Origin: an uncultured Gammaproteobacteria bacterium
GTDB taxonomy: Bacteria > Patescibacteriota > Microgenomatia > CAYSOG01
Direction: 5' to 3'
Length of the DNA stretch: 64,000 nucleotides
Assembly: GCA_964432675.1 (NCBI GenBank)
Contig: CAYSOG010000005.1
Span: forward strand, 910-64,909
How positions within the stretch are numbered: the stretch's first letter is position 1; each line of letters begins with the position of its first letter. The notes below the pieces were generated by a model. That model worked only from the letters and a program-made list of their open reading frames with translations. It searched no databases and was not told the DNA's origin. Positions 1 through 64,000 of the stretch are shown here, in pieces. Made by a program: the position numbers and the translations under genes.

Positions 1-3
1 AAT

Positions 4-348
4 GTGTACGATAGCTTCAAATTATTATTTGCTTTCTCTGACAATGCCAAAGCTATAAAGCGCATGGATATTGCCGATAGCAAAATTGTGCAAATGAAAA
101 ATGCAGCCGAAGCCAATAACCCTGACAATGTAAAAAAAGCTGGTGAAAACTACGTGAAACAAATTACCGCTGTTCAAAAAGCTTTAGCTGACAAAAAACT
201 CGACACACAAACGCTGCAAACGTTGAAGTTGCGGGTTCACGATCAAGACGAAGCATTTACTTATCTCTTTTCAATACCAAACGATAAGATCAATCCCCTA
301 CTCCATGATTACTGGTCGCAACTCCAAAACCTAAAGACTTATTTATAA
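4..348 (+). CDS. Hypothetical protein, C-terminal part (ORF open at window edge; upstream start not visible)
   Basis: ORF runs from the window edge with no recognisable motifs. Its 3' end overlaps the stop of the convergent gene by ~10 bp. Confidence 0.35.
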   Translation: MYDSFKLLFAFSDNAKAIKRMDIADSKIVQMKNAAEANNPDNVKKAGENYVKQITAVQKALADKKLDTQTLQTLKLRVHDQDEAFTYLFSIPNDKINPLLHDYWSQLQNLKTYL

Positions 349-1403
349 ACACTTTGCTGCAATAGTAATAATATCTCTTCTTTCTTGCTTTCAGTTACAT
401 CAACAACGACTATTCCCTGCCCTGATTGGCCATATAAAATAACGGCATTAAGCGGTGCCAAAAGTATAAGTGGTAATACTAACAAATCTTCTTCGCCATC
501 GATTAAAAGGTTTGCTTCTTTTGGTTTTTTTTGAGTAGCGGATAGATCATTACTAGTATCATGTGCCAGAATAATTGCCACCTGAATAGTGGTTAATACA
601 TCGATTGCCGCATTACTAATGTGACCTGGCGGATTAATGGCTTTGTAAAAATTTTCTTTGCTAGCCGAAGGTAGAAATAATGATCGCTTTCGTTTATTTT
701 TGTAATCAAATACAGCAAGGTCATAACCCAAACCCGCTTCAATAAAAGAATAAGACACAATATCACCTACAATGTAAATGCATGTTGCCTTTGTTACAAC
801 TGGTTTAACGTCTGCTACTGCTTTTTGTAGGTTGCCCTCAGCGCCGGTAACAATAGCGCCAAGTGGTTCTTGAAGTATTGTCCGGACGGCAACTGTTGGA
901 ATAAACGGGGCGTTTGATTGCATAAACTGCACATACGATAGCCCGTTGCGGTTAATTTCTCCAAAACGAATTCTGGTAGAAGACAAATGTCCCTTATCCG
1001 AGGCGGCGATATAATCTGCAACTACTATGGGTAATACTGAAAGGCCTAACAATTTACGACTACTGTTAACCTCCTTTGCACCAACAACAGTTTGTGATGA
1101 CACAACCAGGGCTTCGATTGACTGGTCGGTTATCGTTGGCCCAAATTTGTCGTGTAAGGGAAGCAGCTTCGCCCTACCTAACCAACCTTCAGCAGATAGA
1201 TAATTTTCTAGCGCGTTACAACGGGTATTGTAATCTTCAATAATATGAGCTAAGCGTTTCTTACGCTGCATAGCTTGCGTGGTAACTCCAATACTGACTT
1301 CTTGGGAAACAGCAAACGCTTTTTGTAAGAGGGCTTTATGACCTATATGAAGGCGGTCAAATGTACCACCAACTGCAACATGGTTAAACGGCAAGGTGTC
1401 CAT
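339..1403 (-). CDS. Archaeal-type phosphopantetheine adenylyltransferase-like nucleotidyltransferase (N-terminal ~160 aa) fused to a ~190-aa C-terminal domain of unknown function (possibly DUF359/GTP-dependent dephospho-CoA kinase-like)
   Basis: The N-terminus has VGGTFDRLHIGHKALL (HxGH cytidylyltransferase motif) and ISSTRIR near the end of the domain, as in archaeal CoaD/PPAT (COG1019). The C-terminal half, around IYIVGDIVSYSFIEAGLGYDLAVFDYKNKR, has no motif I can assign firmly. Confidence 0.55.
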   Translation of the reverse strand: MDTLPFNHVAVGGTFDRLHIGHKALLQKAFAVSQEVSIGVTTQAMQRKKRLAHIIEDYNTRCNALENYLSAEGWLGRAKLLPLHDKFGPTITDQSIEALVVSSQTVVGAKEVNSSRKLLGLSVLPIVVADYIAASDKGHLSSTRIRFGEINRNGLSYVQFMQSNAPFIPTVAVRTILQEPLGAIVTGAEGNLQKAVADVKPVVTKATCIYIVGDIVSYSFIEAGLGYDLAVFDYKNKRKRSLFLPSASKENFYKAINPPGHISNAAIDVLTTIQVAIILAHDTSNDLSATQKKPKEANLLIDGEEDLLVLPLILLAPLNAVILYGQSGQGIVVVDVTESKKEEILLLLQQSVYK

Positions 1404-1452
1404 TTATGTTAAAGCTTACCGCATATGAAGTATTATAAACAAGGCATGGAAT

Positions 1453-1926
1453 TTATTGCACTTTGACTAATTCTATTTCAAATTGCAACGTCGAATTAGC
1501 TGGGATTGGGCCGACTGCTTGTGCACCATAGGCTAAATCTGGTGGAATAATCAATTGCCGTTTGCCACCAACTTTCATTCCTAAAACACCTAAGTCCCAG
1601 CCCTTAATAACTTGGCCTTGACCTAATGTAAAGCTGAATGGCTGGCCATGGTCATACGAACTGTCAAATTTCGTGCCGTTGGTTAGTGTCCCCGTATAAT
1701 TTACGATAACGGTTGCGCCATTGGTCGCTTCAGCACCAGTACCAACGACAATATCTTTGGATTGTAGCCCGCCGGCAGTAGCGCTATTTTGTGGCGACAT
1801 TGATAATCCTCCTTTTGAAATATCATTATTCGTTACTGGCCCGTGTGTTAGATTTTTTAAAATTAAAATCAAGGCTATTACGATAACGAAACCTATTATA
1901 GCGATAATAAGATTTTTATTTTGCAT
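1453..1926 (-). CDS. FKBP-type peptidyl-prolyl cis-trans isomerase with N-terminal membrane anchor
   Basis: The C-terminal domain VIVNYTGTLTNGTKFDSSYDHGQPFSFTLGQGQVIKGWDLGVLGMKVGGKRQLIIPPDLAYG is a canonical FKBP fold signature. The N-terminus has a hydrophobic helix. Confidence 0.85.
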   Translation of the reverse strand: MQNKNLIIAIIGFVIVIALILILKNLTHGPVTNNDISKGGLSMSPQNSATAGGLQSKDIVVGTGAEATNGATVIVNYTGTLTNGTKFDSSYDHGQPFSFTLGQGQVIKGWDLGVLGMKVGGKRQLIIPPDLAYGAQAVGPIPANSTLQFEIELVKVQ

Positions 1927-2083
1927 ACCGCTACTTAGTGTAGTTTAAATTACTAAAGACTGTCAATAATACTGCCTGATGGGCAGAAAGAAGACCACTC
2001 AAGCTCATAAACAATCTTTAATTTTGGTCAATTGGAATTGTTTTATATTTTATCAAAAATAGTATGTGGCTAACTTTTTTGGA

Positions 2084-3319
2084 TTAGAATGCAGACGTGC
2101 CTTTGGGGGTGCCAAGACCAGTTGGGCCGTCATAACCAGCACTTGCATGGCAGAAATTCGAAGGTCTGCCAAAACATCGGCCGTTGTTACCGGCAGTTAC
2201 ATCATGTAAATTAGTGGCATAATTACCTGCAGTATAGGGTAATGATGCTGCTTGGACACCGCTAGGTGTAGCGCCTAGTGCATACACCGCAGCAACAATT
2301 GGAGCAGCCAAGCTAGTACCACCTACCTGAAACCAACCTGTTTGGCCACTATAGGGAACCGTATCATACACCGAAGCACCTGTGTTTGGATCGGCATCAG
2401 CGGAAACATCAGCAATCATGCGGCGAGGACAATTGGTCGGAACGCTATTTTGCCAAGAAGGCTTACCTTCATATGAGCTGCAACCACTTCCGCCACCGCT
2501 CCAGGCACTTTCATAATTGTAGCTGTTGCCAGCATTAATGAATAATGAGGTGCCGCCAACCGCTGTCACATATTGTGATGCGGCAGGATAGCTTGAACCA
2601 TAGCCGTTGTCGCCGGAACTAAAAGTAATAGCAACACCCGGATGATTTAAGTGGCTGTCATACGAAGTTTCTCCATAAAATTCACCTGAACCATATGAAT
2701 TCGAAATAACATTTGCCCCCATGGCGAAAGCTCGATCGACACCGGCCATCAAATTCGAATAACTGTTTGAATCAGCCTCGACGAGTAATATATTACAATT
2801 TTGGCAAATGGCGTGGGCTGCCTGGACATCTAAAGAAATTTCCAAAGCCCAGCCACTATTTGTTCCAGGATAAGCGGTACCACCACGTTGGTCAACTTTT
2901 TGAAAACAAGGCGATAACGTTGAACCTGTCGCAACTGCACAACTGGCCATCGTCGGAATGCCATACTGTGTACTATAGGTATTAAGGTCGCTCAAAGCGT
3001 TTGGGTCATTATAAGCGTCAACAATTGCAATCGTTTTGGTCGTTGGTGAAATTGGATTAATGTTATAGGCAACTGTGAACTGGCCAGGTCCATAGCCAGT
3101 TGGCGAAGTAGTGGTTTGTGGTTTACCCTTCTTGTCAACAACAACTCGTGCATGACAGCGCGGAATGTCAGGATTACCCACAGTACAAACTGGGATATGG
3201 GCTAACGCTTGCTCCGGCAATTCTTGTGCTTGAACTGTTTGGCCAAAGCCTAAGGGAGAAAGTGTAAAAACAGCAGTTATAACTAAATTACCAGCAATTT
3301 TCGCAGCAGATTTTATCAT
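2084..3319 (-). CDS. Secreted subtilase-superfamily peptidase, sedolisin-like (S53/S8)
   Basis: Signal peptide, then IAIVDAYNDP, SSGDNGYG and VGGTSLAAPIVAA (the GGTS-x-AP catalytic-Ser motif of S53/S8). It is a paralog of 17985..19205. Confidence 0.7.
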   Translation of the reverse strand: MIKSAAKIAGNLVITAVFTLSPLGFGQTVQAQELPEQALAHIPVCTVGNPDIPRCHARVVVDKKGKPQTTTSPTGYGPGQFTVAYNINPISPTTKTIAIVDAYNDPNALSDLNTYSTQYGIPTMASCAVATGSTLSPCFQKVDQRGGTAYPGTNSGWALEISLDVQAAHAICQNCNILLVEADSNSYSNLMAGVDRAFAMGANVISNSYGSGEFYGETSYDSHLNHPGVAITFSSGDNGYGSSYPAASQYVTAVGGTSLFINAGNSYNYESAWSGGGSGCSSYEGKPSWQNSVPTNCPRRMIADVSADADPNTGASVYDTVPYSGQTGWFQVGGTSLAAPIVAAVYALGATPSGVQAASLPYTAGNYATNLHDVTAGNNGRCFGRPSNFCHASAGYDGPTGLGTPKGTSAF

Positions 3320-3646
3320 GCAGGTATTTTATAGCACACCATTTTTTCTTTGTCAACAAATCTGCATTAATATAGTATCCAGTCAGATAATTTACCAGCT
3401 GACTATTGATGCGGGTACATTTATACAGTCTGGTTCTAATATGTTACATTTATACAAGCCACTACTACCATATCTATATTAATACTTATAGTTTGTTCGG
3501 CTTACTGCCAGTAATTTAACCAATAATTAAAACTATATTGTGTATGATGGATGCAACCAGGATGGATAATCTGTCGGTATACATTCTTGCGATTGTATTG
3601 TATTATACAGAAAAATATTGCGACTTCCAGCAAGCTATTTTGACCA

Positions 3647-3676
3647 TTTGACAGCAAGCCAAAAAGGTCATATATC
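3647..3676 (+). promoter_or_regulatory. Candidate sigma70-like promoter (TTGACA-17 nt-TATATC) for the glycan-locus operon
   Basis: TTGACAgcaagccaaaaaggtcaTATATC lies in a 420-bp AT-rich intergenic region, ~65 bp upstream of the first ORF of the locus. Visual match only. Confidence 0.2.
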
Positions 3677-3739
3677 TTCATCTAGTAATTAGGATATGAC
3701 ATCATTCATTAGGCCATTAATAAATTTCATATTTTTGCA

Positions 3740-4165
3740 ATGAGTAAAATTATGGGTATTATTTTAGTCAGTTTATGTTTAATTATTATTGGCTATTTTC
3801 TGCTGATATCAAAAAACTTCAATACAGCTCTAGATCGCTTGTCCCTGCTGCCGAAACAGCAATCATTTACCGAGCTCTACTTTCAAGACCCAAACAACTT
3901 GCCACAATCGTACCAGCCAGGTATCCCTTTATCTTTTTCATTTAGCCTCCACAACGAAGAAAATCGTGAAACACAAACACCATTTACTGTTATAGTAACA
4001 AACCACACGGGAACAAAAATTGTTGATCTTAGCACGGCTGTACTAAAACCAAACCAGTCACAATCCTTTACCGAACAAATTACGATCAACGCGCTAGCTA
4101 CACGTTCCGCTGTTAGTGTGAACTTACCTGACAAGAACCAGTCAATACATTTTTGGGTGGACTAA
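3740..4165 (+). CDS. Small membrane-anchored hypothetical protein, first gene of the glycan operon
   Basis: N-terminal TM helix. Its stop overlaps the GT2 start codon (TAAATG), suggesting translational coupling. Confidence 0.45.
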   Translation: MSKIMGIILVSLCLIIIGYFLLISKNFNTALDRLSLLPKQQSFTELYFQDPNNLPQSYQPGIPLSFSFSLHNEENRETQTPFTVIVTNHTGTKIVDLSTAVLKPNQSQSFTEQITINALATRSAVSVNLPDKNQSIHFWVD

Positions 4166-5272
4166 ATGAAAATAAGTATACTCATTCCTTGTTACAATGA
4201 AGAAAATGGCGTTGGCAAAGTAATCGACGGCATACCCTTTGCAATACTTACTAAGCTCGGCTACGAGGTTGAGGTTATTGTCATTAATAATAATTCTACA
4301 GACAAAACTGCTGCTGTCGCTAAACGGAAAAAGGCCCATGTTATCTTTGAACCAAACCTTGGCAAGGGTAATGCTATTAGGGCTGGCTTTAACGCTATTG
4401 CCGACGATACATCATTTGTCGTCATGCTCGACGGGGATAATACCTATGTTGCCAACGAAATTCCGCGTATTATTGAACCGCTTGCGAGTGGTTTTTCTGA
4501 TGTGATTATTGGCTCAAGATTGGGCGGTAAAGTAAAAAAGGGTTCGCTGCGCTTTTTTAATAGAGTATATAACTGGATTTGTATTTTCTTAGTAAGGCAG
4601 ATCTGCCGGGTCAATACTACTGATGTTTTAAGTGGTTATTTTGGTTGGCGCAAAGAGGTAATTGATAAATTAAAACCACATATTACTTCCAAGGGTTTTG
4701 CTATAGAAATGGAAATGATGATGAAAATAGCTAAAATGGGATATGAGATTTATGCTGTACCAATTACTTATAACCATCGCGAAGGCAAGTCAAAAATTAA
4801 TCCAATACTAGATAGTCTCCGGATTTTGATTATGTTTTTTGAAAGCTTATTTTGGTCACCGAAATACGGTGGATTCAAACCGGTTGTCACAATCCGTAAA
4901 GCCTATGCCCGAAATAACATATTAAAAAACTCAAGACAACTTAAAAAGATTAAATTATCACGATTATCTAATGTAAACCTTGCGCAAAAACATGCCGTTG
5001 GATACAAAACACAAAAAAATCTCTCGGCATCCCCTACTTCAAGAAACCTAGCTGTGCACTATGCTAAACCTCGATCGAGACAACTAGCAAGCCGTCAAGT
5101 CGCTTATATCGGTTCGAATAATTTTGCTACTACACTTACTTCCCTTCAATCAACGGACTATCCGGCAGCCCAGCAAAAGCATAGACAAAATGAGCCCTTC
5201 CCTGGCAAAATAAATCTTGAAAAAAATCCAAACTATCCGGCGGTGCCAACAGGCGAGACGCCGAAAGAATGA
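4166..5272 (+). CDS. Glycosyltransferase family 2 (dolichyl/polyprenyl-phosphate sugar transferase-like) with low-complexity C-terminal extension
   Basis: ISILIPCYNEE, NNNSTDKT, LDGDNTY (DxD) and the overall GT2 DPM1-like arrangement. The last ~130 aa are low-complexity. Confidence 0.8.
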   Translation: MKISILIPCYNEENGVGKVIDGIPFAILTKLGYEVEVIVINNNSTDKTAAVAKRKKAHVIFEPNLGKGNAIRAGFNAIADDTSFVVMLDGDNTYVANEIPRIIEPLASGFSDVIIGSRLGGKVKKGSLRFFNRVYNWICIFLVRQICRVNTTDVLSGYFGWRKEVIDKLKPHITSKGFAIEMEMMMKIAKMGYEIYAVPITYNHREGKSKINPILDSLRILIMFFESLFWSPKYGGFKPVVTIRKAYARNNILKNSRQLKKIKLSRLSNVNLAQKHAVGYKTQKNLSASPTSRNLAVHYAKPRSRQLASRQVAYIGSNNFATTLTSLQSTDYPAAQQKHRQNEPFPGKINLEKNPNYPAVPTGETPKE

Positions 5273-5322
5273 TAGTGCCTATTAAACCCACTGTTCCAAT
5301 TACTCAATAAGGTGCATATATT

Positions 5323-6444
5323 ATGAAAGTGGCTGTTGTTACTGATGCAATCTACCCGTACCATAAGGGCGGGAAAGAAAAGAGGATCTACGAGATTACA
5401 ACTCGTCTCGCCCGAAAAGGCTACCATGTCGATATTTACTGTATGAATTGGTGGCACGGCAAAACTGAAAAAGTTGAAAATGGTGTCTTCCTGCATGCGA
5501 TCACAAATTACCATCCATTATATGGCAAAACTCACAGGTCGATTTCACAGGCAATTTTTTTTACCTTTGGTTGCTTTAAACTTATGATGCACGACTTTGA
5601 CGTCATTGAGGTAGACCATATGCCACATCTTATTCTTTTTCCTTTAAAACTGGTTTGCCTTTTAAAACGAAAGCCACTCCTCGTCACCTGGAATGAAGTT
5701 TGGGGAAGAGCGTATTGGGTATCTTATATGGGTATATTAGGCAACATTGCATATTTTATTGAACTCGCAAGTGTCCAAACAGCTAGTAAAATTATTGCTA
5801 TTTCAGCCCATACCGCCAAAAAGCTACGACAAGAATTACATTACACAAAGGAGATCGTAATTATCCCAAATGGTATTGACCTTGCCGCTATACAAAAAGT
5901 AAAACCCGCCAAAATAAAGTCTGATATTATTTTCGCCGGAAGGCTTTTACACCATAAACAGGTTGATCTTTTATTACGGTCAATAGCGTTACTTACAAAG
6001 AACTACCCAAAAATTAGCTGCGTTATTATAGGACAAGGGCCAGAAAAAAAGCGATTAATAACATTAGCCAAGTCGCTTACTATATCAGAGAATGTCCACT
6101 TCATGCCGCCCGTTGAAAGCCAATACCGACTTTATGCATTATTTAAATCTGCAAAGCTATTTGTCTTACCATCAAACCGTGAAGGTTTTAGCATTGTCGT
6201 TTTGGAAGCCAATGCTTGTGGCCTGCCAGTTATTACCATCAACCACAAGGACAACGCGGCTCAAGACTTAATAAAAAAGAACCAGAGCAACGGACTTATT
6301 AGTAACGCCAATGAACTTTCGATTGCAAAGTCCATAATCAAGTTACTTCGTAATCCTATTAGTCAAAAAAATTGCATAAAAGTCGCCAGTAATTATGATT
6401 GGAATACTATTACCCCACAGGTAGAGACAGCGTACAATACATGA
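5323..6444 (+). CDS. Glycosyltransferase family 4
   Basis: FAGRLLHHKQVDLLL and EGFSIVVLEANACGLPVI (GT4 EX7E region). Confidence 0.8.
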   Translation: MKVAVVTDAIYPYHKGGKEKRIYEITTRLARKGYHVDIYCMNWWHGKTEKVENGVFLHAITNYHPLYGKTHRSISQAIFFTFGCFKLMMHDFDVIEVDHMPHLILFPLKLVCLLKRKPLLVTWNEVWGRAYWVSYMGILGNIAYFIELASVQTASKIIAISAHTAKKLRQELHYTKEIVIIPNGIDLAAIQKVKPAKIKSDIIFAGRLLHHKQVDLLLRSIALLTKNYPKISCVIIGQGPEKKRLITLAKSLTISENVHFMPPVESQYRLYALFKSAKLFVLPSNREGFSIVVLEANACGLPVITINHKDNAAQDLIKKNQSNGLISNANELSIAKSIIKLLRNPISQKNCIKVASNYDWNTITPQVETAYNT

Positions 6445-7130
6445 AAAAGCAAATTCTCGTTACAACTAGTTGGGACGATGGCCATATCCTTGATGTAAAA
6501 CTTGCCGCCCTCTTACAGCGGTACGGCATACGTGGGACTTTCTATATAGCACCAAAACATCGGGAATTTTCGAAAGCTAACTTGCTTTCGAAGCATGATA
6601 TTAACGAAATAGGAAAATTTTTTGAAATTGGCGCTCACACGATGACACATCCCCATCTTACAAAAATACCAAATGTCATGGCCGCCCGTGAAATTAATCA
6701 GTCAAAGCACTTTTTGGAACAAACAGTAGGCAACCACATTGATTCATTTTGCTATCCATATGGTGCTTACAATGACAAAATAGCAAGCCTTGTTGCAACT
6801 TCAGGATTTCGCATAGCCCGAACAACAAAGCGAACTGTTTTTTTCTCAACCAATAACCCTTATGCTTTACCAACAACAGTGCATGCTTATACCCATCGAC
6901 AGGATCTTTTTAACATCAGCTTACTCTTACGTTACAAAACAATTACCTGGGATGCCCTAGCAAAAAGGCAATTCGATATTATAGCTGAAACAGGTGGCGT
7001 ATATCATTTATGGGGACATTCTTGGGAAATTGAGAAGTTTAATGGTTGGAACCGGTTGGAAAATGTTCTATACTATATTGCCAATCATAGACATGCTGCC
7101 CATATCACCAATGCTGACCTTCCATTATGA
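6441..7130 (+). CDS. Polysaccharide deacetylase (CE4/NodB-like)
   Basis: TSWDDGH (motif 1 variant), HTMTHPHL (H-x-x-x-H motif 2) and CYPYGAYN (motif 3). ATGA start/stop overlap with the upstream GT4. Confidence 0.65.
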   Translation: MKKQILVTTSWDDGHILDVKLAALLQRYGIRGTFYIAPKHREFSKANLLSKHDINEIGKFFEIGAHTMTHPHLTKIPNVMAAREINQSKHFLEQTVGNHIDSFCYPYGAYNDKIASLVATSGFRIARTTKRTVFFSTNNPYALPTTVHAYTHRQDLFNISLLLRYKTITWDALAKRQFDIIAETGGVYHLWGHSWEIEKFNGWNRLENVLYYIANHRHAAHITNADLPL

Positions 7131-8227
7131 AACGGCAAAAGAAAAAGCTTCTTATTGTTACACCATACTTTTATCCGCAACCGGGAGGTTTGGAAAATTA
7201 TGCGTACAATGTTGCTCGATTGTTACATAAAAACTATAACTGGAATATTGTTATTGCCACGACGAAACAGCGTGGCTATCGAAAAGAAGAGAGTATTGCC
7301 GGCATGAAGGTGTATCGAATGCCGATATTATTTACTATTTCTCATACGCCGATACATCCACTTTGGTATTTTTCATTACGATCTATCATTCATAAAGAAA
7401 AACCAGATCTTATTAATGTCCATACGCCGGTCCCGTTTATCGCTGACATTACGGCAAATATAGCTTCCAATATACCACTTGTTGTCACCTACCATACTGG
7501 CACTATGAAGAAAGGCCACTTAGTTTTTGATGGCATTATAGATCTCTATGAAAAGTATTTTTTACCGCTAATGCTAAATCGAGCTAATAAAATAATTTGT
7601 TCCTCCAGCTTTGTAAAAAAAAGCATGATGCGGCACTACGCTGCAAAAGCAGTTATTATTAATCCTGGTGTTGACACAACAATTTTTAAACCAAGAAAAA
7701 AAGTAACGCGTGCTAAAAAGATAGTTCTTTTTATTGGACAAAAAGCGACACTCCATACTATGAAAGGCCTTCCAGTTTTGCTAGCAGCGATGCGGCAAGT
7801 CCCCAATGCTACACTGCAAGTAATTGGCCAAGAGCCGACACTAAAAGCCGAAAACCTTCATTATATAGGTATTAAAACTGGAAAAAAATTAGCCGCTGCA
7901 ATGCAACTTGCCTCGGTACTCGTTTTACCATCACTTGCTAATGTCGAAAGCTTCGGGATGGTATTAATTGAGGCAATGGCATGTAAAATTCCGGTTATTG
8001 GCAGCAATAGTGGCGGTATAACCGAAATTATCGACCAGGGTAAAAATGGATTATTGGTAAAACCAAATAGCGTAAAAGCACTATCAGCTGCATTACGAAA
8101 AATACTTTATAACGAGACACTAGCCACCTCATTAGCAGAGAACGGTTTTCGGAAAATTCAACAACAATTTACCTGGGAAAAACAAGCCAAGCGTACCCAT
8201 GAAGTTTTAATTTCCTGCCTCGGATAA
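7127..8227 (+). CDS. Glycosyltransferase family 4
   Basis: ESFGMVLIEAMACKIPVIGSNSGG is a GT4 signature. It overlaps the previous gene by 4 bp. Confidence 0.8.
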   Translation: MKRQKKKLLIVTPYFYPQPGGLENYAYNVARLLHKNYNWNIVIATTKQRGYRKEESIAGMKVYRMPILFTISHTPIHPLWYFSLRSIIHKEKPDLINVHTPVPFIADITANIASNIPLVVTYHTGTMKKGHLVFDGIIDLYEKYFLPLMLNRANKIICSSSFVKKSMMRHYAAKAVIINPGVDTTIFKPRKKVTRAKKIVLFIGQKATLHTMKGLPVLLAAMRQVPNATLQVIGQEPTLKAENLHYIGIKTGKKLAAAMQLASVLVLPSLANVESFGMVLIEAMACKIPVIGSNSGGITEIIDQGKNGLLVKPNSVKALSAALRKILYNETLATSLAENGFRKIQQQFTWEKQAKRTHEVLISCLG

Positions 8228-8233
8228 TATTAC

Positions 8234-9334
8234 ATGGAAAAACCAACTATTGTGCAAGTAACACCGTATTATCCTCCACATTTAGGTGGCATGGAAAACT
8301 GTGTTATGGAAGTTACTAAAAATTTACATACCATAAAATATCCTGTTATGGTTTATACATCAGCAATTGGCAAACGAATGAAACATCAGTCAAAACAATC
8401 GTTTCCTATTCATTATCTTTGGTCATTCGAATTCGCCCATACACCAATTATGCCTTCCCTTTTTTTCCACTTGTTAAAAGTGCCAAAAGGTTCAATTCTT
8501 CATTTACATATTGCCCAAGCATTTACACCAGAAGTTGTATATCTTGCAGCAAAAATTAAACAACTTCCCTATATTGCCCACGTTCACCTTGATGTTGCCC
8601 CTTCAGGATTTTTCGGATTTTTGTTATTACCATACAAAAAAATTATTTTACGGCATGTTTTACAACAAGCTACTAAAATTATTTGTTTGACTGAAACCCA
8701 AAAACAGACATTGAAACACCAATATGATCTACCGGAATATAAACTTTGTGTTATTCCAAATGGTGTTGGTAAAGAATATTTTTTGAAACGATTAAATATT
8801 AAAAATGATAAGGTTGCCCATGTTCTTTTCGTAGGACGCCTCGTTGCCCAAAAAAATCTGCCTTTGTTATTAGAAGCCGCAAAACAATTAGGCAATAAGA
8901 TACAGATTGACATTGTCGGGAAAGGAGAACTTGAAAACGACTTAAAAGGTTTAATAATAAAGTATGGTTTAAATAATGTCAGACTGCACGGTCCGAAGTT
9001 TGGCAAAGACCTGCGAGCATACTACCAAAAGGCTGATTTGTTTATACTACCTTCATATAAAGAAGGTTTATCATTAGCACTGCTTGAAGCGATGGCAGCT
9101 GGTCTGCCTGTTGTTGCTGTTTCATCAGAAGGCATGCAGAATATCTTGGGTAATGGCGGCATTCTCGTTAAAAAACCGACTGCCAATAACCTAGCATCAG
9201 CACTGCAAAAGCTTGTATCAGATACCCAATTACGAAGGCAATTATCTCGAAATGCAAAAAAAATTGCAGAAAAATACAATTGGCAAACTACAACAAATCA
9301 TATTTCGCAGGTTTATCAAGAGATTAATATATGA
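8234..9334 (+). CDS. Glycosyltransferase family 4
   Basis: FVGRLVAQKNLPLLLEA and EGLSLALLEAMAAGLPVVAV. Confidence 0.8.
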   Translation: MEKPTIVQVTPYYPPHLGGMENCVMEVTKNLHTIKYPVMVYTSAIGKRMKHQSKQSFPIHYLWSFEFAHTPIMPSLFFHLLKVPKGSILHLHIAQAFTPEVVYLAAKIKQLPYIAHVHLDVAPSGFFGFLLLPYKKIILRHVLQQATKIICLTETQKQTLKHQYDLPEYKLCVIPNGVGKEYFLKRLNIKNDKVAHVLFVGRLVAQKNLPLLLEAAKQLGNKIQIDIVGKGELENDLKGLIIKYGLNNVRLHGPKFGKDLRAYYQKADLFILPSYKEGLSLALLEAMAAGLPVVAVSSEGMQNILGNGGILVKKPTANNLASALQKLVSDTQLRRQLSRNAKKIAEKYNWQTTTNHISQVYQEINI

Positions 9335-11805
9335 CATTAGAAAAAAGCGATATTTTCCTTCTCCTTATTATCACGATTGCCTTAACTGAAATAACACAAA
9401 TATTTCATATCAACTTTTGGCATATCGGCACCATATTAACTGTTATTACAACCCTCATCATACCTGGTATTTTGTTGCTTTTAACGTTACGTGTCGGGCG
9501 TTTACCGTTTTGGCTATCGCTTGTTATGGCGGTCGGGCTCAGCCTTGCCCAGGTCGAATTCGTCGGACTATTGCAAAACCAATTACTGCCAACATACGAA
9601 GTTTTTAAGCCGCTTTCCCATGATCCAACACTTATATGGTTTGCAGTTTATCTATTAATACTTTATATCGTGGCGATGTATAAATCAGACAAAAAAGTGC
9701 AGTTTACAATACCATCAATTAGTATTTCCTTTAAGAATACGCTCTTGTATACACTGCCGCTTTGTTTAATTGCCTTTGCTATTTTTGGAACCATCAGCGT
9801 TAATAATGGCGGATCTAATATATTACTCTTGATACAACTTCTGACTATTAGTGGAATTGTGATACTGCTAACATGGGGTCGAAATAGATTTCCTTCTTCC
9901 ATTTTTCCGTTTACCATCTATTGCATTGCACTCTCATTGCTTTTTACGACCTCACTACGTAGCTGGTATGTTTCCGGACACGACATCATGCAAGAATACT
10001 ATGTTTTCCATTTAACGAAACAGCATGGTATTTGGGATATCGGTTTGTATCGTGACGCCTATAATGCCTGCTTAAGTATTACTATCTTACCGACAATCTT
10101 TTCTAATCTCTTCATGATAAATGACATGTACATATATAAAGTGGTATTTCAAATGCTATTTGGATTTTGCCCGGTACTTGTTTATTATTTATTGAAAAAG
10201 TATACAGCAGATATTTTTGGCTTCCTCGCAGCATTTTATTTTATGTCTTTCCCAACATTCTTTAACGACATGCCAATGCTTAACAGGCAAGAAATAGGCT
10301 TACTCTTTTTTGGCCTGTTGCTGATTATCGTTTTTGATACCATTCTACCAACGGCAGTTCGAAGGATATTGTTCGTGGTGTTTGGGCTTAGTATTATTGT
10401 GTCTCACTACTCGACAAATTATATTGTTCTGGCACTTTTTATTATTGCATACATCAGCCAAAAGCTTATTAGCGGCCCAGCCCTATTGCCTATTCTTAAC
10501 AAAAGCTTAGCAAGGTATACACGCTTTTGGCAAACGGAAAGTACCGACAATATAATTACTAAAGAACCAGAACGAAACTACCAAACTATTCAATCGCCAA
10601 GGTCAAAGCCTTCAACGAAATACGTTCTTGCTAATCCTCAACATAAGACTAATAGATTAATAGATAAAATTGCTAATTTATTTATTCAGCCAAAAAACAT
10701 TTTTTCAAATCAAATTAAGCTACCAGGAGACCTTATACTTATCTTACTAATTGGCACTATCTTCTGGAATGCTGTTTTTACAAGAACAGCGAATAACTTC
10801 GGTGATGTTGCCTCAAAAGTCTACCGGAATATCTTCATCCACTCACAATCGGAAGGAAAGTCAGTTGATGTGAGTTATAGTATTTTCTTTCATCATACAA
10901 TAGATCCGCAGACCCTTATTAAACAATATATTACGACTGCTACAAACCTAGAGCAAACCCATCATGAAGGGCCACTTTATACACCTACTGTCTATACCCA
11001 GTATCCCGTACAACTAATAAATCAAGCCATTTTACCTTCTACCTTCTTAGGCAATGCATTACTAGCTAGCCATGTGCCACTTTTTGATTTACACAGTAAA
11101 AGTAGAGCATTAGCCGCTGGGATAATACAACTTTTAGTCTTTATTGGTCTTCTGGGGTTTGTCATAACGAAGATAAGAAAGCCGATTGACACATTGTATA
11201 TCTATGTGTGCTTAAGCTGTCTGATATTGTTATGTCTTGAAGTAATCCTGCCAGATATTTCAGCAGAATATGGCTTGTTGCGTTTATTTCAACAGTCGCT
11301 CTTTTTACTGTCATTACCAATTGTACTTGCAACGTACATCCTCTTTTTCTTTATTGGCCAACCAAAACGGATATACTTTATGGCTTGCATTGCGATTGGT
11401 TTCTTCCTCAATTTAACCGGGTTCTTCGCGCATCTTACCGGTTCGTATTATCCAACAATGACCCTTGATAATGCAGGCATTTATTATGATGCCTATTATG
11501 TTAATAAAACGAGTATTGTATCGGCACAGTGGCTGAAGCAAAATAGGCAGGCTAATACTACTGTGCAAACTGATATTTCCGGTTCGCTGAAGCTATTAGC
11601 ATACGGGGACATCTTTGCGCTTGATGCCATACTGCCTCCTGTTATCGAAAAAGATTCGTACGTCTATCTACCCAATGCCAAAAGCCAACAATACGTCTTT
11701 ATCTCAGTTAATAGTGATACATTGATCGTCAACTCACCTGAAAAGTTTCTAGAGGAGAATAAAAACTTAATTTACAACAACGGTTGGTCAAAAATTTATA
11801 AGTAA
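9331..11805 (+). CDS. Large polytopic membrane protein, candidate glycan polymerase / GT-C-like transferase
   Basis: 824 aa. There are more than 10 predicted TM helices in the N-terminal 390 aa, then a ~180-aa hydrophilic insert, then additional TM helices and a C-terminal soluble domain. It sits between glycosyltransferases and a pyruvyl transferase. No STT3 WWDYG motif was seen. Confidence 0.45.
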   Translation: MTLEKSDIFLLLIITIALTEITQIFHINFWHIGTILTVITTLIIPGILLLLTLRVGRLPFWLSLVMAVGLSLAQVEFVGLLQNQLLPTYEVFKPLSHDPTLIWFAVYLLILYIVAMYKSDKKVQFTIPSISISFKNTLLYTLPLCLIAFAIFGTISVNNGGSNILLLIQLLTISGIVILLTWGRNRFPSSIFPFTIYCIALSLLFTTSLRSWYVSGHDIMQEYYVFHLTKQHGIWDIGLYRDAYNACLSITILPTIFSNLFMINDMYIYKVVFQMLFGFCPVLVYYLLKKYTADIFGFLAAFYFMSFPTFFNDMPMLNRQEIGLLFFGLLLIIVFDTILPTAVRRILFVVFGLSIIVSHYSTNYIVLALFIIAYISQKLISGPALLPILNKSLARYTRFWQTESTDNIITKEPERNYQTIQSPRSKPSTKYVLANPQHKTNRLIDKIANLFIQPKNIFSNQIKLPGDLILILLIGTIFWNAVFTRTANNFGDVASKVYRNIFIHSQSEGKSVDVSYSIFFHHTIDPQTLIKQYITTATNLEQTHHEGPLYTPTVYTQYPVQLINQAILPSTFLGNALLASHVPLFDLHSKSRALAAGIIQLLVFIGLLGFVITKIRKPIDTLYIYVCLSCLILLCLEVILPDISAEYGLLRLFQQSLFLLSLPIVLATYILFFFIGQPKRIYFMACIAIGFFLNLTGFFAHLTGSYYPTMTLDNAGIYYDAYYVNKTSIVSAQWLKQNRQANTTVQTDISGSLKLLAYGDIFALDAILPPVIEKDSYVYLPNAKSQQYVFISVNSDTLIVNSPEKFLEENKNLIYNNGWSKIYK

Positions 11806-11807
11806 TT

Positions 11808-13124
11808 ATGCAAGTCCTCATAACCCATGCTTATACAAGAAGCAATAAAGGTGATGCAGCAATTTTAAGTGTATTATTGCGGCAAGTGGTAAAGGCGTTT
11901 CCTAAGGCAACAGTTAAGATTTCTACGTTCGATGACCCAAAGAAAAACAAGACATTTGAGCATAGCCAAACTATTTCCTCATTCCTTTACCTCATCGTAT
12001 TTCAATATAAAAATAAAGCCATCAAAGCTTGCTATGCCAGCTACATTATTTTTGTAACAGTACTTTGGGCGTTAGTTTATCGGTATTTTAGCTGGGAATT
12101 GAATACAATTCTTTCAACGCCAATCCGTAAAATAATACAAGAATTTAAAAATAGTGATCTTATTATCCCAATTGGTGGTGGGTATATCCGTTCAAAACCT
12201 GGTATCGCTGATACGGTAAACTTGCTGCTTGTTTTGCATCCTATCGAAATAAGCCTACTCTTAGCAAAACCGGTTATATTATACTCACAATCTATTGGCC
12301 CCTTTTATAATGGCCTACAAACGTTTATGGCCCGTTTGGTACTTAATCGAACGAGACTTATTATGGTTCGTGAAGATCATTCGTTAAAAACTCTTCGAGC
12401 AATTGGAATAAATCAGCATATTGTTACCAGAACGGTTGATGCTGCGTTCCTCTTTCCTGGTGTGCACCATAGCAAATCAATATTCCAACCATACCGCAAA
12501 AAACTAGCCAGTAAAACGATCGTTGGCATTACCGTACGGCAGTGGCTTGGTTCACAAGAGCAGCATAAATATGAACAAGCATTTGCTGAGTTTATTAATA
12601 TGATGGCGAGTAGTAATATGTATATATTCATTCTCATCCCTCAAGTATCTTCAAAACTCCACCATGATGACGACCGTCAAGTTGCTCAAAGAATTATGCA
12701 TGCTATTAAAAACAAACAGTACGTCATTAACCTTAGTGGTAACTATTCGCATCACCAAGTAAAAGCAATGTACCAAAATCTCGATTTTATCATTGGCACA
12801 AGGTTCCATTCAGTTATTTTTGCGCTTACTTCTTACGTACCGGCACTTGCTATTGAATATGAGTATAAAACAAGTGGCATTATGAAGGACTTGCACTTAA
12901 ACCAATGGGTAATGCCGATAGAAGCAGTGACGGCAAAACGGTTGTACAGTAAATTCATGAATCTAGTACAGGCAAAAACAAGTTATAAAAAAACACTCCA
13001 TAACTATTTACCGTCATATATACAGCAAGCGCAAGACAATGTAGAATATCTCAGAAAAGCATACCGGTCATTTGTAACGGAAAAGTCTGAACGTCATCAG
13101 ATACTGCAAAGCTATGAGAATTAG
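11808..13124 (+). CDS. Polysaccharide pyruvyl transferase family protein (CsaB/WcaK-like)
   Basis: IPIGGGYIRSKPG and GTRFHSVIFALTSYVPALAIEYEYKTSG resemble the PS_pyruv_trans core. Confidence 0.6.
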   Translation: MQVLITHAYTRSNKGDAAILSVLLRQVVKAFPKATVKISTFDDPKKNKTFEHSQTISSFLYLIVFQYKNKAIKACYASYIIFVTVLWALVYRYFSWELNTILSTPIRKIIQEFKNSDLIIPIGGGYIRSKPGIADTVNLLLVLHPIEISLLLAKPVILYSQSIGPFYNGLQTFMARLVLNRTRLIMVREDHSLKTLRAIGINQHIVTRTVDAAFLFPGVHHSKSIFQPYRKKLASKTIVGITVRQWLGSQEQHKYEQAFAEFINMMASSNMYIFILIPQVSSKLHHDDDRQVAQRIMHAIKNKQYVINLSGNYSHHQVKAMYQNLDFIIGTRFHSVIFALTSYVPALAIEYEYKTSGIMKDLHLNQWVMPIEAVTAKRLYSKFMNLVQAKTSYKKTLHNYLPSYIQQAQDNVEYLRKAYRSFVTEKSERHQILQSYEN

Positions 13125-14319
13125 AAATGTTCGTGTCGAAACGCAAGGCAACAAAATTTCCTTATTGGCCACCTGCACTATTCGTCATTTTGGCGACGAT
13201 GAAGTGTATATAACGTTTCCTAAAAAATACAAAACATTTATTAGGGCTGATGCCAGCCCATTTGCTGCAATGCTGCTTATCCCTTCGATGAAAAAAGGTG
13301 AAGACCTTATCATTGAAGGCACAATCTCCGAAAAACTGTATCACAATATGCAGCATATCATGAAAGTCATGCTTGGTTGGAAGGAATTAGGGCTAAAGCC
13401 CATCCGTATTATTGTCGACGGTACAACGCAAGATGCACAACAGGCAAATATTGAAGCTTCATTCTTTTCGGGTGGCGTGGATTCCTTTTATACCTTTTTT
13501 AAAAATAAGACAAGCAAGAAACAAAAATTGACACATATAATTCTTGTCCATGGCTTCGATATTGAGCTACGCAATCAAGAATTATGGCAAAAAACACGCA
13601 AACACGCAAAAACTCTCGCCCATGAGGAAAATATTTCCATTATTGATGTTTCATGCAATATATATCGTCTTATTACACCTTTTATATTATGGGAACATGC
13701 GTTCGGCGGCTGTATGGCGGCCATTGCTTTAGCATTACGGCAAAAGTTGCAAAAAATTTACCTTGCATCATCGTATCGATATGACCAACAATTTCCAGGA
13801 GGATCACATAGTGCAATTGACAAATATTGGAGCACCGAAAAACTTACATTTGTCCATCACGGTGGCGACGTAACGAGATTTGAAAAAGTCAAATATATAG
13901 CTAATTTCTCCCATGCATTAAAACATTTGCGTATTTGTAATGATACCCGCGATGGCACGTATAATTGTGGGGTGTGTGATAAGTGCGTTCGAACGATGAT
14001 CAGCCTTGCAATCGTTGGGAAACTGAACAATGCATCTACACTACCGAAAAAGTTAGACCTTGCTCTTGTTAAAAACCTCGCTATCCAACACGAATTTTCA
14101 GCAATATTCCAAAGAGAAAATTTGGCAGCATTACAACAAAACCATCCAAACCCCAAACTCGAAGAGGCAATCGAACAAAGCCTGAAAAAACTTTCAAATA
14201 ACCACCATAATGCCCTGCCTGACACCGTATTGAGTAAGTTAATTTATGCTGACAATGAATACAACCGGGGTCGGATATATGAACTTATTTCGTATCTTAG
14301 ATATAAGCTTTTTCTTTAA
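13114..14319 (+). CDS. PP-loop ATP pyrophosphatase superfamily protein with C-terminal Cys cluster (N-acetyl-sugar amidotransferase WbpG/WbuX-like or QueC-like)
   Basis: SGGVDS PP-loop motif at ~aa 119 and a C-x13-CGVCDKC cluster at ~aa 270-295. It overlaps the pyruvyl transferase gene by 11 bp. Confidence 0.45.
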   Translation: MRIRNVRVETQGNKISLLATCTIRHFGDDEVYITFPKKYKTFIRADASPFAAMLLIPSMKKGEDLIIEGTISEKLYHNMQHIMKVMLGWKELGLKPIRIIVDGTTQDAQQANIEASFFSGGVDSFYTFFKNKTSKKQKLTHIILVHGFDIELRNQELWQKTRKHAKTLAHEENISIIDVSCNIYRLITPFILWEHAFGGCMAAIALALRQKLQKIYLASSYRYDQQFPGGSHSAIDKYWSTEKLTFVHHGGDVTRFEKVKYIANFSHALKHLRICNDTRDGTYNCGVCDKCVRTMISLAIVGKLNNASTLPKKLDLALVKNLAIQHEFSAIFQRENLAALQQNHPNPKLEEAIEQSLKKLSNNHHNALPDTVLSKLIYADNEYNRGRIYELISYLRYKLFL

Positions 14320-15670
14320 AATACGAAAAGTATTTCCGCGCTAACTGATTAAAGCCAATTTCTTTTATAAGGAACAGGAAAAACAGAGCGGCCGTAAGCA
14401 ATTGTGCAAATAACCATCCAATACCAATGCCGGTAAGCCCTCGAGAAATAAATATGACGCTAGACCCAAGAAGTAATGAGCAACCAATAACATTACAAAT
14501 TAACAATAAACCAATTTTATGTCTAATTCGAAAAACAGCACTTGTCACTAATGCAATTGAGGCGAAAAATGATGAAACACCAAATAGCCGCAACAGCTCG
14601 AACGCTTCGGTTTCATAATTTTGGCCAAAGAAATGCAAAACAATATTGCCAAAAAAGTAAATAACAAAAACAGCAGGAATAAGTAATCCAAAAATAAGAC
14701 CAATTGATTTGGTCAGATGCGTTTGTAGCTCGCGGTTATCATACGAACCTTCGGCAAGAAGCGACTGTGTTACAGCAACAGGAATTATAAGGAGCAAATT
14801 CAATATCATGGCATCAATGTAATAATATGCCGCGGCTTTAGCATTAAGAAAATTCACTATCAAAAGCGGTAAAATTAATATTGGCAACTGATATAAAAAT
14901 CCAGCCACATAGTTTGCAATTGAGAATCGAGCCATCTGTGAAACAGCTGTCTTATTAAATGTAATCCGGAAAGAGTATTTGAATTTTATTGCTAATATAA
15001 CAATAGCGAAAAAGGAGCCGAATACTGTTGCCACAGCAACAGAAGTAAAAATACCGAATGCGCCAAATATAATCAAGAAAAAAGGCAAAACCAGTTTAAT
15101 AATACTGAGTGTTGTGTTTTTAAAAAGAACATTTTCCGCTGCTCGATATGCCATAAAAATGCCATCAATTATAAGGCTCCAGGTATAGGCAATGATGAAA
15201 ATAACAAACAAAATGCTATAGAAATAGTTGGTTTTGAGAAAAAGTAAGTGCGGTGAGAATGTCCGAATTCCCTGTATAAAAATAATGCAAGCAATACATG
15301 CTACTATACCTGTAACAACGAACGTTGAATTAATCATTTCATTACGTATGTGTGAGTTTGGGAGATAGCGAATAAGACTGATGTTTAGGCTTAATGTGCT
15401 AAAACCGCCGATTAAGCTCATAACCGAAATGAGAGTCGTTGCGATGCCAATGTCTTCTGGCTTTGCGATACGAGCCACTAGCATCCAAAACAGAAAACCA
15501 AATGCAGCTAAGACAAATGTACTCGACATAATATATATCGAATTTCGGAAAAGTAAATCTGATTTGAAATGATGGATGATAGTTTGTACTACTCGGTTTT
15601 GCATATTCATCGGCAGCAAGCTAGTGCGAGTATACACTATTAGCCTCTTTGGTGCATTAAGTAAAGCCAA
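14297..15670 (-). CDS. Polysaccharide biosynthesis protein, Wzx-like flippase (MOP superfamily)
   Basis: ~12-14 TM helices in a protein of typical Wzx size, inside the glycan locus. The start is uncertain; internal Met codons at ~15610 and ~15604 are alternatives. Confidence 0.55.
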   Translation of the reverse strand: MALLNAPKRLIVYTRTSLLPMNMQNRVVQTIIHHFKSDLLFRNSIYIMSSTFVLAAFGFLFWMLVARIAKPEDIGIATTLISVMSLIGGFSTLSLNISLIRYLPNSHIRNEMINSTFVVTGIVACIACIIFIQGIRTFSPHLLFLKTNYFYSILFVIFIIAYTWSLIIDGIFMAYRAAENVLFKNTTLSIIKLVLPFFLIIFGAFGIFTSVAVATVFGSFFAIVILAIKFKYSFRITFNKTAVSQMARFSIANYVAGFLYQLPILILPLLIVNFLNAKAAAYYYIDAMILNLLLIIPVAVTQSLLAEGSYDNRELQTHLTKSIGLIFGLLIPAVFVIYFFGNIVLHFFGQNYETEAFELLRLFGVSSFFASIALVTSAVFRIRHKIGLLLICNVIGCSLLLGSSVIFISRGLTGIGIGWLFAQLLTAALFFLFLIKEIGFNQLARKYFSYFKEKAYI

Positions 15671-15754
15671 AATGGTGGAAACAGATGGTATACTACGAAT
15701 TGTTTTGTGCCAAAAGTCTATCGAAAAAGAAAAGTACTAAAATTTAAGGTATAA

Positions 15755-17221
15755 ATGAAAAAACGATTGCAAAATCTTAATCCTAAGGTGATCGCGACAA
15801 TTGTCACATTTTGTATAGCTGCAGGAATTATTGCAATATTTTTCCAACAAAAAATACGCGATTATTCATATGTCTACCTCTTACCCTCGCAAAGACAAGT
15901 AAACGAAGCTGGCCAAATATCACCAAATACCATGGGTACTTCTTACCTTATTTACGGTGTCAATGTTGACATAAGCCAATTGGTACCCAACTCGCCAAGA
16001 TATGTTGTTAACGCAAGTGGACAAGATCTTATCGATGTTGCCCATAATCTTGGTGTTAATACGCTACGTATTACCAACGCTGCGATAGCATTCCCTGATC
16101 GGCCTGGCAATTTCACCCAAGCTGAATGGCATGCAGTACTCGATAAGATGACTAGGTATAACATGAAGGCTATAGTACTATTAGAAACACCAAACCTTGA
16201 CCCAAATGATTTTTCCCAAAACTATCTGGCTTTAGCGCAGAGTTATATAGATTTAGACATTCTAAGCGACCCAATAGTATGGGCAGTTGATATCCGCAAT
16301 GAGCCACTTATAAATTCCGATAATATCAATGTCATGAAAAAAGTAGCAGTTCTCATAAAAAACCGTTACCCCAATATCCAAATAACGATTGGCGGCTGGA
16401 AAATATATAATCCAAATGGGCCACAGGACAATGATCCATTTAGTTGGAATGACCCAAAAGCTGGCAAACAACTCTATGATATCGTTGATTTTTATTCAAC
16501 GCATATCTATGGTTACGACCAGAAGTTTCTAGGGATATTTCCAAATCCATATAACTTAACGCTTTACCAACTTTCACTTGTAAAACAATCCGCAGGTAAT
16601 AAGCCAATATTAATTGAAGAATTTGGTGCGGGCAACGGTGATGCCATTACTGACCAAGGAACCTTAGGAAGTAAGGAGTTGCAAGCAAATGTTTATGCAA
16701 ATGTTTATCAAGTAATAGAGGATAATAAATTTGCCGATAACCTGCTTGGCAGCGTAGCGTATGTACTCTATCCGCGCGATAGGAATACAAATGGCTGGAA
16801 TATTGTTGCAAATAGCGGTGATACATTATACCCAGCCGCCCAAGTACTTAAACAGTTCACGGGTAAATCCGATTCACCAATAAAAATCTTAAGTTACTCA
16901 ACACCACAAACGTATATTCTCACAAACAATGATTTTGGGAAGCACCTTACTGTTAAAAAAAATGACATCTTAGGCTTCGCGATTGATCTAGACGATGCTT
17001 ATACTTACACCTTAATAAGCACAAATCCGTCAGTAATCACCACCAATCAACCTCTCATTATCGATTCAGTTAGTCATAAATATCAGGCCCTGCTGCATGT
17101 TGGAAATGGCGGTACGGCAACCCTTACCATCATGCAAGCGAAACAGTGCCTGCAAAATATAGTCTGCAATCAAATTCCAACACCGAAAGACACATTTACT
17201 ATTACTGTGCAAGGTGACTAA
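15755..17221 (+). CDS. Membrane-anchored glycoside hydrolase family 5-like enzyme with C-terminal beta-rich domain
   Basis: N-terminal TM helix. IRNEPL (the NEP catalytic-acid motif) and ILIEEFG (nucleophile Glu) are spaced appropriately for the GH5 (beta/alpha)8 barrel. Confidence 0.6.
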   Translation: MKKRLQNLNPKVIATIVTFCIAAGIIAIFFQQKIRDYSYVYLLPSQRQVNEAGQISPNTMGTSYLIYGVNVDISQLVPNSPRYVVNASGQDLIDVAHNLGVNTLRITNAAIAFPDRPGNFTQAEWHAVLDKMTRYNMKAIVLLETPNLDPNDFSQNYLALAQSYIDLDILSDPIVWAVDIRNEPLINSDNINVMKKVAVLIKNRYPNIQITIGGWKIYNPNGPQDNDPFSWNDPKAGKQLYDIVDFYSTHIYGYDQKFLGIFPNPYNLTLYQLSLVKQSAGNKPILIEEFGAGNGDAITDQGTLGSKELQANVYANVYQVIEDNKFADNLLGSVAYVLYPRDRNTNGWNIVANSGDTLYPAAQVLKQFTGKSDSPIKILSYSTPQTYILTNNDFGKHLTVKKNDILGFAIDLDDAYTYTLISTNPSVITTNQPLIIDSVSHKYQALLHVGNGGTATLTIMQAKQCLQNIVCNQIPTPKDTFTITVQGD

Positions 17222-17892
17222 TCGTCGATTTCATCTTCTTCGAGCTTTGTATCATCATCGCTCACCATACCACCTGCAAATCCTACCCGGCGTTGTTCAT
17301 AACCACGCCCTGTTGCACTATCGAGCCGATCACTTTGATATGCTGGTTGCACCATCGTAATTGTTTGCATGTCTTGTACGCCATATTTTTCCATGACGTC
17401 AGAAACAAACGTTTCAACTCGATTGCCAACAGGTACAAGTAGTAAGATTGCCCCTTCCCGAATACGTTGTTCATAAACTCGTGCCTGCTGTTCTGGGACA
17501 CCGAGACTTACTAGCGCACCTATAATGCCACCAGCAAGGGCACCCGTTACAGTTCCAGATATTGTCGTCGCGGCAGCCCCAGTTAGCCCAAGCGCTGCAG
17601 CTATTGGCCCAGCAATAAGTATGCCACCAATACCAGGAAGAGCAATAGCACCAACGCCGATTAATAACCCTGCCAAGCCACCGATTAAACCACCAGTTAC
17701 TGCACCGCTTGTAACGGCATCAGTGGTAGAAGCTCCAGTGCGTTTAGCTACATCATGGCTGGCCCTTGTATCTCGCATAACTATTGAAACGTCTTTTGGG
17801 TTATAGCCATTGCGCTCTAAATCGTGGATAACCCGTTCTGCATCTTCTTGCGATGAAAACATACCTAATACAACTTTATTACTTGCTGCCAT
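17218..17892 (-). CDS. YflT/general-stress-protein-like domain protein with glycine-zipper membrane region and acidic C-terminal tail
   Basis: The N-terminus VVLGMFSSQEDAERVIHDLERNGYNPKDVSIVMRD resembles the heat-induced stress protein YflT/DUF1269 family. It is followed by a GxxxG-rich hydrophobic segment and an E/D-rich tail. Confidence 0.45.
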   Translation of the reverse strand: MAASNKVVLGMFSSQEDAERVIHDLERNGYNPKDVSIVMRDTRASHDVAKRTGASTTDAVTSGAVTGGLIGGLAGLLIGVGAIALPGIGGILIAGPIAAALGLTGAAATTISGTVTGALAGGIIGALVSLGVPEQQARVYEQRIREGAILLLVPVGNRVETFVSDVMEKYGVQDMQTITMVQPAYQSDRLDSATGRGYEQRRVGFAGGMVSDDDTKLEEDEIDD

Positions 17893-17984
17893 ACGAACCT
17901 CCTTTTCATTTGTTATGGTTGCAAGTATAGGCGAACTAGCCTTAATAGTCTGTTAAAGTGTTTTCGCTAGGTGTGATTAAAAAG

Positions 17985-19205
17985 CTAAAATATGCTTGGC
18001 CCTTTTGGTGTTCCTAATCCTGTTGGTCCATCATAACCATCATTGGCATGGCAAAGATAAGATCGTGCACAACTACCATTCGAACCTACTGTTATGTCGG
18101 TTAATGCTATGCCCCTTCCATAAAACAAAGCATTTACGAGCGTATGGGCTGGCATCTTATCACCCTGAGCGACAATACCGGCAACTAATGGCGCGGCTAA
18201 ACTGGTACCGCCTATGACAAGCCACCCCTTTTTACTACCAGCAACAGTCGAACTATAAATTGCCGCCCCAGTATGTGGGTCAGCGTCGGCCGCGATATCA
18301 GCAACTGATCTTTTGCTGCAACCTTCATCGTGTTGCCAAGCAGGCTTGCTTTCATAAGCGCTGCAGCCACTTCCTGTTCCAGCCCAAACTACCTCCGATT
18401 TATAACTGGTATTGCCAACAAGATGCAGTGTCGTACCACCAACAGCTGTAACATACTCTGATGCTGCCGGATACGACACACCATAACCATTATCTCCAGA
18501 ACTAAATGCTATAAACCTTCCTGGCAAATTAAAATGTTTATCATATGATCTTTCTGAAGTAGTTTCTTGGCCACCCCATGAATTTGAAATTATCTTCGCG
18601 CCTTTTTTCACCGCCGTATCAAAAGCGGCAAGCAAGCTTGTCATACTACTTGAACTTGCTTCTACCAACAGGATGTTGCAGTTCTCACAAAGGGCGTGCG
18701 CTACTTCGACATCGAGGGCTATTTCCATTGCCCAACCGCTATTTTTATTTGGTAAGTTGGTCCCACCTTTCTGATTTATTTTCTCAAGGCAAGGGTTATT
18801 AGGTGTCCCGGCACTAACTGGACAAGAGGCAAGTTTTGGCAGACCGAATGTATCACTATAGACATTAACATCTTGCAGAATAGTTGGATCATCGTAGGCA
18901 TCAACAATGGCAATGGTATTTTTTGATTGGCTAACACCATCAACGCTGTAAGCGCCACGAAATTGCGCAGGTCCATAGCCAGACGGAACATTAGTAACAT
19001 GGGGTAAACCATTTGGTTCTGTAAGGACCCGAGCATGACAGCGGACATGGCCTTTAGCCGATGAACCGCAAACTGCAGTATGCGATAAGCTTATATCGGA
19101 TATAGTTGCAGGATAACTAGTAAGGGCAAAAACAGAGGTTGGGAAAAATAAAGTAATACAAAGCAATGCAGCACAACATAAAAGTGTTTTCATAAAAGTC
19201 CTCAC
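17985..19205 (-). CDS. Secreted subtilase-superfamily peptidase, sedolisin-like (S53/S8), paralog of 2084..3319
   Basis: IAIVDAYDDP, FSSGDNGYG and IGGTSLAAPLVAG, about 60% identical to the left-flank paralog. Signal peptide present. Confidence 0.7.
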   Translation of the reverse strand: MRTFMKTLLCCAALLCITLFFPTSVFALTSYPATISDISLSHTAVCGSSAKGHVRCHARVLTEPNGLPHVTNVPSGYGPAQFRGAYSVDGVSQSKNTIAIVDAYDDPTILQDVNVYSDTFGLPKLASCPVSAGTPNNPCLEKINQKGGTNLPNKNSGWAMEIALDVEVAHALCENCNILLVEASSSSMTSLLAAFDTAVKKGAKIISNSWGGQETTSERSYDKHFNLPGRFIAFSSGDNGYGVSYPAASEYVTAVGGTTLHLVGNTSYKSEVVWAGTGSGCSAYESKPAWQHDEGCSKRSVADIAADADPHTGAAIYSSTVAGSKKGWLVIGGTSLAAPLVAGIVAQGDKMPAHTLVNALFYGRGIALTDITVGSNGSCARSYLCHANDGYDGPTGLGTPKGPSIF

Positions 19206-19341
19206 TTTACTTGAGGGCAGGCACTTATATTTTTACTGCAGTTTCGTATATTCTACGGGTATTTTAAATTTATTGTCAAGAGGAAAATTAAACCAAAATT
19301 AACTATCGACAATCTCTTGCCAAAGTACAATACTTACTATA

Positions 19342-20601
19342 ATGATGCCGCTTCACGTTTGGATAAAGGAAAAATATTTACTCACCCTATTTATTTGTCT
19401 ATTCATTATTGTCAGAAGTATCTATTTTCCACTTTTTGCCGCCTTTTCTTCTGACCAAGCGAATTTTTCACTGCATGCATTAGATATCATGGCTTCGCAT
19501 AAATTCACCTTAGTTGGACCGGCAATTTCGTTTGCGCTCGATGGGAGAACAATATTTCAAGGGTCAATTGTCTATTACTTCACCCTTTTATTTTTACTAC
19601 TAGGACATTTGGACCCGATGGTTAGTTCATACCTTTTCATGATTTTCTGCGGATTTATGGTAATACCACTTTACTATGGTGCGAAAATGCTCATCAATAG
19701 CAGAGCCGCTTGGCTTATAACTACTATATATGTCTTTTTTCCTTTTTATATAGCCCACACCCGTTATTTATGGAATGCAAATTATCAGTTTGCCCTTTTG
19801 CCGATTGTTATCTTCCTAATGGGATTGTATAAGGTAAAGTCTAACGTCATTATCTTAGTATTGCTTGGAGGATTGTTAGGGTTACTGCTCCAGTTCCACT
19901 ATCAACTTGTTACCGTTCTTATAGGACTGGTTATTTACTATATAAAATTTGCCAGTCTGGGACTAAAAAGATTAGGCTTATTTTTTGGGGGATTTCTTTT
20001 AGGGCTTTCGCCAATGCTAGCGTTTGAAGTGCATAGCCATTTTTACAATAGCCAGACCATCGTATTCTTCCTCACACATGCAAAGAGCTTTGTTGGCCAG
20101 AAGTCTAATTCCTACTTTGGCACACACTACCTGCTAAGTGTGTCGCTTTTTGCTTTTTTGCTTATTATCTACTTCTTACGGCAACATGTAACTTATCGTC
20201 GGATAGCACTCGTTGGCGGAGTGCTTGGACTTTGGTCGCTTGCCTTAGTTGTCCAAAAACCAAACCATGCTGAAGGCATGATTGCTGGATGGAACTATCC
20301 AAGTGAGGCAAAAGTCCACCAGATTATTGTGGCTCAACATCTTAAGGACTTTAATGTTGTGAATTTGCCGTCAGATACGCTCGCTCAGGTCCAAAAATAC
20401 CTACTGCGCAAGGACAAAGTGAAAATTAACGAGAATAATTATAAGACTGAACACTATCTGTTTGTTATTAGCAAGGATGCAAATTACATGCAAAATCCTG
20501 CATACGAAGTAAACTCTTTTACTCCATCAAGCCTTGTAAACCAATGGCCAATTAATAACGCTTTTACCCTCTATTTGTTGGAAAGGAAACCTCAAGATTA
20601 A
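19342..20601 (+). CDS. Polytopic membrane protein (possible GT-C / ArnT-PMT-like glycosyltransferase)
   Basis: ~10 TM helices in the first 300 aa, then a ~110-aa C-terminal soluble domain. No firm motif. Confidence 0.4.
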   Translation: MMPLHVWIKEKYLLTLFICLFIIVRSIYFPLFAAFSSDQANFSLHALDIMASHKFTLVGPAISFALDGRTIFQGSIVYYFTLLFLLLGHLDPMVSSYLFMIFCGFMVIPLYYGAKMLINSRAAWLITTIYVFFPFYIAHTRYLWNANYQFALLPIVIFLMGLYKVKSNVIILVLLGGLLGLLLQFHYQLVTVLIGLVIYYIKFASLGLKRLGLFFGGFLLGLSPMLAFEVHSHFYNSQTIVFFLTHAKSFVGQKSNSYFGTHYLLSVSLFAFLLIIYFLRQHVTYRRIALVGGVLGLWSLALVVQKPNHAEGMIAGWNYPSEAKVHQIIVAQHLKDFNVVNLPSDTLAQVQKYLLRKDKVKINENNYKTEHYLFVISKDANYMQNPAYEVNSFTPSSLVNQWPINNAFTLYLLERKPQD

Positions 20602-20602
20602 T

Positions 20603-20758
20603 TTACTGTGCCTGGAAGCGGATGAGCTTACATGATTTCTCAAGGACTGTTGCTGGTTGGGCCAAGGTGAAGGTATTGAGCTGTAACTTCTTGTTGCCAG
20701 GGCTGGTGGGAGTAGGACGGGAACTTGGCCTTGGGGTTGGGGTGGCAGATCCCCTGCC
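20603..20758. repeat. ~156-bp segment near-identical to 23178..23333 (3' coding ends of two paralogous genes)
   Basis: Read directly from the sequence: ttactg[t/c]gcctggaagcggatgagcttacatgatttctcaagga ... aaggtattgagctgtaacttcttgttgccagggctggtgggagtaggacgggaacttggccttggggttggggtggcaga. There is a ~19-bp divergent patch in the middle. Confidence 0.85.
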
Positions 20759-21874
20759 AAATAGGTTGCCAAACCAATTAGCTATGATAGCAAAGATATT
20801 TTGGTTACCTGTCGTGCTTCCTAAAACTAAGCTGTTTGAAACCGCTTGTTTAGGAACACAGCTAAACTGAATCCAGGCCCGGTAAATCTTACCTTTTTCA
20901 AGTTGCGGAATTTGGGTTTGCCATTGTGATTGGTATCGTACAAGCGTTGGTGTATTGACTGTTGTTGTCGGGTTCACCGGCCCTGATTGGCCAATGATGG
21001 TGGCATTGTCACTGTCCCCGGCACCGAGGAAGAAGCTCATATTACTGACTTTTGCTTTCTGGGTATTTGACCCTTCAACTTTGGCAAATGCTGTAAATGT
21101 TGTTTGCTTTCCAGGTATGATATCGGTATTATCCATACCGTCACACGTACAAAGCGTTTCATCAAATGGCGTCGGCGATGGACTAGGTGTAGGTGTGGGC
21201 GTTGGGGTTGGGGTGGGCGTAGGTTGGCAGACATTTTGGCCTGCCCCATTTGGCAAACATTTTGGACATCCTACCGCTTGGACACACTGACTATCGTTTT
21301 GGCATATCATACCGCAAGCCGGCGGTGGTGTTGGTGTTGGTGTAGGTGTCGGCGTTGGTGTTGGACTTGGTGTTGGTGGTACCTGACAAATAGAGTGTGC
21401 AATATCATTTGGATTTGGCAAACATGCCGTACATTGGCCGGCTAGGGAACAGTCATTATTGGAATTGCAACTTGAACCACAAGCAGGTGGAGGCGTTGGT
21501 GTCGGGGTTGGGGTCGGTGTTACCGGGTTGGTAATTATCACTGACCCACCGTTTTGGCATGTTAGTGTTAATGTACCATCAGGATTTTGGGTTATTGTTA
21601 CAGCACCATCGGCACCTGCTGCTGCCGTACCGGCTTGCGCTGCTTGTTCAAGCGTAGCTCCCGAAAGTAATGCATTTTTGACCGCCGTGACGATATTAAT
21701 CCAGGCGGGCATGTTTGGCACCGTATTAATATTCGGTATATAGTCGCCAAATCCACCATAACTCAAGTTTCCATTTAAAACTTCCCGCTGTGCATAAGCA
21801 ACATTAGTTAATCGTGTAGTACTCACGATTCCAAGACTTAAAAGTAATATTGCTAGAACTAACTTTATTCTCAT
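20603..21874 (-). CDS. Secreted modular protein: signal peptide, Pro-Thr linkers, repeated 6-Cys modules, conserved beta-domain and conserved C-terminal tail
   Basis: Signal peptide MRIKLVLAILLLSLGIV. Modules of the form ACGSSCNSNNDCSLAGQCTACLPN are separated by PTPTPT linkers. The C-terminal 50 aa are nearly identical to 23178..24494. Confidence 0.7.
   Translation of the reverse strand: MRIKLVLAILLLSLGIVSTTRLTNVAYAQREVLNGNLSYGGFGDYIPNINTVPNMPAWINIVTAVKNALLSGATLEQAAQAGTAAAGADGAVTITQNPDGTLTLTCQNGGSVIITNPVTPTPTPTPTPPPACGSSCNSNNDCSLAGQCTACLPNPNDIAHSICQVPPTPSPTPTPTPTPTPTPPPACGMICQNDSQCVQAVGCPKCLPNGAGQNVCQPTPTPTPTPTPTPSPSPTPFDETLCTCDGMDNTDIIPGKQTTFTAFAKVEGSNTQKAKVSNMSFFLGAGDSDNATIIGQSGPVNPTTTVNTPTLVRYQSQWQTQIPQLEKGKIYRAWIQFSCVPKQAVSNSLVLGSTTGNQNIFAIIANWFGNLFGRGSATPTPRPSSRPTPTSPGNKKLQLNTFTLAQPATVLEKSCKLIRFQAQ
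21176..21376. repeat. Imperfect tandem GGTGTT/GGGGTT-type repeats encoding Pro-Thr linkers (coding microsatellite)
   Basis: ggtgtaggtgtgggcgttggggttggggtgggcgtaggt and ggtggtgttggtgttggtgtaggtgtcggcgttggtgttgg. Similar tracts occur at ~21490-21530 and ~23756-23815. Confidence 0.7.
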
Positions 21875-23130
21875 GATTTAATAAGCGATTGAAATTCTTG
21901 GTTTGCTGCCAGTCCTTCAAAAAATTTGTACTTGACATCATTCCTGGCGGTTATCTTTATACCTGGATTTTCCTCAATGGCCTGCTTAACAAATTGTAAG
22001 GCAAGCGTCTGGTTACCGAGCTTTGAAAGCGTTTTTGCAAATTCATAGCTGAGCCTTGCTTTCATGCCTGTTTTGTCATTTTGCGTTAAAAGCGTATTAT
22101 CATTGTCTATCCTTTTTAGGGCGTAGGCAAAGTAACCAGCCGCTTCCTTATCATAGCCACCGGCACGAACGACGATACCGATTAAGTAGTAATTTTCGGA
22201 AATCTTCGGATTTAGGGCAATCGCTTTTTTTAAGGCATTCACTCCTTCATAGGTGTGCCCATTGATCGCCATGAGGTATCCATACTGTGCTGCAGCTGGA
22301 GCAAAGGAGGGGTCTGCCGCTACAGCTTGCTTAGCAAACCCAATTGCCTTATCCATGGAAACAATTTTTGTCTGTTCTATTGTCGCCATGTTTGTGAAAG
22401 CTTCTGATTTAAGTTGCGCCGGTATAGTCGGCTGTTGCGTGGCCTGCTGGAAATACGTGAACGCTTCAGTAACATTACCCTTTCTTACACTTTGGCGGGC
22501 TTTTGCTAAAACGGCCTGGGGATTTTTAGGATCTAAAGCATAGGCTTTGTCGTATGCTTGGAAGGCACTTTGCTGTTGGCCTAGAAACTCTAGGACGTGG
22601 CCTTTATGGAACCAAGCTTCGGGATTTTTACCGTCAACCGCTATAGCTTTATTGTAATAACCCAGCGCTTCGGTGTATTTGCCGGCTGTTTCATTAATAT
22701 ACCCTGCTGCCAAAAGGACATTGACATCATTTGGATATTTGGCTAAAGCTTGATCGATGTATTTTTTTGCACTATTAAATGCACTTGTCTCATCACCACT
22801 TAAATTACCTTTTTCTGCTATTGTGGTAATTAATCCAGCAAACAGGCTTGGGTCTTGCTGCATACCAAGTGCTTGCGTGAACTTCTTTTCTGCACTAGTG
22901 TAATTACCACCGTTATAATCTGCAGCCGCGCTTGCCCCAAGCGTTAAAGCGGCTGATTGGTTATTCGGTTTGTTAAATTTCAAGACCAAAAGGGTAATAA
23001 CAACCAATACGGCTCCAATGATAAGACATACCAGTAGCACATTCCCCTTCGGATTATTATTGTCAGATTGTTGGTTGGAAGATAATCCTTGAAGTAGTAG
23101 ATTTTTTTCAGCCTTTATGTCATTGCGCAT
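21871..23130 (-). CDS. Membrane-anchored tetratricopeptide-repeat (TPR) protein
   Basis: N-terminal TM helix, then multiple TPR-like repeats with the recurring pattern A..Y..A...P....A. It overlaps the upstream gene's stop by 4 bp. Confidence 0.75.
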   Translation of the reverse strand: MRNDIKAEKNLLLQGLSSNQQSDNNNPKGNVLLVCLIIGAVLVVITLLVLKFNKPNNQSAALTLGASAAADYNGGNYTSAEKKFTQALGMQQDPSLFAGLITTIAEKGNLSGDETSAFNSAKKYIDQALAKYPNDVNVLLAAGYINETAGKYTEALGYYNKAIAVDGKNPEAWFHKGHVLEFLGQQQSAFQAYDKAYALDPKNPQAVLAKARQSVRKGNVTEAFTYFQQATQQPTIPAQLKSEAFTNMATIEQTKIVSMDKAIGFAKQAVAADPSFAPAAAQYGYLMAINGHTYEGVNALKKAIALNPKISENYYLIGIVVRAGGYDKEAAGYFAYALKRIDNDNTLLTQNDKTGMKARLSYEFAKTLSKLGNQTLALQFVKQAIEENPGIKITARNDVKYKFFEGLAANQEFQSLIKS

Positions 23131-23177
23131 ATTTTAATACTATCACTCTACCTTTTAAGACTGCAACAATGGCATAT

Positions 23178-23333
23178 TTACTGCGCCTGGAAGCGGATGA
23201 GCTTACATGATTTCTCAAGGATGAGGGAGGGTTGGCCCAAGGTGAAGGTATTGAGCTGTAACTTCTTGTTGCCAGGGCTGGTGGGAGTAGGACGGGAACT
23301 TGGCCTTGGGGTTGGGGTGGCAGACCCCCTGCC
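23178..23333. repeat. Partner copy of the near-identical 3' coding segment (see 20603..20758)
   Basis: Direct comparison of the two segments. Confidence 0.85.
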
Positions 23334-24494
23334 GATCAGACGGCTAAACCAGCTGCCAATGATATCCCAGATACTCGAGTTTTGGCTAGACGATCCTAAG
23401 ACTAAGCTGTTGACCGTACTGGCTGGACCCTTTTGGGCACAGTCAATTTGAACCCAGGCCCGGTAGATCTTACCCTTTTCCAGTTGGGGAATTTGCTGCT
23501 GCCAAGTTGATTGGTAACGGACAAGGTTGGGATTGTTGGCAATGACTTGGGACTGAACTGGTCCTGATTGGCCAATGATGGTGGCATTGTCACTGTCCCC
23601 GGCACCGAGGAAGAAACGGATGTCGTTCACTTGGGCTTTGGAAGTATCAGCCCCTTCTACCTTGGCAAAGGCCGTAAAGGTTGTTTGTTGGCCTGGGGTA
23701 ATATCAGTCGTATCCATACCATCACACTTACACATATCAGGGCTAAAGCCTGGTGTTGGGGAAGGAGTTGGTGGGGATGTTGGTGGTGGGGTTGGCGGTG
23801 GGGTTGGAGGAACCTGGCAAGTATTAATGCCACCACCGTTTGGCAGACATGCTGTGCACTGGCCAGCTAATGAACAGTCGTTGTTATTGTTACATTGACT
23901 ATTGCAAGCTGGAGGCGGCGACGGTGATGGGGTCGCTACGGGACAACTGCAGCTAGTGCTATCTTGGCAAGATGGATTTCGGCATTGGCCCTGGAAACAA
24001 AATCCGGAAGCACAATCCGAATTCCCTTGGCATGTGGCATTACAGGCTAAATTTGGTTGCGGCGTTGGTGTTGGTGGAACTTGGCACGTATTTTGGCCGC
24101 CGCCGTTTGGTAAGCAGGCGGAACATTGGCCAGCTAATGAACAGTCGTTGTTATTGTTACATTGGCTGTTACAGGCCGGCGTGGTTGTCGGTGCAGGTGT
24201 GGGGTTCTGGCAGGAATCAACCTTACAGTTAATCCACCCATTGCTACATTGGAAATGATAAATGCCGACGTTACCGGTGGCGGGCTCGCACTGGTCATCT
24301 ACCGGTACACAAATTTGGTCTGGACGACACTGGTTACCACAAACCTCAGGAACAGCATTACTCACAGCAATAGCTTGCGGTGCTGCGGCAAACCACACGA
24401 TCATCGATACTAACACTGAGAAAAAGGCAATCATAATGCGGCTTGTCTTACTAACGCCGCGCCAAACTCGTTCACCTTTTTTTATAAAGGACAT
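23178..24494 (-). CDS. Secreted modular Cys-rich / Pro-Thr-linker protein, paralog of 20603..21874
   Basis: It has the same 6-Cys modules (ACNSQCNNNNDCSLAGQCSACLPNGGGQNTCQVPPTP), the same beta-domain (CDGMD..FTAFAKVEG..FFLGAGDSDNATIIGQSGPV) and the identical C-terminal tail. The N-terminal region differs. An alternative start at the signal-peptide Met is ~24434. Confidence 0.7.
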   Translation of the reverse strand: MSFIKKGERVWRGVSKTSRIMIAFFSVLVSMIVWFAAAPQAIAVSNAVPEVCGNQCRPDQICVPVDDQCEPATGNVGIYHFQCSNGWINCKVDSCQNPTPAPTTTPACNSQCNNNNDCSLAGQCSACLPNGGGQNTCQVPPTPTPQPNLACNATCQGNSDCASGFCFQGQCRNPSCQDSTSCSCPVATPSPSPPPACNSQCNNNNDCSLAGQCTACLPNGGGINTCQVPPTPPPTPPPTSPPTPSPTPGFSPDMCKCDGMDTTDITPGQQTTFTAFAKVEGADTSKAQVNDIRFFLGAGDSDNATIIGQSGPVQSQVIANNPNLVRYQSTWQQQIPQLEKGKIYRAWVQIDCAQKGPASTVNSLVLGSSSQNSSIWDIIGSWFSRLIGRGSATPTPRPSSRPTPTSPGNKKLQLNTFTLGQPSLILEKSCKLIRFQAQ

Positions 24495-24495
24495 A

Positions 24496-25731
24496 TTACC
24501 CTGTCCCTTTCAATAAATATAGTAAATAAAGCGTATAAGCGCTATCGGACGTTAAGATATAATGTTCTGTTCCAGCCCCCATCGCAATCGGCCTAGCCAT
24601 AAATATCGTCCCGCCTTCGCCATAAATTTTCTTTTGCTGCTTGCCATCATAAAACGTGTTCATGAAAAATGCCATGAGTTTTTTCCCTGTATCATTATAA
24701 GACTTGTCATTTGTTACCTGCGCCATCTCGAAGTAACTCTCAATACATGGCTGGATTTCTACCGGGTTTATGAATCCGTCGTAATCCTTCGTTAAGTCGT
24801 ATGTTGCCATCGATTGTTTCACCGCCTGTAAAATTTGGGGGTTATTTTGCCGGCCAATGTCGATGCCGGCCAGCCAATACCAGCAACCAAACTGCGGAAA
24901 ATGAGGGCCGGTTACATAGTAAAGCGGTACTTGTTGCTTAAAGGTGTTTTGAGCCAAATCGAAGCGCTTGATCGCTTCCTGCATGTATTGTGTGTTGTGG
25001 GTGATCTCAGACACGAGCGCCAACTCCCGTGCCTCAATAGTAAGCAGCATATATTGGGTATTGGGCGGTGTTTTAGTAAGCAAGTCGGCTTCCTGATTTA
25101 AAAACGTCAAAATAGCCGGGTCTTTGGTCTCGCTATACAACCGAACCGGTTGGTCTAATATCCAAAGACACTGATTTCGGTTTGCAGCACACCAAGTATT
25201 AAGCGATGCGAAATCGGCTTTCGCGAGCTGCAAGTATTTGGGATTATTTTGCATTTTATAACCTGCTAAATAACCTAACATTGTCCAACTATTCGTAGTC
25301 TGAAATACTTGCTGGCCGTTGAATGGACACACGCTTTGACCATTTTTAGGAATGCACTGATTATTGTACCGTGAAATGTAATTATAAAACCCATCTTTGC
25401 GCTGCATACTCTGCAAGTAAAGCAACGAGGTAAGCGTGACCGCTGTAACTGCTGAAGGATCATTTTTGGCAATTTGGCCGCCAAAACCGCCTTCCCTCGC
25501 TGCTGCTGCTCCACCGGCCGTTCCCTGCTTAGAAGCAGCATTTTTACCTAAACGGAGCAATAGCAACAGCAATGCCGTCACAATGACTGCAACAATACCT
25601 ATCGGCAACCAATATTTTCGAAAAAATGAAACTTTCTGTTGTATACGCGGTTGACTAGGAGATTCTAAAGGCGGTTGCGGTGTTTGATCCTCTGGTGTGA
25701 TTGGTGGTTGAGATGTAGATTTGTTATCCAT
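24496..25731 (-). CDS. Type II membrane protein with Pro-rich cytoplasmic N-terminus and large extracytoplasmic domain (function unknown)
   Basis: Pro/Gln-rich N-terminus, a single TM helix (IGIVAVIVTALLLLLL) and a ~330-aa extracellular domain with several Cys and Trp. No firm motif. Confidence 0.45.
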   Translation of the reverse strand: MDNKSTSQPPITPEDQTPQPPLESPSQPRIQQKVSFFRKYWLPIGIVAVIVTALLLLLLRLGKNAASKQGTAGGAAAAREGGFGGQIAKNDPSAVTAVTLTSLLYLQSMQRKDGFYNYISRYNNQCIPKNGQSVCPFNGQQVFQTTNSWTMLGYLAGYKMQNNPKYLQLAKADFASLNTWCAANRNQCLWILDQPVRLYSETKDPAILTFLNQEADLLTKTPPNTQYMLLTIEARELALVSEITHNTQYMQEAIKRFDLAQNTFKQQVPLYYVTGPHFPQFGCWYWLAGIDIGRQNNPQILQAVKQSMATYDLTKDYDGFINPVEIQPCIESYFEMAQVTNDKSYNDTGKKLMAFFMNTFYDGKQQKKIYGEGGTIFMARPIAMGAGTEHYILTSDSAYTLYLLYLLKGTG

Positions 25732-25751
25732 TGCAGCGTCATAACCGTTTG

Positions 25752-26345
25752 TTATTTATTGGTATCGGCAAGCTTGAGATAAAAGTAGAGTGCGGTTCCA
25801 GCAAGCATAAAGCCTAAGCCGCCGAAGGCCAGAAGTAAGGTTGTTTCAGCACTACCCGTTTTTGGCAATTTAGCCGGAGGTGTGGGTGTTGGGGCAATCG
25901 TCCCACCGCCTTGGACTTGGCAAAGCAAACTAAAGGTTCCGGTGGCACCAGTATTGCCGCATGAATTAACCGCTGCGACATCACATTTGTAGGTTTTCCC
26001 CTGCGTTACAGGAAAAGTTACCTTGGTTGTAGCAGTCGGTTCAGATTCACTTTTCACAACTTTCCCGCTTTCAACTTCAGTTACGGTTAAATTGTATGAT
26101 GAAGCGTTTGCCACAGCCCCCCAACTACAACTAGCGTTCACAAACGAACATTGGGCGCCATTACAGCTTGGGAACTCAACCAAGACACTCGAAACTTGGT
26201 CTGGAACTGGACAAGCCTGGGCTTGTGCTTGCACCTGCGGAACAAGAGCACTGGGCTTCGGTAATGCCGAAGGCGCCAAGACCAAAAGGCCAAAACCCAG
26301 AATGGTAACGAATAGTGGCAGCAATCGTATTTTCATGCTATTCAT
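25752..26345 (-). CDS. Cell-wall-anchored surface protein with LPXTG sorting signal (sortase substrate)
   Basis: Signal peptide, then a Cys-containing Ig/FN3-like region, then a C-terminal LPKTG (at 25854..25868) followed by the hydrophobic stretch LLLAFGGLGFMLAGTALYFYL and the basic tail KLADTNK. Confidence 0.65.
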   Translation of the reverse strand: MNSMKIRLLPLFVTILGFGLLVLAPSALPKPSALVPQVQAQAQACPVPDQVSSVLVEFPSCNGAQCSFVNASCSWGAVANASSYNLTVTEVESGKVVKSESEPTATTKVTFPVTQGKTYKCDVAAVNSCGNTGATGTFSLLCQVQGGGTIAPTPTPPAKLPKTGSAETTLLLAFGGLGFMLAGTALYFYLKLADTNK

Positions 26346-26485
26346 GTCTGAAAGGTTGGTATAACGTCAAAAAAATCTACCTAGTATTTAGCGTAGTACT
26401 ATTAATAGAGATAGTCAAGACAACAACGTAAAAACGTGCTCTTTATTTTATAAATGGAATATAGAACAACGGGATATCATCAGAA

Positions 26486-26539
26486 GGGAAAAAATAAGGC
26501 AGGGGCTGAAACGGGTGTAAACCGCTTCGGCCACCTGCC
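26486..26539 (-). terminator. Rho-independent terminator downstream of 26551..27591
   Basis: On the minus strand: GGCAGGTGGCcgaagcggtttacacccgtttcaGCCCCTGCC, a 9-bp stem with one bulge, followed by TTATTTTTTCC. It lies 12 nt past the stop codon. Confidence 0.7.
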
Positions 26540-26550
26540 GATTAAATATC

Positions 26551-27591
26551 TTAACTACTGCGAACGTGGAGCATCTGCTGAAACATCCTCGACAATGACC
26601 ACCCCCGCGGTTCAGGCATGGCTGCCATACCGATACTGGGTACGGGTTCATTAGCTGGATACGATTGCCGAAAGACATCAAAGACATTAACCGCTGTTGA
26701 TAGCAAGTCCTCTTTCAAGCAAAGCTCATCGCAGAGCAACATACTGCGAAAACCATGGTCATACAACCAGGCAAGCTCAAGGAAATCTGAACAGGAAGGC
26801 ACTGGAGCATGCACAACTGATAGCAGTATCCTTGAACCGACACATGCTTCGGGATCTTTACTTATAATAAGCTCGTGGGCCGCTAAAATTTCATGCGGTT
26901 TATCGATTTCAACGTATAGGTCACCACGGGCTACTACTAAGACAAGGTTGGATTGCTTGACGAATTCGTTTTGGACGTATGCCAGACCTTTAGGGTTTTC
27001 AATTTTTAGCATTACCTCTTGATCGCGACCAACAACGTCAAGAAACTCTTCAACGTCAGCCTGCCGCTCAACAAATGAAAGGTAATACCTTGTAAAACCG
27101 GCCTTTTTCACCTTTGCAATTTTTTCATATTCTACATCGGTAAAAAGTGGGCCATTGACAACCAGGCTTGGGTCACGAATACAGATCGATTCCCCAGCCT
27201 TGATATTGTAGTACGGTGGCTCAGTCAAGTGTAACTCATAGCCATCGTCCGACAACTCGGTTAAAAGCGCATTATCTTCGCCAGCTTTCAAAAGGACTGG
27301 TGTTGGTGTTACCACACTAATTGGATGGTTTAGGCGAAGCTTTGGGTATTCTTTACCACCGCGCTCTACAACCTCGACCTCAGCAATGCGTAGTTGCCTG
27401 CCCTTAACGTCGAAGTAAAGCGGCACGGTTGGCGCCGTATTAGCGATAATGGCTAGCTCTGCATCGAGGTCATCGAGAGCCATCATGGCAGAGTTTATCC
27501 TAATACCGGCAAGCCTTGGATCTTTTGCAAACCGTTCAAAATGCGGAAAACTTGGCCACAATGTGACATGGAGTTTTGCAGTATTCGCCAC
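26551..27591 (-). CDS. Pyruvate-kinase-like barrel domain protein (lacks the PK C-terminal domain)
   Basis: DVKGRQLRI (compare PK DTKGPEIR) and VVARGDLYVEIDKPHE (compare the PK signature MVARGDLGVEIP). At 346 aa it is shorter than bona fide PK. Confidence 0.45.
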   Translation of the reverse strand: MANTAKLHVTLWPSFPHFERFAKDPRLAGIRINSAMMALDDLDAELAIIANTAPTVPLYFDVKGRQLRIAEVEVVERGGKEYPKLRLNHPISVVTPTPVLLKAGEDNALLTELSDDGYELHLTEPPYYNIKAGESICIRDPSLVVNGPLFTDVEYEKIAKVKKAGFTRYYLSFVERQADVEEFLDVVGRDQEVMLKIENPKGLAYVQNEFVKQSNLVLVVARGDLYVEIDKPHEILAAHELIISKDPEACVGSRILLSVVHAPVPSCSDFLELAWLYDHGFRSMLLCDELCLKEDLLSTAVNVFDVFRQSYPANEPVPSIGMAAMPEPRGWSLSRMFQQMLHVRSS

Positions 27592-27662
27592 GGTACCTCC
27601 TTACCTTTAGCGAGTAAGAACTAGGGGACGGCACCTGCCACCCCCTAGTTGAATTTTGACGA

Positions 27663-28652
27663 CTAAATCAGTGGTTTTGACCGTTCACCGTCGCCGGCAC
27701 CCAGCAAGCGGGAATTACCAAGCGGTTTGTGCTTGTCTTCATCATCTTCGTCACCCGGCAACATTTTGTGAATGCCAGCGAGTGCCGTATATACAGTTGC
27801 CACCTGGTCGGGTCTCTGCCTTCCTTCAATTTCGATCTTAAAGTGGTGGCGCATGGATGTTGCTTCAGCTAAAATGCCGAATATAACGTCCACAACCCGT
27901 TCCGGATCAGGTAAAACGGCGATGTGATCATAACCAACCAAGTCGGCCCAATAATCAAACATTCTATTCTCAAGGGCTTTCATTTGGTCACTATCTGATC
28001 TACTAGTGTCAAACGGTTTTTTAATGACATATACCGCACATTTACGGGCAAGCTCTGTGAATACTTCTTTTGTTGATAGCCTACCTGGCAGGTCAACATG
28101 ACCATACTTCTTGGCATGATCACCATTGACGAACGGGTACGGCATTTCATCACCAATGAAGATAACAATCGGCCGCAGCGCCTTTGGCATATGAACATTG
28201 CGGGCAATATACAAGGCCGCAAGCTCGTATGTTTCTTGGCGTTGACCACCACCATTGCTTTCTATTTTGAGCTGTTCCAACTGAGTCGCAAGGTCGGTAC
28301 CCTTGGTAAATGGCCGAACCTGTAGCGGATAACTATCAGAGTAGGCATCCCCAATAGCAAAGAAGCTGATTTCCATTTCCTCACCGAGATACGATTTTCC
28401 TTCGATCTCAAGGTATCCCAGTTTGGAAAAAATGACAGCTGTCCAGTCACCCATTGAACCGGTTTCGTCAGTTACGACGATGAGTGGTTGTGGACTATCA
28501 GTCGAGATAGATTCCGGTACTAGGTCGGCAGCTTTTACACCGGCGGCTCTCGCATCGCTGTAACTGCGGCCAACATGCGTGTCGTACGCTCTGCGTGCTG
28601 CAGCAAAATCATGGCCCTTCCAGGCACCAGGATTAAAATCAGCGTTCCCCAT
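27663..28652 (-). CDS. von Willebrand factor A (vWA) domain protein
   Basis: LIVVTDETGSMGDW is a MIDAS-like D-x-[ST]-G-S motif. It is immediately downstream of, and co-directional with, a Ser/Thr kinase. Confidence 0.55.
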   Translation of the reverse strand: MGNADFNPGAWKGHDFAAARRAYDTHVGRSYSDARAAGVKAADLVPESISTDSPQPLIVVTDETGSMGDWTAVIFSKLGYLEIEGKSYLGEEMEISFFAIGDAYSDSYPLQVRPFTKGTDLATQLEQLKIESNGGGQRQETYELAALYIARNVHMPKALRPIVIFIGDEMPYPFVNGDHAKKYGHVDLPGRLSTKEVFTELARKCAVYVIKKPFDTSRSDSDQMKALENRMFDYWADLVGYDHIAVLPDPERVVDVIFGILAEATSMRHHFKIEIEGRQRPDQVATVYTALAGIHKMLPGDEDDEDKHKPLGNSRLLGAGDGERSKPLI

Positions 28653-28671
28653 GGTTTGTTACCTTCTCTTT

Positions 28672-29682
28672 CTAAAGCCCTGGAATTGGTTTCATGTCAG
28701 AATGCACGCGACCAAACGCTTGTTGTCTGACTTGTTGGATATCTTCCCAGAGGTCTACCTTTTCCCAAGTTGGTCTGTCACGAACATCATGTTGGATAAG
28801 TTGCGCGATAAAGCTTCTGACCGGGTCTGGTACCTCCTTAGGCAAAGACCTTGCTTGGACCATCTCTGGCTTACCACTTAAGGCAAATAGCATGGTCATA
28901 CCCAAACTGTAAAAGTCAGATTCTGGCAAAAGCGGTTTGCCTGCAATTTCCTCAGGAGGTGCGTAAATTTCGGTGTACCCTTTGGACTTCGAACCTGCCG
29001 AAGGCTTAATAATCGAAAGCCCGTAGTCTACAACAACCACCATGTGGCTTTCATGCTGGATGATAATGTTTTGCGGTTTAATATCTCCGTGGACAACACC
29101 ATGGAAATGAAGAAATTTCAGTGCATTAAGGACGCGCTGAGCAATCCAGCAAACATCTTCTGCATCAAGCCGCCCAACTTTCTCAATAATTTCGGCAAGG
29201 GTAAAGCCTGGAATATAGCTCATGACCAATGCCAGGCTACCGTCAGGCAAACGCAGTATATTGCGCATGGCTGGAACGGAGTAATGCCGCAAGTCCCACA
29301 CTGCCTTGGCTTCTTCAATTAAGATCTGCTCATGGAGTGGGGAAATTTCGGAACAATGCTTGATGCATACCGGCTCGTTGAGCAAGATTTGCTCACCGCG
29401 GTAGGTAATGCCGAAGCCACCCTCTGCGATTTTATCCAAAATGCGGTATTCACCAATAATCTTGCCATCAAGCTGCCGCGAATCCATATCATAGGCTGCA
29501 CGTTTCTTTGGGTCGGATAATTTATCGTATGCTTCATTAAGGAGAACCGCGATCCGATCAGTATCATCAACTATCCCATTTGGGAAATGGGCTTTCATTA
29601 AAGCCCGGTATGCCCCGGTAATTACTTCCTGTTGAGCCCTTGGGTGAACTTGCAAAACTTCATAAGGGTTTTGGTCAGGCAT
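28672..29682 (-). CDS. Hanks-type Ser/Thr protein kinase (non-RD: HGD catalytic loop)
   Basis: GEGGFG Gly-loop, VCIKHC (VAIK Lys), HGDIKPQNIII, DYGLS (DFG variant) and YAPPE (APE). Confidence 0.8.
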   Translation of the reverse strand: MPDQNPYEVLQVHPRAQQEVITGAYRALMKAHFPNGIVDDTDRIAVLLNEAYDKLSDPKKRAAYDMDSRQLDGKIIGEYRILDKIAEGGFGITYRGEQILLNEPVCIKHCSEISPLHEQILIEEAKAVWDLRHYSVPAMRNILRLPDGSLALVMSYIPGFTLAEIIEKVGRLDAEDVCWIAQRVLNALKFLHFHGVVHGDIKPQNIIIQHESHMVVVVDYGLSIIKPSAGSKSKGYTEIYAPPEEIAGKPLLPESDFYSLGMTMLFALSGKPEMVQARSLPKEVPDPVRSFIAQLIQHDVRDRPTWEKVDLWEDIQQVRQQAFGRVHSDMKPIPGL

Positions 29683-29878
29683 TATTCCTTCTGCCTCCTC
29701 TCGCTTGCCATTTAGAGGTTAGTATGTAATCCCGAAGTTGTTAAAGTACGAGTATTACGAATGTTCTCGCAATGCTGACAATCATTTTGTCGCTGTTATT
29801 GTAACACGAATTTGTGCCTAAGTAAACTATAGGTTTACTGGGTTGTTGTCTGGTTCCAAATTATAAGTGAATGGAAAT

Positions 29879-29905
29879 GCGCCTGAAGGATGTACCCTCA
29901 GGCGC
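29879..29905 (-). terminator. Hairpin immediately downstream of the pit stop codon (probable terminator, weak U-tract)
   Basis: GCGCCTGA-n11-TCAGGCGC is a perfect 8-bp stem 11 nt beyond the stop at 29917. On the minus strand it is followed by atttccatt. Confidence 0.4.
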
Positions 29906-29916
29906 TAGAAGATTTG

Positions 29917-30927
29917 TCAGCGATTTGTAACAAGTTTATACCCAAACATTAGCAAGTAACCCAAGAAAAAGCAGGCTGGTAATGTCGCAACCCACGCCAT
30001 GACGATATTGCCTGCAGTTTTCCAGTAAACCTTGCGTATGCCATGGGCTGCGCCAACACCGATCACAGCAGAACTAATAGCATGGGTGGTTGAGATCGGC
30101 ATGCTAAAAACGCGCGTCGCAACTTCAATAACCGTGCCGGCTGCAGTTTCTGCGGCAAATCCTTGCATCGGCGACAGTTCTGTTAGCTTGTACGCCATAG
30201 TATGAATAATTCGCCAACCGCCGCAAAAAGTGCCTAAAGCAATTGCCGTCGCTGCTGTTATGATTACCCAAATAGGTATGTAGAAATGGCTTCCTAATAC
30301 ACCCGAACTATATAATGAAAGCGCAATAATCCCCATTGTCTTTTGTCCGTCATTACCACCGTGAGAAAATGCCATCCAGACAGAAGAAACTAGTTGCGCC
30401 TTACCAAAAACAGTATTAGCAAGCTTGTGGTTACTATCAAAAAATACTCGGAGTAATCGTAAAAGAGCCAACCCTCCTAAAAGACCCAAGATAGGCGAAT
30501 AGACTAATCCAGCGACAACTTTAACTAGTCCCGCCGAGATCACGACATGCATGCCAGCGGTTGCAATGGCCGCGCCTAAAACACCAAATAGTAATGCATG
30601 AGAACTGCTGGTCGGCAGTCCGAGCCGCCACGTAAAAAGGTCCCAAATAATCGCCGCAAGCAATGCCGCAATAATAGTTTCCTGGCTTACGGCTTTTGAG
30701 TCAACCAACCCTTTACCAATAGTCGCAGCAACAGCAGTACTCGACACTGCACCTACAAAATTCATGACCGATGCCATACTTACGGCTTTTTTCGGCGTTA
30801 AGACCCTTGTCGCAACCACAGTTGCAATAGCATTTGCCGTATCGTGGAAACCATTAATAAACTCAAAAACATGGCCTGCAACATAGATGATACAAAGTAG
30901 CACTAAGACCGAATTCACATAGTCCAT
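29917..30927 (-). CDS. pit: Inorganic phosphate transporter, PiT family
   Basis: The N-terminus GHVFEFINGFHDTANAIATVV carries the GxNDxAN-type PHO4 signature, repeated in the second half as SHGGNDGQKTMGI. Polytopic. Confidence 0.8.
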   Translation of the reverse strand: MDYVNSVLVLLCIIYVAGHVFEFINGFHDTANAIATVVATRVLTPKKAVSMASVMNFVGAVSSTAVAATIGKGLVDSKAVSQETIIAALLAAIIWDLFTWRLGLPTSSSHALLFGVLGAAIATAGMHVVISAGLVKVVAGLVYSPILGLLGGLALLRLLRVFFDSNHKLANTVFGKAQLVSSVWMAFSHGGNDGQKTMGIIALSLYSSGVLGSHFYIPIWVIITAATAIALGTFCGGWRIIHTMAYKLTELSPMQGFAAETAAGTVIEVATRVFSMPISTTHAISSAVIGVGAAHGIRKVYWKTAGNIVMAWVATLPACFFLGYLLMFGYKLVTNR

Positions 30928-31113
30928 TTCTCTTACTCTTTCGTTACTAAAAGGCTTGTTGACGGTACATCTCGAGCTTGCAAATTAGTTAATGTACAAA
31001 ATATATACTTCCTAAATTAGTATATATTTATTTATAGGTTATATACCATAACTATCAGATGTCAAGTCTTATTTAACTGGTTTTTACCACTCTACTATGG
31101 TATATATACCAGT

Positions 31114-32109
31114 ATGGAGATAAGAAAACTACAAAAAACCGGTGGTTCAAGCCTGACAATTACCCTGCCAAAAAAATGGCTTGATAGGAGTAAGTTGCAA
31201 GATAAAGACGCAGTGGCAGTGCATGGGCTCGATGCAGGTTATCTATTACTAAAACCTTCCATCACAACGCAGGTCCAAAAGGCAATATTCGCAATCGACG
31301 GTTTAGATGCAAATACGCTTTTGCGAGAACTCATTGCCTATTACTTATCCGGCACGGACGAAATTGTTATAAGAAGCCAAAATATTAATTCGGAACAACG
31401 CAATTGGGTAAGAAATTTAACAAATGCCTTTATTGGCTTTGAAATAGTTGATGAATCTGCCAAAGAAATAACGCTAAAAAATATCTTCGATGATAAAAAA
31501 TTCACCATACCACAACGAATAGACAAGATGTTTACCATTACTGAAACGATGTTTGAAGATTCGTTGAAAGCACTTTCAGAAAATAACACTACACTTGCAC
31601 AAGATATTGTTGGAAGAGACTTTGAAATTGATAAGTTGCATTGGGCAATCGTGCGGCAATTCCACTCTTTAATATCATTCAAGCTTTTTGAGGAAGAAAT
31701 AGGCATTACCTTTATTGACCTGCATTATTTTGAAATGGTCTCAACGCAGCTTGAAAGAATTGCAGATCACGCCGTAAAAATAGCCAATGCCATTATCGAA
31801 ACGCCGCAAGAAAATTTGCAAAGCATTGCAAAATCAAAGAATTTTAAAATGATTACTGAAAAAATTATTGCGATGCTGCATGATACGGCATTTATGGTCA
31901 AATCACTCGACACAAATATGGCGCATAAAATTTTAGACCAGAGTAAGGAAGTTGAACTGGCAATTACGGTAGAAAAACGCCATTATGCAAAAAGTAATCT
32001 TGTCGAAATTATTACCGAAGACAGCTTTGATCGAATTAGGGGCTATATAATGAACATTGCCGAAATGACTATTGACCAATCGGTTCTGCAACGTGAACTC
32101 CAACAATAA
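31114..32109 (+). CDS. PhoU-domain phosphate uptake regulator with N-terminal AbrB/SpoVT-type DNA-binding domain (Pit accessory/regulator type)
   Basis: The N-terminus QKTGGSSLTITLPKKWLD is a SpoVT/AbrB swapped-hairpin motif. The remainder is helical and PhoU-like. It is divergent from pit with a shared 186-bp promoter region. Confidence 0.6.
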   Translation: MEIRKLQKTGGSSLTITLPKKWLDRSKLQDKDAVAVHGLDAGYLLLKPSITTQVQKAIFAIDGLDANTLLRELIAYYLSGTDEIVIRSQNINSEQRNWVRNLTNAFIGFEIVDESAKEITLKNIFDDKKFTIPQRIDKMFTITETMFEDSLKALSENNTTLAQDIVGRDFEIDKLHWAIVRQFHSLISFKLFEEEIGITFIDLHYFEMVSTQLERIADHAVKIANAIIETPQENLQSIAKSKNFKMITEKIIAMLHDTAFMVKSLDTNMAHKILDQSKEVELAITVEKRHYAKSNLVEIITEDSFDRIRGYIMNIAEMTIDQSVLQRELQQ

Positions 32110-32289
32110 TACGATTGATTCATGTACCTTTCCTGCTTTCAAAATCTGGAAGCCCAAGCTATAGAACGTTATAAATATAAGGGGATGTAGAGAGAAAAAT
32201 TATCGACCGCGATATTTTTGCCACTATAACTAAATGACTTAATACTCGGCAATATCCGTATTGTTAACTTACTATGCTATACTGCAACT

Positions 32290-32634
32290 ATGGATGAAAA
32301 GGATCAGAAAGAACAGGGTCTTGGCTCATCGACAGGTTCAACTGCAACAAACTTGACCTTCCAAAAGGCCATCGAAATGGGCGAATATGACCCTGAATTT
32401 TTAGCAAATTTCCCTGAATGGCACACTTTTAGTAGACACACACAATTTGAGTACATACGAGAAGGGCTTGCGAACAGGCGGAAGCACTTATTAACTCAGT
32501 GGGCAGAAATAAATAATGTCTTAGACTTTCGTTTAAAACCACATTTAAATCAGGCACTCAAAAATGTTGAGGATCAACTTGAACAGCTTCTTAAAGAAAA
32601 GGAACGCTTATTTGTTGAGTACTCAAAGCAATAA
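32290..32634 (+). CDS. Hypothetical small protein
   Basis: ORF with a coiled-coil-like C-terminus. No motif. Confidence 0.35.
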   Translation: MDEKDQKEQGLGSSTGSTATNLTFQKAIEMGEYDPEFLANFPEWHTFSRHTQFEYIREGLANRRKHLLTQWAEINNVLDFRLKPHLNQALKNVEDQLEQLLKEKERLFVEYSKQ

Positions 32635-32657
32635 ATCTTGTCGTACAAATACACTAT

Positions 32658-34436
32658 CTATTTATACCCTTGTGCTTGTATATTAAATAGTTCGGCATAC
32701 AAGCCTTTCTTACTCATCAACTTTTCGTGGTTACCTTCTTCAATAATTTTCCCTTCGTCCAAAACCAGTATGCGATCAGCGTTTCGTACCGTCGAAAACC
32801 GATGGGAAATAATAATGACTGTTTTATCTTTTTGTAACTTTTGGACATTTTCGAATATCTCGTATTCTGCTTTTGCATCGATTGCACTGGTTGGTTCATC
32901 AAGGATCAATATTGGAGCGTCTCGAAAAAATGCCCTGGCAAGGGCCAACTTTTGCCACTGGCCACCAGATAAGTCCACACCGTTATCAAACTTCTTGCCG
33001 ACAACTTGGTCTATACCATCGGGTAACTCTTTGATATAACTATCGGCGCCAGACTTCATAATGGCCTCTTTTAGAAGTGCCTCATTATTGTTTTCTTCGA
33101 TATTGCCAAAATAAACGTTTTCCTTAAACGAGAGGTTGTATTTAATAAAGTCCTGGAAAAGTGCGCCGATTATCTTATGCCAGGCTTCTAAGTCTACTTG
33201 CTTGATATTTATACCGTTAAGTAAAATTTCACCTTCAGTTGCATCATAAAACCGCAAAAGCAGTTTAATGAGGGTTGATTTTCCAGCCCCATTTTCTCCA
33301 ACCAAGGCAATCTTTTCACCGGATGTTATCTTTAAATTGATATTCTTAAAAATAAATCTTTCTGAATGAGGATATTGAAAAGATACATTCACAAACTCAA
33401 CTGTCGGGGGAAGAGGCCCTGGAATTTCTGTCGGATGTTCCGGATTTTTAATGAACCTTGGATAATCCAAAAAGTCAAAATACTGGTCTAAATATTTCAC
33501 TCGCATGTAGGCCGCTGAGTAGTGGTCCAAGGTGAGGTTTGCTCCTTGGGCTAGGTTCATTGTTTGTTGAAAGATCAAGCTAAATTGGCCAATCGAAAGC
33601 CTACCAGCAATAACAGAAGTTAAGTTATAAAATTGGGTAATAAAAAAGACAATCAATTGTATTAAGTCAGCCGCTATAACTAATTTTATTGTCCGATCTA
33701 ATACTTTGACTAATTTTTTCATATATCTTGTTTGTATTAATATCATCTTTGCGATAAGCAGTTCGCCATTTCTAAATATGGCAATCTCTTTAGAAGTTGA
33801 ATCTTGGACAAATAAGTCGATAAGATATTTTTGAATCCGAACGGTTTTGGGCCGCTCTTCAAGCAAAAACGGGTAAATGCTTTTTCGGTAATTTTGCAGC
33901 GCTAAAAATAACGGCAATGACGATAGTAAAATTGCCGGAACAAAAAGTGGAAATATCTTGCCAACAACGATAATGCCGGTAATAAACATAACTAATGCAT
34001 TGAGCATGCCAATAAACCGGTCAATAAACTCATTCATGTTATACCGGATCATTTCAATCTGCGCCAAAAGGTCTTGGAATTTTGGGTTCTCGAATGTTGC
34101 TGGATCAAGGGTAGCGAGTTTGTTAATACTTATCCTTTCGATATAATCTTGCATCCGATAGCCAAAAACTAAATCACGGGTTTGAAGCAGGTTAATCAAA
34201 ATTCTGTTTAACAGTGCGGCCAAGATGTAAATAATAATAGGAATAGTTAAATCAGTGACTTGTAAGCCTCGACGCGCAGCTAGCAAATCTAACAACTTTG
34301 AGAGTAATATTATTTGGATTAATGGAAAAAATGTTTGGCTATAAATCTGAGAAAAGATAGATATGCCTGCATAAATGCCATTGGCTTGCCAAAGCATTTT
34401 CAAAACCCGCCAGCCATATCGCAATGTCTTAAACAT
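32658..34436 (-). CDS. ABC transporter, fused permease/ATPase (type I exporter, MsbA-like)
   Basis: Six-TM N-terminal domain. The NBD has the Walker A motif GENGAGKST, the signature LSGGQWQKLALARAF and the Walker B motif ILILDEPTSAID. Confidence 0.85.
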   Translation of the reverse strand: MFKTLRYGWRVLKMLWQANGIYAGISIFSQIYSQTFFPLIQIILLSKLLDLLAARRGLQVTDLTIPIIIYILAALLNRILINLLQTRDLVFGYRMQDYIERISINKLATLDPATFENPKFQDLLAQIEMIRYNMNEFIDRFIGMLNALVMFITGIIVVGKIFPLFVPAILLSSLPLFLALQNYRKSIYPFLLEERPKTVRIQKYLIDLFVQDSTSKEIAIFRNGELLIAKMILIQTRYMKKLVKVLDRTIKLVIAADLIQLIVFFITQFYNLTSVIAGRLSIGQFSLIFQQTMNLAQGANLTLDHYSAAYMRVKYLDQYFDFLDYPRFIKNPEHPTEIPGPLPPTVEFVNVSFQYPHSERFIFKNINLKITSGEKIALVGENGAGKSTLIKLLLRFYDATEGEILLNGINIKQVDLEAWHKIIGALFQDFIKYNLSFKENVYFGNIEENNNEALLKEAIMKSGADSYIKELPDGIDQVVGKKFDNGVDLSGGQWQKLALARAFFRDAPILILDEPTSAIDAKAEYEIFENVQKLQKDKTVIIISHRFSTVRNADRILVLDEGKIIEEGNHEKLMSKKGLYAELFNIQAQGYK

Positions 34437-34565
34437 GTTTTTAGTATAGCAAAGCTATTGGATTTATGATGCTACACCCAGTTATCTGCCATGACATTTC
34501 TTGAAATGTGAGTCAAATAGGGAACCCCGCAGAAATCAACTTACTAGGTCAATTACGTAAGCCGT

Positions 34566-35177
34566 TCACTGTTTACTAATTACTACAAAACCTCTTTCTA
34601 TTCCATCAATTTTTTTGTCCATAGCTCCAGTTAACTGATCAACCGTTGTAGTCCAGTAACTAGGACTTTTAGCGTCAGGATCACAGAGTAAAATAGTACC
34701 TTTCTTTATTTCATCAATTAATACGAAATGTCCAAATGCTCTTTTTTCATCAATATATTTCATATGGAAATTAGCAATAAGGTCATTACCATTATCAATG
34801 TTAGTTTTTATGAAGTCTTTTACATTATTAATATTACTAATCAGAAAAACCTTTGACGCTAAAGCCGGTCTTAAATTACTAAAAAAGTTCCTAACTATAA
34901 TTTCACCAAATTCTACAAGATTAATGCCTGCTTCTTTGTTATCCGTCGTTGTCTTGAGTTTTAAGGTGAAGTATTTAGCCTCATGCGGAAATACCCTTGC
35001 ATTTACTTTTTCTGCTATCTCCTCTTGATCCATCATAATATCATTTCTTAATAGGATCATTTGAATACACGTTGGCCCACATAAAGAAGGTTTTTCCACT
35101 AAATGATAGTAGCGTCGTTTAGGCATAACGCCATTATAGCCTAATGAGCCTAGCTCAGAAATAGAATATAATGCCAA
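34566..35177 (-). CDS. Stand-alone papain-like cysteine peptidase, C39-like family (putative)
   Basis: PSLCGPTCIQMILL resembles the C39 catalytic-Cys region (xCGPxxLxMxL). A downstream GHFVLIDEI resembles the C39 His motif. It lies immediately upstream of the ABC exporter on the same strand. Confidence 0.45.
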   Translation of the reverse strand: MALYSISELGSLGYNGVMPKRRYYHLVEKPSLCGPTCIQMILLRNDIMMDQEEIAEKVNARVFPHEAKYFTLKLKTTTDNKEAGINLVEFGEIIVRNFFSNLRPALASKVFLISNINNVKDFIKTNIDNGNDLIANFHMKYIDEKRAFGHFVLIDEIKKGTILLCDPDAKSPSYWTTTVDQLTGAMDKKIDGIERGFVVISKQ

Positions 35178-35178
35178 T

Positions 35179-36009
35179 ATGGGAAAGATTCACATCATGG
35201 GAATTCTAAACGTAACGCCTGACTCATTTTCTGACGGCGGTATATATTACCAGAACCCCGATAAAGCAGTTGCTCATGCACTTAAAATGGTTGATGAGGG
35301 TGCAGATATTCTTGATATAGGTGGAGAATCAACTAGACCGGGATCGAAATCCGTTACCGTTGACGAGGAAATAGATCGTGTTTTGCCTGTTATAGCATTA
35401 CTTAAAGAGAGATTAGGCGAAAAGGCTAGCATTTCAATCGATACAAATAAATCCGAGGTTGCAAGAACTGCTTTAGCTAATGGTGCCAAAATTGTAAATA
35501 GTTTGGGTGGCCTGACGCTTGATAAACATCTAGCTGACGTTGTTAGTCAGGCACATTGTACTTTCATTATTTATCATATCAAAGGTAAACCCAAAACGAT
35601 GCAACAAGGCGAAATTATTTATGACGATGTTATAAAGAATATTACGAAATTTTTCGAGAACCAAATTGCATATGGTGAAAATCACGGTATCAATCGTAAC
35701 CAATTCATAATAGACCCCGGGGTTGGTTTTGGGAAAACAGTCGAGCAGAATGTAGTAATTATCAAGAGGCTTGATGAATTTAGATCACTGAATTTACCAA
35801 TTCTCATTGGCGTTTCACGAAAAAGTCATTTAGGAAAAATATTGCAATCGAAACTCCAGTTGTCTCACATACCAACTCCACTAGAACGGCTTGAAGCAGC
35901 ACTTGCTGAAACAGCTATTGCTGTAATCAATGGGGCTACTATAATTCGGACACATGATGTGTCACAAACTAAAAAATTTGTTACTGTATTGGAAAATTTC
36001 ATCAAGTGA
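35179..36009 (+). CDS. folP: Dihydropteroate synthase
   Basis: IMGILNVTPDSFSDGG, DIGGESTRPG and the overall pterin-binding TIM-barrel pattern. Confidence 0.9.
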   Translation: MGKIHIMGILNVTPDSFSDGGIYYQNPDKAVAHALKMVDEGADILDIGGESTRPGSKSVTVDEEIDRVLPVIALLKERLGEKASISIDTNKSEVARTALANGAKIVNSLGGLTLDKHLADVVSQAHCTFIIYHIKGKPKTMQQGEIIYDDVIKNITKFFENQIAYGENHGINRNQFIIDPGVGFGKTVEQNVVIIKRLDEFRSLNLPILIGVSRKSHLGKILQSKLQLSHIPTPLERLEAALAETAIAVINGATIIRTHDVSQTKKFVTVLENFIK

Positions 36010-36203
36010 ATATGCCTATTTTAAAAACCATGAGGTTCCCATTGGTTATGGATGAGGCCTATAAGTATTATGTTGGAGATGTAGTTTGATTTAGTTTAAT
36101 GATGTTGAAAATAGTATCATAAAACTAACAATTATATTTTTACAACAACCTAATTACCTGCCGTGGCATTTTTTTAAGCGGAGCACAAGAAATTCATTAG
36201 TTT

Positions 36204-38891
36204 TCATCTACCATGACATTTCTTATATTTTTTGCCGGAGCCACAGGGGCATGGGTCATTGCGGCCGACTTTGGTGGGGCGGGAAGTGGCTTGGGCAAAG
36301 GCGCCGGCGGGTGCGGCACCATTTGGAGCTGGTTGAACGCCTGGCTGTTGTTGGGGTTGCACTTGGACTTTGAAAATGCGGCGGATAATTTCGTAGTCAA
36401 TTTGGCCAAGCAACTTTTCGAACATGTTGTAGGCTTCGGCCTTGTATTCGACGAGTGGGTCTCGCTGACCGTAACCACGCAAGCCAATGCCTTCGCGCAA
36501 ATCTTCAACGGCATCTAAATGGTTAACCCATAAATTGTCAATGACAGACAAATAGACAGCTTTCTCAATTTCTCGAGAAAGTTGCGGACCGTATTGTTGT
36601 TCCCGCTGCTCGTAGACTTTTTTGGCAAGGTCGAACAAGAAATCGCTAACTTTTTCAGCATTCACCTGCTTGGCTAATTCCTCGCGTAATTGTTTTTGTG
36701 AAGATTCATCAAAGGGAATGATCAGTAAAAATTCTTGCAATATTTTATCGTAGTTAATTTCAGTAGTACCTTCTTCATTGGCGAATACTGTTGTAATGGA
36801 CCTAATTTCGCTATCGAGTTTGTCCATGACTTCATCGCGCAAGAATGAAGGTGGTTGCTCGCTGACTGTGCTCTTTTTGGACTTACCATCTTCAGCTGGT
36901 ATTGCTGTTGTGGCTTCTAAAACTTTTTTGCGCAAACCATATATTACTTCACGCTGCTTATTCATGACGTCATCGTATTCGACAACGTTTTTGCGGATAT
37001 CAAAGTTATGGGTTTCAACCTTTACCTGAGCTTGTTCGATCGCCTTTGAAACCATACCAGCTTCGAGTGGTACATCTTCTGGCAACTTAAACATTGTCAT
37101 GAGCCTGGAAACCTGGTCGCCACCGAATAGGCGCATAACGTCATCTTCTAAGGAAACGAAAAAACGGCTTTCCCCTGGATCACCTTGCCTGCCTGAACGG
37201 CCGCGGAGCTGATTGTCAATGCGTCGCGATTCGTGTCGCTCAGTTCCAACTACAAATAATCCACCGGCTTCGCTGGCTTTATTATCGAGCTTGATATCAA
37301 CACCACGGCCGGCAATGTTCGTCGCTAACGTAATAGCACCATGCCGACCACCTTCTGCTATAATTTTGGCTTCATGTTCGTGGTTTTTGGCATTTAGGGT
37401 TTGATGCGGAATTTTCTTCTTGGTTAACAATTTTGATAATGTTTCATTTTTCTCGACTGAAGTGGTGCCAATTAATACTGGTTGGCCTTTCTTGTGGACC
37501 TCGTTCACTAAGTTTGCCACAGCATCAAATTTGGCCTTAGCAGTTTTGTAGACGACGTCGGAATGGTCTTTGCGAACCATCGGCTTATTTGTTGGGATTA
37601 CGACAACATCCAAATTATAGATTTTATGTAATTCCTCAGCTTCAGTAACAGCGGTTCCGGTCATACCGGATAATTTTTCGTAGAGGCGGAAATAATTCTG
37701 GAAGGTAATCGTCGCCATGGTTTTTGACTCTTGCTTAATCTCAACGCCTTCCTTAGCTTCGACCGCTTGATGTAAGCCGTCAGACCAGCGCCTGCCAAAC
37801 ATTAACCGGCCGGTGAATTCATCAACGATAACAACTTCGCCTTCTTTAATTACATAGTCGCGGTCTTTTAAGTAAAGCGTTTTGGCTTTTAAGGCTTGTT
37901 CAATATGGTGGATTGTATCAAAGTCTTTTTCATATAGATTTGTAACACCAAGCAATTTTTCAACTTTCAAAATACCGTCTTCTGTTAATGCGGCAGTCTT
38001 TAATTTTTCGTCAATGGTGTAGTCTTTTTCTGCAGAAAGCTTTTGGACAAGGGAAGCAAATTCGTAGTACTTTTGGGTGGGCTCGGTGTCGGGTGCTGAA
38101 ATAATCAGTGGTGTTCGGGCTTCGTCGATAAGAATAGAGTCAATTTCATCAACAATCGCGTAAACATGGCCGCGCTGGACCATATCACCTAAACTATAGA
38201 CCATGTTGTCGCGCAGGTAATCGAAACCATATTCGTTATTCGTGCCGTATAAAATATCGGCCAAGTAGGCATCGCGGCGGTTGGCTTGGCGCAGGAACCG
38301 GCCAACTCCTAAACCACCCTCGTCAGGGCTTAAGGCAACATCTTCTTCAAGATGGACTTCTGTTTCTTCCTCTGTCGTTGATTTTGGATTTGGATCGTAA
38401 ATAAAAGATTTTTCGTGGTTAATGGCGGCAACACTAATACCTAAGGCGTGGAAAATCGGGCCCATCCACTCGGCGTCACGACGCGCGAGATAGTCATTGA
38501 CCGTCACAATGTGAACTCCGCGGCCGGTTAGGGCATTTAAATACGCTGCAGTTGTTGCCGATAGCGTTTTGCCTTCCCCTGTGCGCTGTTCTGCAACCTT
38601 CCCTTGATGTAAGGTAATACCGGCAACAAGTTGGACATCATAATGACGCTGGCCAATTGTTCGGCTGGCAGCTTCACGAACGCAGGCAAATGCTTCTGGC
38701 AGTAAATCATCGAGTGTCTCACCGCGTTCTAAACGCAGCTTAAACTCTTGGGTCTTGGCTTTTAACTTTGCATCAGAGAGTTTTTTGGTTGCGGGTTCAT
38801 GACTATTTATAGCATCAACAAGCGGCTTTAAGCGGTTGATTTCCTTTTCGTTAGAATCTAAGACCTTTGATAAAATATTAAACATAGTCAA
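36204..38891 (-). CDS. secA: Preprotein translocase ATPase SecA
   Basis: DEAD-like motor motifs, the wing/scaffold region and the C-terminal zinc-binding tail CPCGSGKKYKKCHG. 895 aa. Confidence 0.95.
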   Translation of the reverse strand: MTMFNILSKVLDSNEKEINRLKPLVDAINSHEPATKKLSDAKLKAKTQEFKLRLERGETLDDLLPEAFACVREAASRTIGQRHYDVQLVAGITLHQGKVAEQRTGEGKTLSATTAAYLNALTGRGVHIVTVNDYLARRDAEWMGPIFHALGISVAAINHEKSFIYDPNPKSTTEEETEVHLEEDVALSPDEGGLGVGRFLRQANRRDAYLADILYGTNNEYGFDYLRDNMVYSLGDMVQRGHVYAIVDEIDSILIDEARTPLIISAPDTEPTQKYYEFASLVQKLSAEKDYTIDEKLKTAALTEDGILKVEKLLGVTNLYEKDFDTIHHIEQALKAKTLYLKDRDYVIKEGEVVIVDEFTGRLMFGRRWSDGLHQAVEAKEGVEIKQESKTMATITFQNYFRLYEKLSGMTGTAVTEAEELHKIYNLDVVVIPTNKPMVRKDHSDVVYKTAKAKFDAVANLVNEVHKKGQPVLIGTTSVEKNETLSKLLTKKKIPHQTLNAKNHEHEAKIIAEGGRHGAITLATNIAGRGVDIKLDNKASEAGGLFVVGTERHESRRIDNQLRGRSGRQGDPGESRFFVSLEDDVMRLFGGDQVSRLMTMFKLPEDVPLEAGMVSKAIEQAQVKVETHNFDIRKNVVEYDDVMNKQREVIYGLRKKVLEATTAIPAEDGKSKKSTVSEQPPSFLRDEVMDKLDSEIRSITTVFANEEGTTEINYDKILQEFLLIIPFDESSQKQLREELAKQVNAEKVSDFLFDLAKKVYEQREQQYGPQLSREIEKAVYLSVIDNLWVNHLDAVEDLREGIGLRGYGQRDPLVEYKAEAYNMFEKLLGQIDYEIIRRIFKVQVQPQQQPGVQPAPNGAAPAGAFAQATSRPTKVGRNDPCPCGSGKKYKKCHGR

Positions 38892-39093
38892 GTGTCTATT
38901 TTAGCACGTTTTTGCTTTGTTTTCTAGTAATATCATGGAAAATTGACATTAGGAGGCCAAAACTAATTACCAATATTTTAGTTTGAGATTTTCATTTCAA
39001 ATTTGCGATTTACGATTTGTATTTTGTGATTAAGTTATTTGACAAACCTCTTTTTCCGCCTGTAAACTGGAAGCATACTAAATATCATGCCAC

Positions 39094-39987
39094 ATGGACC
39101 CAAACGACCCAAACAATCCTGGTAGCTCACCACCTAGTAGTCCGCCACCAGCCGCGGACCAAGGTGCTTCGCAAGAAGTTACTTTAGATGCGCTATATGG
39201 GCCATCATCGCCAACCAGTCAAAGTACACCAACCCAAGATACATCAGCAGCAGGATCACCACCACTACCTGAAGCACCGATAAATGAACCTGCAATACCC
39301 CAAGACACCCTAGGGGCAGGTACAACACCGCCAGTCGATCAGCCTGCAACAGTGGAACCTACAATTGGCCAAGAAGTACCACCATCACCTGATTTAGGCT
39401 ATGGTGCACCTCCGGCCGGTGACCAGCAGGGTTACCCTCCAGAAACACCACAAACAGCAGGTGGTGCTGAGCAATTTTATCAAGACTTAAGCCCTGATGC
39501 CCAACCGCCAGTCGACCAGCCCACCGAAGTAGCACCACCTGAAGATTATGCTGCAGGGACAACTAATGACCAGTTACAGGAACAGCCGTCATATGCATCT
39601 CCTGAGGAAGTACAACCGGTTGACCAAACCGAACCGGCCATGGAACCAGGAGCCGGCGGCGGACTGCCACCTATCCCATCACGATCAAAAATGCCATTTA
39701 TTATTTTAGGCGCCGTGGTTGTGATTATGGTTTTGGCGCTTGTCGTTTTACTCGGGCTTTCAAGAGCTCGGTCAACAAAAGTAGTCGCAACGCCAACACC
39801 ACACGCATCGGCCAGCGATATTCCAGTTACTTGTGAGGAAGACCCGCAAAATCCTGATTGCGTCCAGTCATCGCCATCAGATAGCTCCGGCAGTTTTTCA
39901 CCAGCGCCGAATAATTCCGGTGGCCCACTCCCCTCGCTCTCGCCACAGAAGTGCCAGCTTCTCTATGGCGGCCCTTGCCCACAATAA
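39094..39987 (+). CDS. Pro-rich, low-complexity membrane-anchored protein
   Basis: ~200 aa rich in P, Q, T and E, then one TM helix (FIILGAVVVIMVLALVVLLGL) and a Cys-containing C-terminal segment. Confidence 0.45.
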   Translation: MDPNDPNNPGSSPPSSPPPAADQGASQEVTLDALYGPSSPTSQSTPTQDTSAAGSPPLPEAPINEPAIPQDTLGAGTTPPVDQPATVEPTIGQEVPPSPDLGYGAPPAGDQQGYPPETPQTAGGAEQFYQDLSPDAQPPVDQPTEVAPPEDYAAGTTNDQLQEQPSYASPEEVQPVDQTEPAMEPGAGGGLPPIPSRSKMPFIILGAVVVIMVLALVVLLGLSRARSTKVVATPTPHASASDIPVTCEEDPQNPDCVQSSPSDSSGSFSPAPNNSGGPLPSLSPQKCQLLYGGPCPQ

Positions 39988-40035
39988 AAAAGCATCTTTG
40001 AGTATGTTTAACAAGACCTATACAACTTATAAGTC

Positions 40036-41328
40036 TTATATGTTCTTTGGAAGAATTTTTGCCTTACCAATAAATGGCTGAAGTACTTTGGGGATCGTTA
40101 CACTCCCGTCTTCTTGCTGGTTATTTTCTATAATGGCGACTAAGGTGCGGCCGATGGCAAATGCTGTTGCGTCGTTCATATGAACATATTCTGTCGATCC
40201 ATCTGACTTTCGCACCTTCGTACCAAGTCTACGAGCTTGGTAATCGGTCATTAAATCAGAAGTATGTGTTTCTCGGTACTTATGTTGTGATGGCACCCAG
40301 GCTGCGATATCTAATTGTCTTGCATCAGGGCTACCCATATCTCCGGTGCAAATTAAAACAACACGGTAAGGAATTTCCAACTGTTGCATTAAATATTCTT
40401 GGATTGCGACAATAAAATCTTGTTCCATTTGCGAATGCTGTGGCAAAGTGAAGCTTTCCATTTCTAATTTATCAAACTGGTGGACACGTAAAATGCCTTT
40501 AGTATCTTTACCGTACGACCCGGCTTCACGGCGGAAGGCAGATGAAAAACCAATGTACCGCAACGGCAGCTGGTCCTCGGGAATTTGCTGGTCCATGTGC
40601 ATCGGACCTAAGGTATGCTCTGCAGAACCGACAAGGTAAAGGTCATCACGCTCTAAGTGATAACGCTCGACTTCCTGCTCTGGACTTAACCGCCCCATTC
40701 TAGTGTAGACATCGGGGCGGATCATCATTGGCGGCAGTACTGGGACAAACGGCTCCGGACTGTACCAATCGGCAATATCATGGGCAATTTTTTGCAGTAT
40801 ATCCCGATTTGTAAGAACAGAAAAGGTGAATTGGATTAACGCCATTTCAAGTAGTACAGCTTCATTTTTGAGGTAATTAAATCGAGCACCGGTAACATTG
40901 GCTGCAGTATCAATATCAATGATATCAAGCAATTTTCCCAACTCGACATGGTCCTTCACAGGAAAAGTAAATTCGCGCGGGTTACCCCACTTTCTAACTT
41001 CGACATTTTCCTCCTCGTCTTTGCCAACCGGGACATCGGCAAGCGGCATGTTGGGCACTTTCATGAGCCAGTCGTCCAGTTCCTGTTTCAGGGCAGAAAG
41101 CGCGTGTTCTTCTTTTTCGAGTTTTTCCTTGATGCGCTTGCCTTCTTCGATATTTCGTTCCTTAGCAACCTTATTCCGTTCCTCTTGCAGCTTTTGGACC
41201 GATTGGAGTGCTTTTCGGTATGCTTCGTCTATTTCAAGAATGTGCTGAACATTGACGTCAACCCGCTTCTCTTGCGATTTTCTCTGCACTAATTCCGCAT
41301 TTTCTCGAATAAATTTAATATCTAGCAT
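40036..41328 (-). CDS. serS: Seryl-tRNA synthetase
   Basis: N-terminal coiled-coil arm (MLDIKFIRENAELV...) and class II core motifs, with the C-terminal GRTLVAIIENNQQEDGSVTIPKVLQPF. Confidence 0.9.
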   Translation of the reverse strand: MLDIKFIRENAELVQRKSQEKRVDVNVQHILEIDEAYRKALQSVQKLQEERNKVAKERNIEEGKRIKEKLEKEEHALSALKQELDDWLMKVPNMPLADVPVGKDEEENVEVRKWGNPREFTFPVKDHVELGKLLDIIDIDTAANVTGARFNYLKNEAVLLEMALIQFTFSVLTNRDILQKIAHDIADWYSPEPFVPVLPPMMIRPDVYTRMGRLSPEQEVERYHLERDDLYLVGSAEHTLGPMHMDQQIPEDQLPLRYIGFSSAFRREAGSYGKDTKGILRVHQFDKLEMESFTLPQHSQMEQDFIVAIQEYLMQQLEIPYRVVLICTGDMGSPDARQLDIAAWVPSQHKYRETHTSDLMTDYQARRLGTKVRKSDGSTEYVHMNDATAFAIGRTLVAIIENNQQEDGSVTIPKVLQPFIGKAKILPKNI

Positions 41329-41331
41329 AAG

Positions 41332-41667
41332 CTATTCCTCAGAAACATGACCGTTGGCATAGGGAACTCCAACATTCTGTTGCTCGTATCGTACCTGTAT
41401 TCCCTCTATATCTTTCGGATATGTATCTAAAATTTCTTCACTCGGCAAACTACCAAGTCCAATACGAATACCCCAGGCCACACTACCATCCTCCGCATCA
41501 TAGGCATACGTACCAACGACATGTATATCCTGCATGAGTAGCCCTTCCCATTTTCTTTTAATCGACAGCATTGCGTCGTATGCTGGTGTATTGGTTTCCA
41601 GAAGTTTTCCAGTAAGTTCCCCTCGTTCACTCATAATGCACTCCTTTTGTTTTTTGACATATGCCAA
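41332..41667 (-). CDS. Hypothetical small protein
   Basis: ORF only. Confidence 0.35.
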   Translation of the reverse strand: MAYVKKQKECIMSERGELTGKLLETNTPAYDAMLSIKRKWEGLLMQDIHVVGTYAYDAEDGSVAWGIRIGLGSLPSEEILDTYPKDIEGIQVRYEQQNVGVPYANGHVSEE

Positions 41668-41703
41668 CCTCTTATCTCTATTCTCTAAAGAGAGACAGTA
41701 AAA

Positions 41704-42297
41704 TTAAAGACCTAATTGATCGTCGATTTTCTTCATGGCGTCTAGGACAATTTGGGTAAATACATCTAATGGCAGTCCTAATTCTGTTTCGCAGGTTTTG
41801 ATCATTTCACGGTCAGCACCTTTGGCGAATGATGGCTCTTTGAAACGCTTTAAGACAGAATCAACAGTTAAACCTTCAAGTTTTTTATCCGGGCGGACTA
41901 ACGCTGCGGCGACAATCAGCCCTGTTAATTCGTCTGCCGCATAAATGGCTTTAGCCATTAATGTCTCCCTCACAGCCTTATTCGCATGCCCGCGGACTGC
42001 CTGGATAATGCGGTCAATTTGATCTTTCGATTCTGGATCATTCTCAATATATTCTTTAAGTTTTTCGGTTGTTTCCTCGGTATGCCGTTCAGCTGATTTT
42101 TCAGTCACTTCGTAGTCAACATCATGCAGCATGCCGGAAATTTCCCAATCTTCTCTTGTTGTACCCTCGTTGGTTGCTTCAACCTCAAAGTGATCAAAGA
42201 GTGTACCCATCGCAGCCCCGGCCGCATAGCAATGTGACCTTAAATTCTTGTTCTGTAACATTTCAGTAATAAGTTTTTCAGCATCAGCCTTCGTCAT
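41704..42297 (-). CDS. HD-domain phosphohydrolase
   Basis: H..A, SGMLHDVDYE (HD motif). The start is placed at the internal Met MTKADAEK, which is preceded on the coding strand by AAGGAGAcaacgATG. The longer ORF would overlap lysS by ~90 bp. Confidence 0.55.
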   Translation of the reverse strand: MTKADAEKLITEMLQNKNLRSHCYAAGAAMGTLFDHFEVEATNEGTTREDWEISGMLHDVDYEVTEKSAERHTEETTEKLKEYIENDPESKDQIDRIIQAVRGHANKAVRETLMAKAIYAADELTGLIVAAALVRPDKKLEGLTVDSVLKRFKEPSFAKGADREMIKTCETELGLPLDVFTQIVLDAMKKIDDQLGL

Positions 42298-43753
42298 CGT
42301 TGTCTCCTTTGTCAAGCGGACGGAGCGTCGGGAAAAAGACGGCTTCCCGCATTGGTAAGTCAACCAAATAAGCAAACACCCGCTCGCTCATACCGAAACC
42401 AGCGGTTGGTGGCATGCCATATTCCAGTGCTTGGACAAAATCTTCATCGGGCATTTGGGCTTCTTCATCACCGGCAGCACGCAGCTTGGCTTGCTCTTCA
42501 AAACGCTGACGCTGGTCAATTGGGTCGTTTAACTCGGAATAGCCGTTCGTTAATTCAGATCCGTACGCTAATAGTTGGACACGCTCAACCTGGTTCGGAT
42601 TTTCTTGGCGTCGTTTAGAAAGCGGTGAAACTTCGACAGGATGGTTAATTAAAAAAGTCGGTTCGATGATTGTTGGACGGACCGTCTTTTTATAAAGCAA
42701 ATCTATCAGGCGGCCTTTGCCGATATTTTTCTCCAATTTTAAATGCAGTTCATTTGCTTTGACTGTCAGATCGGCAACAGACGCTTTTTCAAGATTAAGC
42801 CCTGTTTCTTTTTTAAATGCTTCAAAATAGTCAAGTCGCTTGAAATTGTTGCTCCAGTCTACTTTATGTCCGTGTGATTCGATTGCCAACGTCCCAAATG
42901 TTTTCTTAATAACATCTTGGAACATTTTTTCCGTCAAGTCCATGAGTTGCTCATAATCAGCATACGCCCAGTAAAATTCCATTTGCGTGTAATCCTGCAA
43001 ATGTTCGGCATCAATACCTTCATTGCGGAAAATGCGGCCGATTTCGAAAATCTTTTCAAACCCGCCAACTAATAATCGTTTTTGGTAAAGCTCGATCGAG
43101 ATGCGCAAATATAAATCGATGTCCAGGGCATTATGGTGGGTAATAAACGGCCGGGCTTCGGCACCTCCGGGAATTAATTCAAGCGCCGGTGTTTCGACTT
43201 CGATGAAGCCGTTATCGACAAGGAACTGTCGCACGTTTTGCCAAAATAGCGCCTTCTTTTTGAAAATTTCTTTAAGATCAGGATGATAAAGTAAGTCCAA
43301 ATATCTTTGACGCAACCGTGTCTCGATGTCTTTAACACCATAATATTCCGACGGCATCGGGCGAATGGATTTTGTTAACAGTATGACTTTTTGGGCTTCA
43401 ACCGTTAGTTCACCAGCTTGTGTCTTTATGAGCTTACCTTCAACTTGCAAGAAGTCTCCCGGATCTACATTATTAATGAGCTCATAGCTTGTATCACCTA
43501 GCGTATCTTTGCGGAACCAAAGCTGGATTTGGCCCGATTCGTCCCGTAGATCTGCAAATGTTGAGCCACCGTGGCCTCGTAGCGAAATGAGGCGCCCCAC
43601 TAGTCGGACTTGTGACTCTAAGGACATATCCCGCGCTTGATCAATGGTTTGGTCACGCGATGATTTCGCCGGATATGGATTAATGCCGGATTTTTGAATT
43701 TTCGCTAATTTATCTAACCGAGATTGGATTAAATCGTCGCCACGTGCAGCCAT
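42284..43753 (-). CDS. lysS: Lysyl-tRNA synthetase, class II
   Basis: N-terminal OB anticodon-binding domain, FIEVETP (motif 1 region), IFRNEGIDAEHLQDYTQMEFYWAY (motif 2) and the C-terminal GFGMSERVFAYL. Confidence 0.9.
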   Translation of the reverse strand: MAARGDDLIQSRLDKLAKIQKSGINPYPAKSSRDQTIDQARDMSLESQVRLVGRLISLRGHGGSTFADLRDESGQIQLWFRKDTLGDTSYELINNVDPGDFLQVEGKLIKTQAGELTVEAQKVILLTKSIRPMPSEYYGVKDIETRLRQRYLDLLYHPDLKEIFKKKALFWQNVRQFLVDNGFIEVETPALELIPGGAEARPFITHHNALDIDLYLRISIELYQKRLLVGGFEKIFEIGRIFRNEGIDAEHLQDYTQMEFYWAYADYEQLMDLTEKMFQDVIKKTFGTLAIESHGHKVDWSNNFKRLDYFEAFKKETGLNLEKASVADLTVKANELHLKLEKNIGKGRLIDLLYKKTVRPTIIEPTFLINHPVEVSPLSKRRQENPNQVERVQLLAYGSELTNGYSELNDPIDQRQRFEEQAKLRAAGDEEAQMPDEDFVQALEYGMPPTAGFGMSERVFAYLVDLPMREAVFFPTLRPLDKGDNDDEG

Positions 43754-43916
43754 ATTTGAATAGTTAAATGTTGGTGCAGTATTATTTATCTCACAACCGT
43801 AATGAGTTAATTAAAACGCAATGTCGCTATAAGCCGAACTTGTAACCGGTAATGGCTCTATTGTAGTATAAAAAGCCGATAAGTTAAAGGAGGTGATTGC
43901 CTAAGCATTACTCGTA

Positions 43917-45365
43917 CTAGGGGTATACCCAGGCTCGAAGCTCTTGTTTCATTTCTTCCAAAACCGCTTCACTTATACGCTCTTCACGATATTTACCTTC
44001 CTTGAGCAGCCGCTCAACATACGCTACTTCATGCGTTGGGGTCATTTGTCCGCGGTGTAAATTAACAGCAAAAGCATGATGGCCACGCTCAGATAGCATG
44101 GAAGCAATAAGTGTATGGATCATGTAACCGCTACCATATGCATAACCATACGTAATTTCAAGTGGGTCATTGGTTTTTTCTTTCACCGTTTGTTCAAAAT
44201 TTGTCTCACTCGCATCGGGCACAAATGATCGGTACTTTTGCCAAGCTTTATCATAATCAAAATTTGGTGAATGTATAGCAACGTGCAAATTATGGTCAGC
44301 CATATTACGTAAGCCAGTTGTTGCAAAAGATAATATGCCCTCTTGGCCTAAACGCACCCTAAGTTCGGGAATAAAGTACGGTACAGTCTGTCCCCAACCT
44401 TCCGGTACTGGCTGCAGGGCGTGTGTGCCTTGGACGCCGAGCATGGTTGGCGTTGGAAAAGTGTTGCGGTATTGCTTTTTAAAAGCTTCTGCCTGGACAA
44501 TATGGGCAATTTCGTGCGCTCGGAATGCCCGTGCCTTGTGTTCAGTTAGGTCATTCACCCTGGCTTTGTTTGTATTAACCCGTAGGCGATAACGGTTTTC
44601 GTCATCAGGGTCAGTATCAGCATAGGCCACCCATTCATCTCTAACGTCGTCAAGTTCGGACCGTATCTGCGGTGCCATCCTCAGACCAACAAATCTTGAT
44701 ATTATGGCCACTTCTTCATCATTATCTGATAGAATGGCTAAAAATTCTTCGGGTGATATTCGCTTGGCCGACTTAAATGCCTGCACATTTTCTTGTGTGT
44801 AAGAAACGCCGGTTGTTTCCTCAAATAATTTCGCAACATGGCGGTGCATCCTATCCATCCAGATATCAGGAATACTTCGAAACTGCAAACCTTGTGTCCC
44901 TTCAATATAATAAGGCACATCAGTAAAGGCACGTGGGTCAATGGCTTCACCTTTTTCTCCACCGGTTCTAACGGCGTATAAACGTGAGGCATTAAGCTGC
45001 GCTAAGATAAAGTTACGGTTGCGGATTTCGTCAGGTGTATTAGCCGGCAAATACTTCGCTTGCTGTGAAAAAGAATCAAGCCTATCCACAATAAACCGTG
45101 GTGTTAGGCCATCGGCTTGCCCCCTAATCATTTGCTCCAGCCAGTCTTCTAATTCGTTTTTTGGTCCAAAACGCATGTCAACGATATCACCCTTACTTCG
45201 ACGTCTGCCTCTTGCTAAATACCAAGCGTTATAAAATCCAGTCGATTTTTCCCAAAAATCAGTAGTAACTTGCTCACGTTCAGTTACGCTAGCCTTGATA
45301 GCTTTTTTTCCTTCAGGTGTCACTGGCCTTGGTTTGAGACCACTGTCTGCTTCAATCATGCTCAT
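43917..45365 (-). CDS. Hypothetical protein with single HEXXH (putative zinc metallopeptidase-like)
   Basis: FRAHEIAHIVQAEAF. No TM helices. Family not recognised. Confidence 0.35.
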   Translation of the reverse strand: MSMIEADSGLKPRPVTPEGKKAIKASVTEREQVTTDFWEKSTGFYNAWYLARGRRRSKGDIVDMRFGPKNELEDWLEQMIRGQADGLTPRFIVDRLDSFSQQAKYLPANTPDEIRNRNFILAQLNASRLYAVRTGGEKGEAIDPRAFTDVPYYIEGTQGLQFRSIPDIWMDRMHRHVAKLFEETTGVSYTQENVQAFKSAKRISPEEFLAILSDNDEEVAIISRFVGLRMAPQIRSELDDVRDEWVAYADTDPDDENRYRLRVNTNKARVNDLTEHKARAFRAHEIAHIVQAEAFKKQYRNTFPTPTMLGVQGTHALQPVPEGWGQTVPYFIPELRVRLGQEGILSFATTGLRNMADHNLHVAIHSPNFDYDKAWQKYRSFVPDASETNFEQTVKEKTNDPLEITYGYAYGSGYMIHTLIASMLSERGHHAFAVNLHRGQMTPTHEVAYVERLLKEGKYREERISEAVLEEMKQELRAWVYP

Positions 45366-46747
45366 GACGTATATTCCCCTTCTTTGGTAGCTGGTAAGCG
45401 AACAGAAAAATGCTCAAATATCGAAAATGAACCATATTTTTCGACAAACCGCTTGGCGTCATCGTAGTTACCAATTGAAATGATGCGCTCTATTGACGTG
45501 ACTAGTTCTTCAACCGAAACGTATAACTTAGTAAAATTTGGCCAGGAAATGCCATTACTTTCCTTGATTGCCCCTGCTGCCAAAAAATAGTTCATGGCAA
45601 TAGCATAGCCGCGGGCGTATGGTTCGATATTGGTGTCTTTTAAGTAGTCTTGCCAGTTGGCAAATGCTGAACAAATAAACATGACCATAAGCGCCTCAAA
45701 CTCTTTTTGTTCCATGGCATCCTTAAGGAGCAGTGAACCGCAGGCCTTAATACCAAATGTTGAAGCCAGTAATTCATCAAAAATAGGGAATAATTCACCT
45801 AAACGTTCTTCGGCGTTGCGGTAACGGGTTAAGGGGTGTGATATCTCATGAAGTAGGGTGTTGTTAAACGAGGCTTTCCGTAAGATATCAGTCGGGTAAC
45901 CTTTTTGGAACTCATTTTCAAAAATTGATTGGAATATTGGCAGGCGCAGTGTATCAAAAACATGGTCCATAATGGGCATGAAAATAGTAATTTCCGAGCC
46001 GTAGCGTTCAACAAGATCGGCATCGTTTGGCAAATTTGTACTAGTGAACATAAACCGGGCAATCAGACCAGAAAAAATAACAACATTATCAACCCGAACC
46101 TGGATTTTATCTAAATAATCAACTTTTTCGGATGTCGCTAAGACTTTACGCCTTGCCGTGTAAATGTGGTCTGCTAACTGCAGCGAATCTTTGGTTGCAG
46201 CTCCGTTCATAATCCCTACCCAAGCTTGGTAAGCACACTTCTTAAAAAATAGTTTGTCTTCGTAACGTTCGATTGGGCCGATGACGATGTCAATTTTATA
46301 TGGTTTCATTGAAAGCCAAAAAATGTCGCTGGCTTCATAGGCGCCATCCAAAAGTGCATTCGCTTGAAATTCTAACCGTTTCGCGAATTCCTTGTTTTCA
46401 GTAAGTTGTGCCGCTTCGTTTAATTTTTCTGCAATTGGTAAAAGGAGGGCGTGGTACTTAACATGGTAAGGCACAGCAACTAATTTCCCCTTGTCATTGC
46501 GTTCGACGATAGTATAAGGGTCAAGGATGAGAGGATTTTCAATTGCGGCGTCTTCAATTTCTTCTTTTTTTGCGTCGTGTGGATAAAAATTGGCTCCAGG
46601 GTATTTTCTGTTTTCTTGCTGCAAATACAAGGCCGAAACTAACTCCGCCGCTTCTTTCAGCTTCGCAATAACCTGCCTTTCTGTCTGAGAAAGGTCTGAT
46701 AAGTCTACGGAAAACTCTCTTTGTGGGAGGAAGTTATCGGAAAGCAT
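45362..46747 (-). CDS. Hypothetical protein with single HEXXH (putative zinc metallopeptidase-like)
   Basis: NTLLHEISHPLTRY with acidic residues ~20 aa downstream. There is a 4-bp overlap with the preceding gene. Family not recognised. Confidence 0.35.
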   Translation of the reverse strand: MLSDNFLPQREFSVDLSDLSQTERQVIAKLKEAAELVSALYLQQENRKYPGANFYPHDAKKEEIEDAAIENPLILDPYTIVERNDKGKLVAVPYHVKYHALLLPIAEKLNEAAQLTENKEFAKRLEFQANALLDGAYEASDIFWLSMKPYKIDIVIGPIERYEDKLFFKKCAYQAWVGIMNGAATKDSLQLADHIYTARRKVLATSEKVDYLDKIQVRVDNVVIFSGLIARFMFTSTNLPNDADLVERYGSEITIFMPIMDHVFDTLRLPIFQSIFENEFQKGYPTDILRKASFNNTLLHEISHPLTRYRNAEERLGELFPIFDELLASTFGIKACGSLLLKDAMEQKEFEALMVMFICSAFANWQDYLKDTNIEPYARGYAIAMNYFLAAGAIKESNGISWPNFTKLYVSVEELVTSIERIISIGNYDDAKRFVEKYGSFSIFEHFSVRLPATKEGEYTS

Positions 46748-46760
46748 GGATTATCGCCTT

Positions 46761-47234
46761 TTATTTAATATCCAATATTCTGAGCTGCGTTTTAACCGGC
46801 CCTACAGCGATATCCAAGACTTCTCCGGTTTTGGTGCCTAATAATGTTTTACCGACAGGAGATTCGTTTGAAATTCTTCCTTTGGCAGGATCTGCTTCAG
46901 CGCTACCTACGATAATAAACTCGTGAATTTCACCATTCATTTCGCATACAACTGTAGAACCTATCACAACAAAGTCTGTGACGACTTGATTATGAGTTAC
47001 CACAACGGCATTTTTTAAGACCTTTTCTAAATCAGTTATTCTAGCCTCAAGAAGCGATTGTTCTTCTCTGGCATCGTCGTAGGCAGAGTTTTCAGCAATA
47101 TCACCCATTTCTCGGGTTTGTTGCAGCCGCAGTATAACTTCGGGCCGCTTTACTTTCACGAGGTGCTCGTACTCTTCTCTTAAATCTTCTTTACCTTCTT
47201 CTGTGATATAGCTTTTTGGTTTTGTTCCTACCAT
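46761..47234 (-). CDS. greA: Transcription elongation factor GreA
   Basis: N-terminal coiled coil with acidic tip (EMGDIAENSAYDDAREEQ) and an FKBP-like C-terminal domain. 157 aa. Confidence 0.85.
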   Translation of the reverse strand: MVGTKPKSYITEEGKEDLREEYEHLVKVKRPEVILRLQQTREMGDIAENSAYDDAREEQSLLEARITDLEKVLKNAVVVTHNQVVTDFVVIGSTVVCEMNGEIHEFIIVGSAEADPAKGRISNESPVGKTLLGTKTGEVLDIAVGPVKTQLRILDIK

Positions 47235-47492
47235 ATTACTTGCTTTGACTACTAGATTAGCCTAAAGTTTTCTTACTGTACCATACTTTAAATTATTTAG
47301 CAATAAACCTATAGTCAATTTATGCTTTCCTAGCGGGCTAATTTGCCAGAAAATTCTGGGGACAAAAAATGAGCATTTTGTAAATGCTCGCTCATCTTAA
47401 CAAAGACCAAATTAGGATTTTATTAAACAAAAGGTACACCAGGATTTACCCAACAGCCATATTTTGGTACAATTAGGAACAAGTTTTACCAA

Positions 47493-47566
47493 GGCCCCAT
47501 CGTCTAGCGGTTTAGGACACCTGGTTCTCATCCAGGAGATCGCCGGTTCGAATCCGGCTGGGGCTA
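47493..47566 (+). tRNA. tRNA-Glu (anticodon CTC)
   Basis: GGCCCCA/TGGGGCT acceptor stem with a G1-U72 wobble pair. D-arm TCGTCTAGCGGTTTAGGACA. Anticodon stem CCTGG/CCAGG with loop TTCTCAT. T-arm GCCGGTTCGAATCCGGC. Discriminator A. CCA is not encoded. Confidence 0.85.
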
Positions 47567-47634
47567 CATACCCATCAAATAAAATAGACGTTTATACTCC
47601 AACTCTTTATTAGCACTACTGTTATACTAAAAAC

Positions 47635-48873
47635 ATGCTGCGGTTTCTTATCAAAAAAGCCTTTGGGGTAGTTAACCAAAGAACGAATTATAATCTAAGG
47701 ATTAAATTTGCCGACGGTAGTACTTGGGAACACTTAGGCGGTGGTCATGAAATAACTATTGTCTTTAAGAAGCGGCGTGCAGAATTCAATTCGCTTTTAT
47801 TAACCGATGTTGGTTTTATGGAATCGTATTTTAAAGGCGATATTGATATCTTGGGCGAAGATGCTTTACGCGAAGTCATTCGCACATCCCTTGAACTGCC
47901 AGATACCAACGATATAGAAAAAGAACTATTTAACCCAATTGCTAGGATAAAGCGACTTTTGTATGAAGCAAAAGTCAACAACAAGAGCTTTGCGCAAGCC
48001 AAGAAAAACGCCTATTTCCATTACAATTTACCAGCTGAATTTTTTCATCTTTTCCTTGGGGAGACATACGCTTACTCCGAAGCCTATTATCATGACGGCG
48101 ATGAGACATTAGATGAAGCCCAGGTAAAAAAATATAACTATGTTGCCAAAAAACTGTTGCTAAAACCAGGAGATAAGTTAGTAGAAGTTGGTAGCGCGTA
48201 TGGCTATATGTCTATTTTGGCGGCGGAAAAATATGGGGCAGACGTTACAAATTATGGCCTGGTCGCTGAACAAAATAGGGTAATGCAAGAAAAAATTGAC
48301 CAAAAAAACCTTGGGGATAAAGTACGAATTGTTGTCAAAGACCACCGGGAATTAAAGTATGAACCTGGTACGTACGATAAATTCGTTTCACTCGGTGTCC
48401 ATGAGCATGCCGGAAAAGACTGTAACAGACAGTGGATTGAAAGCATTGCGACTGCTCTTAGACCTGGCGGCGTTGGCCTTATTTCGTGTACAACACATAT
48501 GGAAAGGATGCTCGGACCATATTTGATAACAAAACATATATTCCCGGGCGGCTACATTCCAAGCGTATCGGAAACATTAAGTCTTATGGAAGAGTATGGA
48601 TTGAATGTTGTGGATATGGAAAGCTTGCGGCATCATTATTATCTAACATCTAACCAATGGTATAAGAACTTTATTGATAACTGGGACAAAATTCAGCAGA
48701 TAAATCCAAACTTGTTTAACGAATATTTCAAAAGAAAATGGTCACTTTACCTTTTAGGTTTTTGTGAATCACTCAAACACGAAAAGGCAAAAATAGATGT
48801 GTTCCATATCGTATTTACAAAAGGTAGAAACAAAGAATATTATCCTATTACAAGGGATTTTTTATATAAATGA
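47635..48873 (+). CDS. Cyclopropane-fatty-acyl-phospholipid synthase family SAM-dependent methyltransferase
   Basis: LVEVGSAYGYMS is a SAM-binding G-x-G-x-G-type motif. Length and motif spacing match CFA/mycolic-acid cyclopropane synthases (HEHAGKD, FPGGYIPS). Confidence 0.7.
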   Translation: MLRFLIKKAFGVVNQRTNYNLRIKFADGSTWEHLGGGHEITIVFKKRRAEFNSLLLTDVGFMESYFKGDIDILGEDALREVIRTSLELPDTNDIEKELFNPIARIKRLLYEAKVNNKSFAQAKKNAYFHYNLPAEFFHLFLGETYAYSEAYYHDGDETLDEAQVKKYNYVAKKLLLKPGDKLVEVGSAYGYMSILAAEKYGADVTNYGLVAEQNRVMQEKIDQKNLGDKVRIVVKDHRELKYEPGTYDKFVSLGVHEHAGKDCNRQWIESIATALRPGGVGLISCTTHMERMLGPYLITKHIFPGGYIPSVSETLSLMEEYGLNVVDMESLRHHYYLTSNQWYKNFIDNWDKIQQINPNLFNEYFKRKWSLYLLGFCESLKHEKAKIDVFHIVFTKGRNKEYYPITRDFLYK

Positions 48874-48927
48874 CCAAGAAAAAAGGCGACAGTTTTACCT
48901 GTCGCCCGAATTTTTATTGTATCTATG

Positions 48928-49698
48928 TTACCTAAAAGCTTCCTGATTTATAAACGGATCGTCAGGCAACCGAATAAACGGACAAATTCGCCGTTTCTTT
49001 GCCATCACAAAGTGAGCTGCAACCTTGAGCGTGCTTGAACCTTGGCCCTTTGGACCTTGGCGAGCGCGGTCTAATCTTGAATCGGCATACATATCCGATA
49101 GCCAAAAGATCATACCAAGTACAAAAGCCATCAGCATAATGCCACCCAAGAAACCGCCCACAATGATAAGTAGTTTTATAAGACCAATCTTGCCAACGAG
49201 AAAGTGGTAAAGCAGGCCTAGCCCAACCAAAAGTGTTACTGTCCACGGATAGATAACACGCATAGTTCCTGTCTTAAAGAACCAATGGCAAAAGCTTCTT
49301 AGGCCATGTAGCCAAAGCCACACGAAAGGCGGGCTAACTAGATCGAAGAATTTCATCAGGCCTTCCCGATCGAAAAGCATATAAACATAATACGTGTATA
49401 AGACAGATAGTATAACAAGCCAAAGTCGTTCGCTTGTATTTCCTGCCCAAAAGGCCAGAAGCCATATTGGCGTTAGGATAAGCATCCAGGGCCGTATTTT
49501 CCAGATAAGTGGTACTTTGAAGAACCAATAAAGTGGCGTCCAGAATAAGAGAACCCGCATATAGTGGCAAAGATTTTCGCGGTAACCAGGTCTGTTATGG
49601 CCGCCATGCATTATCCACCATCGGTACAAATGGTAATGCCAAGCATACCTGTTGACATCGATTTCGCCGCTTAGAAATTCCTTAATACGATCAAACAC
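48928..49698 (-). CDS. Trp-rich polytopic membrane protein, unknown function
   Basis: ~6 TM helices. No motif. Confidence 0.4.
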   Translation of the reverse strand: MFDRIKEFLSGEIDVNRYAWHYHLYRWWIMHGGHNRPGYRENLCHYMRVLLFWTPLYWFFKVPLIWKIRPWMLILTPIWLLAFWAGNTSERLWLVILSVLYTYYVYMLFDREGLMKFFDLVSPPFVWLWLHGLRSFCHWFFKTGTMRVIYPWTVTLLVGLGLLYHFLVGKIGLIKLLIIVGGFLGGIMLMAFVLGMIFWLSDMYADSRLDRARQGPKGQGSSTLKVAAHFVMAKKRRICPFIRLPDDPFINQEAFR

Positions 49699-49753
49699 CT
49701 TGTACTCCTTGTCTTAGTATTTGTGATGTGTGAGAGCAGTTGTTCAAATAACC

Positions 49754-50002
49754 CTAAGTCGTACCGAAATCTCGCCGAAGTCGCTCAAGCGTTTCTCGAG
49801 CATTACGGAATTCCCGACTAACACGATCCAGCGCGAGATCCACTCTTCCGATGGTAAAAAAGCCCTCCAAAATAGCTTCTTGTTGATCTGGTGTTAGCAA
49901 CAAGAAATTGGCCGGCAGATCAAGAAGATAATCTTCCTGTATACCTTTATCAAGTGTTTGAAAATAAGCTGCTAGTTTGTACTTCCCCTCATTTTCTGCC
50001 AC
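49754..50002 (-). CDS. Small hypothetical protein
   Basis: 82-aa ORF. Confidence 0.3.
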   Translation of the reverse strand: MAENEGKYKLAAYFQTLDKGIQEDYLLDLPANFLLLTPDQQEAILEGFFTIGRVDLALDRVSREFRNARETLERLRRDFGTT

Positions 50003-50077
50003 TGAATACTACTCCTTTAGGATCAACATGTGATAGTACTAAGAGTTGTCATGGTATCTAGTATCAGCTGTTATAGC

Positions 50078-50470
50078 TTATGTGTTGTTTGGAGAATTCA
50101 ATGCATCAATTGCAGTGGTAATAAGCAATGCGATAACCTCTACGGCTTCCTCAGTATCCGTTGGGGTAGCTGAAAGAAGCTGCTTGAGTGCTGTAACCAT
50201 TTCATGTTCGTTAATTATTGGCTGCGTTGTACTGTGATCGTGTTCCTGCCGCAGGGCAATAGCTTTTTGGATATAGGTGTAACTGTCCTCGCCTGCTTCT
50301 GCCGCTAACCGGCAAACTTCCTGGTACAAGTCGCCCTCAATAGTCATATCATCGGGCGGCGGGTAAGGAGTTGGTCTTAATCGTCCGCGATTAACCCGGG
50401 TTGCCATTATCCCAAACTTTTTCTCTGATCCCGGCCGTAGATATTCGAAATCATCAGATGCCTCGCTCAT
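50078..50470 (-). CDS. Hypothetical acidic protein
   Basis: 130-aa ORF. Confidence 0.35.
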   Translation of the reverse strand: MSEASDDFEYLRPGSEKKFGIMATRVNRGRLRPTPYPPPDDMTIEGDLYQEVCRLAAEAGEDSYTYIQKAIALRQEHDHSTTQPIINEHEMVTALKQLLSATPTDTEEAVEVIALLITTAIDALNSPNNT

Positions 50471-50597
50471 GGTAGGTCTCCTTTAACAATGCTAATTAGG
50501 TTATTAAGGTACGGCAATATTGTAGCACAATGGGCTAAATTTTTACTATAAGTTTTATTGAATGGGGAAATAAAAGGAATGCAATATTCTAAGATGC

Positions 50598-52691
50598 CTA
50601 CGGGCGAAGGAAACGAACTATGAGGAGGGCGACTATGTTCATAACTTTAATCATAGGGTTTAATGCAGGCCCGGCAGTATCTTTGTACGGGTCACCAACC
50701 GTGTCACCGGTTACGGCTGCTTGATGGGCAAAACTACCCTTGCCACCTAAATTACCAGCTTCTATGTATTTCTTAGTATTATCCCAAGCAGCACCGCCCG
50801 TGGTCATGGATATGGCCACAAAAATACCGGTTACAATTGAACCAACCAAAAAGCCTCCAAGAGCTCTTGCATTTAAGGCCGTGCCAACCAAAATTGGTGC
50901 TATGACTGTGATAAGGGCCGGGATAATCATGTTAATTTGCGCGCGCTTGGTAACAATCGAAACGATCGCGGCATAATCAGGCTTGGCTTTGCCACTCATG
51001 ATACCTTTAATTTCTTTAAACTGGCGGCGAACTTCAAAAACTACAGCTTTGGCACTATTGCCGACTGCTTCCATGGCAAAGGCTGCAAAGAGGAACGGAA
51101 TACTGCCGCCTAAGAACAAACCAATAAGGACATACGGATCACTGAGAAGAAACTGGACCGAGTGGCCAAAAGTCCGGAGTTCTTGGGTGTAAGCTGAGAA
51201 AAGAACTAATGAAGCAAGAGCCGCCGAAGCGATAGCGTACCCTTTCGTCACCGCTTTGGTTGTATTGCCTACGGCATCAAGTGGATCGGTAACATCACGG
51301 GCCGATTGGGGCAAGTTCGCCATTTCGGCAATGCCGCCGGCATTATCAGTAATTGGGCCAAAGGCGTCAATTGCCACAACAATACCAGTTAGCGACAACA
51401 TTGAAACTGCCGCAATTGCGACACCGTACAGGTTTGCCAGTGAAAAGGCAAGCAATATTGCCGCTGTTATAACTAAAATCGGTGCAAAGGTTGACTTCAT
51501 ACCGACCGCTATACCGGCAATAATATTAGTGGCATGGCCAGATTCTGAAGCCTGGGCAATGCCTTGCACCGGACGAAATTTCTTTGAAGTATAGTATTCG
51601 GTTATTAAGACCATCAAAAATGTCACGGCAATGCCAATAAGCGATACGAAGTAGATATTTATGGCAGAAAGGTTAAGCTGGTTATCACGCATTAAGACCA
51701 TGGTGATTGGATAGAACAATAACCCTGCAATAACTGCTGACACGATGAGGCCAAAATAAAGCGCCATCATAATAGAGCCATTTTTTGGCAGGCGCACGAA
51801 AAAGATACCGATGATTGTGGCAACTATGGAAGCTGCGGAAAGTGCTAATGGATAGATAAGAGCGTTGGCAAAATTTGGAAAAATCAGCGAGCCTAATAAA
51901 ATTGCGGAAGCAGCTGTTACAACATATGTTTCAAATAGGTCTGCGGCCATACCAGCAGTATCACCAACATTGTCACCAACGTTGTCGGCAATAACAGCAG
52001 GATTTCTCGGGTCGTCTTCGGGAATATTTTGTTCGACTTTTCCAACTAAATCCGCACCGACATCGGCTGCCTTTGTATATATCCCGCCGCCTAGTCTGGC
52101 AAAAACTGAAATTAAGCTGCCACCAAATGACAAGCCGATGAGCGCTTCAACACGACCCTGGGTTAAGGCATAGGTTGCCGCAATAACCAGTAGCGCTAGT
52201 CCAACCAATATTAAACCGGTAATCGAACCGCCGCGGAAGGCCATATCTAAAGCACTCGACAACCCCTTTGTCGCTGCCTGAGCCGTACGCACATTTGCAC
52301 GAACCGAGATATTCATGCCGATAAACCCGGCCAGTGCCGAAGCAATAGCACCAACCAAAAAACCGATTGCCTGATAATTACCAACAAAATAATACAATAA
52401 GCCAAAAATAATCACGGCAACGACGCCAACAATCATGTATTGTTGGCGCAAATAAGAAGTTGCACCTTGTTGAATAGCCTGGGCAATTTCTATCATCTTG
52501 GCGTTACCTTGTGGTTGCCGTAATACCCATAGCGATAAGAAGATGCCAAACGCTATAGCTAATACCGACGACCCAAGTATTGTCGCCATGGCATTGGTCT
52601 GCGAAAATAATAATCGGAAAATCTCCATGTATTTATTAAGTTTACAAGCTTTGTTTGAAAAATGTAAAGCGGCCAGAAAGGGGTAGTACAA
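50598..52691 (-). CDS. hppA: Membrane-bound proton/sodium-translocating pyrophosphatase
   Basis: [50 protein letters not shown] and ~15 TM helices. The true start may be at an internal Met (~52628 or ~52589). Confidence 0.9.
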
Positions 52692-52729
52692 CCTGACCGT
52701 TAGCAGATGGCGTTAATAGTAATGCGAAG

Positions 52730-54277
52730 CTAGTGTTTTGTCAAGAAGCCATTACTTCCCTCATTTTTTGGCTCATGAATAGTGAAAAAAGAAACAATCG
52801 CACTTAAAAATGCCAAAAATGCCGCAATGCCTATTGCCCACCGGAACCCATAGACAAATGATTCATCAATAATATTCTGCGTTTGCTGTTGTTGGCTGCC
52901 AGAAAAACCTACGGGTATAGTAATAGCACCAAGTTTGTCTTTTTGGTTTAAGATTTGCTCTTTTTGTGGTTGCGACAAGCTGCTTGCTCCAAGTACATGT
53001 TCAAGACGTGTGCCAAACGTTGTTAATACAACAGCGCCTAACATGACAACGGCTAATAATCCGGCAATTCTAGATACAGCGTTATTGATACCTGAAGCCG
53101 TACCGGAATAATTTGGGTCAACCGAAAGCGCTGACTTCGTTAACGGGGCTATGACAAGTGACATACCAAGGCCAAAAAGAATTAATCCCGGTAGAAACGA
53201 CGTAAAATAATTAGTATGGTTTGTCGGCAAAATAAACGAGGCCATACCGATTGCCACTAGCATAGGGCCGATAATCATAGGTACTCGTGGGCCAAACCGG
53301 TCTGCAATCATGCCGCCAGGACCTGACAATAGTGCTATGAGAATAATTGCTGGCGTTAAGCCTAAACCTGCAAAGATTTGAGAGTAATGTTGGATCTGCA
53401 GTAAATTCAAAGCCAGAAAAAAGATTACGCCGCTTAAGGCAAAATAAAGGAAAAGCGTTACTAAGTTTGCCCCAACCACCAAAGGTTTTTTAAATATCGC
53501 AAACGGTACGATTGGTTCTGTCACTTTCTTTTCCTCGATAACAAATGCAATTACTCCAATAACGCCAACGAGCAAACCGCCAATAACCGTTATATTGTTC
53601 CACCCAAATGCCGGCCCGTTAATAAGCGCAAAGGCAAAACCAAATAGGGCTATAAAGACTAAAAGCGCACCAATATAGTCTAACTGCTTCATTAACTCGT
53701 TCTTTGATTCGGGAATAAATTTGAGCGTTAAAAGTAGTGCCAAAATACCAAGCGGGATATTAATGAAGAATATCGCAGGCCAGCCAAATGTTTGGACTAG
53801 AAAGCCGCCGACAAATGGTCCGAGTGCTGCCAGGCCCGCCGAAAATCCAGACCATATACCTATAGCGCTACCACGGATATTTGGGGCAAACGACCGGTCA
53901 ATAATACTTAAACTGCCTGGCACCATCATTGCCGCCCCAATACCTTGCACGCAGCGCAACAACATTAAAGGTGTTACTGATCGAGATAGGCCGCAAAGAA
54001 ATGAAGATACGGTAAAAAGTCCAATACCATAGAGGAAAATCCGCTTCCGGCCGAACTTATCACCGAGCGAACCGCTAATCAAAATTAAAGAGGAAAGAAA
54101 TAGCGCATAGCCGTTAACAATCCATTGTATTTGAGTAAATGTAGCGTTTAGCTGTGTTTGGATCGTCGGAATGGCAATGGTGACAACACTACCGTCTAAA
54201 AAAGCCATGCCGCTGGCTAAAATTGTTGCCCCTAAAATCGCAATGCCGTGTGGTGAATTGATTTTGTAACCTGCCAT
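52730..54277 (-). CDS. MFS transporter, 14-TM drug:H+ antiporter (DHA2-like)
   Basis: 14 predicted TM helices. Motif A-like GDKFGRKR after TM2. Confidence 0.8.
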   Translation of the reverse strand: MAGYKINSPHGIAILGATILASGMAFLDGSVVTIAIPTIQTQLNATFTQIQWIVNGYALFLSSLILISGSLGDKFGRKRIFLYGIGLFTVSSFLCGLSRSVTPLMLLRCVQGIGAAMMVPGSLSIIDRSFAPNIRGSAIGIWSGFSAGLAALGPFVGGFLVQTFGWPAIFFINIPLGILALLLTLKFIPESKNELMKQLDYIGALLVFIALFGFAFALINGPAFGWNNITVIGGLLVGVIGVIAFVIEEKKVTEPIVPFAIFKKPLVVGANLVTLFLYFALSGVIFFLALNLLQIQHYSQIFAGLGLTPAIILIALLSGPGGMIADRFGPRVPMIIGPMLVAIGMASFILPTNHTNYFTSFLPGLILFGLGMSLVIAPLTKSALSVDPNYSGTASGINNAVSRIAGLLAVVMLGAVVLTTFGTRLEHVLGASSLSQPQKEQILNQKDKLGAITIPVGFSGSQQQQTQNIIDESFVYGFRWAIGIAAFLAFLSAIVSFFTIHEPKNEGSNGFLTKH

Positions 54278-54335
54278 TGGTAATTTTATCTTCTTACGAG
54301 GCAGAATAGAAAGTCAAGCTTGGTATATTCCCTAC

Positions 54336-56117
54336 TTAATGGCCATGGCTTATATCTTGGCCATGTTTGGCAATTGCTTTCGGCAGGGATATTGAAGCGA
54401 GTAACCCAAGCAAGGCGAATAACGAGACCAGTAAAAATGCCGTTTTAGCCGAATCAACTGTTGCCTGCTTGATAATAGCGCTAACATCGGCCGCAACTTT
54501 GGGCGGCAGTACGTTCGATGATAAGGCGTTACTGCCAAATTCAATATTCGTTGATTGCTTTGTAACTACTTGCTCAATACGAGACTTATACGCCGGTGGC
54601 ACAACCTGGCTAGTCGCAATATTTGTATTAACGTTTGAAACGATAAGCGAAAGCAGCACGGCGCCGATAATAGAAGAACCAAGGGTCGTACCAACCTGGC
54701 GTACCGTATTATTAACACCGGCAGCTTCACCAGCTTGCTGGACCGAAACGGCTGATAGGGTTAAGTTACTAATCGGTGCCATAACCAATCCCATACCGCA
54801 TCCGTAAAGGATGAGGCCAGGCGCTAAGCTGATTATCGAAGCGTCAACACCAAAACTTTGTCGCATGACCAAAACCGCAATCGCGTTTAACAAAAGACCA
54901 GCCTGGATTAACCGCTTGGGTGATATTCTTTGGCTTAATATACCAGAAAGTGGCGCCACAATAAGCATAGGTGCTGACATAGGCGCCATGGCAAAGCCGG
55001 TATGCAAGGCGTCTAAATGGGCCACTGATTGTAAATACACTGGCAAGGTAAAAATTAATCCCATCATACCAAGCGACATAATACCTGTTGTTAATACTCC
55101 GGCGGTAAATGCTCGATTGTGAAAAATCTTCATCGAAACTAATGGCGTGCCTCCGACACGGTCAACATGTAATTCCCACTCATAGAATAAGTCTAAAAAC
55201 AGCAGCCCAAATAATATCGCGATCGGCGTAATTGAGACGCCAAAAATATTAAATGACCATGCACCAAGTGCAATGTCTTGCTTTGAAATAAACCAGCCAT
55301 ACGTCGATGACTCAATAACACCCCAGGCCACTGAAAGCAAACCAAACGCAGAAAGCAAAACGCCAACAATATCAAGTTTTGGCTTCTCTTCCACATCCCG
55401 GGATTCTTTAATAAGCACCGAACCAATTAAAAGTAATGCCGCAACAACAACATTAATCCGAAATGCCCAACGCCAACTGAATTCATTTGTTAAAAAGCCG
55501 CCCAAGATCGGACCGATGGAAGAAGAAGCCGCGGCAATGCCACCCCAAATACCAAATGCAATCGCCCTATCTCTTCCTTGAAAACTAGCAACCAAAAGTG
55601 AAGCTGTGGCTGGCAGCATTAAGGCGGCTCCAATGCCTTCAATAACCGATTCACCTGCTAATAGCGTGCCGACATTTGGGCTTATCGATGCAATAAATGA
55701 GCCAACGGCAAAGATTGCCGCTCCTGCCATAAACATTTTTTTGCGGCCAAATAAGTCACCTAACCTGCCGCCAGTAATCGTTAAGGAAGCTAACATTAAG
55801 GCATAAACGGTAATAACCCACTGTAAACTTTGGATATTGGTGTGCAATTCATGAATAATAGTCGAAAGCGAAACGTTGAGGACTGTTGTATCAATGATAA
55901 TAATTGCCAATGCTAAACTAAGAACGATAAGGCTGCCCCACTTTTTCAGGAAGCTTGGGTGGACTGGCACAACTTCCTTGAAGTTGGACGTTTGATCATC
56001 ATCAGTGTCTGTCATATTAACAGCCTGATTGTTAGCCGGGCTTTCGAATGGTTGTGGAGGAAGTTCTTCTTGTTCCATCATAAGCGTTTTTTGTTGGGCA
56101 ATGGTATATGGTAGCAT
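54336..56117 (-). CDS. MFS transporter, 14-TM DHA2/EmrB-like
   Basis: GRLGDLFGRKK (motif A), 14 TM helices, and an extended N-terminal cytoplasmic tail. Confidence 0.8.
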   Translation of the reverse strand: MLPYTIAQQKTLMMEQEELPPQPFESPANNQAVNMTDTDDDQTSNFKEVVPVHPSFLKKWGSLIVLSLALAIIIIDTTVLNVSLSTIIHELHTNIQSLQWVITVYALMLASLTITGGRLGDLFGRKKMFMAGAAIFAVGSFIASISPNVGTLLAGESVIEGIGAALMLPATASLLVASFQGRDRAIAFGIWGGIAAASSSIGPILGGFLTNEFSWRWAFRINVVVAALLLIGSVLIKESRDVEEKPKLDIVGVLLSAFGLLSVAWGVIESSTYGWFISKQDIALGAWSFNIFGVSITPIAILFGLLFLDLFYEWELHVDRVGGTPLVSMKIFHNRAFTAGVLTTGIMSLGMMGLIFTLPVYLQSVAHLDALHTGFAMAPMSAPMLIVAPLSGILSQRISPKRLIQAGLLLNAIAVLVMRQSFGVDASIISLAPGLILYGCGMGLVMAPISNLTLSAVSVQQAGEAAGVNNTVRQVGTTLGSSIIGAVLLSLIVSNVNTNIATSQVVPPAYKSRIEQVVTKQSTNIEFGSNALSSNVLPPKVAADVSAIIKQATVDSAKTAFLLVSLFALLGLLASISLPKAIAKHGQDISHGH

Positions 56118-56191
56118 AATCTAAGTATCATGTCATTAGAGGAGTACTTAGAACACTTCGGCTTAAAACCATTTACTCAAAGTATTCTCAG

Positions 56192-56671
56192 GTGGTTTTC
56201 AGTAGCTACCACTATACTTCCTTATTACCCATGAAAAAATTCATTTTGGTAACAGCTGTTATTACTACTTTTGGGCTATACGTTATTGAATATCGGTTCG
56301 GTGGTAGAGATGACATCAATGTTGTGCCTCCTGCCACGGTCATACCAAACACCAGCACGACCGGTGGACCATCGGCAATTGCAAAATATAAAGATGGATC
56401 ATATATAGGCCCTAGTACTGACGCATTTTACGGTAACGTGCAAGTTAAAGCTATTATTAGCGGCGGTAAAATTACCGATGTCCAGTTCTTAGATTACCCA
56501 CAAGACAGGCAAACCTCGATAATAATTAACGGCCAAGCAATGCCGTACTTAAAACAAGAGGCCATCCAATCACAAAGTGCAAAAGTCGATATCATTTCAG
56601 GAGCAACACAAACAAGTATGGCTTTCCAACAATCATTGCAATCGGCGCTTACAAATGCCAAAACTCAATGA
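56192..56671 (+). CDS. Membrane-anchored FMN-binding domain protein (ApbE flavinylation substrate type)
   Basis: N-terminal TM helix, then an FMN_bind-like domain ending in DIISGATQTS, which is the [ST]GAT flavinylation motif. The likely start is at the internal Met at 56231. Confidence 0.6.
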   Translation: MVFSSYHYTSLLPMKKFILVTAVITTFGLYVIEYRFGGRDDINVVPPATVIPNTSTTGGPSAIAKYKDGSYIGPSTDAFYGNVQVKAIISGGKITDVQFLDYPQDRQTSIIINGQAMPYLKQEAIQSQSAKVDIISGATQTSMAFQQSLQSALTNAKTQ

Positions 56672-57408
56672 AACAAACACAAATCTTAATGGGCATGCCA
56701 ATCAGTGTTGAGATTATCGATAACCATATTCCAGCAGATACATTTAATATGGTTTTCGATTATTTCCGATATGTCGATGAGACGTTTAGTACATATAAAC
56801 CATCAAGTGAAGTAAGCAAGATTAACAGAGGTGAAATGTCACCAGAAATTTTAAGTCAAGATATGCGAGAAATCCTACAACTATCTGAAAAAACCAGAGT
56901 TGAAACAAAAGGGTATTTTAATATTAGGCATAAAGGGCAATTGGACCCTTCTGGTATCGTAAAAGGTTGGGCTATTAATAATGCAGCAAGGCTTCTAAAA
57001 AATGCTGGTTATAGAAACTACTACATAGATGCCGGCGGCGATATTCAAGTGGAAGGGAAAAATAGCCAAGGACGAGCTTGGACCATCGGTATCCGAAACC
57101 CATTTAAGGTAGATGAGATTGTAAAGGTTTTATCGGTTAAAAATTGCGGTGTTGCTACTTCCGGGACATATGAACGGGGGCGGCATATTTATAATCCAAT
57201 GGCTAACGGAAAGCCGGTAACTGATATTGTCAGTATCACCGTAATTGGCCCAAATATTTATGACACTGATAGATTCGCAACCGCAGCCTTTGCCATGGGT
57301 AGTCAAGGTATCAAGCTAATCGAAAAATTGGATGGGTTTGAGGGGTACATGATAGACAATAAAGGTATTGCAACAATGACAAAGGGGTTTGAGCAATACA
57401 CAAGATAA
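56668..57408 (+). CDS. ApbE-family FAD:protein FMN transferase (short form)
   Basis: GIVKGWAINNAARLLKNAGYRNYYIDAGGDIQVEG matches the ApbE core (xKGxAxD...GGD). ATGA overlap with the upstream gene. Confidence 0.6.
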   Translation: MKQTQILMGMPISVEIIDNHIPADTFNMVFDYFRYVDETFSTYKPSSEVSKINRGEMSPEILSQDMREILQLSEKTRVETKGYFNIRHKGQLDPSGIVKGWAINNAARLLKNAGYRNYYIDAGGDIQVEGKNSQGRAWTIGIRNPFKVDEIVKVLSVKNCGVATSGTYERGRHIYNPMANGKPVTDIVSITVIGPNIYDTDRFATAAFAMGSQGIKLIEKLDGFEGYMIDNKGIATMTKGFEQYTR

Positions 57409-57426
57409 CGAGTAAGATTTTATGGT

Positions 57427-58944
57427 ATGAAAATCATTGATAATTTTCTTAACAACATTACAATGTACCGGTTGGTGCTCTATTATTTGGCCTTATTAGT
57501 AGTTATCGCGGCAATTTTGAGCGCCTTTGGTATCTTGGCATTTAACTTGTTTGCCATCATCGGCTCAACAATTTTCCTTATAGCGGTCTGTTGGATAACG
57601 AATACCATTTTTGCAAAGACCTATAAAGCACATACGAACGTTGATTCTGTTTATATTACGGCACTCATCTTAGCCTTGATCATAACACCGATCAGAACAC
57701 CATCGGATATTATATTCTTTGTCTGGGTCGGGATTTGGGCAATGGCCTCAAAGTATATCGTTGCCCTTAACAAAAAACACCTATTTAATCCAGCAGCCTT
57801 TGCTGTTCTACTTACGGCTATAACGCTAAACAACTCGGCAAGTTGGTGGGTTGGAACTAGTTATATGATGCCGTTTGTGCTTTTGGGTGGTTTGCTGATT
57901 GTACGAAAACTTGGTCGGTTTGATATGGTCTTCAGTTTCCTTGTGGCCTCGCTTATTACTATCGTTGGATTTAGCCTAGTTAAAGGCACTCCAATTATTA
58001 CTATTTTACAAAAAACATTTATAGACTCCCCTCTTTTATTTTTTGCATTCATCATGCTTACCGAACCACTAACTACTCCGCCATCCAAGAAGTTACGCAT
58101 TATTTACGGCAGTATTGTTGGCGTGTTATTTTCGCCTCAGCTGCAAATTGGTGGATTGTTTACCACACCCGAATCTGCTCTTATTTTAGGAAATGTTTTT
58201 TCGTATATAGTTAGTCCAAAACAAAAACTTTTGCTTGAATTAAAGGAAAAGGTCAAAGTCGCTGAAGATGTCTATGATTTTGTTTTCCATACAAACAAAA
58301 AAGTGGCCTTTACCCCGGGGCAATATATGGAATGGACACTTGGTCACAAAAATCCTGATAGCCGCGGCAGTAGAAGGTACTTAACTATTGCTTCTTCACC
58401 AACGGAAGATAATTTTCGGATTGGCGTAAAATTTCACCAACAACCGAGTACTTTTAAGAAGTCAATGCTGACATTACCAGCTGGCAGCAATCTTATGGCC
58501 GGACAATTATCGGGTGATTTTATCCTACCCGAAGACCCAATGCAAAAATGCGTATTTATCGCAGGCGGCATCGGTATAACCCCGTTTCGAAGTATGATCA
58601 AATATTTAATAGATATCGGGCAAAAGCGAGATATTGTGCTCTTTTACGCAAACAAAACGGTGCAAGATATTGTCTATAAGAATATTTTTGATGAAGCAGC
58701 GTATAAGCTTGGTATAAGGATAATATATACCTTAACGGACCAAAACCAAATCCCAGCTAACTGGCCTGGCTACGTTGGCTACATAACCCAAGAAATGATC
58801 ACACAAGAAGTGCCGGATTATAAGGAAAGGATATTTTACCTCTCCGGCCCACGTTCAATGGTTGAAAATTTTGAGGATACATTAAACAAAATGGCTATTC
58901 CAAAAACCCAAATCAAAATTGATTACTTCCCGGGATTTGCTTGA
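57427..58944 (+). CDS. Membrane protein with N-terminal 6-8 TM domain fused to C-terminal ferredoxin-NADP reductase-like FAD/NAD(P)-binding oxidoreductase domain
   Basis: The C-terminus has RRYLTIASSP (the RxY[ST] FAD-binding motif), FIAGGIGITPFRSM (NAD(P)-binding) and YLSGPRSM. The N-terminal half is hydrophobic and nearly His-free. Confidence 0.65.
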   Translation: MKIIDNFLNNITMYRLVLYYLALLVVIAAILSAFGILAFNLFAIIGSTIFLIAVCWITNTIFAKTYKAHTNVDSVYITALILALIITPIRTPSDIIFFVWVGIWAMASKYIVALNKKHLFNPAAFAVLLTAITLNNSASWWVGTSYMMPFVLLGGLLIVRKLGRFDMVFSFLVASLITIVGFSLVKGTPIITILQKTFIDSPLLFFAFIMLTEPLTTPPSKKLRIIYGSIVGVLFSPQLQIGGLFTTPESALILGNVFSYIVSPKQKLLLELKEKVKVAEDVYDFVFHTNKKVAFTPGQYMEWTLGHKNPDSRGSRRYLTIASSPTEDNFRIGVKFHQQPSTFKKSMLTLPAGSNLMAGQLSGDFILPEDPMQKCVFIAGGIGITPFRSMIKYLIDIGQKRDIVLFYANKTVQDIVYKNIFDEAAYKLGIRIIYTLTDQNQIPANWPGYVGYITQEMITQEVPDYKERIFYLSGPRSMVENFEDTLNKMAIPKTQIKIDYFPGFA

Positions 58945-58971
58945 TCAAATATATTATCAGGAAATGGATGG

Positions 58972-59739
58972 TTAGGCCGCTAGATCGAGCCTAGTTAGCA
59001 AAGCTAGTTTTATGACTGGCTCATCAAAGTACTTACCAAAAGTTTCGGTGAGTTGTTTAAACGCAATATCTGGTGCAAGCGATGGGGAACCGGGACGGTC
59101 TGCAATCATGGCATCGGTAGTATCCGCCAATGCAACCACTTTTCGCATGGTACCCAACAATGGTAGCTCTGGCTCTTTCAGTAAATATTCCGGATACCCA
59201 TTCGGCTGATATAAATGATGGCCATGCACAACAGCAGCTACATGTTGTTCGTATGGAAGAGCTATCATATAACCATATTCAACATGTTCTCTAGCAGTTG
59301 CCTGTTCTTCGTCATCTAACTTTCCAGGTTTATTCAATATATAAAGTGGTGTGTATTTCTTGCCTCCATCATGAATTAAAGTAGCTCTTATGGCCATACG
59401 CTCAATATATTGGCTACCCAAACCTATTTTAGGTGCAACTACGGCAGCAACTTTAGCAGCATTAACCATATGCTTTGCCGTAGGCGCGTCATGTGCTGCA
59501 ACTTGGTTAACGATGTATAAAACATATGGATAGCCTTGCACCGCCTCAATCAGTGCCGGATGGTTATCAAATACATTTTCAACGGTTGGATAAACAAGAT
59601 CACTATCAGCAATACTGCCTTGTGGGGCGAATAAGCCACCAAGTTCATTTCTCATTCGCTTAGTATACCTGATAAAATGCCAGAAAAGCAAGCCAGTGCA
59701 ACCTTTTTTATAATTAAGATGCGATTGAAAGGTTGACAA
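58972..59739 (-). CDS. HD-domain protein, possibly degenerate HD-GYP-like
   Basis: LIHDGGK is an HD motif and HGHHLYQPNGYPEYL resembles the HHExxDGxGYP region. Confidence 0.45.
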   Translation of the reverse strand: MSTFQSHLNYKKGCTGLLFWHFIRYTKRMRNELGGLFAPQGSIADSDLVYPTVENVFDNHPALIEAVQGYPYVLYIVNQVAAHDAPTAKHMVNAAKVAAVVAPKIGLGSQYIERMAIRATLIHDGGKKYTPLYILNKPGKLDDEEQATAREHVEYGYMIALPYEQHVAAVVHGHHLYQPNGYPEYLLKEPELPLLGTMRKVVALADTTDAMIADRPGSPSLAPDIAFKQLTETFGKYFDEPVIKLALLTRLDLAA

Positions 59740-59816
59740 GTTCGCTTGTCGTATGGTACGCTATACGCTCTTTGCCGAAAAATACGGCAAAATAATAATT
59801 GAAAGGTTAGTCGCAC

Positions 59817-59930
59817 TATGGCAACAACCAAAATAAATCAAGCACCAATAGGCAACCCGGTTTCACTTCGGGGGCGCTTAATGCGTGTTCAACAGGTTTT
59901 TGCCACGGTTTTTGTACGAAAACGATCTTA
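59817..59930 (+). CDS. Unannotated 37-aa ORF (MATTKINQAPIGNPVSLRGRLMRVQQVFATVFVRKRS), speculative
   Basis: ATG at 59817 is preceded by gaaagg ~11 nt upstream. The stop lies 27 nt before a strong terminator. An upstream hairpin TTGCCGaaaaataCGGCAA sits at ~59781-59799. Confidence 0.2.
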
Positions 59931-59956
59931 AATTTTAAGTAATTGATTTTTTACAA

Positions 59957-59988
59957 GCGCCGTGGCGAAAACCACGGCGCTTTTTTGT
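59957..59988 (+). terminator. Rho-independent terminator
   Basis: GCGCCGTGGcgaaaaCCACGGCGC, a 9-bp GC-rich stem, followed by TTTTTTGTT. Confidence 0.75.
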
Positions 59989-60118
59989 TGGCTCAATGCC
60001 ATTACAGGCCAGGGTCAATATAGAAGACGGATTAGTCTCGTAGTAATATCTGCAGCAAGCCTTACTGGCAACGGTATTGAGCGACTAAAGCCAGCTAGAG
60101 AGAAAGGAGCAAAACTTT

Positions 60119-61861
60119 ATGTTTCGGAAACTTTGGTACCTGCTCGAACCGTTTCGAAAAACGTTCGGCTGGTTCGTTCTCTTGCTTGTGGTCTATGAAG
60201 GCCTACAGGTAGGAGAAGGGTATGTTATTAGTTTAGTGGTCACGTTATTCGGTCAGCATGCCAAAATGGCAATCTGGATCGGGCTTTTTGCGGGGTTATT
60301 AATCTATGACGAACTCTTTATGCGCATGGATAACGTTATTGATTGGTACGTTGTTGCCAAGATCGTTTATCCGGTGTACAAGCACCTTAAAATTAGTGCC
60401 ATTACAAAATTCCTGAAAATGGATATGACATGGCATCAAAAGCACAACTCGGGTACATTAGTCGGCAAAGTGTCAAACGGTGTCTATAAGGTTAATGATA
60501 TTGTTATAAATGGTAGTTGGGAATTCATTCCAACGCTCATTCAAACACTCTTAAGCCTTATTCCACTTATTATCTTTAGCGCATATGGGGCATTGGTATC
60601 GGTCGCAGCGTTTTGTCTCTTTCTCTTCTTTACGTTTAAGGATAATGAAGCGAAAGAGCCGTTCCGTGCTGTACGGCATGATCTTTATGAAGATGAGTGG
60701 CATCATTTTTCTGAAGGTGTCCAATCGGCTGAAACAGTTGCCATGTTTGGCCAAGCAGATCGTTTGCTGCAGGAACACACCCGGCTCCATGATGAAATCG
60801 TCGCTTCAGGTTTGGCGGAAGGTCGCATTGGTATATTCAAATACAACCGGATAAGAATACGGATTTTGACAATCGCGAGAAGATTAATTCTTGCGATTTG
60901 GATCTATCAACTTTCTACCGGTTCCCTATCGATTGCCAACCTTATTTTCGTCAGCGTGCTAACGGAAAAATTATTCAGTAGTTTCTGGCGTTTTGCCCGC
61001 TTGTTTGACCGAGCCTCAGAAGCCAGCGAAGGGTCTGACCGTTTGGCAAACTTAATGGCAGAAACCGAAGCAAGCTATGGCGGAACATTAGTGCCAGATA
61101 TCAAGGGTCCAATTGGTATTAATTTGGACAACGTTTCATTCGGCTATGATGGTGAATACAACAAAAAGGAAGGCGTGCTCCATAACCTTTCGCTCACTGT
61201 TGAACCGGGAACAATTGTGGGTTTGGTTGGTCCATCAGGCGCCGGCAAAACAACGATCCGCAAGATTGTAACTGGTATGGTGCCAATCCAACGGGGCAAG
61301 ATTACCGTTGGCGGGGTAGATATTAATACCTGGTCTCATGATCATCTTAAGGGCCTTTTTTCGCATGTGCCACAAGGTGACGATGTTTTTATCTACGCAG
61401 AAACGCTGCATGATAATATTGCCTTCGCCAGACCTCAAGCCACGCGACAAGAAGTTATGGCGGCGGCAGAACTAGCCGGCATCCATGAATTTGTTATGGG
61501 ACTGCCAGATGGATACGACACGTTAGTTGGTGAACGCGGCAAACGCCTTTCTGGCGGCCAAAAACAGCGCATCGCTTTGGCCCGTGCTATTATTGCCAAC
61601 CGGCCGATCTTGATTTTGGACGAGGCAACTTCAGCGGTGGACGCAATTACTGAAGGAGAAATCCAACAGAAAATGGCCAGTATTTTGCATGGCAAAACAG
61701 CTATTATTATCGCCCACCGTCTTGCTACCATTTGGGATATTGCGCACAAAATTGTCGTGATGGACAACGGTCGCAAGGTTGAAGAAGGTACCCATGCCGA
61801 GTTGATGCAACAAAATGGTTTGTACGCCCACATGGTAGCATTACAAACCGCTGAAACATAA
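60119..61861 (+). CDS. ABC transporter, fused permease/ATPase (type I exporter)
   Basis: Six-TM N-terminal domain, Walker A GPSGAGKTT, signature LSGGQKQRIALARAI, Walker B ILILDEATSAVD and H-loop IIAHRL. Confidence 0.85.
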   Translation: MFRKLWYLLEPFRKTFGWFVLLLVVYEGLQVGEGYVISLVVTLFGQHAKMAIWIGLFAGLLIYDELFMRMDNVIDWYVVAKIVYPVYKHLKISAITKFLKMDMTWHQKHNSGTLVGKVSNGVYKVNDIVINGSWEFIPTLIQTLLSLIPLIIFSAYGALVSVAAFCLFLFFTFKDNEAKEPFRAVRHDLYEDEWHHFSEGVQSAETVAMFGQADRLLQEHTRLHDEIVASGLAEGRIGIFKYNRIRIRILTIARRLILAIWIYQLSTGSLSIANLIFVSVLTEKLFSSFWRFARLFDRASEASEGSDRLANLMAETEASYGGTLVPDIKGPIGINLDNVSFGYDGEYNKKEGVLHNLSLTVEPGTIVGLVGPSGAGKTTIRKIVTGMVPIQRGKITVGGVDINTWSHDHLKGLFSHVPQGDDVFIYAETLHDNIAFARPQATRQEVMAAAELAGIHEFVMGLPDGYDTLVGERGKRLSGGQKQRIALARAIIANRPILILDEATSAVDAITEGEIQQKMASILHGKTAIIIAHRLATIWDIAHKIVVMDNGRKVEEGTHAELMQQNGLYAHMVALQTAET

Positions 61862-61874
61862 CCTGTTTCATTTC

Positions 61875-61933
61875 AAAGCACCGGGCTTTGTGGACGATTT
61901 TCGTTCCCAAAGTTCCGGTGCTTTTTCTTTTTC
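61875..61933 (+). terminator. Rho-independent terminator after the ABC exporter
   Basis: AAAGCACCGG...(inner CTTTG/CAAAG)...CCGGTGCTTT followed by TTCTTTTTC. Confidence 0.6.
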
Positions 61934-62186
61934 TAGAGACTAATACTTGGTCATTATATTAACCTATAGTATTGACTTATTATATAAATTCAGCTATAAT
62001 AAGTTACAAGATTTGTTCCATTTGCTTATCCTAAAGTATGGAATAAACACACCTTAAAAATCATTGGAAAGTTAATCGAGCCGTTCGGTTGCGCTGGAAT
62101 ATCGATATTTCTATAGAATTATTTTCTCAAGAAACGATCGTACTATCATCCAACGACAAGGCAAAGAACAAGGAGGAGGTTCTCGC

Positions 62187-63116
62187 ATGAAACTATGGAT
62201 GAGGTTGGTTTTCGCACTGGCAATTTTGTCTGTTACTGCCTGTTCAAATGGAAAGCCTTCAAACAGTAGCTTAAAGGCACCTTATACCGAGGCAACCAAT
62301 ACAGTTAGACAAGCACCTACTACAACACCTGTTGCCTTATCACCTTGTCCCACTCCGCCGGCTACCGAGCTGAAAACACTGGCAGCATATCTTGTCGCAA
62401 CGCCGAATAAAGTATTCGCTTTTGATGGCGTGGCAATAGCCAAGAGTGGCGACCTTTATGTCGACCAGGTTACCGCAAGTTCAGAAAAGGAAACAACGAC
62501 CAGGCATCTAAGCCTCGGTGTCCATGGCAGTAGTCCCGTGATCAATAGTGCGGGAACGCAGGTAGCTTATCTTACCGACGATGGCAATATCGCGGTAATC
62601 AATACCGATGCCAGCGATAATCATGTCGTTGCCGCTCGGCTCGATGGCAATACCATATTTGACTACGTAAGCTGGTCACCAACTGGCGCTTACATCGGCT
62701 ACGCTCGAAACACAAAGCTCGACCCAAATGATCCAAGGCACGCTTCATTCGATCGAGGGGTGTACTTAGTTACGCCAGACGGAAAATACACCGTTCAGAT
62801 CGTACATATGGAATTTAATGGGTATAATGACATAGATACTCACTACACGTGGTCGCCGGCTGGCAATTATATTGCCTATAAGTACCTCTTTAAAACGCCA
62901 CCAGATGCATATCTTATAATTAAATCGATTAAGGATCCAAACGATAAGGCGACCTTCGCATTTGGACCTCTATATAACAATACAACCATACTGTCATGGT
63001 TCGATAACGATAGGACAGTTGTGTTGAAGAATATCTCACCTCAAGGAACTGTATATAGAGCTGTCCAAGACGGCATTACGTCAAAACCAACAGCGTGCCA
63101 AGTGGCAACATCTTAG
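62187..63116 (+). CDS. Secreted lipoprotein with TolB/PD40-like beta-propeller repeats
   Basis: Signal peptide with lipobox LSVTAC|S. Repeats of the type YLTDDGNIAVINTD, YVSWSPTGAYIGYAR and YTWSPAGNYIAY. Confidence 0.55.
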   Translation: MKLWMRLVFALAILSVTACSNGKPSNSSLKAPYTEATNTVRQAPTTTPVALSPCPTPPATELKTLAAYLVATPNKVFAFDGVAIAKSGDLYVDQVTASSEKETTTRHLSLGVHGSSPVINSAGTQVAYLTDDGNIAVINTDASDNHVVAARLDGNTIFDYVSWSPTGAYIGYARNTKLDPNDPRHASFDRGVYLVTPDGKYTVQIVHMEFNGYNDIDTHYTWSPAGNYIAYKYLFKTPPDAYLIIKSIKDPNDKATFAFGPLYNNTTILSWFDNDRTVVLKNISPQGTVYRAVQDGITSKPTACQVATS

Positions 63117-63145
63117 TCACTAAACTTTCCAATCTCTCTCATTTC

Positions 63146-63181
63146 GCGCCACGTTCATTTAAACTGAACGTGGCGCTTTTC
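63146..63181 (+). terminator. Rho-independent terminator
   Basis: GCGCCACGTTCAtttaaacTGAACGTGGCGC followed by TTTTCAT. Confidence 0.7.
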
Positions 63182-63220
63182 ATATCCGTAGCATCTTCAT
63201 AGTAAATGGAGCGAGACAAC

Positions 63221-63256
63221 AAAAAGCCCCAAGAAAATAATCCTGGGGCTTTTTTG
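63221..63256. terminator. Bidirectional terminator hairpin flanked by A-run and T-run
   Basis: AAAAAGCCCCAagaaaataatccTGGGGCTTTTTT. It serves the convergent genes 62187..63116 (+) and 63283..63987 (-). Confidence 0.6.
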
Positions 63257-63282
63257 CAACCGGTTAGTGGCGCTGCTTTTCT

Positions 63283-63987
63283 TTACAGATGGTTAAAGTA
63301 GCTTACGCACTGACCTTGGTTTTTAAATGGCTGGCCATTATTGTCTTGCAAACTTTGGTAGCCATATTTCTTACAATCATCCTTTGATGTCGGCGTATTC
63401 GGGCCGCCGATATTAGCACCATTAACACTAATATTATCAAGATAGGCATAGCCATTACCCTGGTCTGTACCTTCATCGAAGACAATATCAATGCTCTGGA
63501 CCGTCGTACCTGGTGCAATTACCGGAAATGCTTGTGTTGGGTCCGTTGGGTTGAATACTTTATGGATCCAAGTATTTCCCAGGGTATCAGTCGTTGTACC
63601 CGTCGTCGTACCCGCTGCACATCCGATAAAGTGGGTAACGTTATCGCTGGTTACCACGTTAAAACGTGGAGCTCCTGCGCCGCAATGGCTATCACTGCGA
63701 ATATCGTAATTCAACTCTGTTAACGTTATCCCATTAACACCGTTAATCGTTGCACCCGAAGACGCGTTTGTTGCCGTAAGGCATGGTTTGGTAAGGTGTA
63801 ACGCTGGCGGCGGATTGCCCGTGGTACTGTCCCAAGTTGACTGAATACCACTACAAGCGTTGCCCGGATCATATGTCCAAGGCGTAACCGACATGGTTGG
63901 ACCAGCTGCCAATGTTGGCATCACAGTAGCCGCAAGCCCGACCGCAGCAATCGCTGCTGAAGTTAGTATTTTTTGCATAGTAGTCAC
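63283..63987 (-). CDS. Secreted hypothetical protein (signal peptide, Gly/Thr-rich beta-rich)
   Basis: N-terminal signal peptide MQKILTSAAIAAVGLAATVMPTLAAG. No enzymatic motif. Confidence 0.45.
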   Translation of the reverse strand: MTTMQKILTSAAIAAVGLAATVMPTLAAGPTMSVTPWTYDPGNACSGIQSTWDSTTGNPPPALHLTKPCLTATNASSGATINGVNGITLTELNYDIRSDSHCGAGAPRFNVVTSDNVTHFIGCAAGTTTGTTTDTLGNTWIHKVFNPTDPTQAFPVIAPGTTVQSIDIVFDEGTDQGNGYAYLDNISVNGANIGGPNTPTSKDDCKKYGYQSLQDNNGQPFKNQGQCVSYFNHL

Positions 63988-64000
63988 CTCCTTTCCGCAT

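What the first reader, a model, noticed from the sequence alone, without database searches (positions are those of the whole stretch)
20603..24494. Two paralogous modular secreted proteins built from shuffled 6-Cys modules and Pro-Thr linkers, with near-identical 3' ends, flanking a TPR protein
Both genes encode a signal peptide followed by variable numbers and kinds of ~30-aa 6-Cys modules (A-C-x-S-x-C-N-x-N-N-D-C-S-L-A-G-Q-C-x-A-C-L-P-N...) separated by PT linkers. A conserved ~100-aa beta-rich domain follows (CDGMD..FTAFAKVEG..FFLGAGDSDNATIIGQSGPV..KGKIYRAW), then an almost identical 50-aa tail (RGSATPTPRPSSRPTPTSPGNKKLQLNTFTL..LEKSCKLIRFQAQ). The rest of each gene has diverged strongly, yet the last ~155 bp are nearly identical at the nucleotide level. 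That points to recent gene conversion or recombination through a conserved cassette handle, or to a strongly constrained C-terminal sorting or anchoring element. The module architecture looks like a fast-evolving surface or host-interaction protein family, which would be relevant if the organism is an episymbiont. A membrane-anchored TPR protein sits between the two genes and is a candidate partner or chaperone. I do not recognise the tail as any known sorting signal (not LPXTG, PEP-CTERM or T9SS).
Basis: seen in the sequence. Interest (0 to 1): 0.8.

Follow-up and report, generated by a model that had tools for sequence, protein, structure and literature searches.

The report
Knottin-array surface proteins of Patescibacteria
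Two neighbouring genes encode members of an unannotated family of secreted, disulfide-rich proteins from ultra-small (CPR/Patescibacteria) bacteria; their near-identical 3' ends are explained by ordinary gene conversion, and the conserved 'tail' most likely supplies the last two strands of the C-terminal domain rather than acting as a sorting signal.

Summary
Two paralogs (20603-21874 and 23178-24494, minus strand) flank a membrane-anchored TPR gene and share exact 88-, 53- and 37-nt runs against about 76% background identity.

They belong to an unannotated family of about 326 clusters at 50% identity, seen only in Patescibacteria/Microgenomates, with no Pfam or NCBIfam hit. Its members combine:
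- a signal peptide and a hypervariable head;
- PT-linked mini-domains that are knottins, closest to potato carboxypeptidase inhibitor, plus one Dumpy-DPY-like module;
- a conserved extreme-C-terminal Ig-like beta-sandwich.

The 'tail' (LQLxTF..P..C..IKF) is conserved family-wide. It carries one of four invariant cysteines, and AlphaFold models it confidently as a hairpin after a disordered loop. It is therefore most likely part of the fold, not a sorting signal.

The nucleotide identity is patchy recent gene conversion. The perfectly identical PT linker is unconserved in the family, synonymous sites are identical only inside the tracts, and there is no RNA structure and no reverse transcriptase.

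Each paralog has its own upstream membrane-anchored partner (TPR for geneA, a 411-aa protein for geneB; SurA_N-like elsewhere), plus a small LPXTG fn3-like protein. This cassette recurs in at least 10 loci. The likely function is a chaperone-assisted, wall-associated surface complex. That function is inferred, not shown.

The parts
25752..26345 (-). Small Cys-rich fn3-like protein with an LPXTG cell-wall anchor (LPKTG + TM + basic tail). It is the first gene of the cassette.
   Evidence: TIGR01167 at 21.9 bits (cut-off 15.9) and PF00746. Homologues lie next to the partner and family genes in L005-L009, L011, L018-L020, L022, L025 and L026.
24496..25731 (-). 411-aa N-terminally membrane-anchored protein, the dedicated upstream partner of geneB. 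It may be an alpha/alpha-toroid, but the GH88/GH127 hits are weak.
   Evidence: It has 12 homologues. In all four contexts examined (L026-L029) the next gene downstream is a family member, A2-HMM E 1e-13 to 1e-50. The only Pfam hit is a weak GH88 match.
23178..24494 (-). geneB, a 438-aa family member (the extra copy, paired with the 411-aa partner).
   Evidence: E 2.6e-73 to the family profile.
24084..24173 (-). geneB knottin module 1 (CNSQCNNNNDCSLAGQCSACLPNGGGQNTC).
23943..24044 (-). geneB 8-Cys module of a second type (C..C..C..C..CRNPSC..C.C). It is Dumpy-DPY-like and is shared with LPXTG/TM-anchored proteins P0012-P0015.
   Evidence: 1OIG E 7e-4; PF21164 hits 5 of 8 copies, but not the window copy itself.
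23817..23906 (-). geneB knottin module 2, an internal duplicate of module 1 (77% nt identity over 140 nt).
   Evidence: (repeat family D3).
23439..23732 (-). geneB Ig-like beta-sandwich core (CxCDG to the mid-domain Cys).
23262..23375 (-). geneB inserted loop: a conserved aromatic/amphipathic segment (SIWDIIGSWFSRLIG) followed by the PT linker RGSATPTPRPSSRPTPTSPGNKK.
   Evidence: (pLDDT below 50).
23181..23261 (-). geneB tail LQLNTFTLGQPSLILEKSCKLIRFQAQ, modelled as the terminal beta-hairpin of the C-terminal domain.
21871..23130 (-). 419-aa N-terminally membrane-anchored TPR protein, the dedicated upstream partner of geneA (4-nt overlap with geneA).
   Evidence: Many TPR Pfam models and the NF047558 TPR end domain. 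Orthologues lie directly upstream of family genes in L006-L008, L011, L020, L022 and L023.
20603..21874 (-). geneA, a 423-aa family member (the syntenic copy, paired with TPR).
   Evidence: E 1.9e-77.
21386..21481 (-). geneA knottin module 1 (CGSSCNSNNDCSLAGQCTACLPNPNDIAHSIC).
21227..21316 (-). geneA knottin module 2 (CGMICQNDSQCVQAVGCPKCLPNGAGQNVC).
20858..21151 (-). geneA Ig-like beta-sandwich core.
20687..20800 (-). geneA inserted loop: the aromatic/amphipathic segment NIFAIIANWFGNLFG followed by the PT linker.
20606..20686 (-). geneA tail LQLNTFTLAQPATVLEKSCKLIRFQAQ, modelled as the terminal beta-hairpin.
   Evidence: AF2 pLDDT 88-95 with strands at residues 176-180 and 184-188 of the 190-aa construct. 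DCA recovers the hairpin pair L178-R186.
20662..20749 (.). Gene-conversion tract 1: 88 nt identical to 23237-23324. It covers the PT linker and the first part of the tail.
20610..20646 (.). Gene-conversion tract 2: 37 nt identical to 23185-23221 (the end of the tail).
20982..21034 (.). Gene-conversion tract 3: 53 nt identical to 23563-23615 (FFLGAGDSDNATIIGQSG, inside the sandwich).

Best explanation
GeneA and geneB belong to an unannotated, Patescibacteria/Microgenomates-restricted family of Sec-exported, disulfide-rich surface proteins. Each protein has three regions: a hypervariable head; an array of mini-domains (PCI-type knottins and a DPY-like module) strung on Pro-Thr linkers; and a conserved Ig-like beta-sandwich at the extreme C-terminus.

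The 'tail' is not a sorting signal. It supplies the last two beta-strands of that sandwich. It is separated from the core by an inserted disordered loop (a conserved aromatic segment plus a PT linker of variable length), and is probably locked to the core by a disulfide, since the domain has four invariant Cys, one of them in the tail.

The family gene is almost always immediately preceded, often with a 4-nt overlap, by an N-terminally membrane-anchored helical-repeat protein of one of three interchangeable classes: TPR, SurA_N-like, or the '411-aa' class. It is usually accompanied by a small LPXTG-anchored Cys-rich fn3-like protein.

Inferred mechanism: the membrane-anchored partner acts as a dedicated post-translocation holdase or assembly factor, working like PpiD/YfgM at the Sec translocon. 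The conserved C-terminal domain docks the protein at the cell surface, possibly onto the wall-anchored fn3 protein, in the way Csc/WxL clusters are proposed to work. The variable knottin array is displayed outward.

The window holds two complete partner+effector pairs in tandem. Their 3' halves have been homogenised by gene conversion, most recently in three short tracts (88, 53 and 37 nt), and this produces the near-identical 3' ends.

Shown: the family, its architecture, the conserved tail, the synteny, the conversion signature and the knottin fold. Inferred: tail docking and the disulfide, the chaperone role, surface docking, and any host-interaction role.
For: Family:
- No Pfam or NCBIfam hit.
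- The exhaustive profile search found 326 representatives at E<=1e-3 and 160 at E<=1e-30.
- The named sources are Patescibacteria and Ca. Levybacteria.
- In 153 of 157 members the domain ends within 9 residues of the C-terminus. 130 of 134 have exactly four Cys. The distance from the mid-domain Cys to the tail Cys varies from 60 to 105 aa.

Tail as part of the fold:
- The motif is conserved in essentially all 150 representatives.
- C9, C11, C106 and C182 are invariant.
- In the AF2 model the sandwich has pLDDT above 90, the loop below 50, and the tail 88-95 as a two-strand hairpin.
- DCA recovers the hairpin pair, and tail-core pairs rank 13th and 17th of 16,299.

Conversion:
- Same-amino-acid codons are identical about 50% of the time outside the tracts, but 13/13, 15/15, 10/11 and 11/12 inside them.
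- The exact runs are 88, 53 and 37 nt.
- The 23-aa PT linker is 100% nt-identical between the paralogs yet unconserved across the family.
- GeneA and geneB are 73% identical to each other and at most 44% to any other member, despite having unrelated partners.

Partners:
- TPR orthologues, SurA_N_3-like proteins (above the gathering score in L001 and L005) and 411-like proteins each lie directly upstream of family genes. The LPXTG-fn3 gene is adjacent in at least 10 loci.

Knottin:
- The module profile's best PDB matches are 4CPA_I, 1H20 and 7EQZ_I at E~2e-3, with all six Cys aligned.
- The AF2 module model has pLDDT 91.

Analogies: PMC9643414 (YfgM-PpiD) and PMC1534035 (Csc clusters).
Against: - I could not inspect model coordinates. 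Docking of the tail on the sandwich and the Cys pairing are therefore inferred from pLDDT and invariance, not seen.
- DCA shows no overall enrichment of tail-core pairs (8 of the top 40, about the share expected by chance).
- No experiment or expression data exist.
- The chaperone and docking roles rest on synteny and analogy only.
- L001 and L004 lack the LPXTG gene, and L004 lacks a recognisable partner.
- Knottin membership is below Pfam's threshold (at most about 13-20 bits against 25).
- The 73% identity between geneA and geneB could reflect a lineage-specific duplication with partner replacement rather than long-term concerted evolution.
- The N-terminal heads gave no phylogenetic signal that could decide between those two histories.
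Confidence: 0.62

Rival explanations
1. The conserved tail is a new C-terminal sorting or anchoring signal. A dedicated machinery (for example the nearby S8 peptidases, or the upstream partner acting as a receptor) recognises it, and may cleave it, to attach the protein to the envelope.
For: The tail is conserved family-wide, always lies within 9 residues of the C-terminus, and is tethered by a flexible linker. S8 subtilases lie near the cassette in the window (17985..19205) and in L001. Many members end in ...F-x-F.
Against: There is no hydrophobic TM segment or basic cluster, and no hit to any NCBIfam or Pfam sorting-domain model. AF2 gives the tail pLDDT 88-95 as strands, whereas an unbound signal peptide would be expected to be disordered. 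The invariant tail Cys completes an even set of four. S8 genes are not conserved neighbours. No conserved candidate sorting enzyme lies in the cassette.
Confidence: 0.12
2. The tethered C-terminal hairpin is a donor element that inserts in trans, either into another copy of the family domain (polymerisation) or into the co-encoded LPXTG fn3-like protein (anchoring). The membrane-anchored partner would act as the chaperone that holds it before hand-over.
For: A long flexible tether precedes a two-strand element. A chaperone-like partner is obligatory and a wall-anchored fn3 protein is co-encoded. Weak Foldseek similarities include donor-strand proteins (TapA/TasA, FlaF/FlaG), all at E above 1e-2.
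Against: The monomer AF2 model places the hairpin confidently without a partner. No multimer modelling was possible. The Foldseek hits are not significant. An intramolecular disulfide is the simpler reading of four invariant Cys.
Confidence: 0.1
3. The identical 3' ends are recombination handles of a programmed variation system that shuffles module cassettes between expression sites.
For: Module number and type differ between the paralogs and across the family. The tracts of perfect identity end sharply. A second genome (L024) also carries two family genes within 3.2 kb.
Against: There are only two copies in 64 kb, and both are complete genes with their own partner. There are no silent cassettes. 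No recombinase, invertase or reverse transcriptase lies in the window. The differences between copies are not adenine-specific. The tracts lie at the conserved end, not flanking the variable modules. Exact-tail DNA was absent from 185,579 reference genomes, and no close relative was found in the JGI metagenome collection.
Confidence: 0.06
4. The 3' identity is an assembly artefact, from a collapsed or chimeric repeat in a metagenome-assembled contig.
For: The sequence is a MAG contig. An independent Logan assembly of run SRR9179560 breaks inside geneB at a repeated module and so does not confirm the 3' ends.
Against: The identical runs are at most 88 nt, shorter than typical reads. Each is embedded in diverged, in-frame, full-length genes whose flanks are unique. 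The geneA-TPR adjacency matches synteny in other genomes, and the 411-geneB adjacency matches L026-L029. The Logan contig is 100% identical over 24135-26410, confirming the LPXTG-411-geneB 5' arrangement.
Confidence: 0.04

Closest known systems
Potato/tomato metallocarboxypeptidase inhibitor (PCI; Pfam PF02977; PDB 4CPA_I, 1H20, 7EQZ_I), the founding knottin
   Same: The Cys framework is the same: six Cys with C-x3-C-x5-C-x5(6)-C-x2-C-xn-C. Residues are shared around the Cys positions (P-x-C-N-x-x-C, D-C-x-G-A, x-A-C). These are the best matches in the whole PDB to the module profile (E~2e-3). The predicted fold matches a cystine-knot peptide.
   Different: The modules score below Pfam's gathering score. 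They are internal and tandem, joined by PT linkers, and lack the free C-terminal tail that PCI inserts into carboxypeptidase. They are bacterial: the 2007 KNOTTIN database lists plant, animal, fungal and viral families only (PMC2238874). The knotted disulfide connectivity was not verified.
Csc cell-surface clusters / WxL-domain proteins of Lactobacillales (Siezen et al. 2006, PMC1534035)
   Same: The operon encodes only exported proteins: a membrane-anchored component, proteins with variable N-terminal parts and a conserved C-terminal domain of about 130-190 aa, and a small LPXTG-anchored protein proposed to anchor the others (searches compared).
   Different: There is no WxL motif or Pfam WxL/DUF916 hit. 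The membrane protein is anchored N-terminally and is TPR, SurA_N or toroid-like, not DUF916. The C-terminal domain is a disulfide-bonded Ig-like sandwich. The phylum is different. No experimental link to the cell wall exists.
PpiD / YfgM, the Sec-translocon-associated periplasmic chaperone pair of E. coli (PMC9643414)
   Same: Both have an N-terminal TM segment and a large extracytoplasmic domain. PpiD carries a SurA-like N-terminal domain and YfgM carries TPRs. These are the same two domain types that alternate at the partner position here.
   Different: Here the partner is gene-specific and translationally coupled to one client. Only one of the types is present per cassette. No PPIase domain was detected. 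A third, unrelated partner class (411 aa) occupies the same slot. Interaction with Sec was not tested.
T9SS C-terminal domain (CTD) and sortase/exosortase-type C-terminal signals
   Same: A conserved element at the extreme C-terminus of otherwise variable secreted proteins. The T9SS CTD is also a small beta-sandwich.
   Different: No model hit. There is no TM/basic tripartite signal. The organisms are monoderm-type, as they use LPXTG proteins. No cognate sorting enzyme lies in the cassette.
Drosophila Dumpy DPY module (PF21164; PDB 1OIG)
   Same: The 8-Cys second module type (..C-x5-C-x4-C-x4-C-R-N-P..) matches the DPY module (E 7e-4 to 1OIG; PF21164 hits 5 of 8 copies, best E 3e-5).
   Different: The window's own copy does not reach E<=1 against PF21164. 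The bacterial modules have two extra Cys on each side. The similarity is weak and may be convergent.

Membership tests
Knottin / carboxypeptidase-A inhibitor family (PF02977) | Six Cys with the PCI spacing C-x3-C-x5-C-x5-C-x2-C-x6-C | tested here: met
   The window modules have spacing 3,5,5,2,n. Across the family there are 73 modules in 47 of 163 proteins, mostly 3,5,6,2,n. All six Cys align to PCI.
Knottin / carboxypeptidase-A inhibitor family (PF02977) | Score at or above Pfam's gathering threshold (25 bits) | tested here: not met
   The window module scores 13.3 bits, E 0.075. 13 of 55 modules hit at E<1, the best at 0.0026.
Knottin / carboxypeptidase-A inhibitor family (PF02977) | Cystine-knot fold (I-IV, II-V, III-VI, with one disulfide threading the ring) | tested here: inconclusive
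Knottin / carboxypeptidase-A inhibitor family (PF02977) | Free C-terminal tail after the last Cys that enters the carboxypeptidase active site | tested here: not met
   Every module is internal and is followed by a PT linker (sequence).
Sortase (LPXTG) / exosortase-type C-terminal sorting signal, as a reading of the tail | Signature motif followed by a hydrophobic TM segment and a basic cluster | tested here: not met
   The tail LQLNTFTLAQPATVLEKSCKLIRFQAQ has no TM segment. There is no NCBIfam or Pfam hit. The neighbouring 197-aa protein does meet this feature (TIGR01167).
T9SS C-terminal sorting domain | Match to CTD models, plus a diderm host with Por/T9SS genes | tested here: not met
   No model hit. 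The window shows LPXTG-type envelope proteins and no T9SS genes.
WxL / Csc surface-complex cluster | C-terminal WxL domain with two Trp-x-Leu motifs, plus a DUF916 CscA | tested here: not met
   No Pfam hit at E<=0.1. The family alignment has one invariant Trp and no WxL pair.
WxL / Csc surface-complex cluster | Operon of exported proteins only: a membrane-anchored protein, proteins with a conserved C-terminal domain, and a small LPXTG protein | tested here: met
   The cassette is seen in at least 10 loci. This is analogy only.
Diversity-generating retroelement target | A nearby reverse transcriptase, and a template repeat differing from the variable repeat at adenines only | tested here: not met
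   No RT among the 47 window ORFs of at least 150 aa that were scanned. The differences between the copies are not A-specific.
PpiD/YfgM-type translocon-associated chaperones, as a reading of the partner proteins | N-terminal TM anchor plus an extracytoplasmic SurA_N-like or TPR domain | tested here: met
   The window protein matches TPR models. SurA_N_3 scores 31.2 and 49.4 bits against a 27.2 cut-off in L001 and L005. TM segments are visible in the sequences.
PpiD/YfgM-type translocon-associated chaperones, as a reading of the partner proteins | Physical association with SecYEG and a chaperone effect on exported clients | not testable with these tools
   This needs crosslinking or pull-down experiments.

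The most novel reading that the evidence does not exclude
The family is the structural subunit of a previously unknown surface appendage of monoderm CPR bacteria. In this reading the flexible-tether C-terminal hairpin is handed over in trans, by donor-strand complementation locked with a disulfide, either to the next subunit or to the LPXTG-anchored fn3 protein. Three interchangeable classes of membrane-anchored chaperone (TPR, SurA_N, toroid) would prime the subunit. The resulting wall-anchored fibre would display arrays of bacterial knottins that bind or inhibit host-cell surface proteins or proteases during episymbiosis.
Probability: 0.08. Interest if true: 0.85.

Novelty: new variant of a known kind. 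Interest (0 to 1): 0.5.

Why it matters
Patescibacteria (CPR) make up a large share of bacterial diversity and are thought to live attached to other microbes, yet the surface molecules behind attachment are mostly unknown. This work defines a sizeable family of about 326 clusters at 50% identity that no domain database annotates. It has three notable features.
- It contains tandem knottin mini-domains. The knottin scaffold is catalogued from eukaryotes and viruses and is prized for its stability and for protease or receptor binding.
- It sits in a conserved cassette with a dedicated membrane-anchored chaperone-like partner of three interchangeable classes.
- It is accompanied by a wall-anchored fn3 protein.
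Together these give concrete, testable candidates for CPR cell-surface display and host contact, and a natural example of client-specific extracytoplasmic chaperones in monoderm bacteria. The feature that first caught the eye, the identical 3' ends, is ordinary gene conversion between tandem paralogs.

Tried and rejected
- DGR target: rejected. There is no reverse transcriptase in the window, and the differences between copies are not adenine-specific.
- RNA element in the conserved 3' ends: rejected. The fold z-scores are +1.9 and +0.9, less stable than shuffles, and Rfam finds only one tRNA in the window.
- Promoter/terminator scan of the operon: uninformative. Counts equal the shuffled expectation.
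- Exact tail DNA in 185,579 reference genomes: no match.
- Close relatives of geneA's C-terminus in JGI metagenomes: none.
- The search for related loci with the broad alignment A2: failed because no conserved 7-10-mer exists. A narrower alignment, A3, worked.
- Look-up of geneB's exact product: not on record. GeneA's exact sequence is not in the collection.
- Module profile against the 5.8-billion-protein index: the first query was too short, then only 18 candidates and no hit. The distribution of the knottin module outside this family therefore remains unknown.
- AFDB fold library: unavailable.
- DCA for tail-core contacts: suggestive pairs but no enrichment, so inconclusive.
- N-terminal heads as a phylogenetic marker to separate duplication from concerted evolution: no homologues, so inconclusive.
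- S8 peptidase as a conserved cassette member: not supported.
- Literature searches for CPR cysteine-rich surface proteins or bacterial knottins: nothing relevant.

Full report
OBSERVATION. GeneA is 20603..21874 (-), 423 aa. A 419-aa TPR protein lies at 21871..23130 (-), and its stop overlaps geneA's start by 4 nt. GeneB is 23178..24494 (-), 438 aa. BLASTP aligns the two proteins from the first Cys module to the end (56% identity over 331 columns, E 3e-112). The C-terminal 190 residues are 73-74% identical.

At the DNA level the alignable 644 nt are 75.8% identical. They contain exact runs of 88 nt (20662-20749 = 23237-23324), 37 nt (20610-20646 = 23185-23221) and 53 nt (20982-21034 = 23563-23615). 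At this background identity an 88-nt run is expected about 5e-9 times. Identity stops 5 nt after the stop codon. The two terminal tracts are separated by a 15-nt patch holding 8 of the ~10 mismatches in the last ~157 nt. Only two copies of the tail exist in the 64 kb.

THE FAMILY. Neither protein hits any Pfam or NCBIfam model, even at E 0.1. A first homology search recovered ten distant relatives (28-40% identity), one of them labelled 'Patescibacteria group bacterium'. All share the same C-terminal plan:
- CxCDG at the start of a beta-rich domain;
- an aromatic or amphipathic segment (consensus FFxxIxxFxxxLFG);
- a Pro/Thr/Ser-rich linker with no sequence conservation;
- a terminal motif LQLxTFxPaxv..C.fIKFxF.

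A profile of this region, run against 1.84 billion representative proteins, found 326 representatives at E<=1e-3, 280 at 1e-10 and 160 at 1e-30. In 153 of 157 members held locally the match ends within 9 residues of the C-terminus. 130 of 134 have exactly four Cys in the domain. The distance from the mid-domain Cys to the tail Cys ranges from 60 to 105 residues. Genome records carrying members are Patescibacteria MAGs and Ca. Levybacteria (Microgenomates). Three records titled 'uncultured Gammaproteobacteria' carry the same cassette and are probably mislabelled bins. The family is real, sizeable, unannotated and, as far as seen, restricted to this lineage. Literature searches found no description of it.

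THE TAIL. Four columns of the C-terminal alignment are invariant Cys: two in CxCDG, one at the end of the core, and one in the tail.

AlphaFold2 with the 11-sequence alignment gives a seven-strand sandwich (residues 9-108, pLDDT above 90). Residues 113-162, which cover the amphipathic segment and the PT linker, are disordered (pLDDT below 50). The last ~20 residues return at pLDDT 88-95 as two strands, 176-180 and 184-188. A free terminal peptide would not normally be modelled with such confidence.

The simplest reading is that the tail supplies the last two strands of the domain, tethered by an inserted loop and fixed by a disulfide. I could not inspect coordinates, so docking and Cys pairing are inferred.

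A mean-field DCA on 152 diverse members recovers sensible intra-sandwich pairings and the tail hairpin pair L178-R186. It places tail-core pairs I97-Q188 and A31-L184 at ranks 13 and 17 of 16,299. However, tail-core pairs are not enriched overall (8 of the top 40), so this is weak support.

WHY THE DNA IS IDENTICAL. Among codons that encode the same amino acid in both genes, only about half are identical outside the tracts (5/12, 4/9, 4/8, 6/11). Inside the tracts the figures are 13/13, 15/15, 10/11 and 11/12.

The longest tract covers the 23-residue PT linker RGSATPTPRPSSRPTPTSPGNKK. This stretch has no counterpart in any other family member, so selection on the protein cannot explain its perfect nucleotide identity.

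The 3' ends do not fold into a stable RNA (z = +1.9 and +0.9). No reverse transcriptase, recombinase or further copy is present in the window. The differences between the copies are not adenine-specific.

The signature is that of short, recent gene-conversion tracts between tandem paralogs. On a longer timescale, geneA and geneB are each other's closest relatives (73%, against at most 44% to any other member) although they sit behind unrelated partner genes. GeneB is no closer to other members that share its partner type (27-34%). This suggests either homogenisation of the 3' halves or a lineage-specific duplication with partner replacement. The N-terminal heads have no homologues and cannot decide between these.

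An assembly artefact is unlikely. The tracts are at most 88 nt, they are embedded in diverged full-length genes with unique flanks, and both gene-partner adjacencies match synteny elsewhere. An independent Logan contig (SRR9179560) is 100% identical to 24135-26410. It breaks at geneB's internally repeated module, so it confirms the 5' arrangement but not the 3' ends.

THE CASSETTE. In other genomes the family gene is immediately preceded, often with a 4-nt overlap, by an N-terminally membrane-anchored protein.
- In L006, L007, L008, L011, L020, L022 and L023 this is an orthologue of the window's TPR protein (34-38% identity).
- In L001, L005, L009 and L018/19 it is a ~300-320-aa protein. In L001, L005 and L009 this protein matches SurA-like N-terminal domains (above the gathering score in L001 and L005). 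The L018/19 protein has no Pfam hit and is only weakly similar to the L005 partner (E 4e-6).
- The 411-aa protein upstream of geneB (24496..25731) has 12 homologues. In all four contexts examined (L026-L029) the next gene downstream is a family member (E 1e-13 to 1e-50).

Three unrelated classes of membrane-anchored partner, two of them recognisably helical-repeat or chaperone-like, therefore occupy the same slot. The window contains two complete partner+effector pairs: 411+geneB and TPR+geneA.

A small Cys-rich fn3-like protein with an LPXTG anchor (window 25752..26345; TIGR01167 above cut-off) is adjacent to the pair in L005-L009, L011, L018-L020, L022, L025 and L026. No sortase is in the window. 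The surroundings are an envelope-polysaccharide cluster, two S8 peptidases and SecA.

THE MODULES. The '6-Cys modules' have the consensus PACNxxCxxxxDCxGAxDGCTxCxPxxxxxxCQ. There are 73 copies in 47 of the 163 sequences examined (162 fetched proteins plus geneA) under a strict pattern, and 74 of 126 full-length members have at least one under a relaxed pattern.

A profile of 55 modules has as its best matches in the entire PDB the potato and tomato metallocarboxypeptidase inhibitors 7EQZ_I, 4CPA_I and 1H20 (E 1.6-2.1e-3). The alignment is full-length, with all six Cys and several flanking residues aligned. Engineered cystine-knot peptides come next. Pfam PF02977 is the most frequent sub-threshold hit (13 of 55, best E 0.0026, below the 25-bit cut-off).

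GeneB's third module (23943-24044) is of a different, 8-Cys type. It is shared with LPXTG/TM-anchored proteins P0012-P0015 and is closest to the Drosophila Dumpy DPY module (1OIG E 7e-4; PF21164 hits 5 of 8 copies).

MECHANISM (inferred). The steps below are ordered from best to least supported.
1. The proteins are exported by Sec. This rests on the visible signal peptides.
2. The upstream membrane-anchored partner acts as a client-specific holdase or assembly factor at the outer face of the membrane while the many disulfides form. This rests on translational coupling, on the recurrence of TPR and SurA_N domains, and on analogy with E. coli YfgM (TPR) and PpiD (SurA-like), which are TM-anchored and act at SecYEG (PMC9643414).
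3. The C-terminal sandwich closes by docking its tethered hairpin.
4. The conserved C-terminal domain retains the protein at the surface, possibly on the wall-anchored fn3 protein. This follows the proposal for Csc clusters, in which proteins with variable N-termini and conserved C-terminal WxL domains are co-encoded with a membrane-anchored protein and a very small LPXTG protein (PMC1534035).
5. The hypervariable head and knottin array are displayed outward, for binding or for protease inhibition.

Steps 2, 4 and 5 rest on synteny and analogy only.

VERDICT. Gene conversion: yes. A strongly constrained C-terminal element: yes, but as part of a fold rather than a sorting signal. The TPR as partner: yes, and this extends to a three-class partner system plus an LPXTG protein. 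A programmed cassette handle: no. The eye-catching 3' identity is ordinary. The family behind it is a new, unannotated variant of the modular, operon-encoded surface-protein theme, and its bacterial knottin arrays are unusual. Interest 0.5.

Noticed in passing
window 2084..3319 (-) and 17985..19205 (-): Two paralogous secreted S8 subtilases (phmmer E 3.7e-126 between them), one of them two genes from the cassette. An S8 gene also lies near the family gene in L001. S8 is not a conserved neighbour elsewhere.
   Followed up: partly
window 4166..15670: An envelope-polysaccharide biosynthesis cluster: GT2, three GT4, a polysaccharide deacetylase, a DUF2206 membrane protein, a pyruvyl transferase and a flippase-like Polysacc_synt protein.
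   Followed up: no
window 28672..29682 (-): An unusual fusion of an N-terminal DnaJ (J) domain with a Ser/Thr protein kinase domain in one 336-aa ORF.
   Followed up: no
window 26551..27591 (-): A 346-aa ORF that matches only the barrel domain of pyruvate kinase, weakly (PF00224 33.8 bits; far below the TIGR01064 cut-off). It may be a truncated or divergent PK-like protein.
   Followed up: no
window 23794..23933 vs 24061..24200: An internal 140-nt direct repeat (77% identity) inside geneB, a duplicated knottin module plus linker. A 30-nt exact repeat within it is where an independent Logan assembly contig ends.
   Followed up: yes
window 19342..20601 (+): A 419-aa polytopic membrane protein with no Pfam or NCBIfam hit. 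It is convergent with geneA, and its stop codon lies 2 nt from geneA's stop.
   Followed up: no
L008, L009, L011 (genome contigs records CAZXFJ010000053.1, CAYHUY010000011.1, CAYIRD010000027.1): MAGs titled 'uncultured Gammaproteobacteria' carry the same LPXTG-partner-family cassette as Patescibacteria/Levybacteria genomes. Their taxonomic labels are probably wrong.
   Followed up: no
L029 5027..5689 and 6276..6995; L027 715..1128: Disulfide-handling genes lie close to family genes in other genomes: a secreted thioredoxin-like CPAC protein, DsbD_TM and DsbB. This fits an oxidative folding requirement.
   Followed up: no
L024 37..1227 and 2375..3235: Another genome carries two family genes within 3.2 kb, so tandem paralogs are not unique to this window. 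The second gene is cut by the contig end, so its tail could not be compared.
   Followed up: partly
window 32658..35177 (-): A C39-like peptidase ORF (203 aa) lies next to an ABC-transporter ATPase-containing ORF (592 aa), which may be a bacteriocin-type export pair.
   Followed up: no
proteins P0012-P0015 (hits): The 8-Cys 'CRNPSC' module of geneB also occurs in tandem, on PT linkers, in otherwise unrelated proteins that end in LPXTG-like or TM anchors. The mini-domains are therefore shared between differently anchored surface proteins.
   Followed up: partly

Follow-up and report, generated by a model that had tools for sequence, protein, structure and literature searches.

A J-domain protein kinase, a divergent vWA-fold protein and a pyruvate-kinase-like enzyme encoded as a three-gene cassette in ultra-small bacteria, ultra-small archaea and huge phages

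Background

The TerY-P triad consists of the vWA protein TerY, a PP2C phosphatase and a Ser/Thr kinase-ZnR/OB (Anantharaman et al. 2012, Gao et al. 2020, summarised in PMC11090510), the kinase bearing its zinc ribbon or OB fold at the C-terminus (PMC11090510). The MoxR-vWA pairs -- NorQ-NorD, CbbQ-CbbO and the Mg-chelatase ChlI-ChlD -- also have a soluble MIDAS vWA protein, encoded beside its presumed client enzyme. Among eukaryotes, GAK/auxilin-2 is a single chain with both a Ser/Thr kinase and a J-domain, by which phosphorylation is coupled to the recruitment of Hsp70, and it has PTEN-like and clathrin-binding regions as well; in the vWA/copine-RING E3 ligases, such as plant RGLG, the vWA domain is the target-binding module of a protein-modifying enzyme.

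The locus discussed here lies in a 64-kb stretch of DNA, all of which was analysed and which is called the window below. In a preliminary description it was taken for a TerY-P-like dyad lacking its phosphatase. Like TerY-P, it brings together three genes, among them those of a Hanks-type Ser/Thr kinase and of a cytoplasmic vWA protein with a MIDAS, putative in this case, and in both a phospho-switch could plausibly act on or around the vWA protein. It is, however, a complete triad rather than a reduced one, the third gene encoding a metabolic enzyme (pyruvate-kinase-like here, PurA-like in phages). The vWA protein goes unrecognized by vWA and TerY profiles, the kinase has an N-terminal J-domain in place of the C-terminal zinc ribbon or OB fold, and no ter genes or restriction systems are found near the cassette. 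As already reported, no phosphatase gene is adjacent; none was detected in the 64-kb window either, nor was PP2C found in 177 related loci (phmmer with a single Pfam-validated PP2C query, run without a positive control). Membership of TerY-P was rejected because of the missing profile match, the missing PP2C, the N-terminal J-domain and the lack of a C-terminal zinc ribbon or OB fold. No published description of the cassette was found in the literature searched, whose coverage was incomplete, so its absence from the literature is unproven.

Organization of the locus

Both reading frames of the preliminary description, a kinase followed by a vWA-like protein on the minus strand, are real. Gene 1 (28672-29682, minus strand) encodes a 336 aa protein with a J-domain and a Hanks-type Ser/Thr protein kinase domain (Pfam DnaJ and Pkinase). 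It is followed after 19 nt by gene 2 (27663-28652, minus strand), encoding a divergent vWA-fold protein of 329 aa with a disordered, basic C-terminal tail (identified through phrog_2971, AlphaFold2 and Foldseek), and after a further gap of 71 nt by gene 3 (26551-27591, minus strand), encoding a truncated pyruvate-kinase paralogue of 346 aa, here called PKL, with an A domain (TIM barrel) and a reduced B domain (lid), as seen with the Pfam PK barrel model and AlphaFold2. The genes on either side of the kinase-vWA pair had been correctly named as pit (Pit/PHO4, 29917-30927) and a PK-like barrel protein; the latter does adjoin the pair, but it is the third member of the unit and not an outsider. 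By consensus scan only, a promoter-like site, TTTACT, 17 nt, TG-TACAAT, lies upstream of gene 1 (29798-29826, minus strand), and a terminator-like hairpin of 11 bp, 8 of them GC, lies just past pit, between it and the cassette (29879-29905, minus strand). The kinase, vWA-like and PKL genes form a self-contained three-gene operon, and this anatomy is solid.

A link of the cassette to the adjoining pit-phoU genes was considered and rejected, since those neighbours are not kept in any relative. GC content is uninformative as to a foreign origin: the 20-30 kb segment, at 0.45-0.47, is richer than its flanks, yet similar values occur elsewhere in the window.

The J-domain kinase

The gene 1 product matches Pfam Pkinase from aa 79 to 308 (E 1.2e-32; 113.8 bits against a cut-off of 31.7), corresponding to 28759-29448 on the minus strand. 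This catalytic domain includes an EGGFG loop, Lys108 in VCIK, Glu124, HGD at 198-200, KPQN, DYG at 219-221 and a PPE motif; K108, E124, H198-G-D200, N205, D219-Y-G and P243-E244 are all present, and each is kept in 48-56 of 56 relatives. As judged from the profile match and these residues, it is a Hanks-type (eukaryote-like) Ser/Thr protein kinase. The HGD and DYG motifs to which attention had been drawn previously occur within VHGDIKPQN and VDYGLS, and both are family-wide: across the 56 relatives H198 is found in 55, G199 in 54 and D200 in 50, while position 220 is F in 32 and Y in 22.

Among solved structures, the PASTA-type kinases S. aureus Stk1/PknB and StkP come closest to the kinase domain in sequence (E about 7e-21). 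Unlike them, gene 1 encodes neither a transmembrane segment nor PASTA repeats, and its family is set apart by the N-terminal J-domain, a non-RD catalytic loop (HGD) and a Cys that precedes the catalytic Lys. The window kinase also resembles the PADLOC kinase models mad6 and PD-T4-6, a generic kinase-domain likeness.

The kinase domain ends at aa 308 of 336, and the sole other domain is the N-terminal DnaJ (aa 5-65; 29488-29670, minus strand), which passes its Pfam threshold (E 3.4e-11; 43.5 bits against a cut-off of 27.8) and which the preliminary description had missed. The HPD tripeptide, needed for stimulation of the Hsp70 ATPase, is degenerate in the window kinase, where the sequence reads H-F-P-N-G, with FPN at the tripeptide; it is retained in 31 of the 48 alignable relatives and lost in 17, the window kinase being among these. 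GAK/auxilin-2 likewise has a J-domain fused to a protein kinase, though in the reverse order, and the comparison implies homology for two generic domains at most.

The vWA-fold protein

That the gene 2 product is a vWA protein is borne out by its fold and by a MIDAS-like motif, though not by profile searches: no match was obtained in Pfam (E<=10), NCBIfam (E<=1) or PADLOC (E<=10), and a profile of the protein matched nothing among all PDB sequences, so that fold comparison alone detected the vWA relationship. Failure in an HMM search had been named beforehand as refuting the assignment, and such a failure is literally what was found, yet the fold evidence rescues it. One distant relative gives a sub-threshold match to VWA_CoxE (E 0.008). 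The protein does match phrog_2971 (E 1e-22), an uncurated family, and the vWA-like family as a whole comprises 1517 representatives at 50% identity. It lacks a signal peptide or hydrophobic N-terminus, in agreement with the earlier view that it is soluble.

Foldseek comparison of the AlphaFold2 model (pLDDT 85) gave as best solved-structure match the VWA domain of NorD in the NorQ-NorD complex (E 5e-7), along with integrin beta I-like domains and many viral VWFA proteins, with probability 1.0 and TM about 0.4-0.5; as modelled, the gene 2 product has a Rossmann-like alpha/beta vWA fold. The MIDAS-like motif, D62-E-T64-G-S66 (28455-28469, minus strand), was placed from alignment A1 and the model at the end of strand beta1 (residues 56-62). 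In alignment A1, D62, T64, G65, S66, M67 and G68 are invariant; among 33 homologues D62-x-T64-G-S66 and G167-D168-E169 are invariant and a glycine loop, G134-G135, is conserved. A MIDAS comprises DxSxS following beta1 together with a Thr and an Asp contributed by later loops. Both DxTGS (62-66) and GDE (167-169) lie at the expected strand ends in the model, with the G-G-G-Q loop of residues 134-137 at the MIDAS Thr position. In a mycobacteriophage homologue an intein is inserted one residue ahead of the IGDE strand, which marks this motif as functionally critical.

The C-terminal tail is predicted to be disordered (pLDDT < 50 for residues 298-319 in the AlphaFold2 model). Within it, conservation across 88 tails picks out the motif G-[KRH]-S-[VIT], here G-N-S-R, and a terminal K-[SP]-L-[LI], here K-P-L-I (27666-27719, minus strand), which are candidate phospho-acceptor and docking sites.

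Distant, probably eukaryotic members of the family are fused to U-box, NUDIX or zinc-finger domains, and the U-box and NUDIX fusions fit an adaptor coupled to a modifying or nucleotide-handling enzyme. The U-box, where present, is C-terminal and in a eukaryote-like genome, an arrangement recalling the vWA/copine-RING E3 ligases; in contrast to these, members from prokaryotes and phages have the one domain only, and the modifying enzyme, a kinase, is encoded separately. No vWA-PKL or kinase-vWA fusions are among the top matches. The structural match to NorD likewise recalls the MoxR-vWA pairs, from which the cassette differs in having a J-domain kinase as the accessory protein and, as the presumptive client, a PK-like or PurA-like enzyme; an AAA+ MoxR ATPase gene is found neither in the cassette nor in the window or the relatives examined.

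The pyruvate-kinase-like protein

PKL matches the Pfam PK barrel (E 2.5e-8). In its AlphaFold2 model (pLDDT 90) the last barrel helix ends at about aa 310 and is followed by a low-confidence tail; every one of the best 50 Foldseek matches of this model in the PDB is a pyruvate kinase (E about 1e-17; TM about 0.46 when normalised to the target), and hhalign against E. coli PykF gives 95.5% probability. Like the canonical enzymes (PykF/PykA, PKM), PKL has the A-domain TIM barrel, the inserted B domain and the catalytic Lys, Glu and Asp of pyruvate kinase. The active-site motifs L-K196-I-E198-N and A-R-G-D224-L (26920-27006, minus strand) align to KIEN and ARGDLG of yeast pyruvate kinase, and K196, E198 and D224 to PykF K220, E222 and D246; PykF E314 is matched as well, while T278 is replaced by Ser. 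R31, N33, D61, K63, R68, K196 and E198 are identical in 62 of 62 relatives, and D224 and S253 in 61, with a gap in the remaining one.

The N-terminal R-x-N and D-x-K-G-x-x-x-R motifs resemble those of pyruvate kinase, and it is from this resemblance and the fold match that R31, N33, D61, K63 and R68 are assigned to the K+/PEP site. The sequence alignment of the N-terminal third with PykF is not significant (score 43, against a shuffle maximum of 44), and the modelled N-terminal half corresponds to pyruvate kinase by fold only. PKL also differs from the canonical enzymes in size, with about 310 core residues as opposed to about 470, the B domain being reduced and the C-terminal allosteric/tetramerisation domain missing (no PK_C match in Pfam, and none in the model); in lying far below curated pyruvate-kinase cut-offs (37.2 bits, as against 306.4, on the NCBIfam equivalog TIGR01064); and in that its gene is always in the cassette. 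No equivalent of the B-domain ATP-binding Lys, PykF K156, is conserved, which leaves the nucleotide substrate of PKL uncertain.

Distribution in cellular genomes

The kinase-vWA synteny that the preliminary description had proposed to look for is kept in nearly every relative. Among GTDB species-level loci, from Patescibacteria and DPANN archaea, the vWA-like gene is immediately followed by PKL in 58 of 58; a kinase of the family type is within 5 kb in 51 of the 58, and is upstream of the vWA-like gene wherever it could be located. (The 58 loci, from 185,579 species genomes, are a lower bound, detection having been pattern-based.) The cassette genes in the relatives are 2-28 nt apart or overlap by 29 nt, while the genes flanking them differ from genome to genome and are unrelated. 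The adjacency of the kinase and vWA-like genes, kept in dozens of genomes, is not due to chance, and it supports the view that their products genuinely function as a pair.

That the cassette occurs patchily among CPR and DPANN species speaks for an accessory role and against a core metabolic one. The cellular copies have among their neighbours genes for ribosomal proteins, RNR, RuvA and tRNA synthetases. The DPANN sequences make up one clade nested inside the CPR diversity, which suggests long vertical retention following a single transfer.

Phage cassettes

The cassette is common to ultra-small bacteria, ultra-small archaea and huge phages: the full triad of kinase, vWA-like protein and PKL is present in 22 of 24 IMG/VR contigs and in a 485-kb phage (record LR745208.1). 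Jumbo phages have a parallel cassette of kinase, vWA-like protein and a PurA-like adenylosuccinate synthetase. In 75 of 80 contigs the PurA-like gene comes next after the phage-type vWA-like gene, which is preceded by a kinase in 43-53 of the 80, depending on the detection method; the vWA-like/PurA-like pairing was confirmed in three cultured phage groups. The vWA-like protein and a downstream enzyme also persist without the kinase, as in loci L035, L055, L061 and L066 and in Rhizobium and Vibrio phages. A family-specific J-domain HMM matches 3 of the 53 kinases of PurA-type cassettes, a count that may miss diverged J-like N-termini; a canonical HPD is present in some of these cassettes (L104, L106). 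The neighbours of the phage cassettes include NADAR, an NMN adenylyltransferase/NUDIX gene, a phosphoribosyltransferase-like gene and ribonucleotide reductase genes. The PK-like and PurA-like partners have no fold in common, and adenylate supply, as the denominator joining them, is our interpretation.

Possible function

Gene anatomy, folds, conserved catalytic residues and synteny are all matters of observation, and the kinase, pyruvate-kinase and vWA components look active, to judge by their catalytic and motif residues. The account that we favour, tentatively, has the vWA-like protein serving a nucleotide-handling enzyme, PKL, as its MIDAS adaptor or regulatory subunit, with the kinase as the switch. 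PKL would be a catalytically competent phosphotransferase of the pyruvate-kinase type, passing phosphate from PEP to a nucleoside diphosphate, without the allosteric/oligomerisation C domain of ordinary pyruvate kinases. The vWA-like protein would be its dedicated partner, forming a complex with it through the metal-ion-dependent adhesion site, and in the jumbo phages the same kind of vWA protein would be paired with the PurA-like adenylosuccinate synthetase instead. Phosphorylation by the kinase would switch the complex, the target being either the adaptor (the serine of the tail motif G-[KR]-S-[VI] is a candidate) or the enzyme itself. In most relatives the J-domain may also recruit DnaK/Hsp70, a step probably lost in the window because its HPD is degenerate. 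The physiological output would be kinase-gated control of the adenine-nucleotide/NTP supply in organisms and phages living on scavenged metabolites.

The J-domain could instead be central. The vWA-like protein might be a MIDAS adaptor of the NorD/CbbO/ChlD type which, together with DnaK/Hsp70 recruited by gene 1, assembles, metallates or reactivates PKL or its PurA-like counterpart, Hsp70 replacing the MoxR AAA+ ATPase and the kinase domain serving only for tuning. Such an activase is in keeping with NorD, in its NorQ-NorD complex, being the best structural match, with a J-domain above the Pfam cut-off and with the HPD kept in 31 of 48 relatives and canonical in L104 and L106. Hsp70 peptide preferences accommodate Leu-rich, Lys-flanked motifs, and the vWA-like tail ends in one. 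Yet the HPD is gone from 17 of the 48, the window included, the J-domain HMM reaches few of the PurA-type kinases (possibly an undercount), and none of the contexts examined has a DnaK gene linked to the cassette; moreover, the kinase catalytic residues are far better kept than HPD, which points to kinase activity, not Hsp70 recruitment, as the conserved function. The activase is on the whole unlikely. We give a similarly low probability to a role of the cassette in conflict, as a mobile module for defence or counter-defence in which the kinase and vWA-like protein sense infection or host defence and PKL or the PurA-like enzyme restores or depletes the nucleotide pool, in the manner of phage NAD+ reconstitution or nucleotide-depleting abortive infection. 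Carriage by huge and jumbo phages, the nucleotide- and NAD-related genes around the phage copies, the patchy cellular distribution and the kinase's generic likeness to mad6 and PD-T4-6 would suit a conflict system; the silence of all PADLOC models for the vWA-like protein and PKL, even at E<=10, the housekeeping genes rather than defence islands around the cellular copies, the long vertical retention suggested by the nested DPANN clade and the lack of any toxin-like effector would not.

A metal-sensing phospho-switch like TerY-P, with its PP2C lost or encoded elsewhere, is very unlikely. A Ser/Thr kinase beside a putative MIDAS vWA protein makes up two-thirds of the TerY-P parts, and the general idea of a phospho-switch on a vWA protein survives in the favoured account of a kinase-switched adaptor; against kinship stand the differences in profile matches, phosphatase, kinase domains and surrounding genes given above, and a conserved third gene that encodes a PK-like or PurA-like enzyme. 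As for coincidence -- PKL being simply the organism's glycolytic pyruvate kinase, with the kinase and vWA-like genes unrelated to it -- some sources do label PKL homologues "pyruvate kinase", and the catalytic residues are conserved. That explanation is, however, scarcely tenable given the 58/58 adjacency, across two domains of life and phages with flanks differing each time, the tight spacing or overlap of the genes, the missing C domain and a score of 37 versus 306 bits on the NCBIfam pyruvate-kinase model.

Significance

The cassette supplies a context -- a kinase upstream, a nucleotide enzyme downstream -- for phrog_2971, a family of unassigned function present in about 200 mycobacteriophage genomes; the cluster C mycobacteriophages, which grow on M. 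smegmatis and are engineerable, offer an experimental handle. Its occurrence in bacteria, archaea and huge phages may reflect inter-domain transfer.

A broader and more speculative reading, which we regard as possible though doubtful, is that the kinase and vWA adaptor are an unrecognised, widespread module that docks onto alternative nucleotide enzymes, a C-domain-less pyruvate kinase in CPR bacteria, DPANN archaea and huge phages and a PurA-like enzyme in the jumbo phages. The energy metabolism of CPR and DPANN, which account for a large part of microbial diversity, is poorly understood. In a recent survey of complete Nanobdellota genomes the "pyruvate kinase" calls are patchy and include lineages unable to make PEP via glycolysis; if these calls are PKL, metabolic reconstructions mistake a regulated accessory module for a glycolytic step. 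The module, if real, could also account for "orphan" pyruvate-kinase calls in genomes without upstream glycolysis. Control of the ATP/adenylate supply by a protein kinase and a MIDAS protein would then replace classical allostery, and would be a new regulatory principle in the central energy metabolism of ultra-small symbionts and giant viruses.

Gene order and distribution of the cassette

Three consecutive minus-strand genes encode, in order, a Ser/Thr kinase with a J-domain (28672-29682), a vWA-like protein (27663-28652) 19 nt downstream, and a pyruvate-kinase (PK)-like protein, PKL (26551-27591), starting another 71 nt on; this anatomy of the triad can be regarded as nearly certain. The preliminary description had singled out the first two as a functional pair. 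That pairing is real, with a kinase gene within 5 kb in 51 of 58 loci from GTDB species genomes (CPR and DPANN), but the PK-like gene, taken for a mere neighbor, is a third member that was missed: it lies downstream in all 58. Among these loci are Patescibacteria lineages as well as Woese-, Pace-, Nano- and Aenigmatarchaeota, plus a small number of differently labeled bins; four of the kinases are in divergent orientation, and in two loci with no detected kinase the vWA-like gene lies at the contig end. Relatives at about 30% identity still retain all three genes. The same order is kept, amid wholly different flanking genes each time, in four homologous loci, from Patescibacteria, Woesearchaeota and Falkowbacteria genomes and a groundwater scaffold, where the genes are separated by 2-28 nt or overlap by 29 nt. 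Among the 24 IMG/VR loci with the PK-type cassette, a kinase is nearby in 24, a PK-like gene downstream in 22 and a PurA-like gene downstream in none; several of these contigs measure 300-485 kb, and the full triad is present in LR745208.1, deposited in GenBank as a 485-kb uncultured phage. In a simple neighbor-joining tree (no bootstrap), the DPANN sequences form one clade inside the bacterial diversity, and the window's sequence clusters with that of a Collierbacteria genome. CPR bacteria, DPANN archaea and huge phages share this conserved cassette, and jumbo phages have a sister version of it. No description of it was found in the literature, and it is apparently an undescribed three-gene unit composed of known domains. 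A terminator-like hairpin after pit and a promoter-like site ahead of the kinase gene are consensus matches only.

In three IMG/VR loci (L094, L095 and L097) the match spans only the vWA-like N-terminus (aa 3-84 to 3-138), and two of them also have no detectable PK-like gene; the vWA-like gene may have been interrupted in these contigs or have decayed. On a 165-kb groundwater scaffold (L007/L008), a full-length EF-G-like gene directly follows the triad; the surroundings, with numerous small ORFs, R2K ATP-grasp domain genes and an HNH gene, look like a phage-type context.

The encoded proteins

The 336-aa kinase has a DnaJ domain at aa 5-65 (Pfam, E 3.4e-11; 43.5 bits against a cut-off of 27.8), overlooked in the preliminary description, and a Pkinase domain at aa 79-308 (Pfam, E 1.2e-32); among solved structures it is closest to Stk1/PknB and StkP, which are Hanks-type kinases of bacteria. 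Among 56 non-identical relatives, Lys108 is kept in 51, Glu124 in 56, His198 in 55, Gly199 in 54, Asp200 in 50, Asn205 in 55 and Asp219 in 54, and Phe occupies position 220 in 32, Tyr in 22. The HGD and DYG motifs had been read correctly and are family-wide signatures. The HPD tripeptide of the J-domain, present in 31 of 48 alignable relatives, is degenerate in the window (H-F-P-N-G).

The 329-aa vWA-like protein, confirmed to have no signal peptide, matched nothing in Pfam or PADLOC (E<=10), in NCBIfam, or among all PDB sequences when these were searched with a profile; its sole profile match is phrog_2971 (E 1e-22), a phage family without assigned function. Full-length homologs share 50-60% identity, none with a Pfam annotation, and the family is large and well conserved: at E<=1e-3, 1.84 billion proteins yielded 1517 representatives of it at 50% identity. 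In Foldseek searches, the AlphaFold2 model (33 homologs, pLDDT 85) has as its top PDB match the VWA domain of NorD (9qh6_G, E 5e-7), ahead of integrin beta I-like domains (all at probability 1.0, with TM about 0.4-0.45), and its matches among viral models are almost all VWFA-domain proteins. The invariant residues are D62-x-T64-G-S66, following strand 56-62 of the model, the G-G-G-Q loop (134-137) preceding helix 142-152, and G167-D168-E169, following strand 162-167, all of which sit where the metal site (MIDAS) would be expected. The earlier vWA assignment is thus supported by predicted fold and MIDAS-like motifs but not by a sequence profile from Pfam, NCBIfam or PADLOC. The final ~30 residues are basic and disordered; two short motifs are conserved among them, G-[KRH]-S-[VIT] and, at the very end, K-[SP]-L-[LI]. 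Some distant members are fused to a C-terminal U-box (an E3 ligase domain), to NUDIX or to a RanBP-type zinc finger (P0365, P0378, P0366, P0370, P0380; L072:8001-9233); the NUDIX fusion is a marine protist transcript, and the U-box fusion lies on a eukaryote-like contig, adjoining genes for a mitochondrial carrier, a La-domain protein and ribosomal protein L35Ae.

PKL, the pyruvate-kinase paralog of the triad, matches the Pfam PK barrel (E 2.5e-8), yeast PK by profile (E 1.3e-10) and E. coli PykF (hhalign, 95.5% probability). The top 50 PDB matches of its AlphaFold2 model (pLDDT 90) are all pyruvate kinases (E about 1e-17, ~350 aligned columns), with TM 0.60-0.67 on the query and only about 0.46 on the target; the model has an A-domain TIM barrel with a reduced B lid and stops after the last barrel helix, without the C-terminal regulatory domain. 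K196 and E198 (KIEN) align to PykF K220 and E222, D224 (ARGDL) to D246, S253 to T278 and E289 to E314. R31, N33, D61, K63, Q66, R68, K196 and E198 are identical in 62/62 relatives, and D224 and S253 in 61/62, with a gap in the remaining one; the N-terminal third aligns to PK by fold only, and the Lys through which the B domain of PK contacts ATP is not conserved. With 37 bits against the NCBIfam pyruvate-kinase equivalog cut-off of 306, and with no C domain, PKL is a pyruvate-kinase homolog and not an equivalog.

A sister cassette in jumbo phages

Members of the vWA-like family are carried by about 200 cluster C mycobacteriophages, as well as by Rhizobium and Vibrio phages. Phage I3 has the order kinase, vWA-like, a 112-aa ORF and a PurA-like adenylosuccinate synthetase; the PurA-like gene comes immediately after the vWA-like gene in Rhizobium phage RHph_Y65 and Vibrio phage TDDLMA. 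For this sister cassette (L098-L177 from IMG/VR, L009, L069 and L070), the best 80 of 221 IMG/VR relatives have a PurA-like gene just downstream in 75 cases, a PK-like gene in none, and a kinase upstream in 43 by tblastn or 53 by HMM; a small number of the phage kinases bear a canonical J-domain with HPD. Across both cassette types, the constant element is a vWA-like gene followed by one for a nucleotide-handling enzyme, usually with a kinase ahead, and only the identity of the enzyme varies. In cultured phages, genes for NADAR, NMN adenylyltransferase/NUDIX, phosphoribosyltransferase-like and ribonucleotide reductase proteins lie near the sister cassette.

Mycobacterium phage Yassified gp258 (L178:2785-4566), annotated 'HNH endonuclease', is a vWA-like homolog with a 253-aa intein-like insertion that begins with Cys1 and ends ...SSN, followed by Cys+1. 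The insertion sits one residue ahead of the IGDE strand (IFIGDE, MIDAS Asp), and the exteins are ~99% identical to the uninterrupted I3 protein gp271 (L009:4992-6014); many cluster C phages show a similarly split match. Inteins favor functionally critical sites.

Other features of the window

Directly upstream of the cassette, pit (PHO4; 29917-30927, -) is divergent from the gene of a regulator that joins an N-terminal MazE/AbrB-like domain to a PhoU domain (31114-32109, +), an adjacency to the cassette kept in no relative. An ABC exporter gene, judged from its translation, adjoins one for a stand-alone C39-like cysteine peptidase with weak Phytochelatin/C39_2 matches (32658-34436 and 34566-35177, both -), a pairing reminiscent of bacteriocin processing and export. 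A TPR-repeat gene (21871-23130) is flanked by the genes of two secreted paralogs (20603-21874 and 23178-24494, both -) that are rich in Cys, have Pro/Thr-rich linkers, are almost identical in their C-terminal halves and lack a Pfam match. Paralogous secreted subtilase-like (Peptidase_S8) proteins (2084-3319 and 17985-19205, both -) lie on either side of a ~12-kb cluster whose translations (4166-15670) resemble glycosyltransferase and polysaccharide-assembly genes. The GC content of 20001-30000 is 0.45-0.47 against 0.36-0.41 in the flanks; comparable values occur elsewhere in the window, so the difference is no evidence of recent transfer.

Relation to known systems and possible function

The kinase and vWA pair had been likened to TerY-P, in which a TerY-like vWA protein goes with a phosphatase of the PP2C type and with a kinase that carries a zinc ribbon or OB fold at its C-terminus (PMC11090510). 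All three features were sought in the cassette and none was found, so that this family assignment was wrong; a kinase-vWA phospho-switch is plausible for both, but the cassette does not belong to TerY-P, and a TerY-P-like reading of it is highly improbable. The lack of an adjacent phosphatase gene was noted correctly: a Pfam-validated PP2C query found none in the window or in 177 loci, a search of limited sensitivity because it used a single sequence. The cassette may also resemble MoxR-vWA adaptor systems, though it does not belong to them. Chance adjacency of genes that stay together amid completely different neighbors has a next to negligible probability. An Hsp70-driven activase analogous to NorQD/CbbQO is unlikely, weakened as it is by the frequent loss of HPD; just as unlikely is a defense or counter-defense module acting on the nucleotide pool, a reading favored by carriage in phages but opposed by the housekeeping contexts and the lack of PADLOC matches.

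The reading we favor, if tentatively, is that the vWA-like protein would be a MIDAS adaptor or regulatory subunit serving the downstream enzyme. What the analysis shows is the anatomy, the folds, the conservation of catalytic residues and the synteny; the complex, the contact through the MIDAS, the target of phosphorylation, the substrate of PKL and the physiological role are inferred. The kinase would switch the complex of the two by phosphorylation, with the conserved serine of the vWA-like tail as a candidate site; where HPD is present, the J-domain would add Hsp70 recruitment, a step probably lost in the window. In the PK-type cassette the kinase would gate phosphotransfer from PEP to NDPs, and in the PurA-type cassette of phages the conversion of IMP to AMP; the net effect in both would be control over adenylate or NTP supply.

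Follow-up and report, generated by a model that had tools for sequence, protein, structure and literature searches.

A compact three-gene NQR/RNF-like flavinylation module with a leaderless ApbE in a window placed in Patescibacteria

Introduction

Méheust et al. (2021, eLife, PMC8238504) defined the NQR/RNF-like system as a flavinylation-associated transmembrane electron-transfer system, a gene cluster being regarded as flavinylation-associated if FMN_bind and/or ApbE genes, at least one of them with an export signal, are located nearby. Its membrane protein joins a domain like NqrB/RnfD to a NAD-binding domain like that of NqrF and is encoded in a cluster with FMN_bind and ApbE genes; the system has been found in CPR/Patescibacteria, Actinobacteria, and Chloroflexota. 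In the AlphaFold-multimer model reported by Huang et al. (2024, mSystems, PMC10979944, PMC11334425), it forms a two-subunit complex in which the FMN_bind domain lies outside with its flavin beside the NqrB-like FMN pocket. The same authors described the flavinylation site of NqrB/RnfD as missing across the NQR/RNF-like family, with the NqrC/RnfG-like partner retaining the motif, and Ktedonobacter has served as the published model organism (PMC11334425). According to the published hypothesis, the system draws electrons from NAD(P)H in the cytoplasm and delivers them to a flavoprotein outside (PMC8238504, PMC11334425). Our search of the literature found no experimental study of any member of the system.

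Further systems considered here for comparison were the Na+-NQR and RNF complexes, the flavin-based extracellular electron transfer (EET) of Listeria monocytogenes (Ndh2, EetA/B, DmkA/B, PplA, and FmnB), bacterial NOX/ferric-reductase-domain proteins such as SpNOX (8qq7), and the ApbE of Klebsiella pneumoniae. The last of these lacks a leader and flavinylates the cytoplasmic fumarate reductase, and characterised leaderless ApbEs in general serve cytoplasmic substrates (review, PMC12052999).

In this study, a window of 64,000 nucleotides (the whole stretch of DNA that was analysed) was shown to carry a typical member of the NQR/RNF-like system. SecA relatives placed the window in Patescibacteria (CPR), in which the module is common.

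Results

Gene organization and conservation

The three open reading frames that the initial annotation had grouped into a compact flavinylation module were all present on the + strand at the same coordinates (Table 1), and the Pfam search identified them as an FMN_bind protein, an ApbE, and an FNR-fused membrane protein, just as had been proposed. The ApbE start overlaps the FMN_bind stop in an ATGA, and the gap between the ApbE gene and the fusion gene is 18 bp. A promoter/terminator scan of the operon gave a result no better than that obtained with shuffled sequence, and no second ApbE or FMN_bind gene was found in the window.

Table 1. Features of the module, with positions numbered along the window
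Feature	Position	Strand	Length or residues	Remarks
ORF1, FMN_bind protein (longest ORF)	56192-56671	+		PF04205, E 9e-10 (Pfam)
NqrC/RnfG-like FMN_bind protein	56231..56671	+	146 aa	N-terminal signal anchor, linker, FMN_bind domain
Signal-anchor helix of FMN_bind protein	56240..56290	+		FILVTAVITTFGLYVIE, preceded by MKK; hydropathy analysis
Flavinylation motif D-I-I-S-G-A-T of FMN_bind protein	56588..56608	+		pattern DxxSGAT; motif search
ORF2, minimal leaderless ApbE (FAD:protein FMN transferase)	56668-57408	+	246 aa	PF02424, E 7.5e-45 (Pfam)
ORF3, fusion protein	57427-58944	+	505 aa	NAD_binding_1 (PF00175) and sub-threshold NQR2_RnfD_RnfE (PF03116) (Pfam)
RnfD/NqrB-like membrane domain of fusion protein	57427..58221	+	residues 1-265	10 helices, both termini inside (predicted)
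Short predicted outward loop	57826..57867	+		LNNSASWWVGTSYM; no flavinylation motif
FNR-like FAD/NAD(P)H domain of fusion protein	58228..58944	+	residues 268-505	PF00175; predicted cytoplasmic
RRYLT	58372-58386	+		family consensus RRYFT
GGIGITP	58564-58584	+	residues 380-386	motif found

Co-occurrence was analysed in 80 related loci, which belong to Patescibacteria, Chloroflexota, and Actinomycetota. In 63 of them (49-59% identity), spanning all three phyla, the order FMN_bind, ApbE, fusion gene was kept, and an FMN_bind orthologue was located directly upstream in 70. This arrangement is far beyond chance, and the three genes are a genuine operon of an already described type. Clustering of all flanking ORFs of the 80 loci revealed no conserved fourth gene or acceptor; after the triad, the next most frequent family was a generic ABC ATPase (19/80). 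In the window, the module is neighboured by MFS, HD-domain, ABC, and PPase genes. The divergent tandem MFS pair pointed out in the initial annotation is real but not a conserved neighbour, and a functional link with it was rejected, as MFS genes were found near the module in only 3 of the 80 loci.

The family of the fusion protein comprised 596 representatives at 50% identity (E <= 1e-30). Among the best 150 of these, most were about 480-515 aa long, as expected for the same fusion, with shorter ones present as well, and none (the longest having 589 aa) was, judged by length, a fusion of FMN_bind with the membrane protein.

FMN_bind protein

The longest ORF of the FMN_bind gene opens at GTG 56192, and an alternative ATG start is found at 56231 (MKKFIL...). 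Because nearly all orthologues begin with MKK, the latter was adopted and is almost certainly the true start. The nearest solved relative of the protein was the FMN-binding domain 8p2a_A (E 1.1e-12), in which the SGAT motifs were aligned. The protein carries one hydrophobic anchor, whose flanks showed net charges, summed over 71 orthologues, of +159 on the N-terminal side and +4 on the C-terminal side, and no twin-arginine motif was found at the anchor across these orthologues. These features thus predict an N-in orientation with the domain outside. Ser/Thr/Pro-rich linkers, which are typical of external tethers, follow the anchor in many orthologues. The final Thr of the D-I-I-S-G-A-T motif is the predicted FMN attachment site; the family consensus around it reads V-d-x-v-s-G-A-t-x-t-S. 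The anchored, SGAT-bearing protein claimed in the initial annotation was therefore recovered, and both points named there as decisive came out on its side, the protein being predicted to face outward and [ST]GA[ST] being kept in 69 of the 71 orthologues.

ApbE

The ApbE domain of the second gene product carries conserved Mg/FAD-binding motifs and was matched by solved ApbEs at E 2e-19; MGxP, DPSGxVKGW, AGGD, GIATSG, and ADRxATAAFAMG were all conserved in 62 orthologues. Its N-terminus, MKQTQILMGMP, has no hydrophobic segment. A search for a signal peptide, lipobox, or membrane helix was negative for the ApbE of the window and for about 62 full-length orthologues, which are about 247 aa long in the related clusters. 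Since no in-frame ATG, GTG, or TTG lies upstream of the start, the protein cannot be extended N-terminally, and an overlooked extension was rejected as impossible. The enzyme thus lacks the N-terminal lipoprotein or Sec signal that is typical of, though not strictly defining for, characterised extracytoplasmic ApbEs, and the earlier assumption that it acts on the extracytoplasmic side found no support in any of these proteins. The searchable text of the papers describing NQR/RNF-like clusters makes no mention of leaderless ApbEs; in our literature search, nothing was found on ApbE in Patescibacteria, and nothing on leaderless ApbE beyond a 2025 review (PMC12052999).

Membrane domain of the fusion protein

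PF03116 matched residues 150-259 of the fusion protein with 25.9 bits (E 7.8e-6), and since this score is 1.8 bits below the Pfam cut-off of 27.7, a strict Pfam screen would miss the protein. Most of its close homologues have a precomputed PF03116 match, and the family profile detected RnfD (8ahx_D) among PDB sequences with E 7.5e-4. Furthermore, a structure model of the membrane domain (pLDDT 85.5) was compared with the PDB by Foldseek: the top 15 matches were all RnfD/NqrB, with query-normalised TM-scores of 0.54-0.75, and the next matches came only after a gap, at E > 0.2, so that the significant fold matches consisted of RnfD/NqrB chains only. Of the two possibilities raised at the outset, an NqrB/RnfD-like and a novel membrane domain, the former was thus supported and the latter rejected. 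A heme-containing domain of the ferric reductase/NOX type, for which Ferric_reduct (PF01794) with four heme-ligating His would be expected, was likewise rejected, given the RnfD/NqrB fold, the lack of a Ferric_reduct match at E <= 0.01, and the presence of just two His residues (H69 and H118), in good agreement with the earlier remark that the domain is almost His-free and not bis-heme.

The domain has 10 predicted helices, and the positive-inside rule applied over 60 homologues placed the N- and C-termini inside, the loops predicted inside containing 7.4 K+R per sequence on average versus 0.95 in those predicted outside (hand-summed). Invariant polar or charged residues in the domain were N59, N71, S74, K109, H118, N121, K161, E213, E249, and N256. 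The short predicted outward loop listed in Table 1 presumably lies at about the position of the long RnfD/NqrB loop that bears the flavinylated Thr. No [ST]GA[ST] was found in the fusion protein, and 297 of 298 family members lacked it in their first 300 residues.

FNR-like domain of the fusion protein

PF00175 was matched at residues 377-481 with 66.2 bits (E 4.8e-18). In NCBIfam, the reductase modules of flavohemoprotein, GbcB, and NqrF were matched; among PDB sequences, the FAD domain of NqrF (2r6h, E 5e-11) matched best; and Foldseek returned FNR-family modules with target-normalised TM-scores up to 0.83, SpNOX (8qq7) among them. The module was closest to those of NqrF, flavohemoglobin, and b5-reductase. 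These results bear out the proposed joining of a polytopic membrane domain to an FNR-like domain. Of the two motifs cited for the latter, GGIGITP is present, whereas the literal RxYS is absent, the sequence being RRYLT. Likewise, of the Pfam families named in advance, FMN_bind, ApbE, and NAD_binding_1 were matched, whereas FAD_binding_6, like Ferric_reduct, was not at E <= 0.01. Despite the missing FAD_binding_6 match, the FAD beta-barrel is clear in the modelled structure and in the fold matches.

Discussion

The novelty that the initial annotation had implied does not hold. The locus combines an NqrB/RnfD-like membrane domain and an NAD-binding domain with FMN_bind and ApbE genes directly upstream, the FMN_bind protein bearing a signal anchor; as in the described family, the flavinylated Thr has been lost from the membrane domain and the motif is retained in the NqrC/RnfG-like partner. 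It differs in nothing essential from the NQR/RNF-like system, whose definition dates from 2021 and whose model dates from 2024, and in our reading the electron route suggested for it earlier is the published one.

With Na+-NQR and RNF the module shares homologues of NqrB/RnfD (by fold), of NqrC/RnfG (an anchored FMN_bind protein with SGAT), and of the FAD/NAD module of NqrF, together with ApbE-dependent flavinylation. Instead of a full NqrA-F or RnfABCDGE set including NqrD/E or RnfA/E, however, only three genes are conserved: the module has no NqrA/D/E, no RnfA/B/C/E, no 2Fe-2S domain, and no covalent FMN on the B/D subunit, and its FAD part is attached to the B/D-like domain by direct fusion. 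The path proposed below would run one way outward and not in a loop, and ion pumping is not expected. Listeria EET resembles this path in leading from cytoplasmic NADH through an ApbE-flavinylated extracytoplasmic FMN_bind protein to external acceptors, but it employs NDH-2, a dedicated quinone, a lipoprotein ApbE (FmnB), and FAD export, whereas the module dispenses with a quinone step, its ApbE is leaderless, and its membrane protein is a different one. SpNOX-type proteins also have an FNR-like dehydrogenase fused C-terminally to a membrane domain and would share the outward transfer; the membrane domain of the module, in contrast, has the RnfD/NqrB fold in place of bis-heme His ligands. The K. 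pneumoniae ApbE likewise has no signal peptide, but its substrate is soluble and cytoplasmic, whereas the substrate encoded beside the present enzyme is membrane-anchored and predicted to face outward.

As the best explanation, to which we assign a probability of roughly 0.65, the module would perform NQR/RNF-like electron transfer from cytoplasmic NAD(P)H to the outward-facing flavin of the FMN_bind protein; its cofactor content, the place where flavinylation occurs, the direction of electron flow, and the acceptor we infer as follows. The FNR-like domain at the C-terminus of the 505-aa protein would bind FAD and oxidise NAD(P)H in the cytoplasm, and the electrons would then traverse the membrane through the RnfD/NqrB-fold domain, carried most likely by non-covalent flavin bound where NqrB holds riboflavin and FMN. 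An intermediate cofactor of this kind must be assumed, as the distance between FAD and the outer FMN is presumably too great for direct transfer. On the outer face, the electrons would arrive at the covalent FMN on the SGAT Thr of the anchored protein, and this flavin may dock into, or shuttle from, the pocket emptied by the loss of the RnfD/NqrB flavinylation loop, passing them to an external acceptor that has no gene in the operon; ferric iron, oxygen, and other soluble oxidants are candidates. The co-translated ApbE would install the covalent FMN with FAD as the source. Patescibacteria, whose metabolism is very reduced and which mostly have no respiratory chain, usually lack quinone-based respiration, and this favours an external acceptor over quinone. 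Points against this mechanism are the leaderless ApbE, which is taken up below, the intermediate cofactor that has to be postulated, the lack of a conserved acceptor gene beside the module in the 80 loci, and a PF03116 score of the fusion protein just under the gathering threshold.

A rather unlikely alternative keeps all the flavin chemistry on the inner side of the membrane. The FMN_bind domain would face inward and be flavinylated there by the leaderless ApbE; electrons would run from NAD(P)H via FAD and FMN to the RnfD-like domain, which would hand them to a membrane acceptor, for instance quinone, and the module would act as a small NAD(P)H dehydrogenase that does not pump. The NqrB subunit of Na+-NQR carries the last cofactors before quinone, which would suit such a path. 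So would the absence of a signal peptide or anchor from the ApbE of the window and from all of its roughly 62 full-length orthologues, and the precedent of the leaderless K. pneumoniae enzyme (PMC12052999). The anchor of the FMN_bind protein, however, preceded by MKK and followed by a nearly neutral flank over 71 orthologues, predicts the domain to be outside; the linkers after the anchor point the same way, and the architecture is that of RnfG/NqrC, which are periplasmic. The host is moreover Patescibacteria-like, and quinones are usually missing in these bacteria. The published multimer model, too, puts the FMN_bind domain outside, by the NqrB-like FMN pocket (PMC10979944, PMC11334425).

Even less probable is an ion pump in which the RnfD/NqrB-like domain uses NAD(P)H oxidation to move Na+ or H+, as is thought for NqrB in Na+-NQR. 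Its fold and its many invariant polar or charged residues are compatible with such a pump, but these residues can equally serve flavin binding; an H+-pyrophosphatase is encoded near the module both in the window and in a further locus (L013), but PPase adjacency amounts to 1 of the 80 loci. The NqrD/E or RnfA/E subunits and a return path for the electrons are missing from the cluster and its conserved neighbours, and the covalent FMN of NqrB/RnfD has been lost, all of which argues against coupling. As for an accidental adjacency of three genes that do not work together, it could appeal to the 7 of the 80 loci in which the fusion gene stands without FMN_bind or ApbE (in 5 of these, the upstream DNA was long enough for a judgement), but the same-order triad in three phyla, with genes that overlap or nearly abut and no other conserved neighbour, leaves it practically no probability; the synteny effectively refutes it.

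Outward electron transfer thus remains our preferred reading, and within it the leaderless ApbE, judged from its sequence, fits poorly with a substrate predicted to face outward. If the enzyme, which lacks a leader in all full-length orthologues examined, acts in the cytoplasm, either the FMN_bind protein would be flavinylated before export or its accepted outward topology would be wrong. That flavinylation in the NQR/RNF-like module occurs in the cytoplasm, by either route, is a tentative proposal to which we give somewhat less than even odds. If it is true, flavinylation of the linear DxxSGAT motif before the domain crosses the membrane would do away with the need for FAD export.

As a finding, the locus adds little to a system already defined and modelled. 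Its conserved leaderless ApbE nevertheless poses a concrete and cheap experimental question, namely in what place and by what route the covalent flavin is attached. Of the known devices that could link NAD(P)H in the cytoplasm to extracellular redox chemistry, the module is probably the smallest, and, if the proposed function is true, it would serve Patescibacteria as a ferric-iron reductase or an outlet for electrons.

Gene Organization and Domain Content

As listed in the table, all three ORFs claimed by the initial annotation were found on the forward strand.

Features of the module and of the rest of the window
Feature	Position	Strand	Basis or remarks
ORF1, FMN_bind gene	56192-56671, likelier start ATG 56231	+	ORF scan, Pfam
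ORF2, ApbE gene	56668-57408	+	ORF scan, Pfam; own ATG overlaps ORF1 stop
ORF3, fusion gene	57427-58944	+	ORF scan, Pfam; gap to ORF2 18 bp
Membrane H+-pyrophosphatase	50598-52691	-	PF03030, E 4e-259; 3.5 kb from module
SecA	36204-38891		nearest: Patescibacteria (Woykebacteria, Curtissbacteria, Microgenomates group), 57-63% identity among named matches
Surface-polysaccharide cluster	4166-15670		GT2, three GT4 glycosyltransferases, polysaccharide pyruvyl transferase, 824-aa DUF2206 membrane protein, flippase-like protein
Subtilase-family paralogues	2084-3319; 17985-19205	-; -	50% identity, full length
Five ORFs in a row	19342-25731		411-438 aa; no Pfam match in the four scanned; 20603-21874 and 23178-24494 are paralogues, 56% identity
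336-aa protein	28672-29682	-	N-terminal DnaJ J-domain and Ser/Thr protein kinase domain

Pfam searches matched ORF1 to FMN_bind (E 9e-10), ORF2 to ApbE (E 7.5e-45), and residues 377-481 of ORF3 to NAD_binding_1 (E 4.8e-18), while residues 150-259 of ORF3 gave a sub-threshold match to NQR2_RnfD_RnfE (25.9 bits vs. a cut-off of 27.7; E 7.8e-6). Neither FAD_binding_6, for which the initial annotation had proposed a search, nor Ferric_reduct matched ORF3 at E ≤ 0.01. In NCBIfam, the C-terminal 230 residues of ORF3 resembled the reductase modules of flavohemoprotein, GbcB, BenC, Fre, and NqrF, and its membrane part gave weak RsxD/RnfD matches. ORF1 carried the motif DIISGAT along with a single hydrophobic anchor, ORF2 had no hydrophobic segment, and the N-terminal half of ORF3 was hydrophobic with two His residues. 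The GGIGITP motif ascribed to ORF3 was located; the RxYS motif was missing in its literal form, RRYLT being found instead, and RRYFT was the family consensus at this position (233 of 298 members).

Fold of the Membrane Domain

A profile built from the ~268 N-terminal residues in 23 family members matched a single PDB sequence, RnfD of Azotobacter vinelandii (8ahx_D, E 7.5e-4), with residues 152-260 aligned to RnfD 222-330 including the conserved TEPLTTPP/TDPVTSP stretch. Confident AlphaFold2 models were obtained for both the full-length protein (pLDDT 87.2) and the membrane domain alone (pLDDT 85.5). When the latter was compared with the PDB by Foldseek, all 15 matches with E ≤ 1e-3 were RnfD/NqrB chains (query-normalised TM-scores of 0.54-0.75), and the next matches had E > 0.2. 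The domain had been described as NqrB/RnfD-like or novel; the former thus stands and a novel fold was dropped. A heme-type ferric-reductase domain was rejected on the same matches, as the initial annotation had argued for the bis-heme type. The best matches of the full-length model were FNR-family modules, i.e., flavohemoglobin, the NqrF FAD domain, b5 reductase, and the SpNOX dehydrogenase domain, and by sequence the C-terminal half matched the NqrF FAD/NAD domain best among PDB entries.

Predicted Topology and Flavinylation Motifs

The fusion protein was modelled with ten membrane helices. Mean K+R per sequence, tabulated for each loop over 60 homologues and then summed by hand, amounted to 7.4 for predicted-inside vs. 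0.95 for predicted-outside loops, which together with the model suggests that the N- and C-termini both lie inside. Such a topology agrees with that known for NqrB/RnfD and suits a C-terminal domain that binds NAD(P)H. A short outward loop, 134-147 (LNNSASWWVGTSYM), probably lies approximately at the site of the long RnfD/NqrB loop bearing the flavinylated Thr. No [ST]GA[ST] was present in the whole window fusion protein, and 297 of its 298 relatives likewise lacked the motif over their first 300 residues.

Nearly all FMN_bind orthologues (n = 71) began with MKK followed by ~18 hydrophobic residues, the net charge summed over them being +159 for the N-flank and +4 for the C-flank; none contained a twin-arginine motif, and many had Ser/Thr/Pro-rich linkers. 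This charge bias is consistent with the anchored, extracytoplasmic protein originally claimed, which is predicted to be held by an N-in signal anchor, its FMN domain lying outside as in RnfG and NqrC. The flavinylation motif proved to be conserved ([ST]GA[ST] in 69 of the 71), and the SGAT motifs were aligned in the closest solved relative, an FMN-binding domain (8p2a_A, E 1.1e-12).

A Leaderless ApbE

The window ApbE is minimal (246 aa, N-terminus MKQTQILMGMP), has no in-frame start codon upstream, and lacks an internal segment of ~50 residues relative to E. coli ApbE; the catalytic motifs are conserved. From the related loci 69 ApbE ORFs were recovered, ~62 of them full length (241-287 aa) and the others fragments. 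The full-length orthologues begin alike (~247 aa, MKQTR.LMGMP), and a signal peptide, lipobox, or anchor is found in none of them, the sole N-terminal hydrophobic segment among the 69 being in a frameshift fragment. The claim that this ApbE acts on the extracytoplasmic side was therefore not upheld. Characterised ApbEs are mostly lipoproteins active outside the cytoplasm, Salmonella ApbE expressed in the cytosol did not complement, and a linear seven-residue tag is accepted as substrate (2025 review, PMC12052999). The known leaderless ApbE, that of Klebsiella, has a cytoplasmic substrate (PMC12052999), whereas the FMN_bind substrate here is predicted to face outward. Given these facts, an ApbE that has no leader and is translationally coupled to a substrate apparently facing outward presents a paradox, which was not discussed in the searched portions of PMC8238504 or Huang et al. 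(2024). Possible resolutions are flavinylation preceding export, ApbE export by an unrecognised route, a wrong FMN_bind topology, or a second ApbE elsewhere in the genome; that the exported flavoprotein is flavinylated in the cytoplasm is put forward tentatively, at somewhat less than even odds.

Distribution and Genomic Context

Relatives of the 505-aa fusion protein number in the thousands; the best 120 listed were 493-548 aa with 56-64% identity, most carrying PF00175 and PF03116 and annotated "ferredoxin-NADP reductase / RnfD subunit". In a search of 1.84 billion cluster representatives, the membrane-domain profile retrieved 596 proteins with E ≤ 1e-30, a number that rose to 1377 with E ≤ 1e-10, the best 150 listed being mostly ~480-515 aa, as the same fusion would give, and the remainder shorter.

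A scan of species-representative genomes yielded 155 stretches with a relative, of which 80 loci (L001-L080) were retained. By record title, these comprised ~42 from Patescibacteria, ~19 from Chloroflexota including cultured Ktedonobacteria, 4 from Actinomycetota, 12 from MAGs doubtfully labelled Gammaproteobacteria, and 3 unclassified. Co-occurrence was borne out, the order FMN_bind, ApbE, fusion gene being found at 63 of the 80 loci; seven had FMN_bind directly upstream with no ApbE immediately adjoining the fusion gene, three had ApbE only (two at a contig end), and seven had the fusion gene by itself. Clustering of all flank ORFs revealed no further conserved neighbour. MFS genes lay near the module at only three loci, so that the divergent MFS pair, although present in the window as described, is incidental and was rejected as a partner. 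The remaining window genes scanned were housekeeping or envelope genes.

Across positions 55500-59500 of the window, the G+C of the module (0.38-0.40) was below that of its flanks (0.43-0.46), and the fusion protein was about equally similar (55-59%) to Chloroflexota, Patescibacteria, and Actinomycetota homologues, which suggests lateral spread of the operon. The 12 MAGs labelled "uncultured Gammaproteobacteria/Pseudomonadales" (L004, L009, L011, L014, L018, L022, L033, L048, L049, L054, L072, L073) look unreliably labelled, since L014 shares flanking genes with the Daviesbacteria locus L003. The fusion gene had no adjoining FMN_bind or ApbE in L003, L014, L027, L028, and L072; its downstream neighbours in L003 and L014 were a 98-aa ORF and a membrane-anchored ORF of 168-174 aa, which might be an alternative partner. 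L009 4069-7515 held a variant cluster with two FMN_bind genes (FMN_bind, ApbE, FMN_bind, fusion gene). The cultured Ktedonobacteria bacterium brp13 (AP024096.1) had three module copies (L020, L047, L077), with ApbE between FMN_bind and the fusion gene only in L077. An H+-pyrophosphatase also lay near the module in the Doudnabacteria locus L013 (616-2613), and none was seen near it in the other 79 loci.

Relation to Known Systems and Proposed Electron Path

Méheust et al. (2021, eLife, PMC8238504) defined the NQR/RNF-like system and found 127 such clusters, most of them from Actinobacteria or the candidate phyla radiation; an FMN_bind or ApbE signal was required (here supplied by FMN_bind), and ferric iron was proposed for clusters with VIT1. 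Huang et al. (2024, mSystems; PMC10979944, PMC11334425) built an AlphaFold-multimer model of the Ktedonobacter racemifer complex and noted a lack of conservation at the NqrB/RnfD flavinylation site in the system. A literature search for experimental work on the system found none. Every testable feature of the system was found in the window locus, which is therefore a further member of this known, bioinformatically defined, uncharacterised type. The initial annotation was largely right, apart from the location of ApbE and its implied novelty, the system having been defined in 2021 and modelled in 2024.

What the domains are, their fold and predicted topology, the conserved motif, and the recurrent gene order were observed as described, whereas cofactors, flow direction, and acceptor are inferred. 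In the best supported reading (probability approximately 0.65), NAD(P)H would reduce FAD in the cytoplasmic FNR-like domain. Electrons would then cross the membrane via one or more flavin sites within the domain of RnfD/NqrB fold, arrive outside at the FMN covalently bound to the anchored FMN_bind protein, and pass to an acceptor without a gene in the operon. A wholly cytoplasmic, inward-facing flavin chain feeding a membrane acceptor, to be weighed between the leaderless ApbE on one side and the charge bias of the FMN_bind anchor on the other, appears unlikely. For all its shared fold, the locus differs from true NQR and RNF pumps in having none of their other subunits and a B/D-like domain without covalent FMN, and a residual ion pump is judged slightly less probable still. 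Chance adjacency of the three genes, set beside their recurrent order, is hardly credible. Given a Patescibacteria-like host, quinone is an unlikely acceptor for the outward path from NAD(P)H to external FMN, and an external oxidant or ferric iron would be more plausible.
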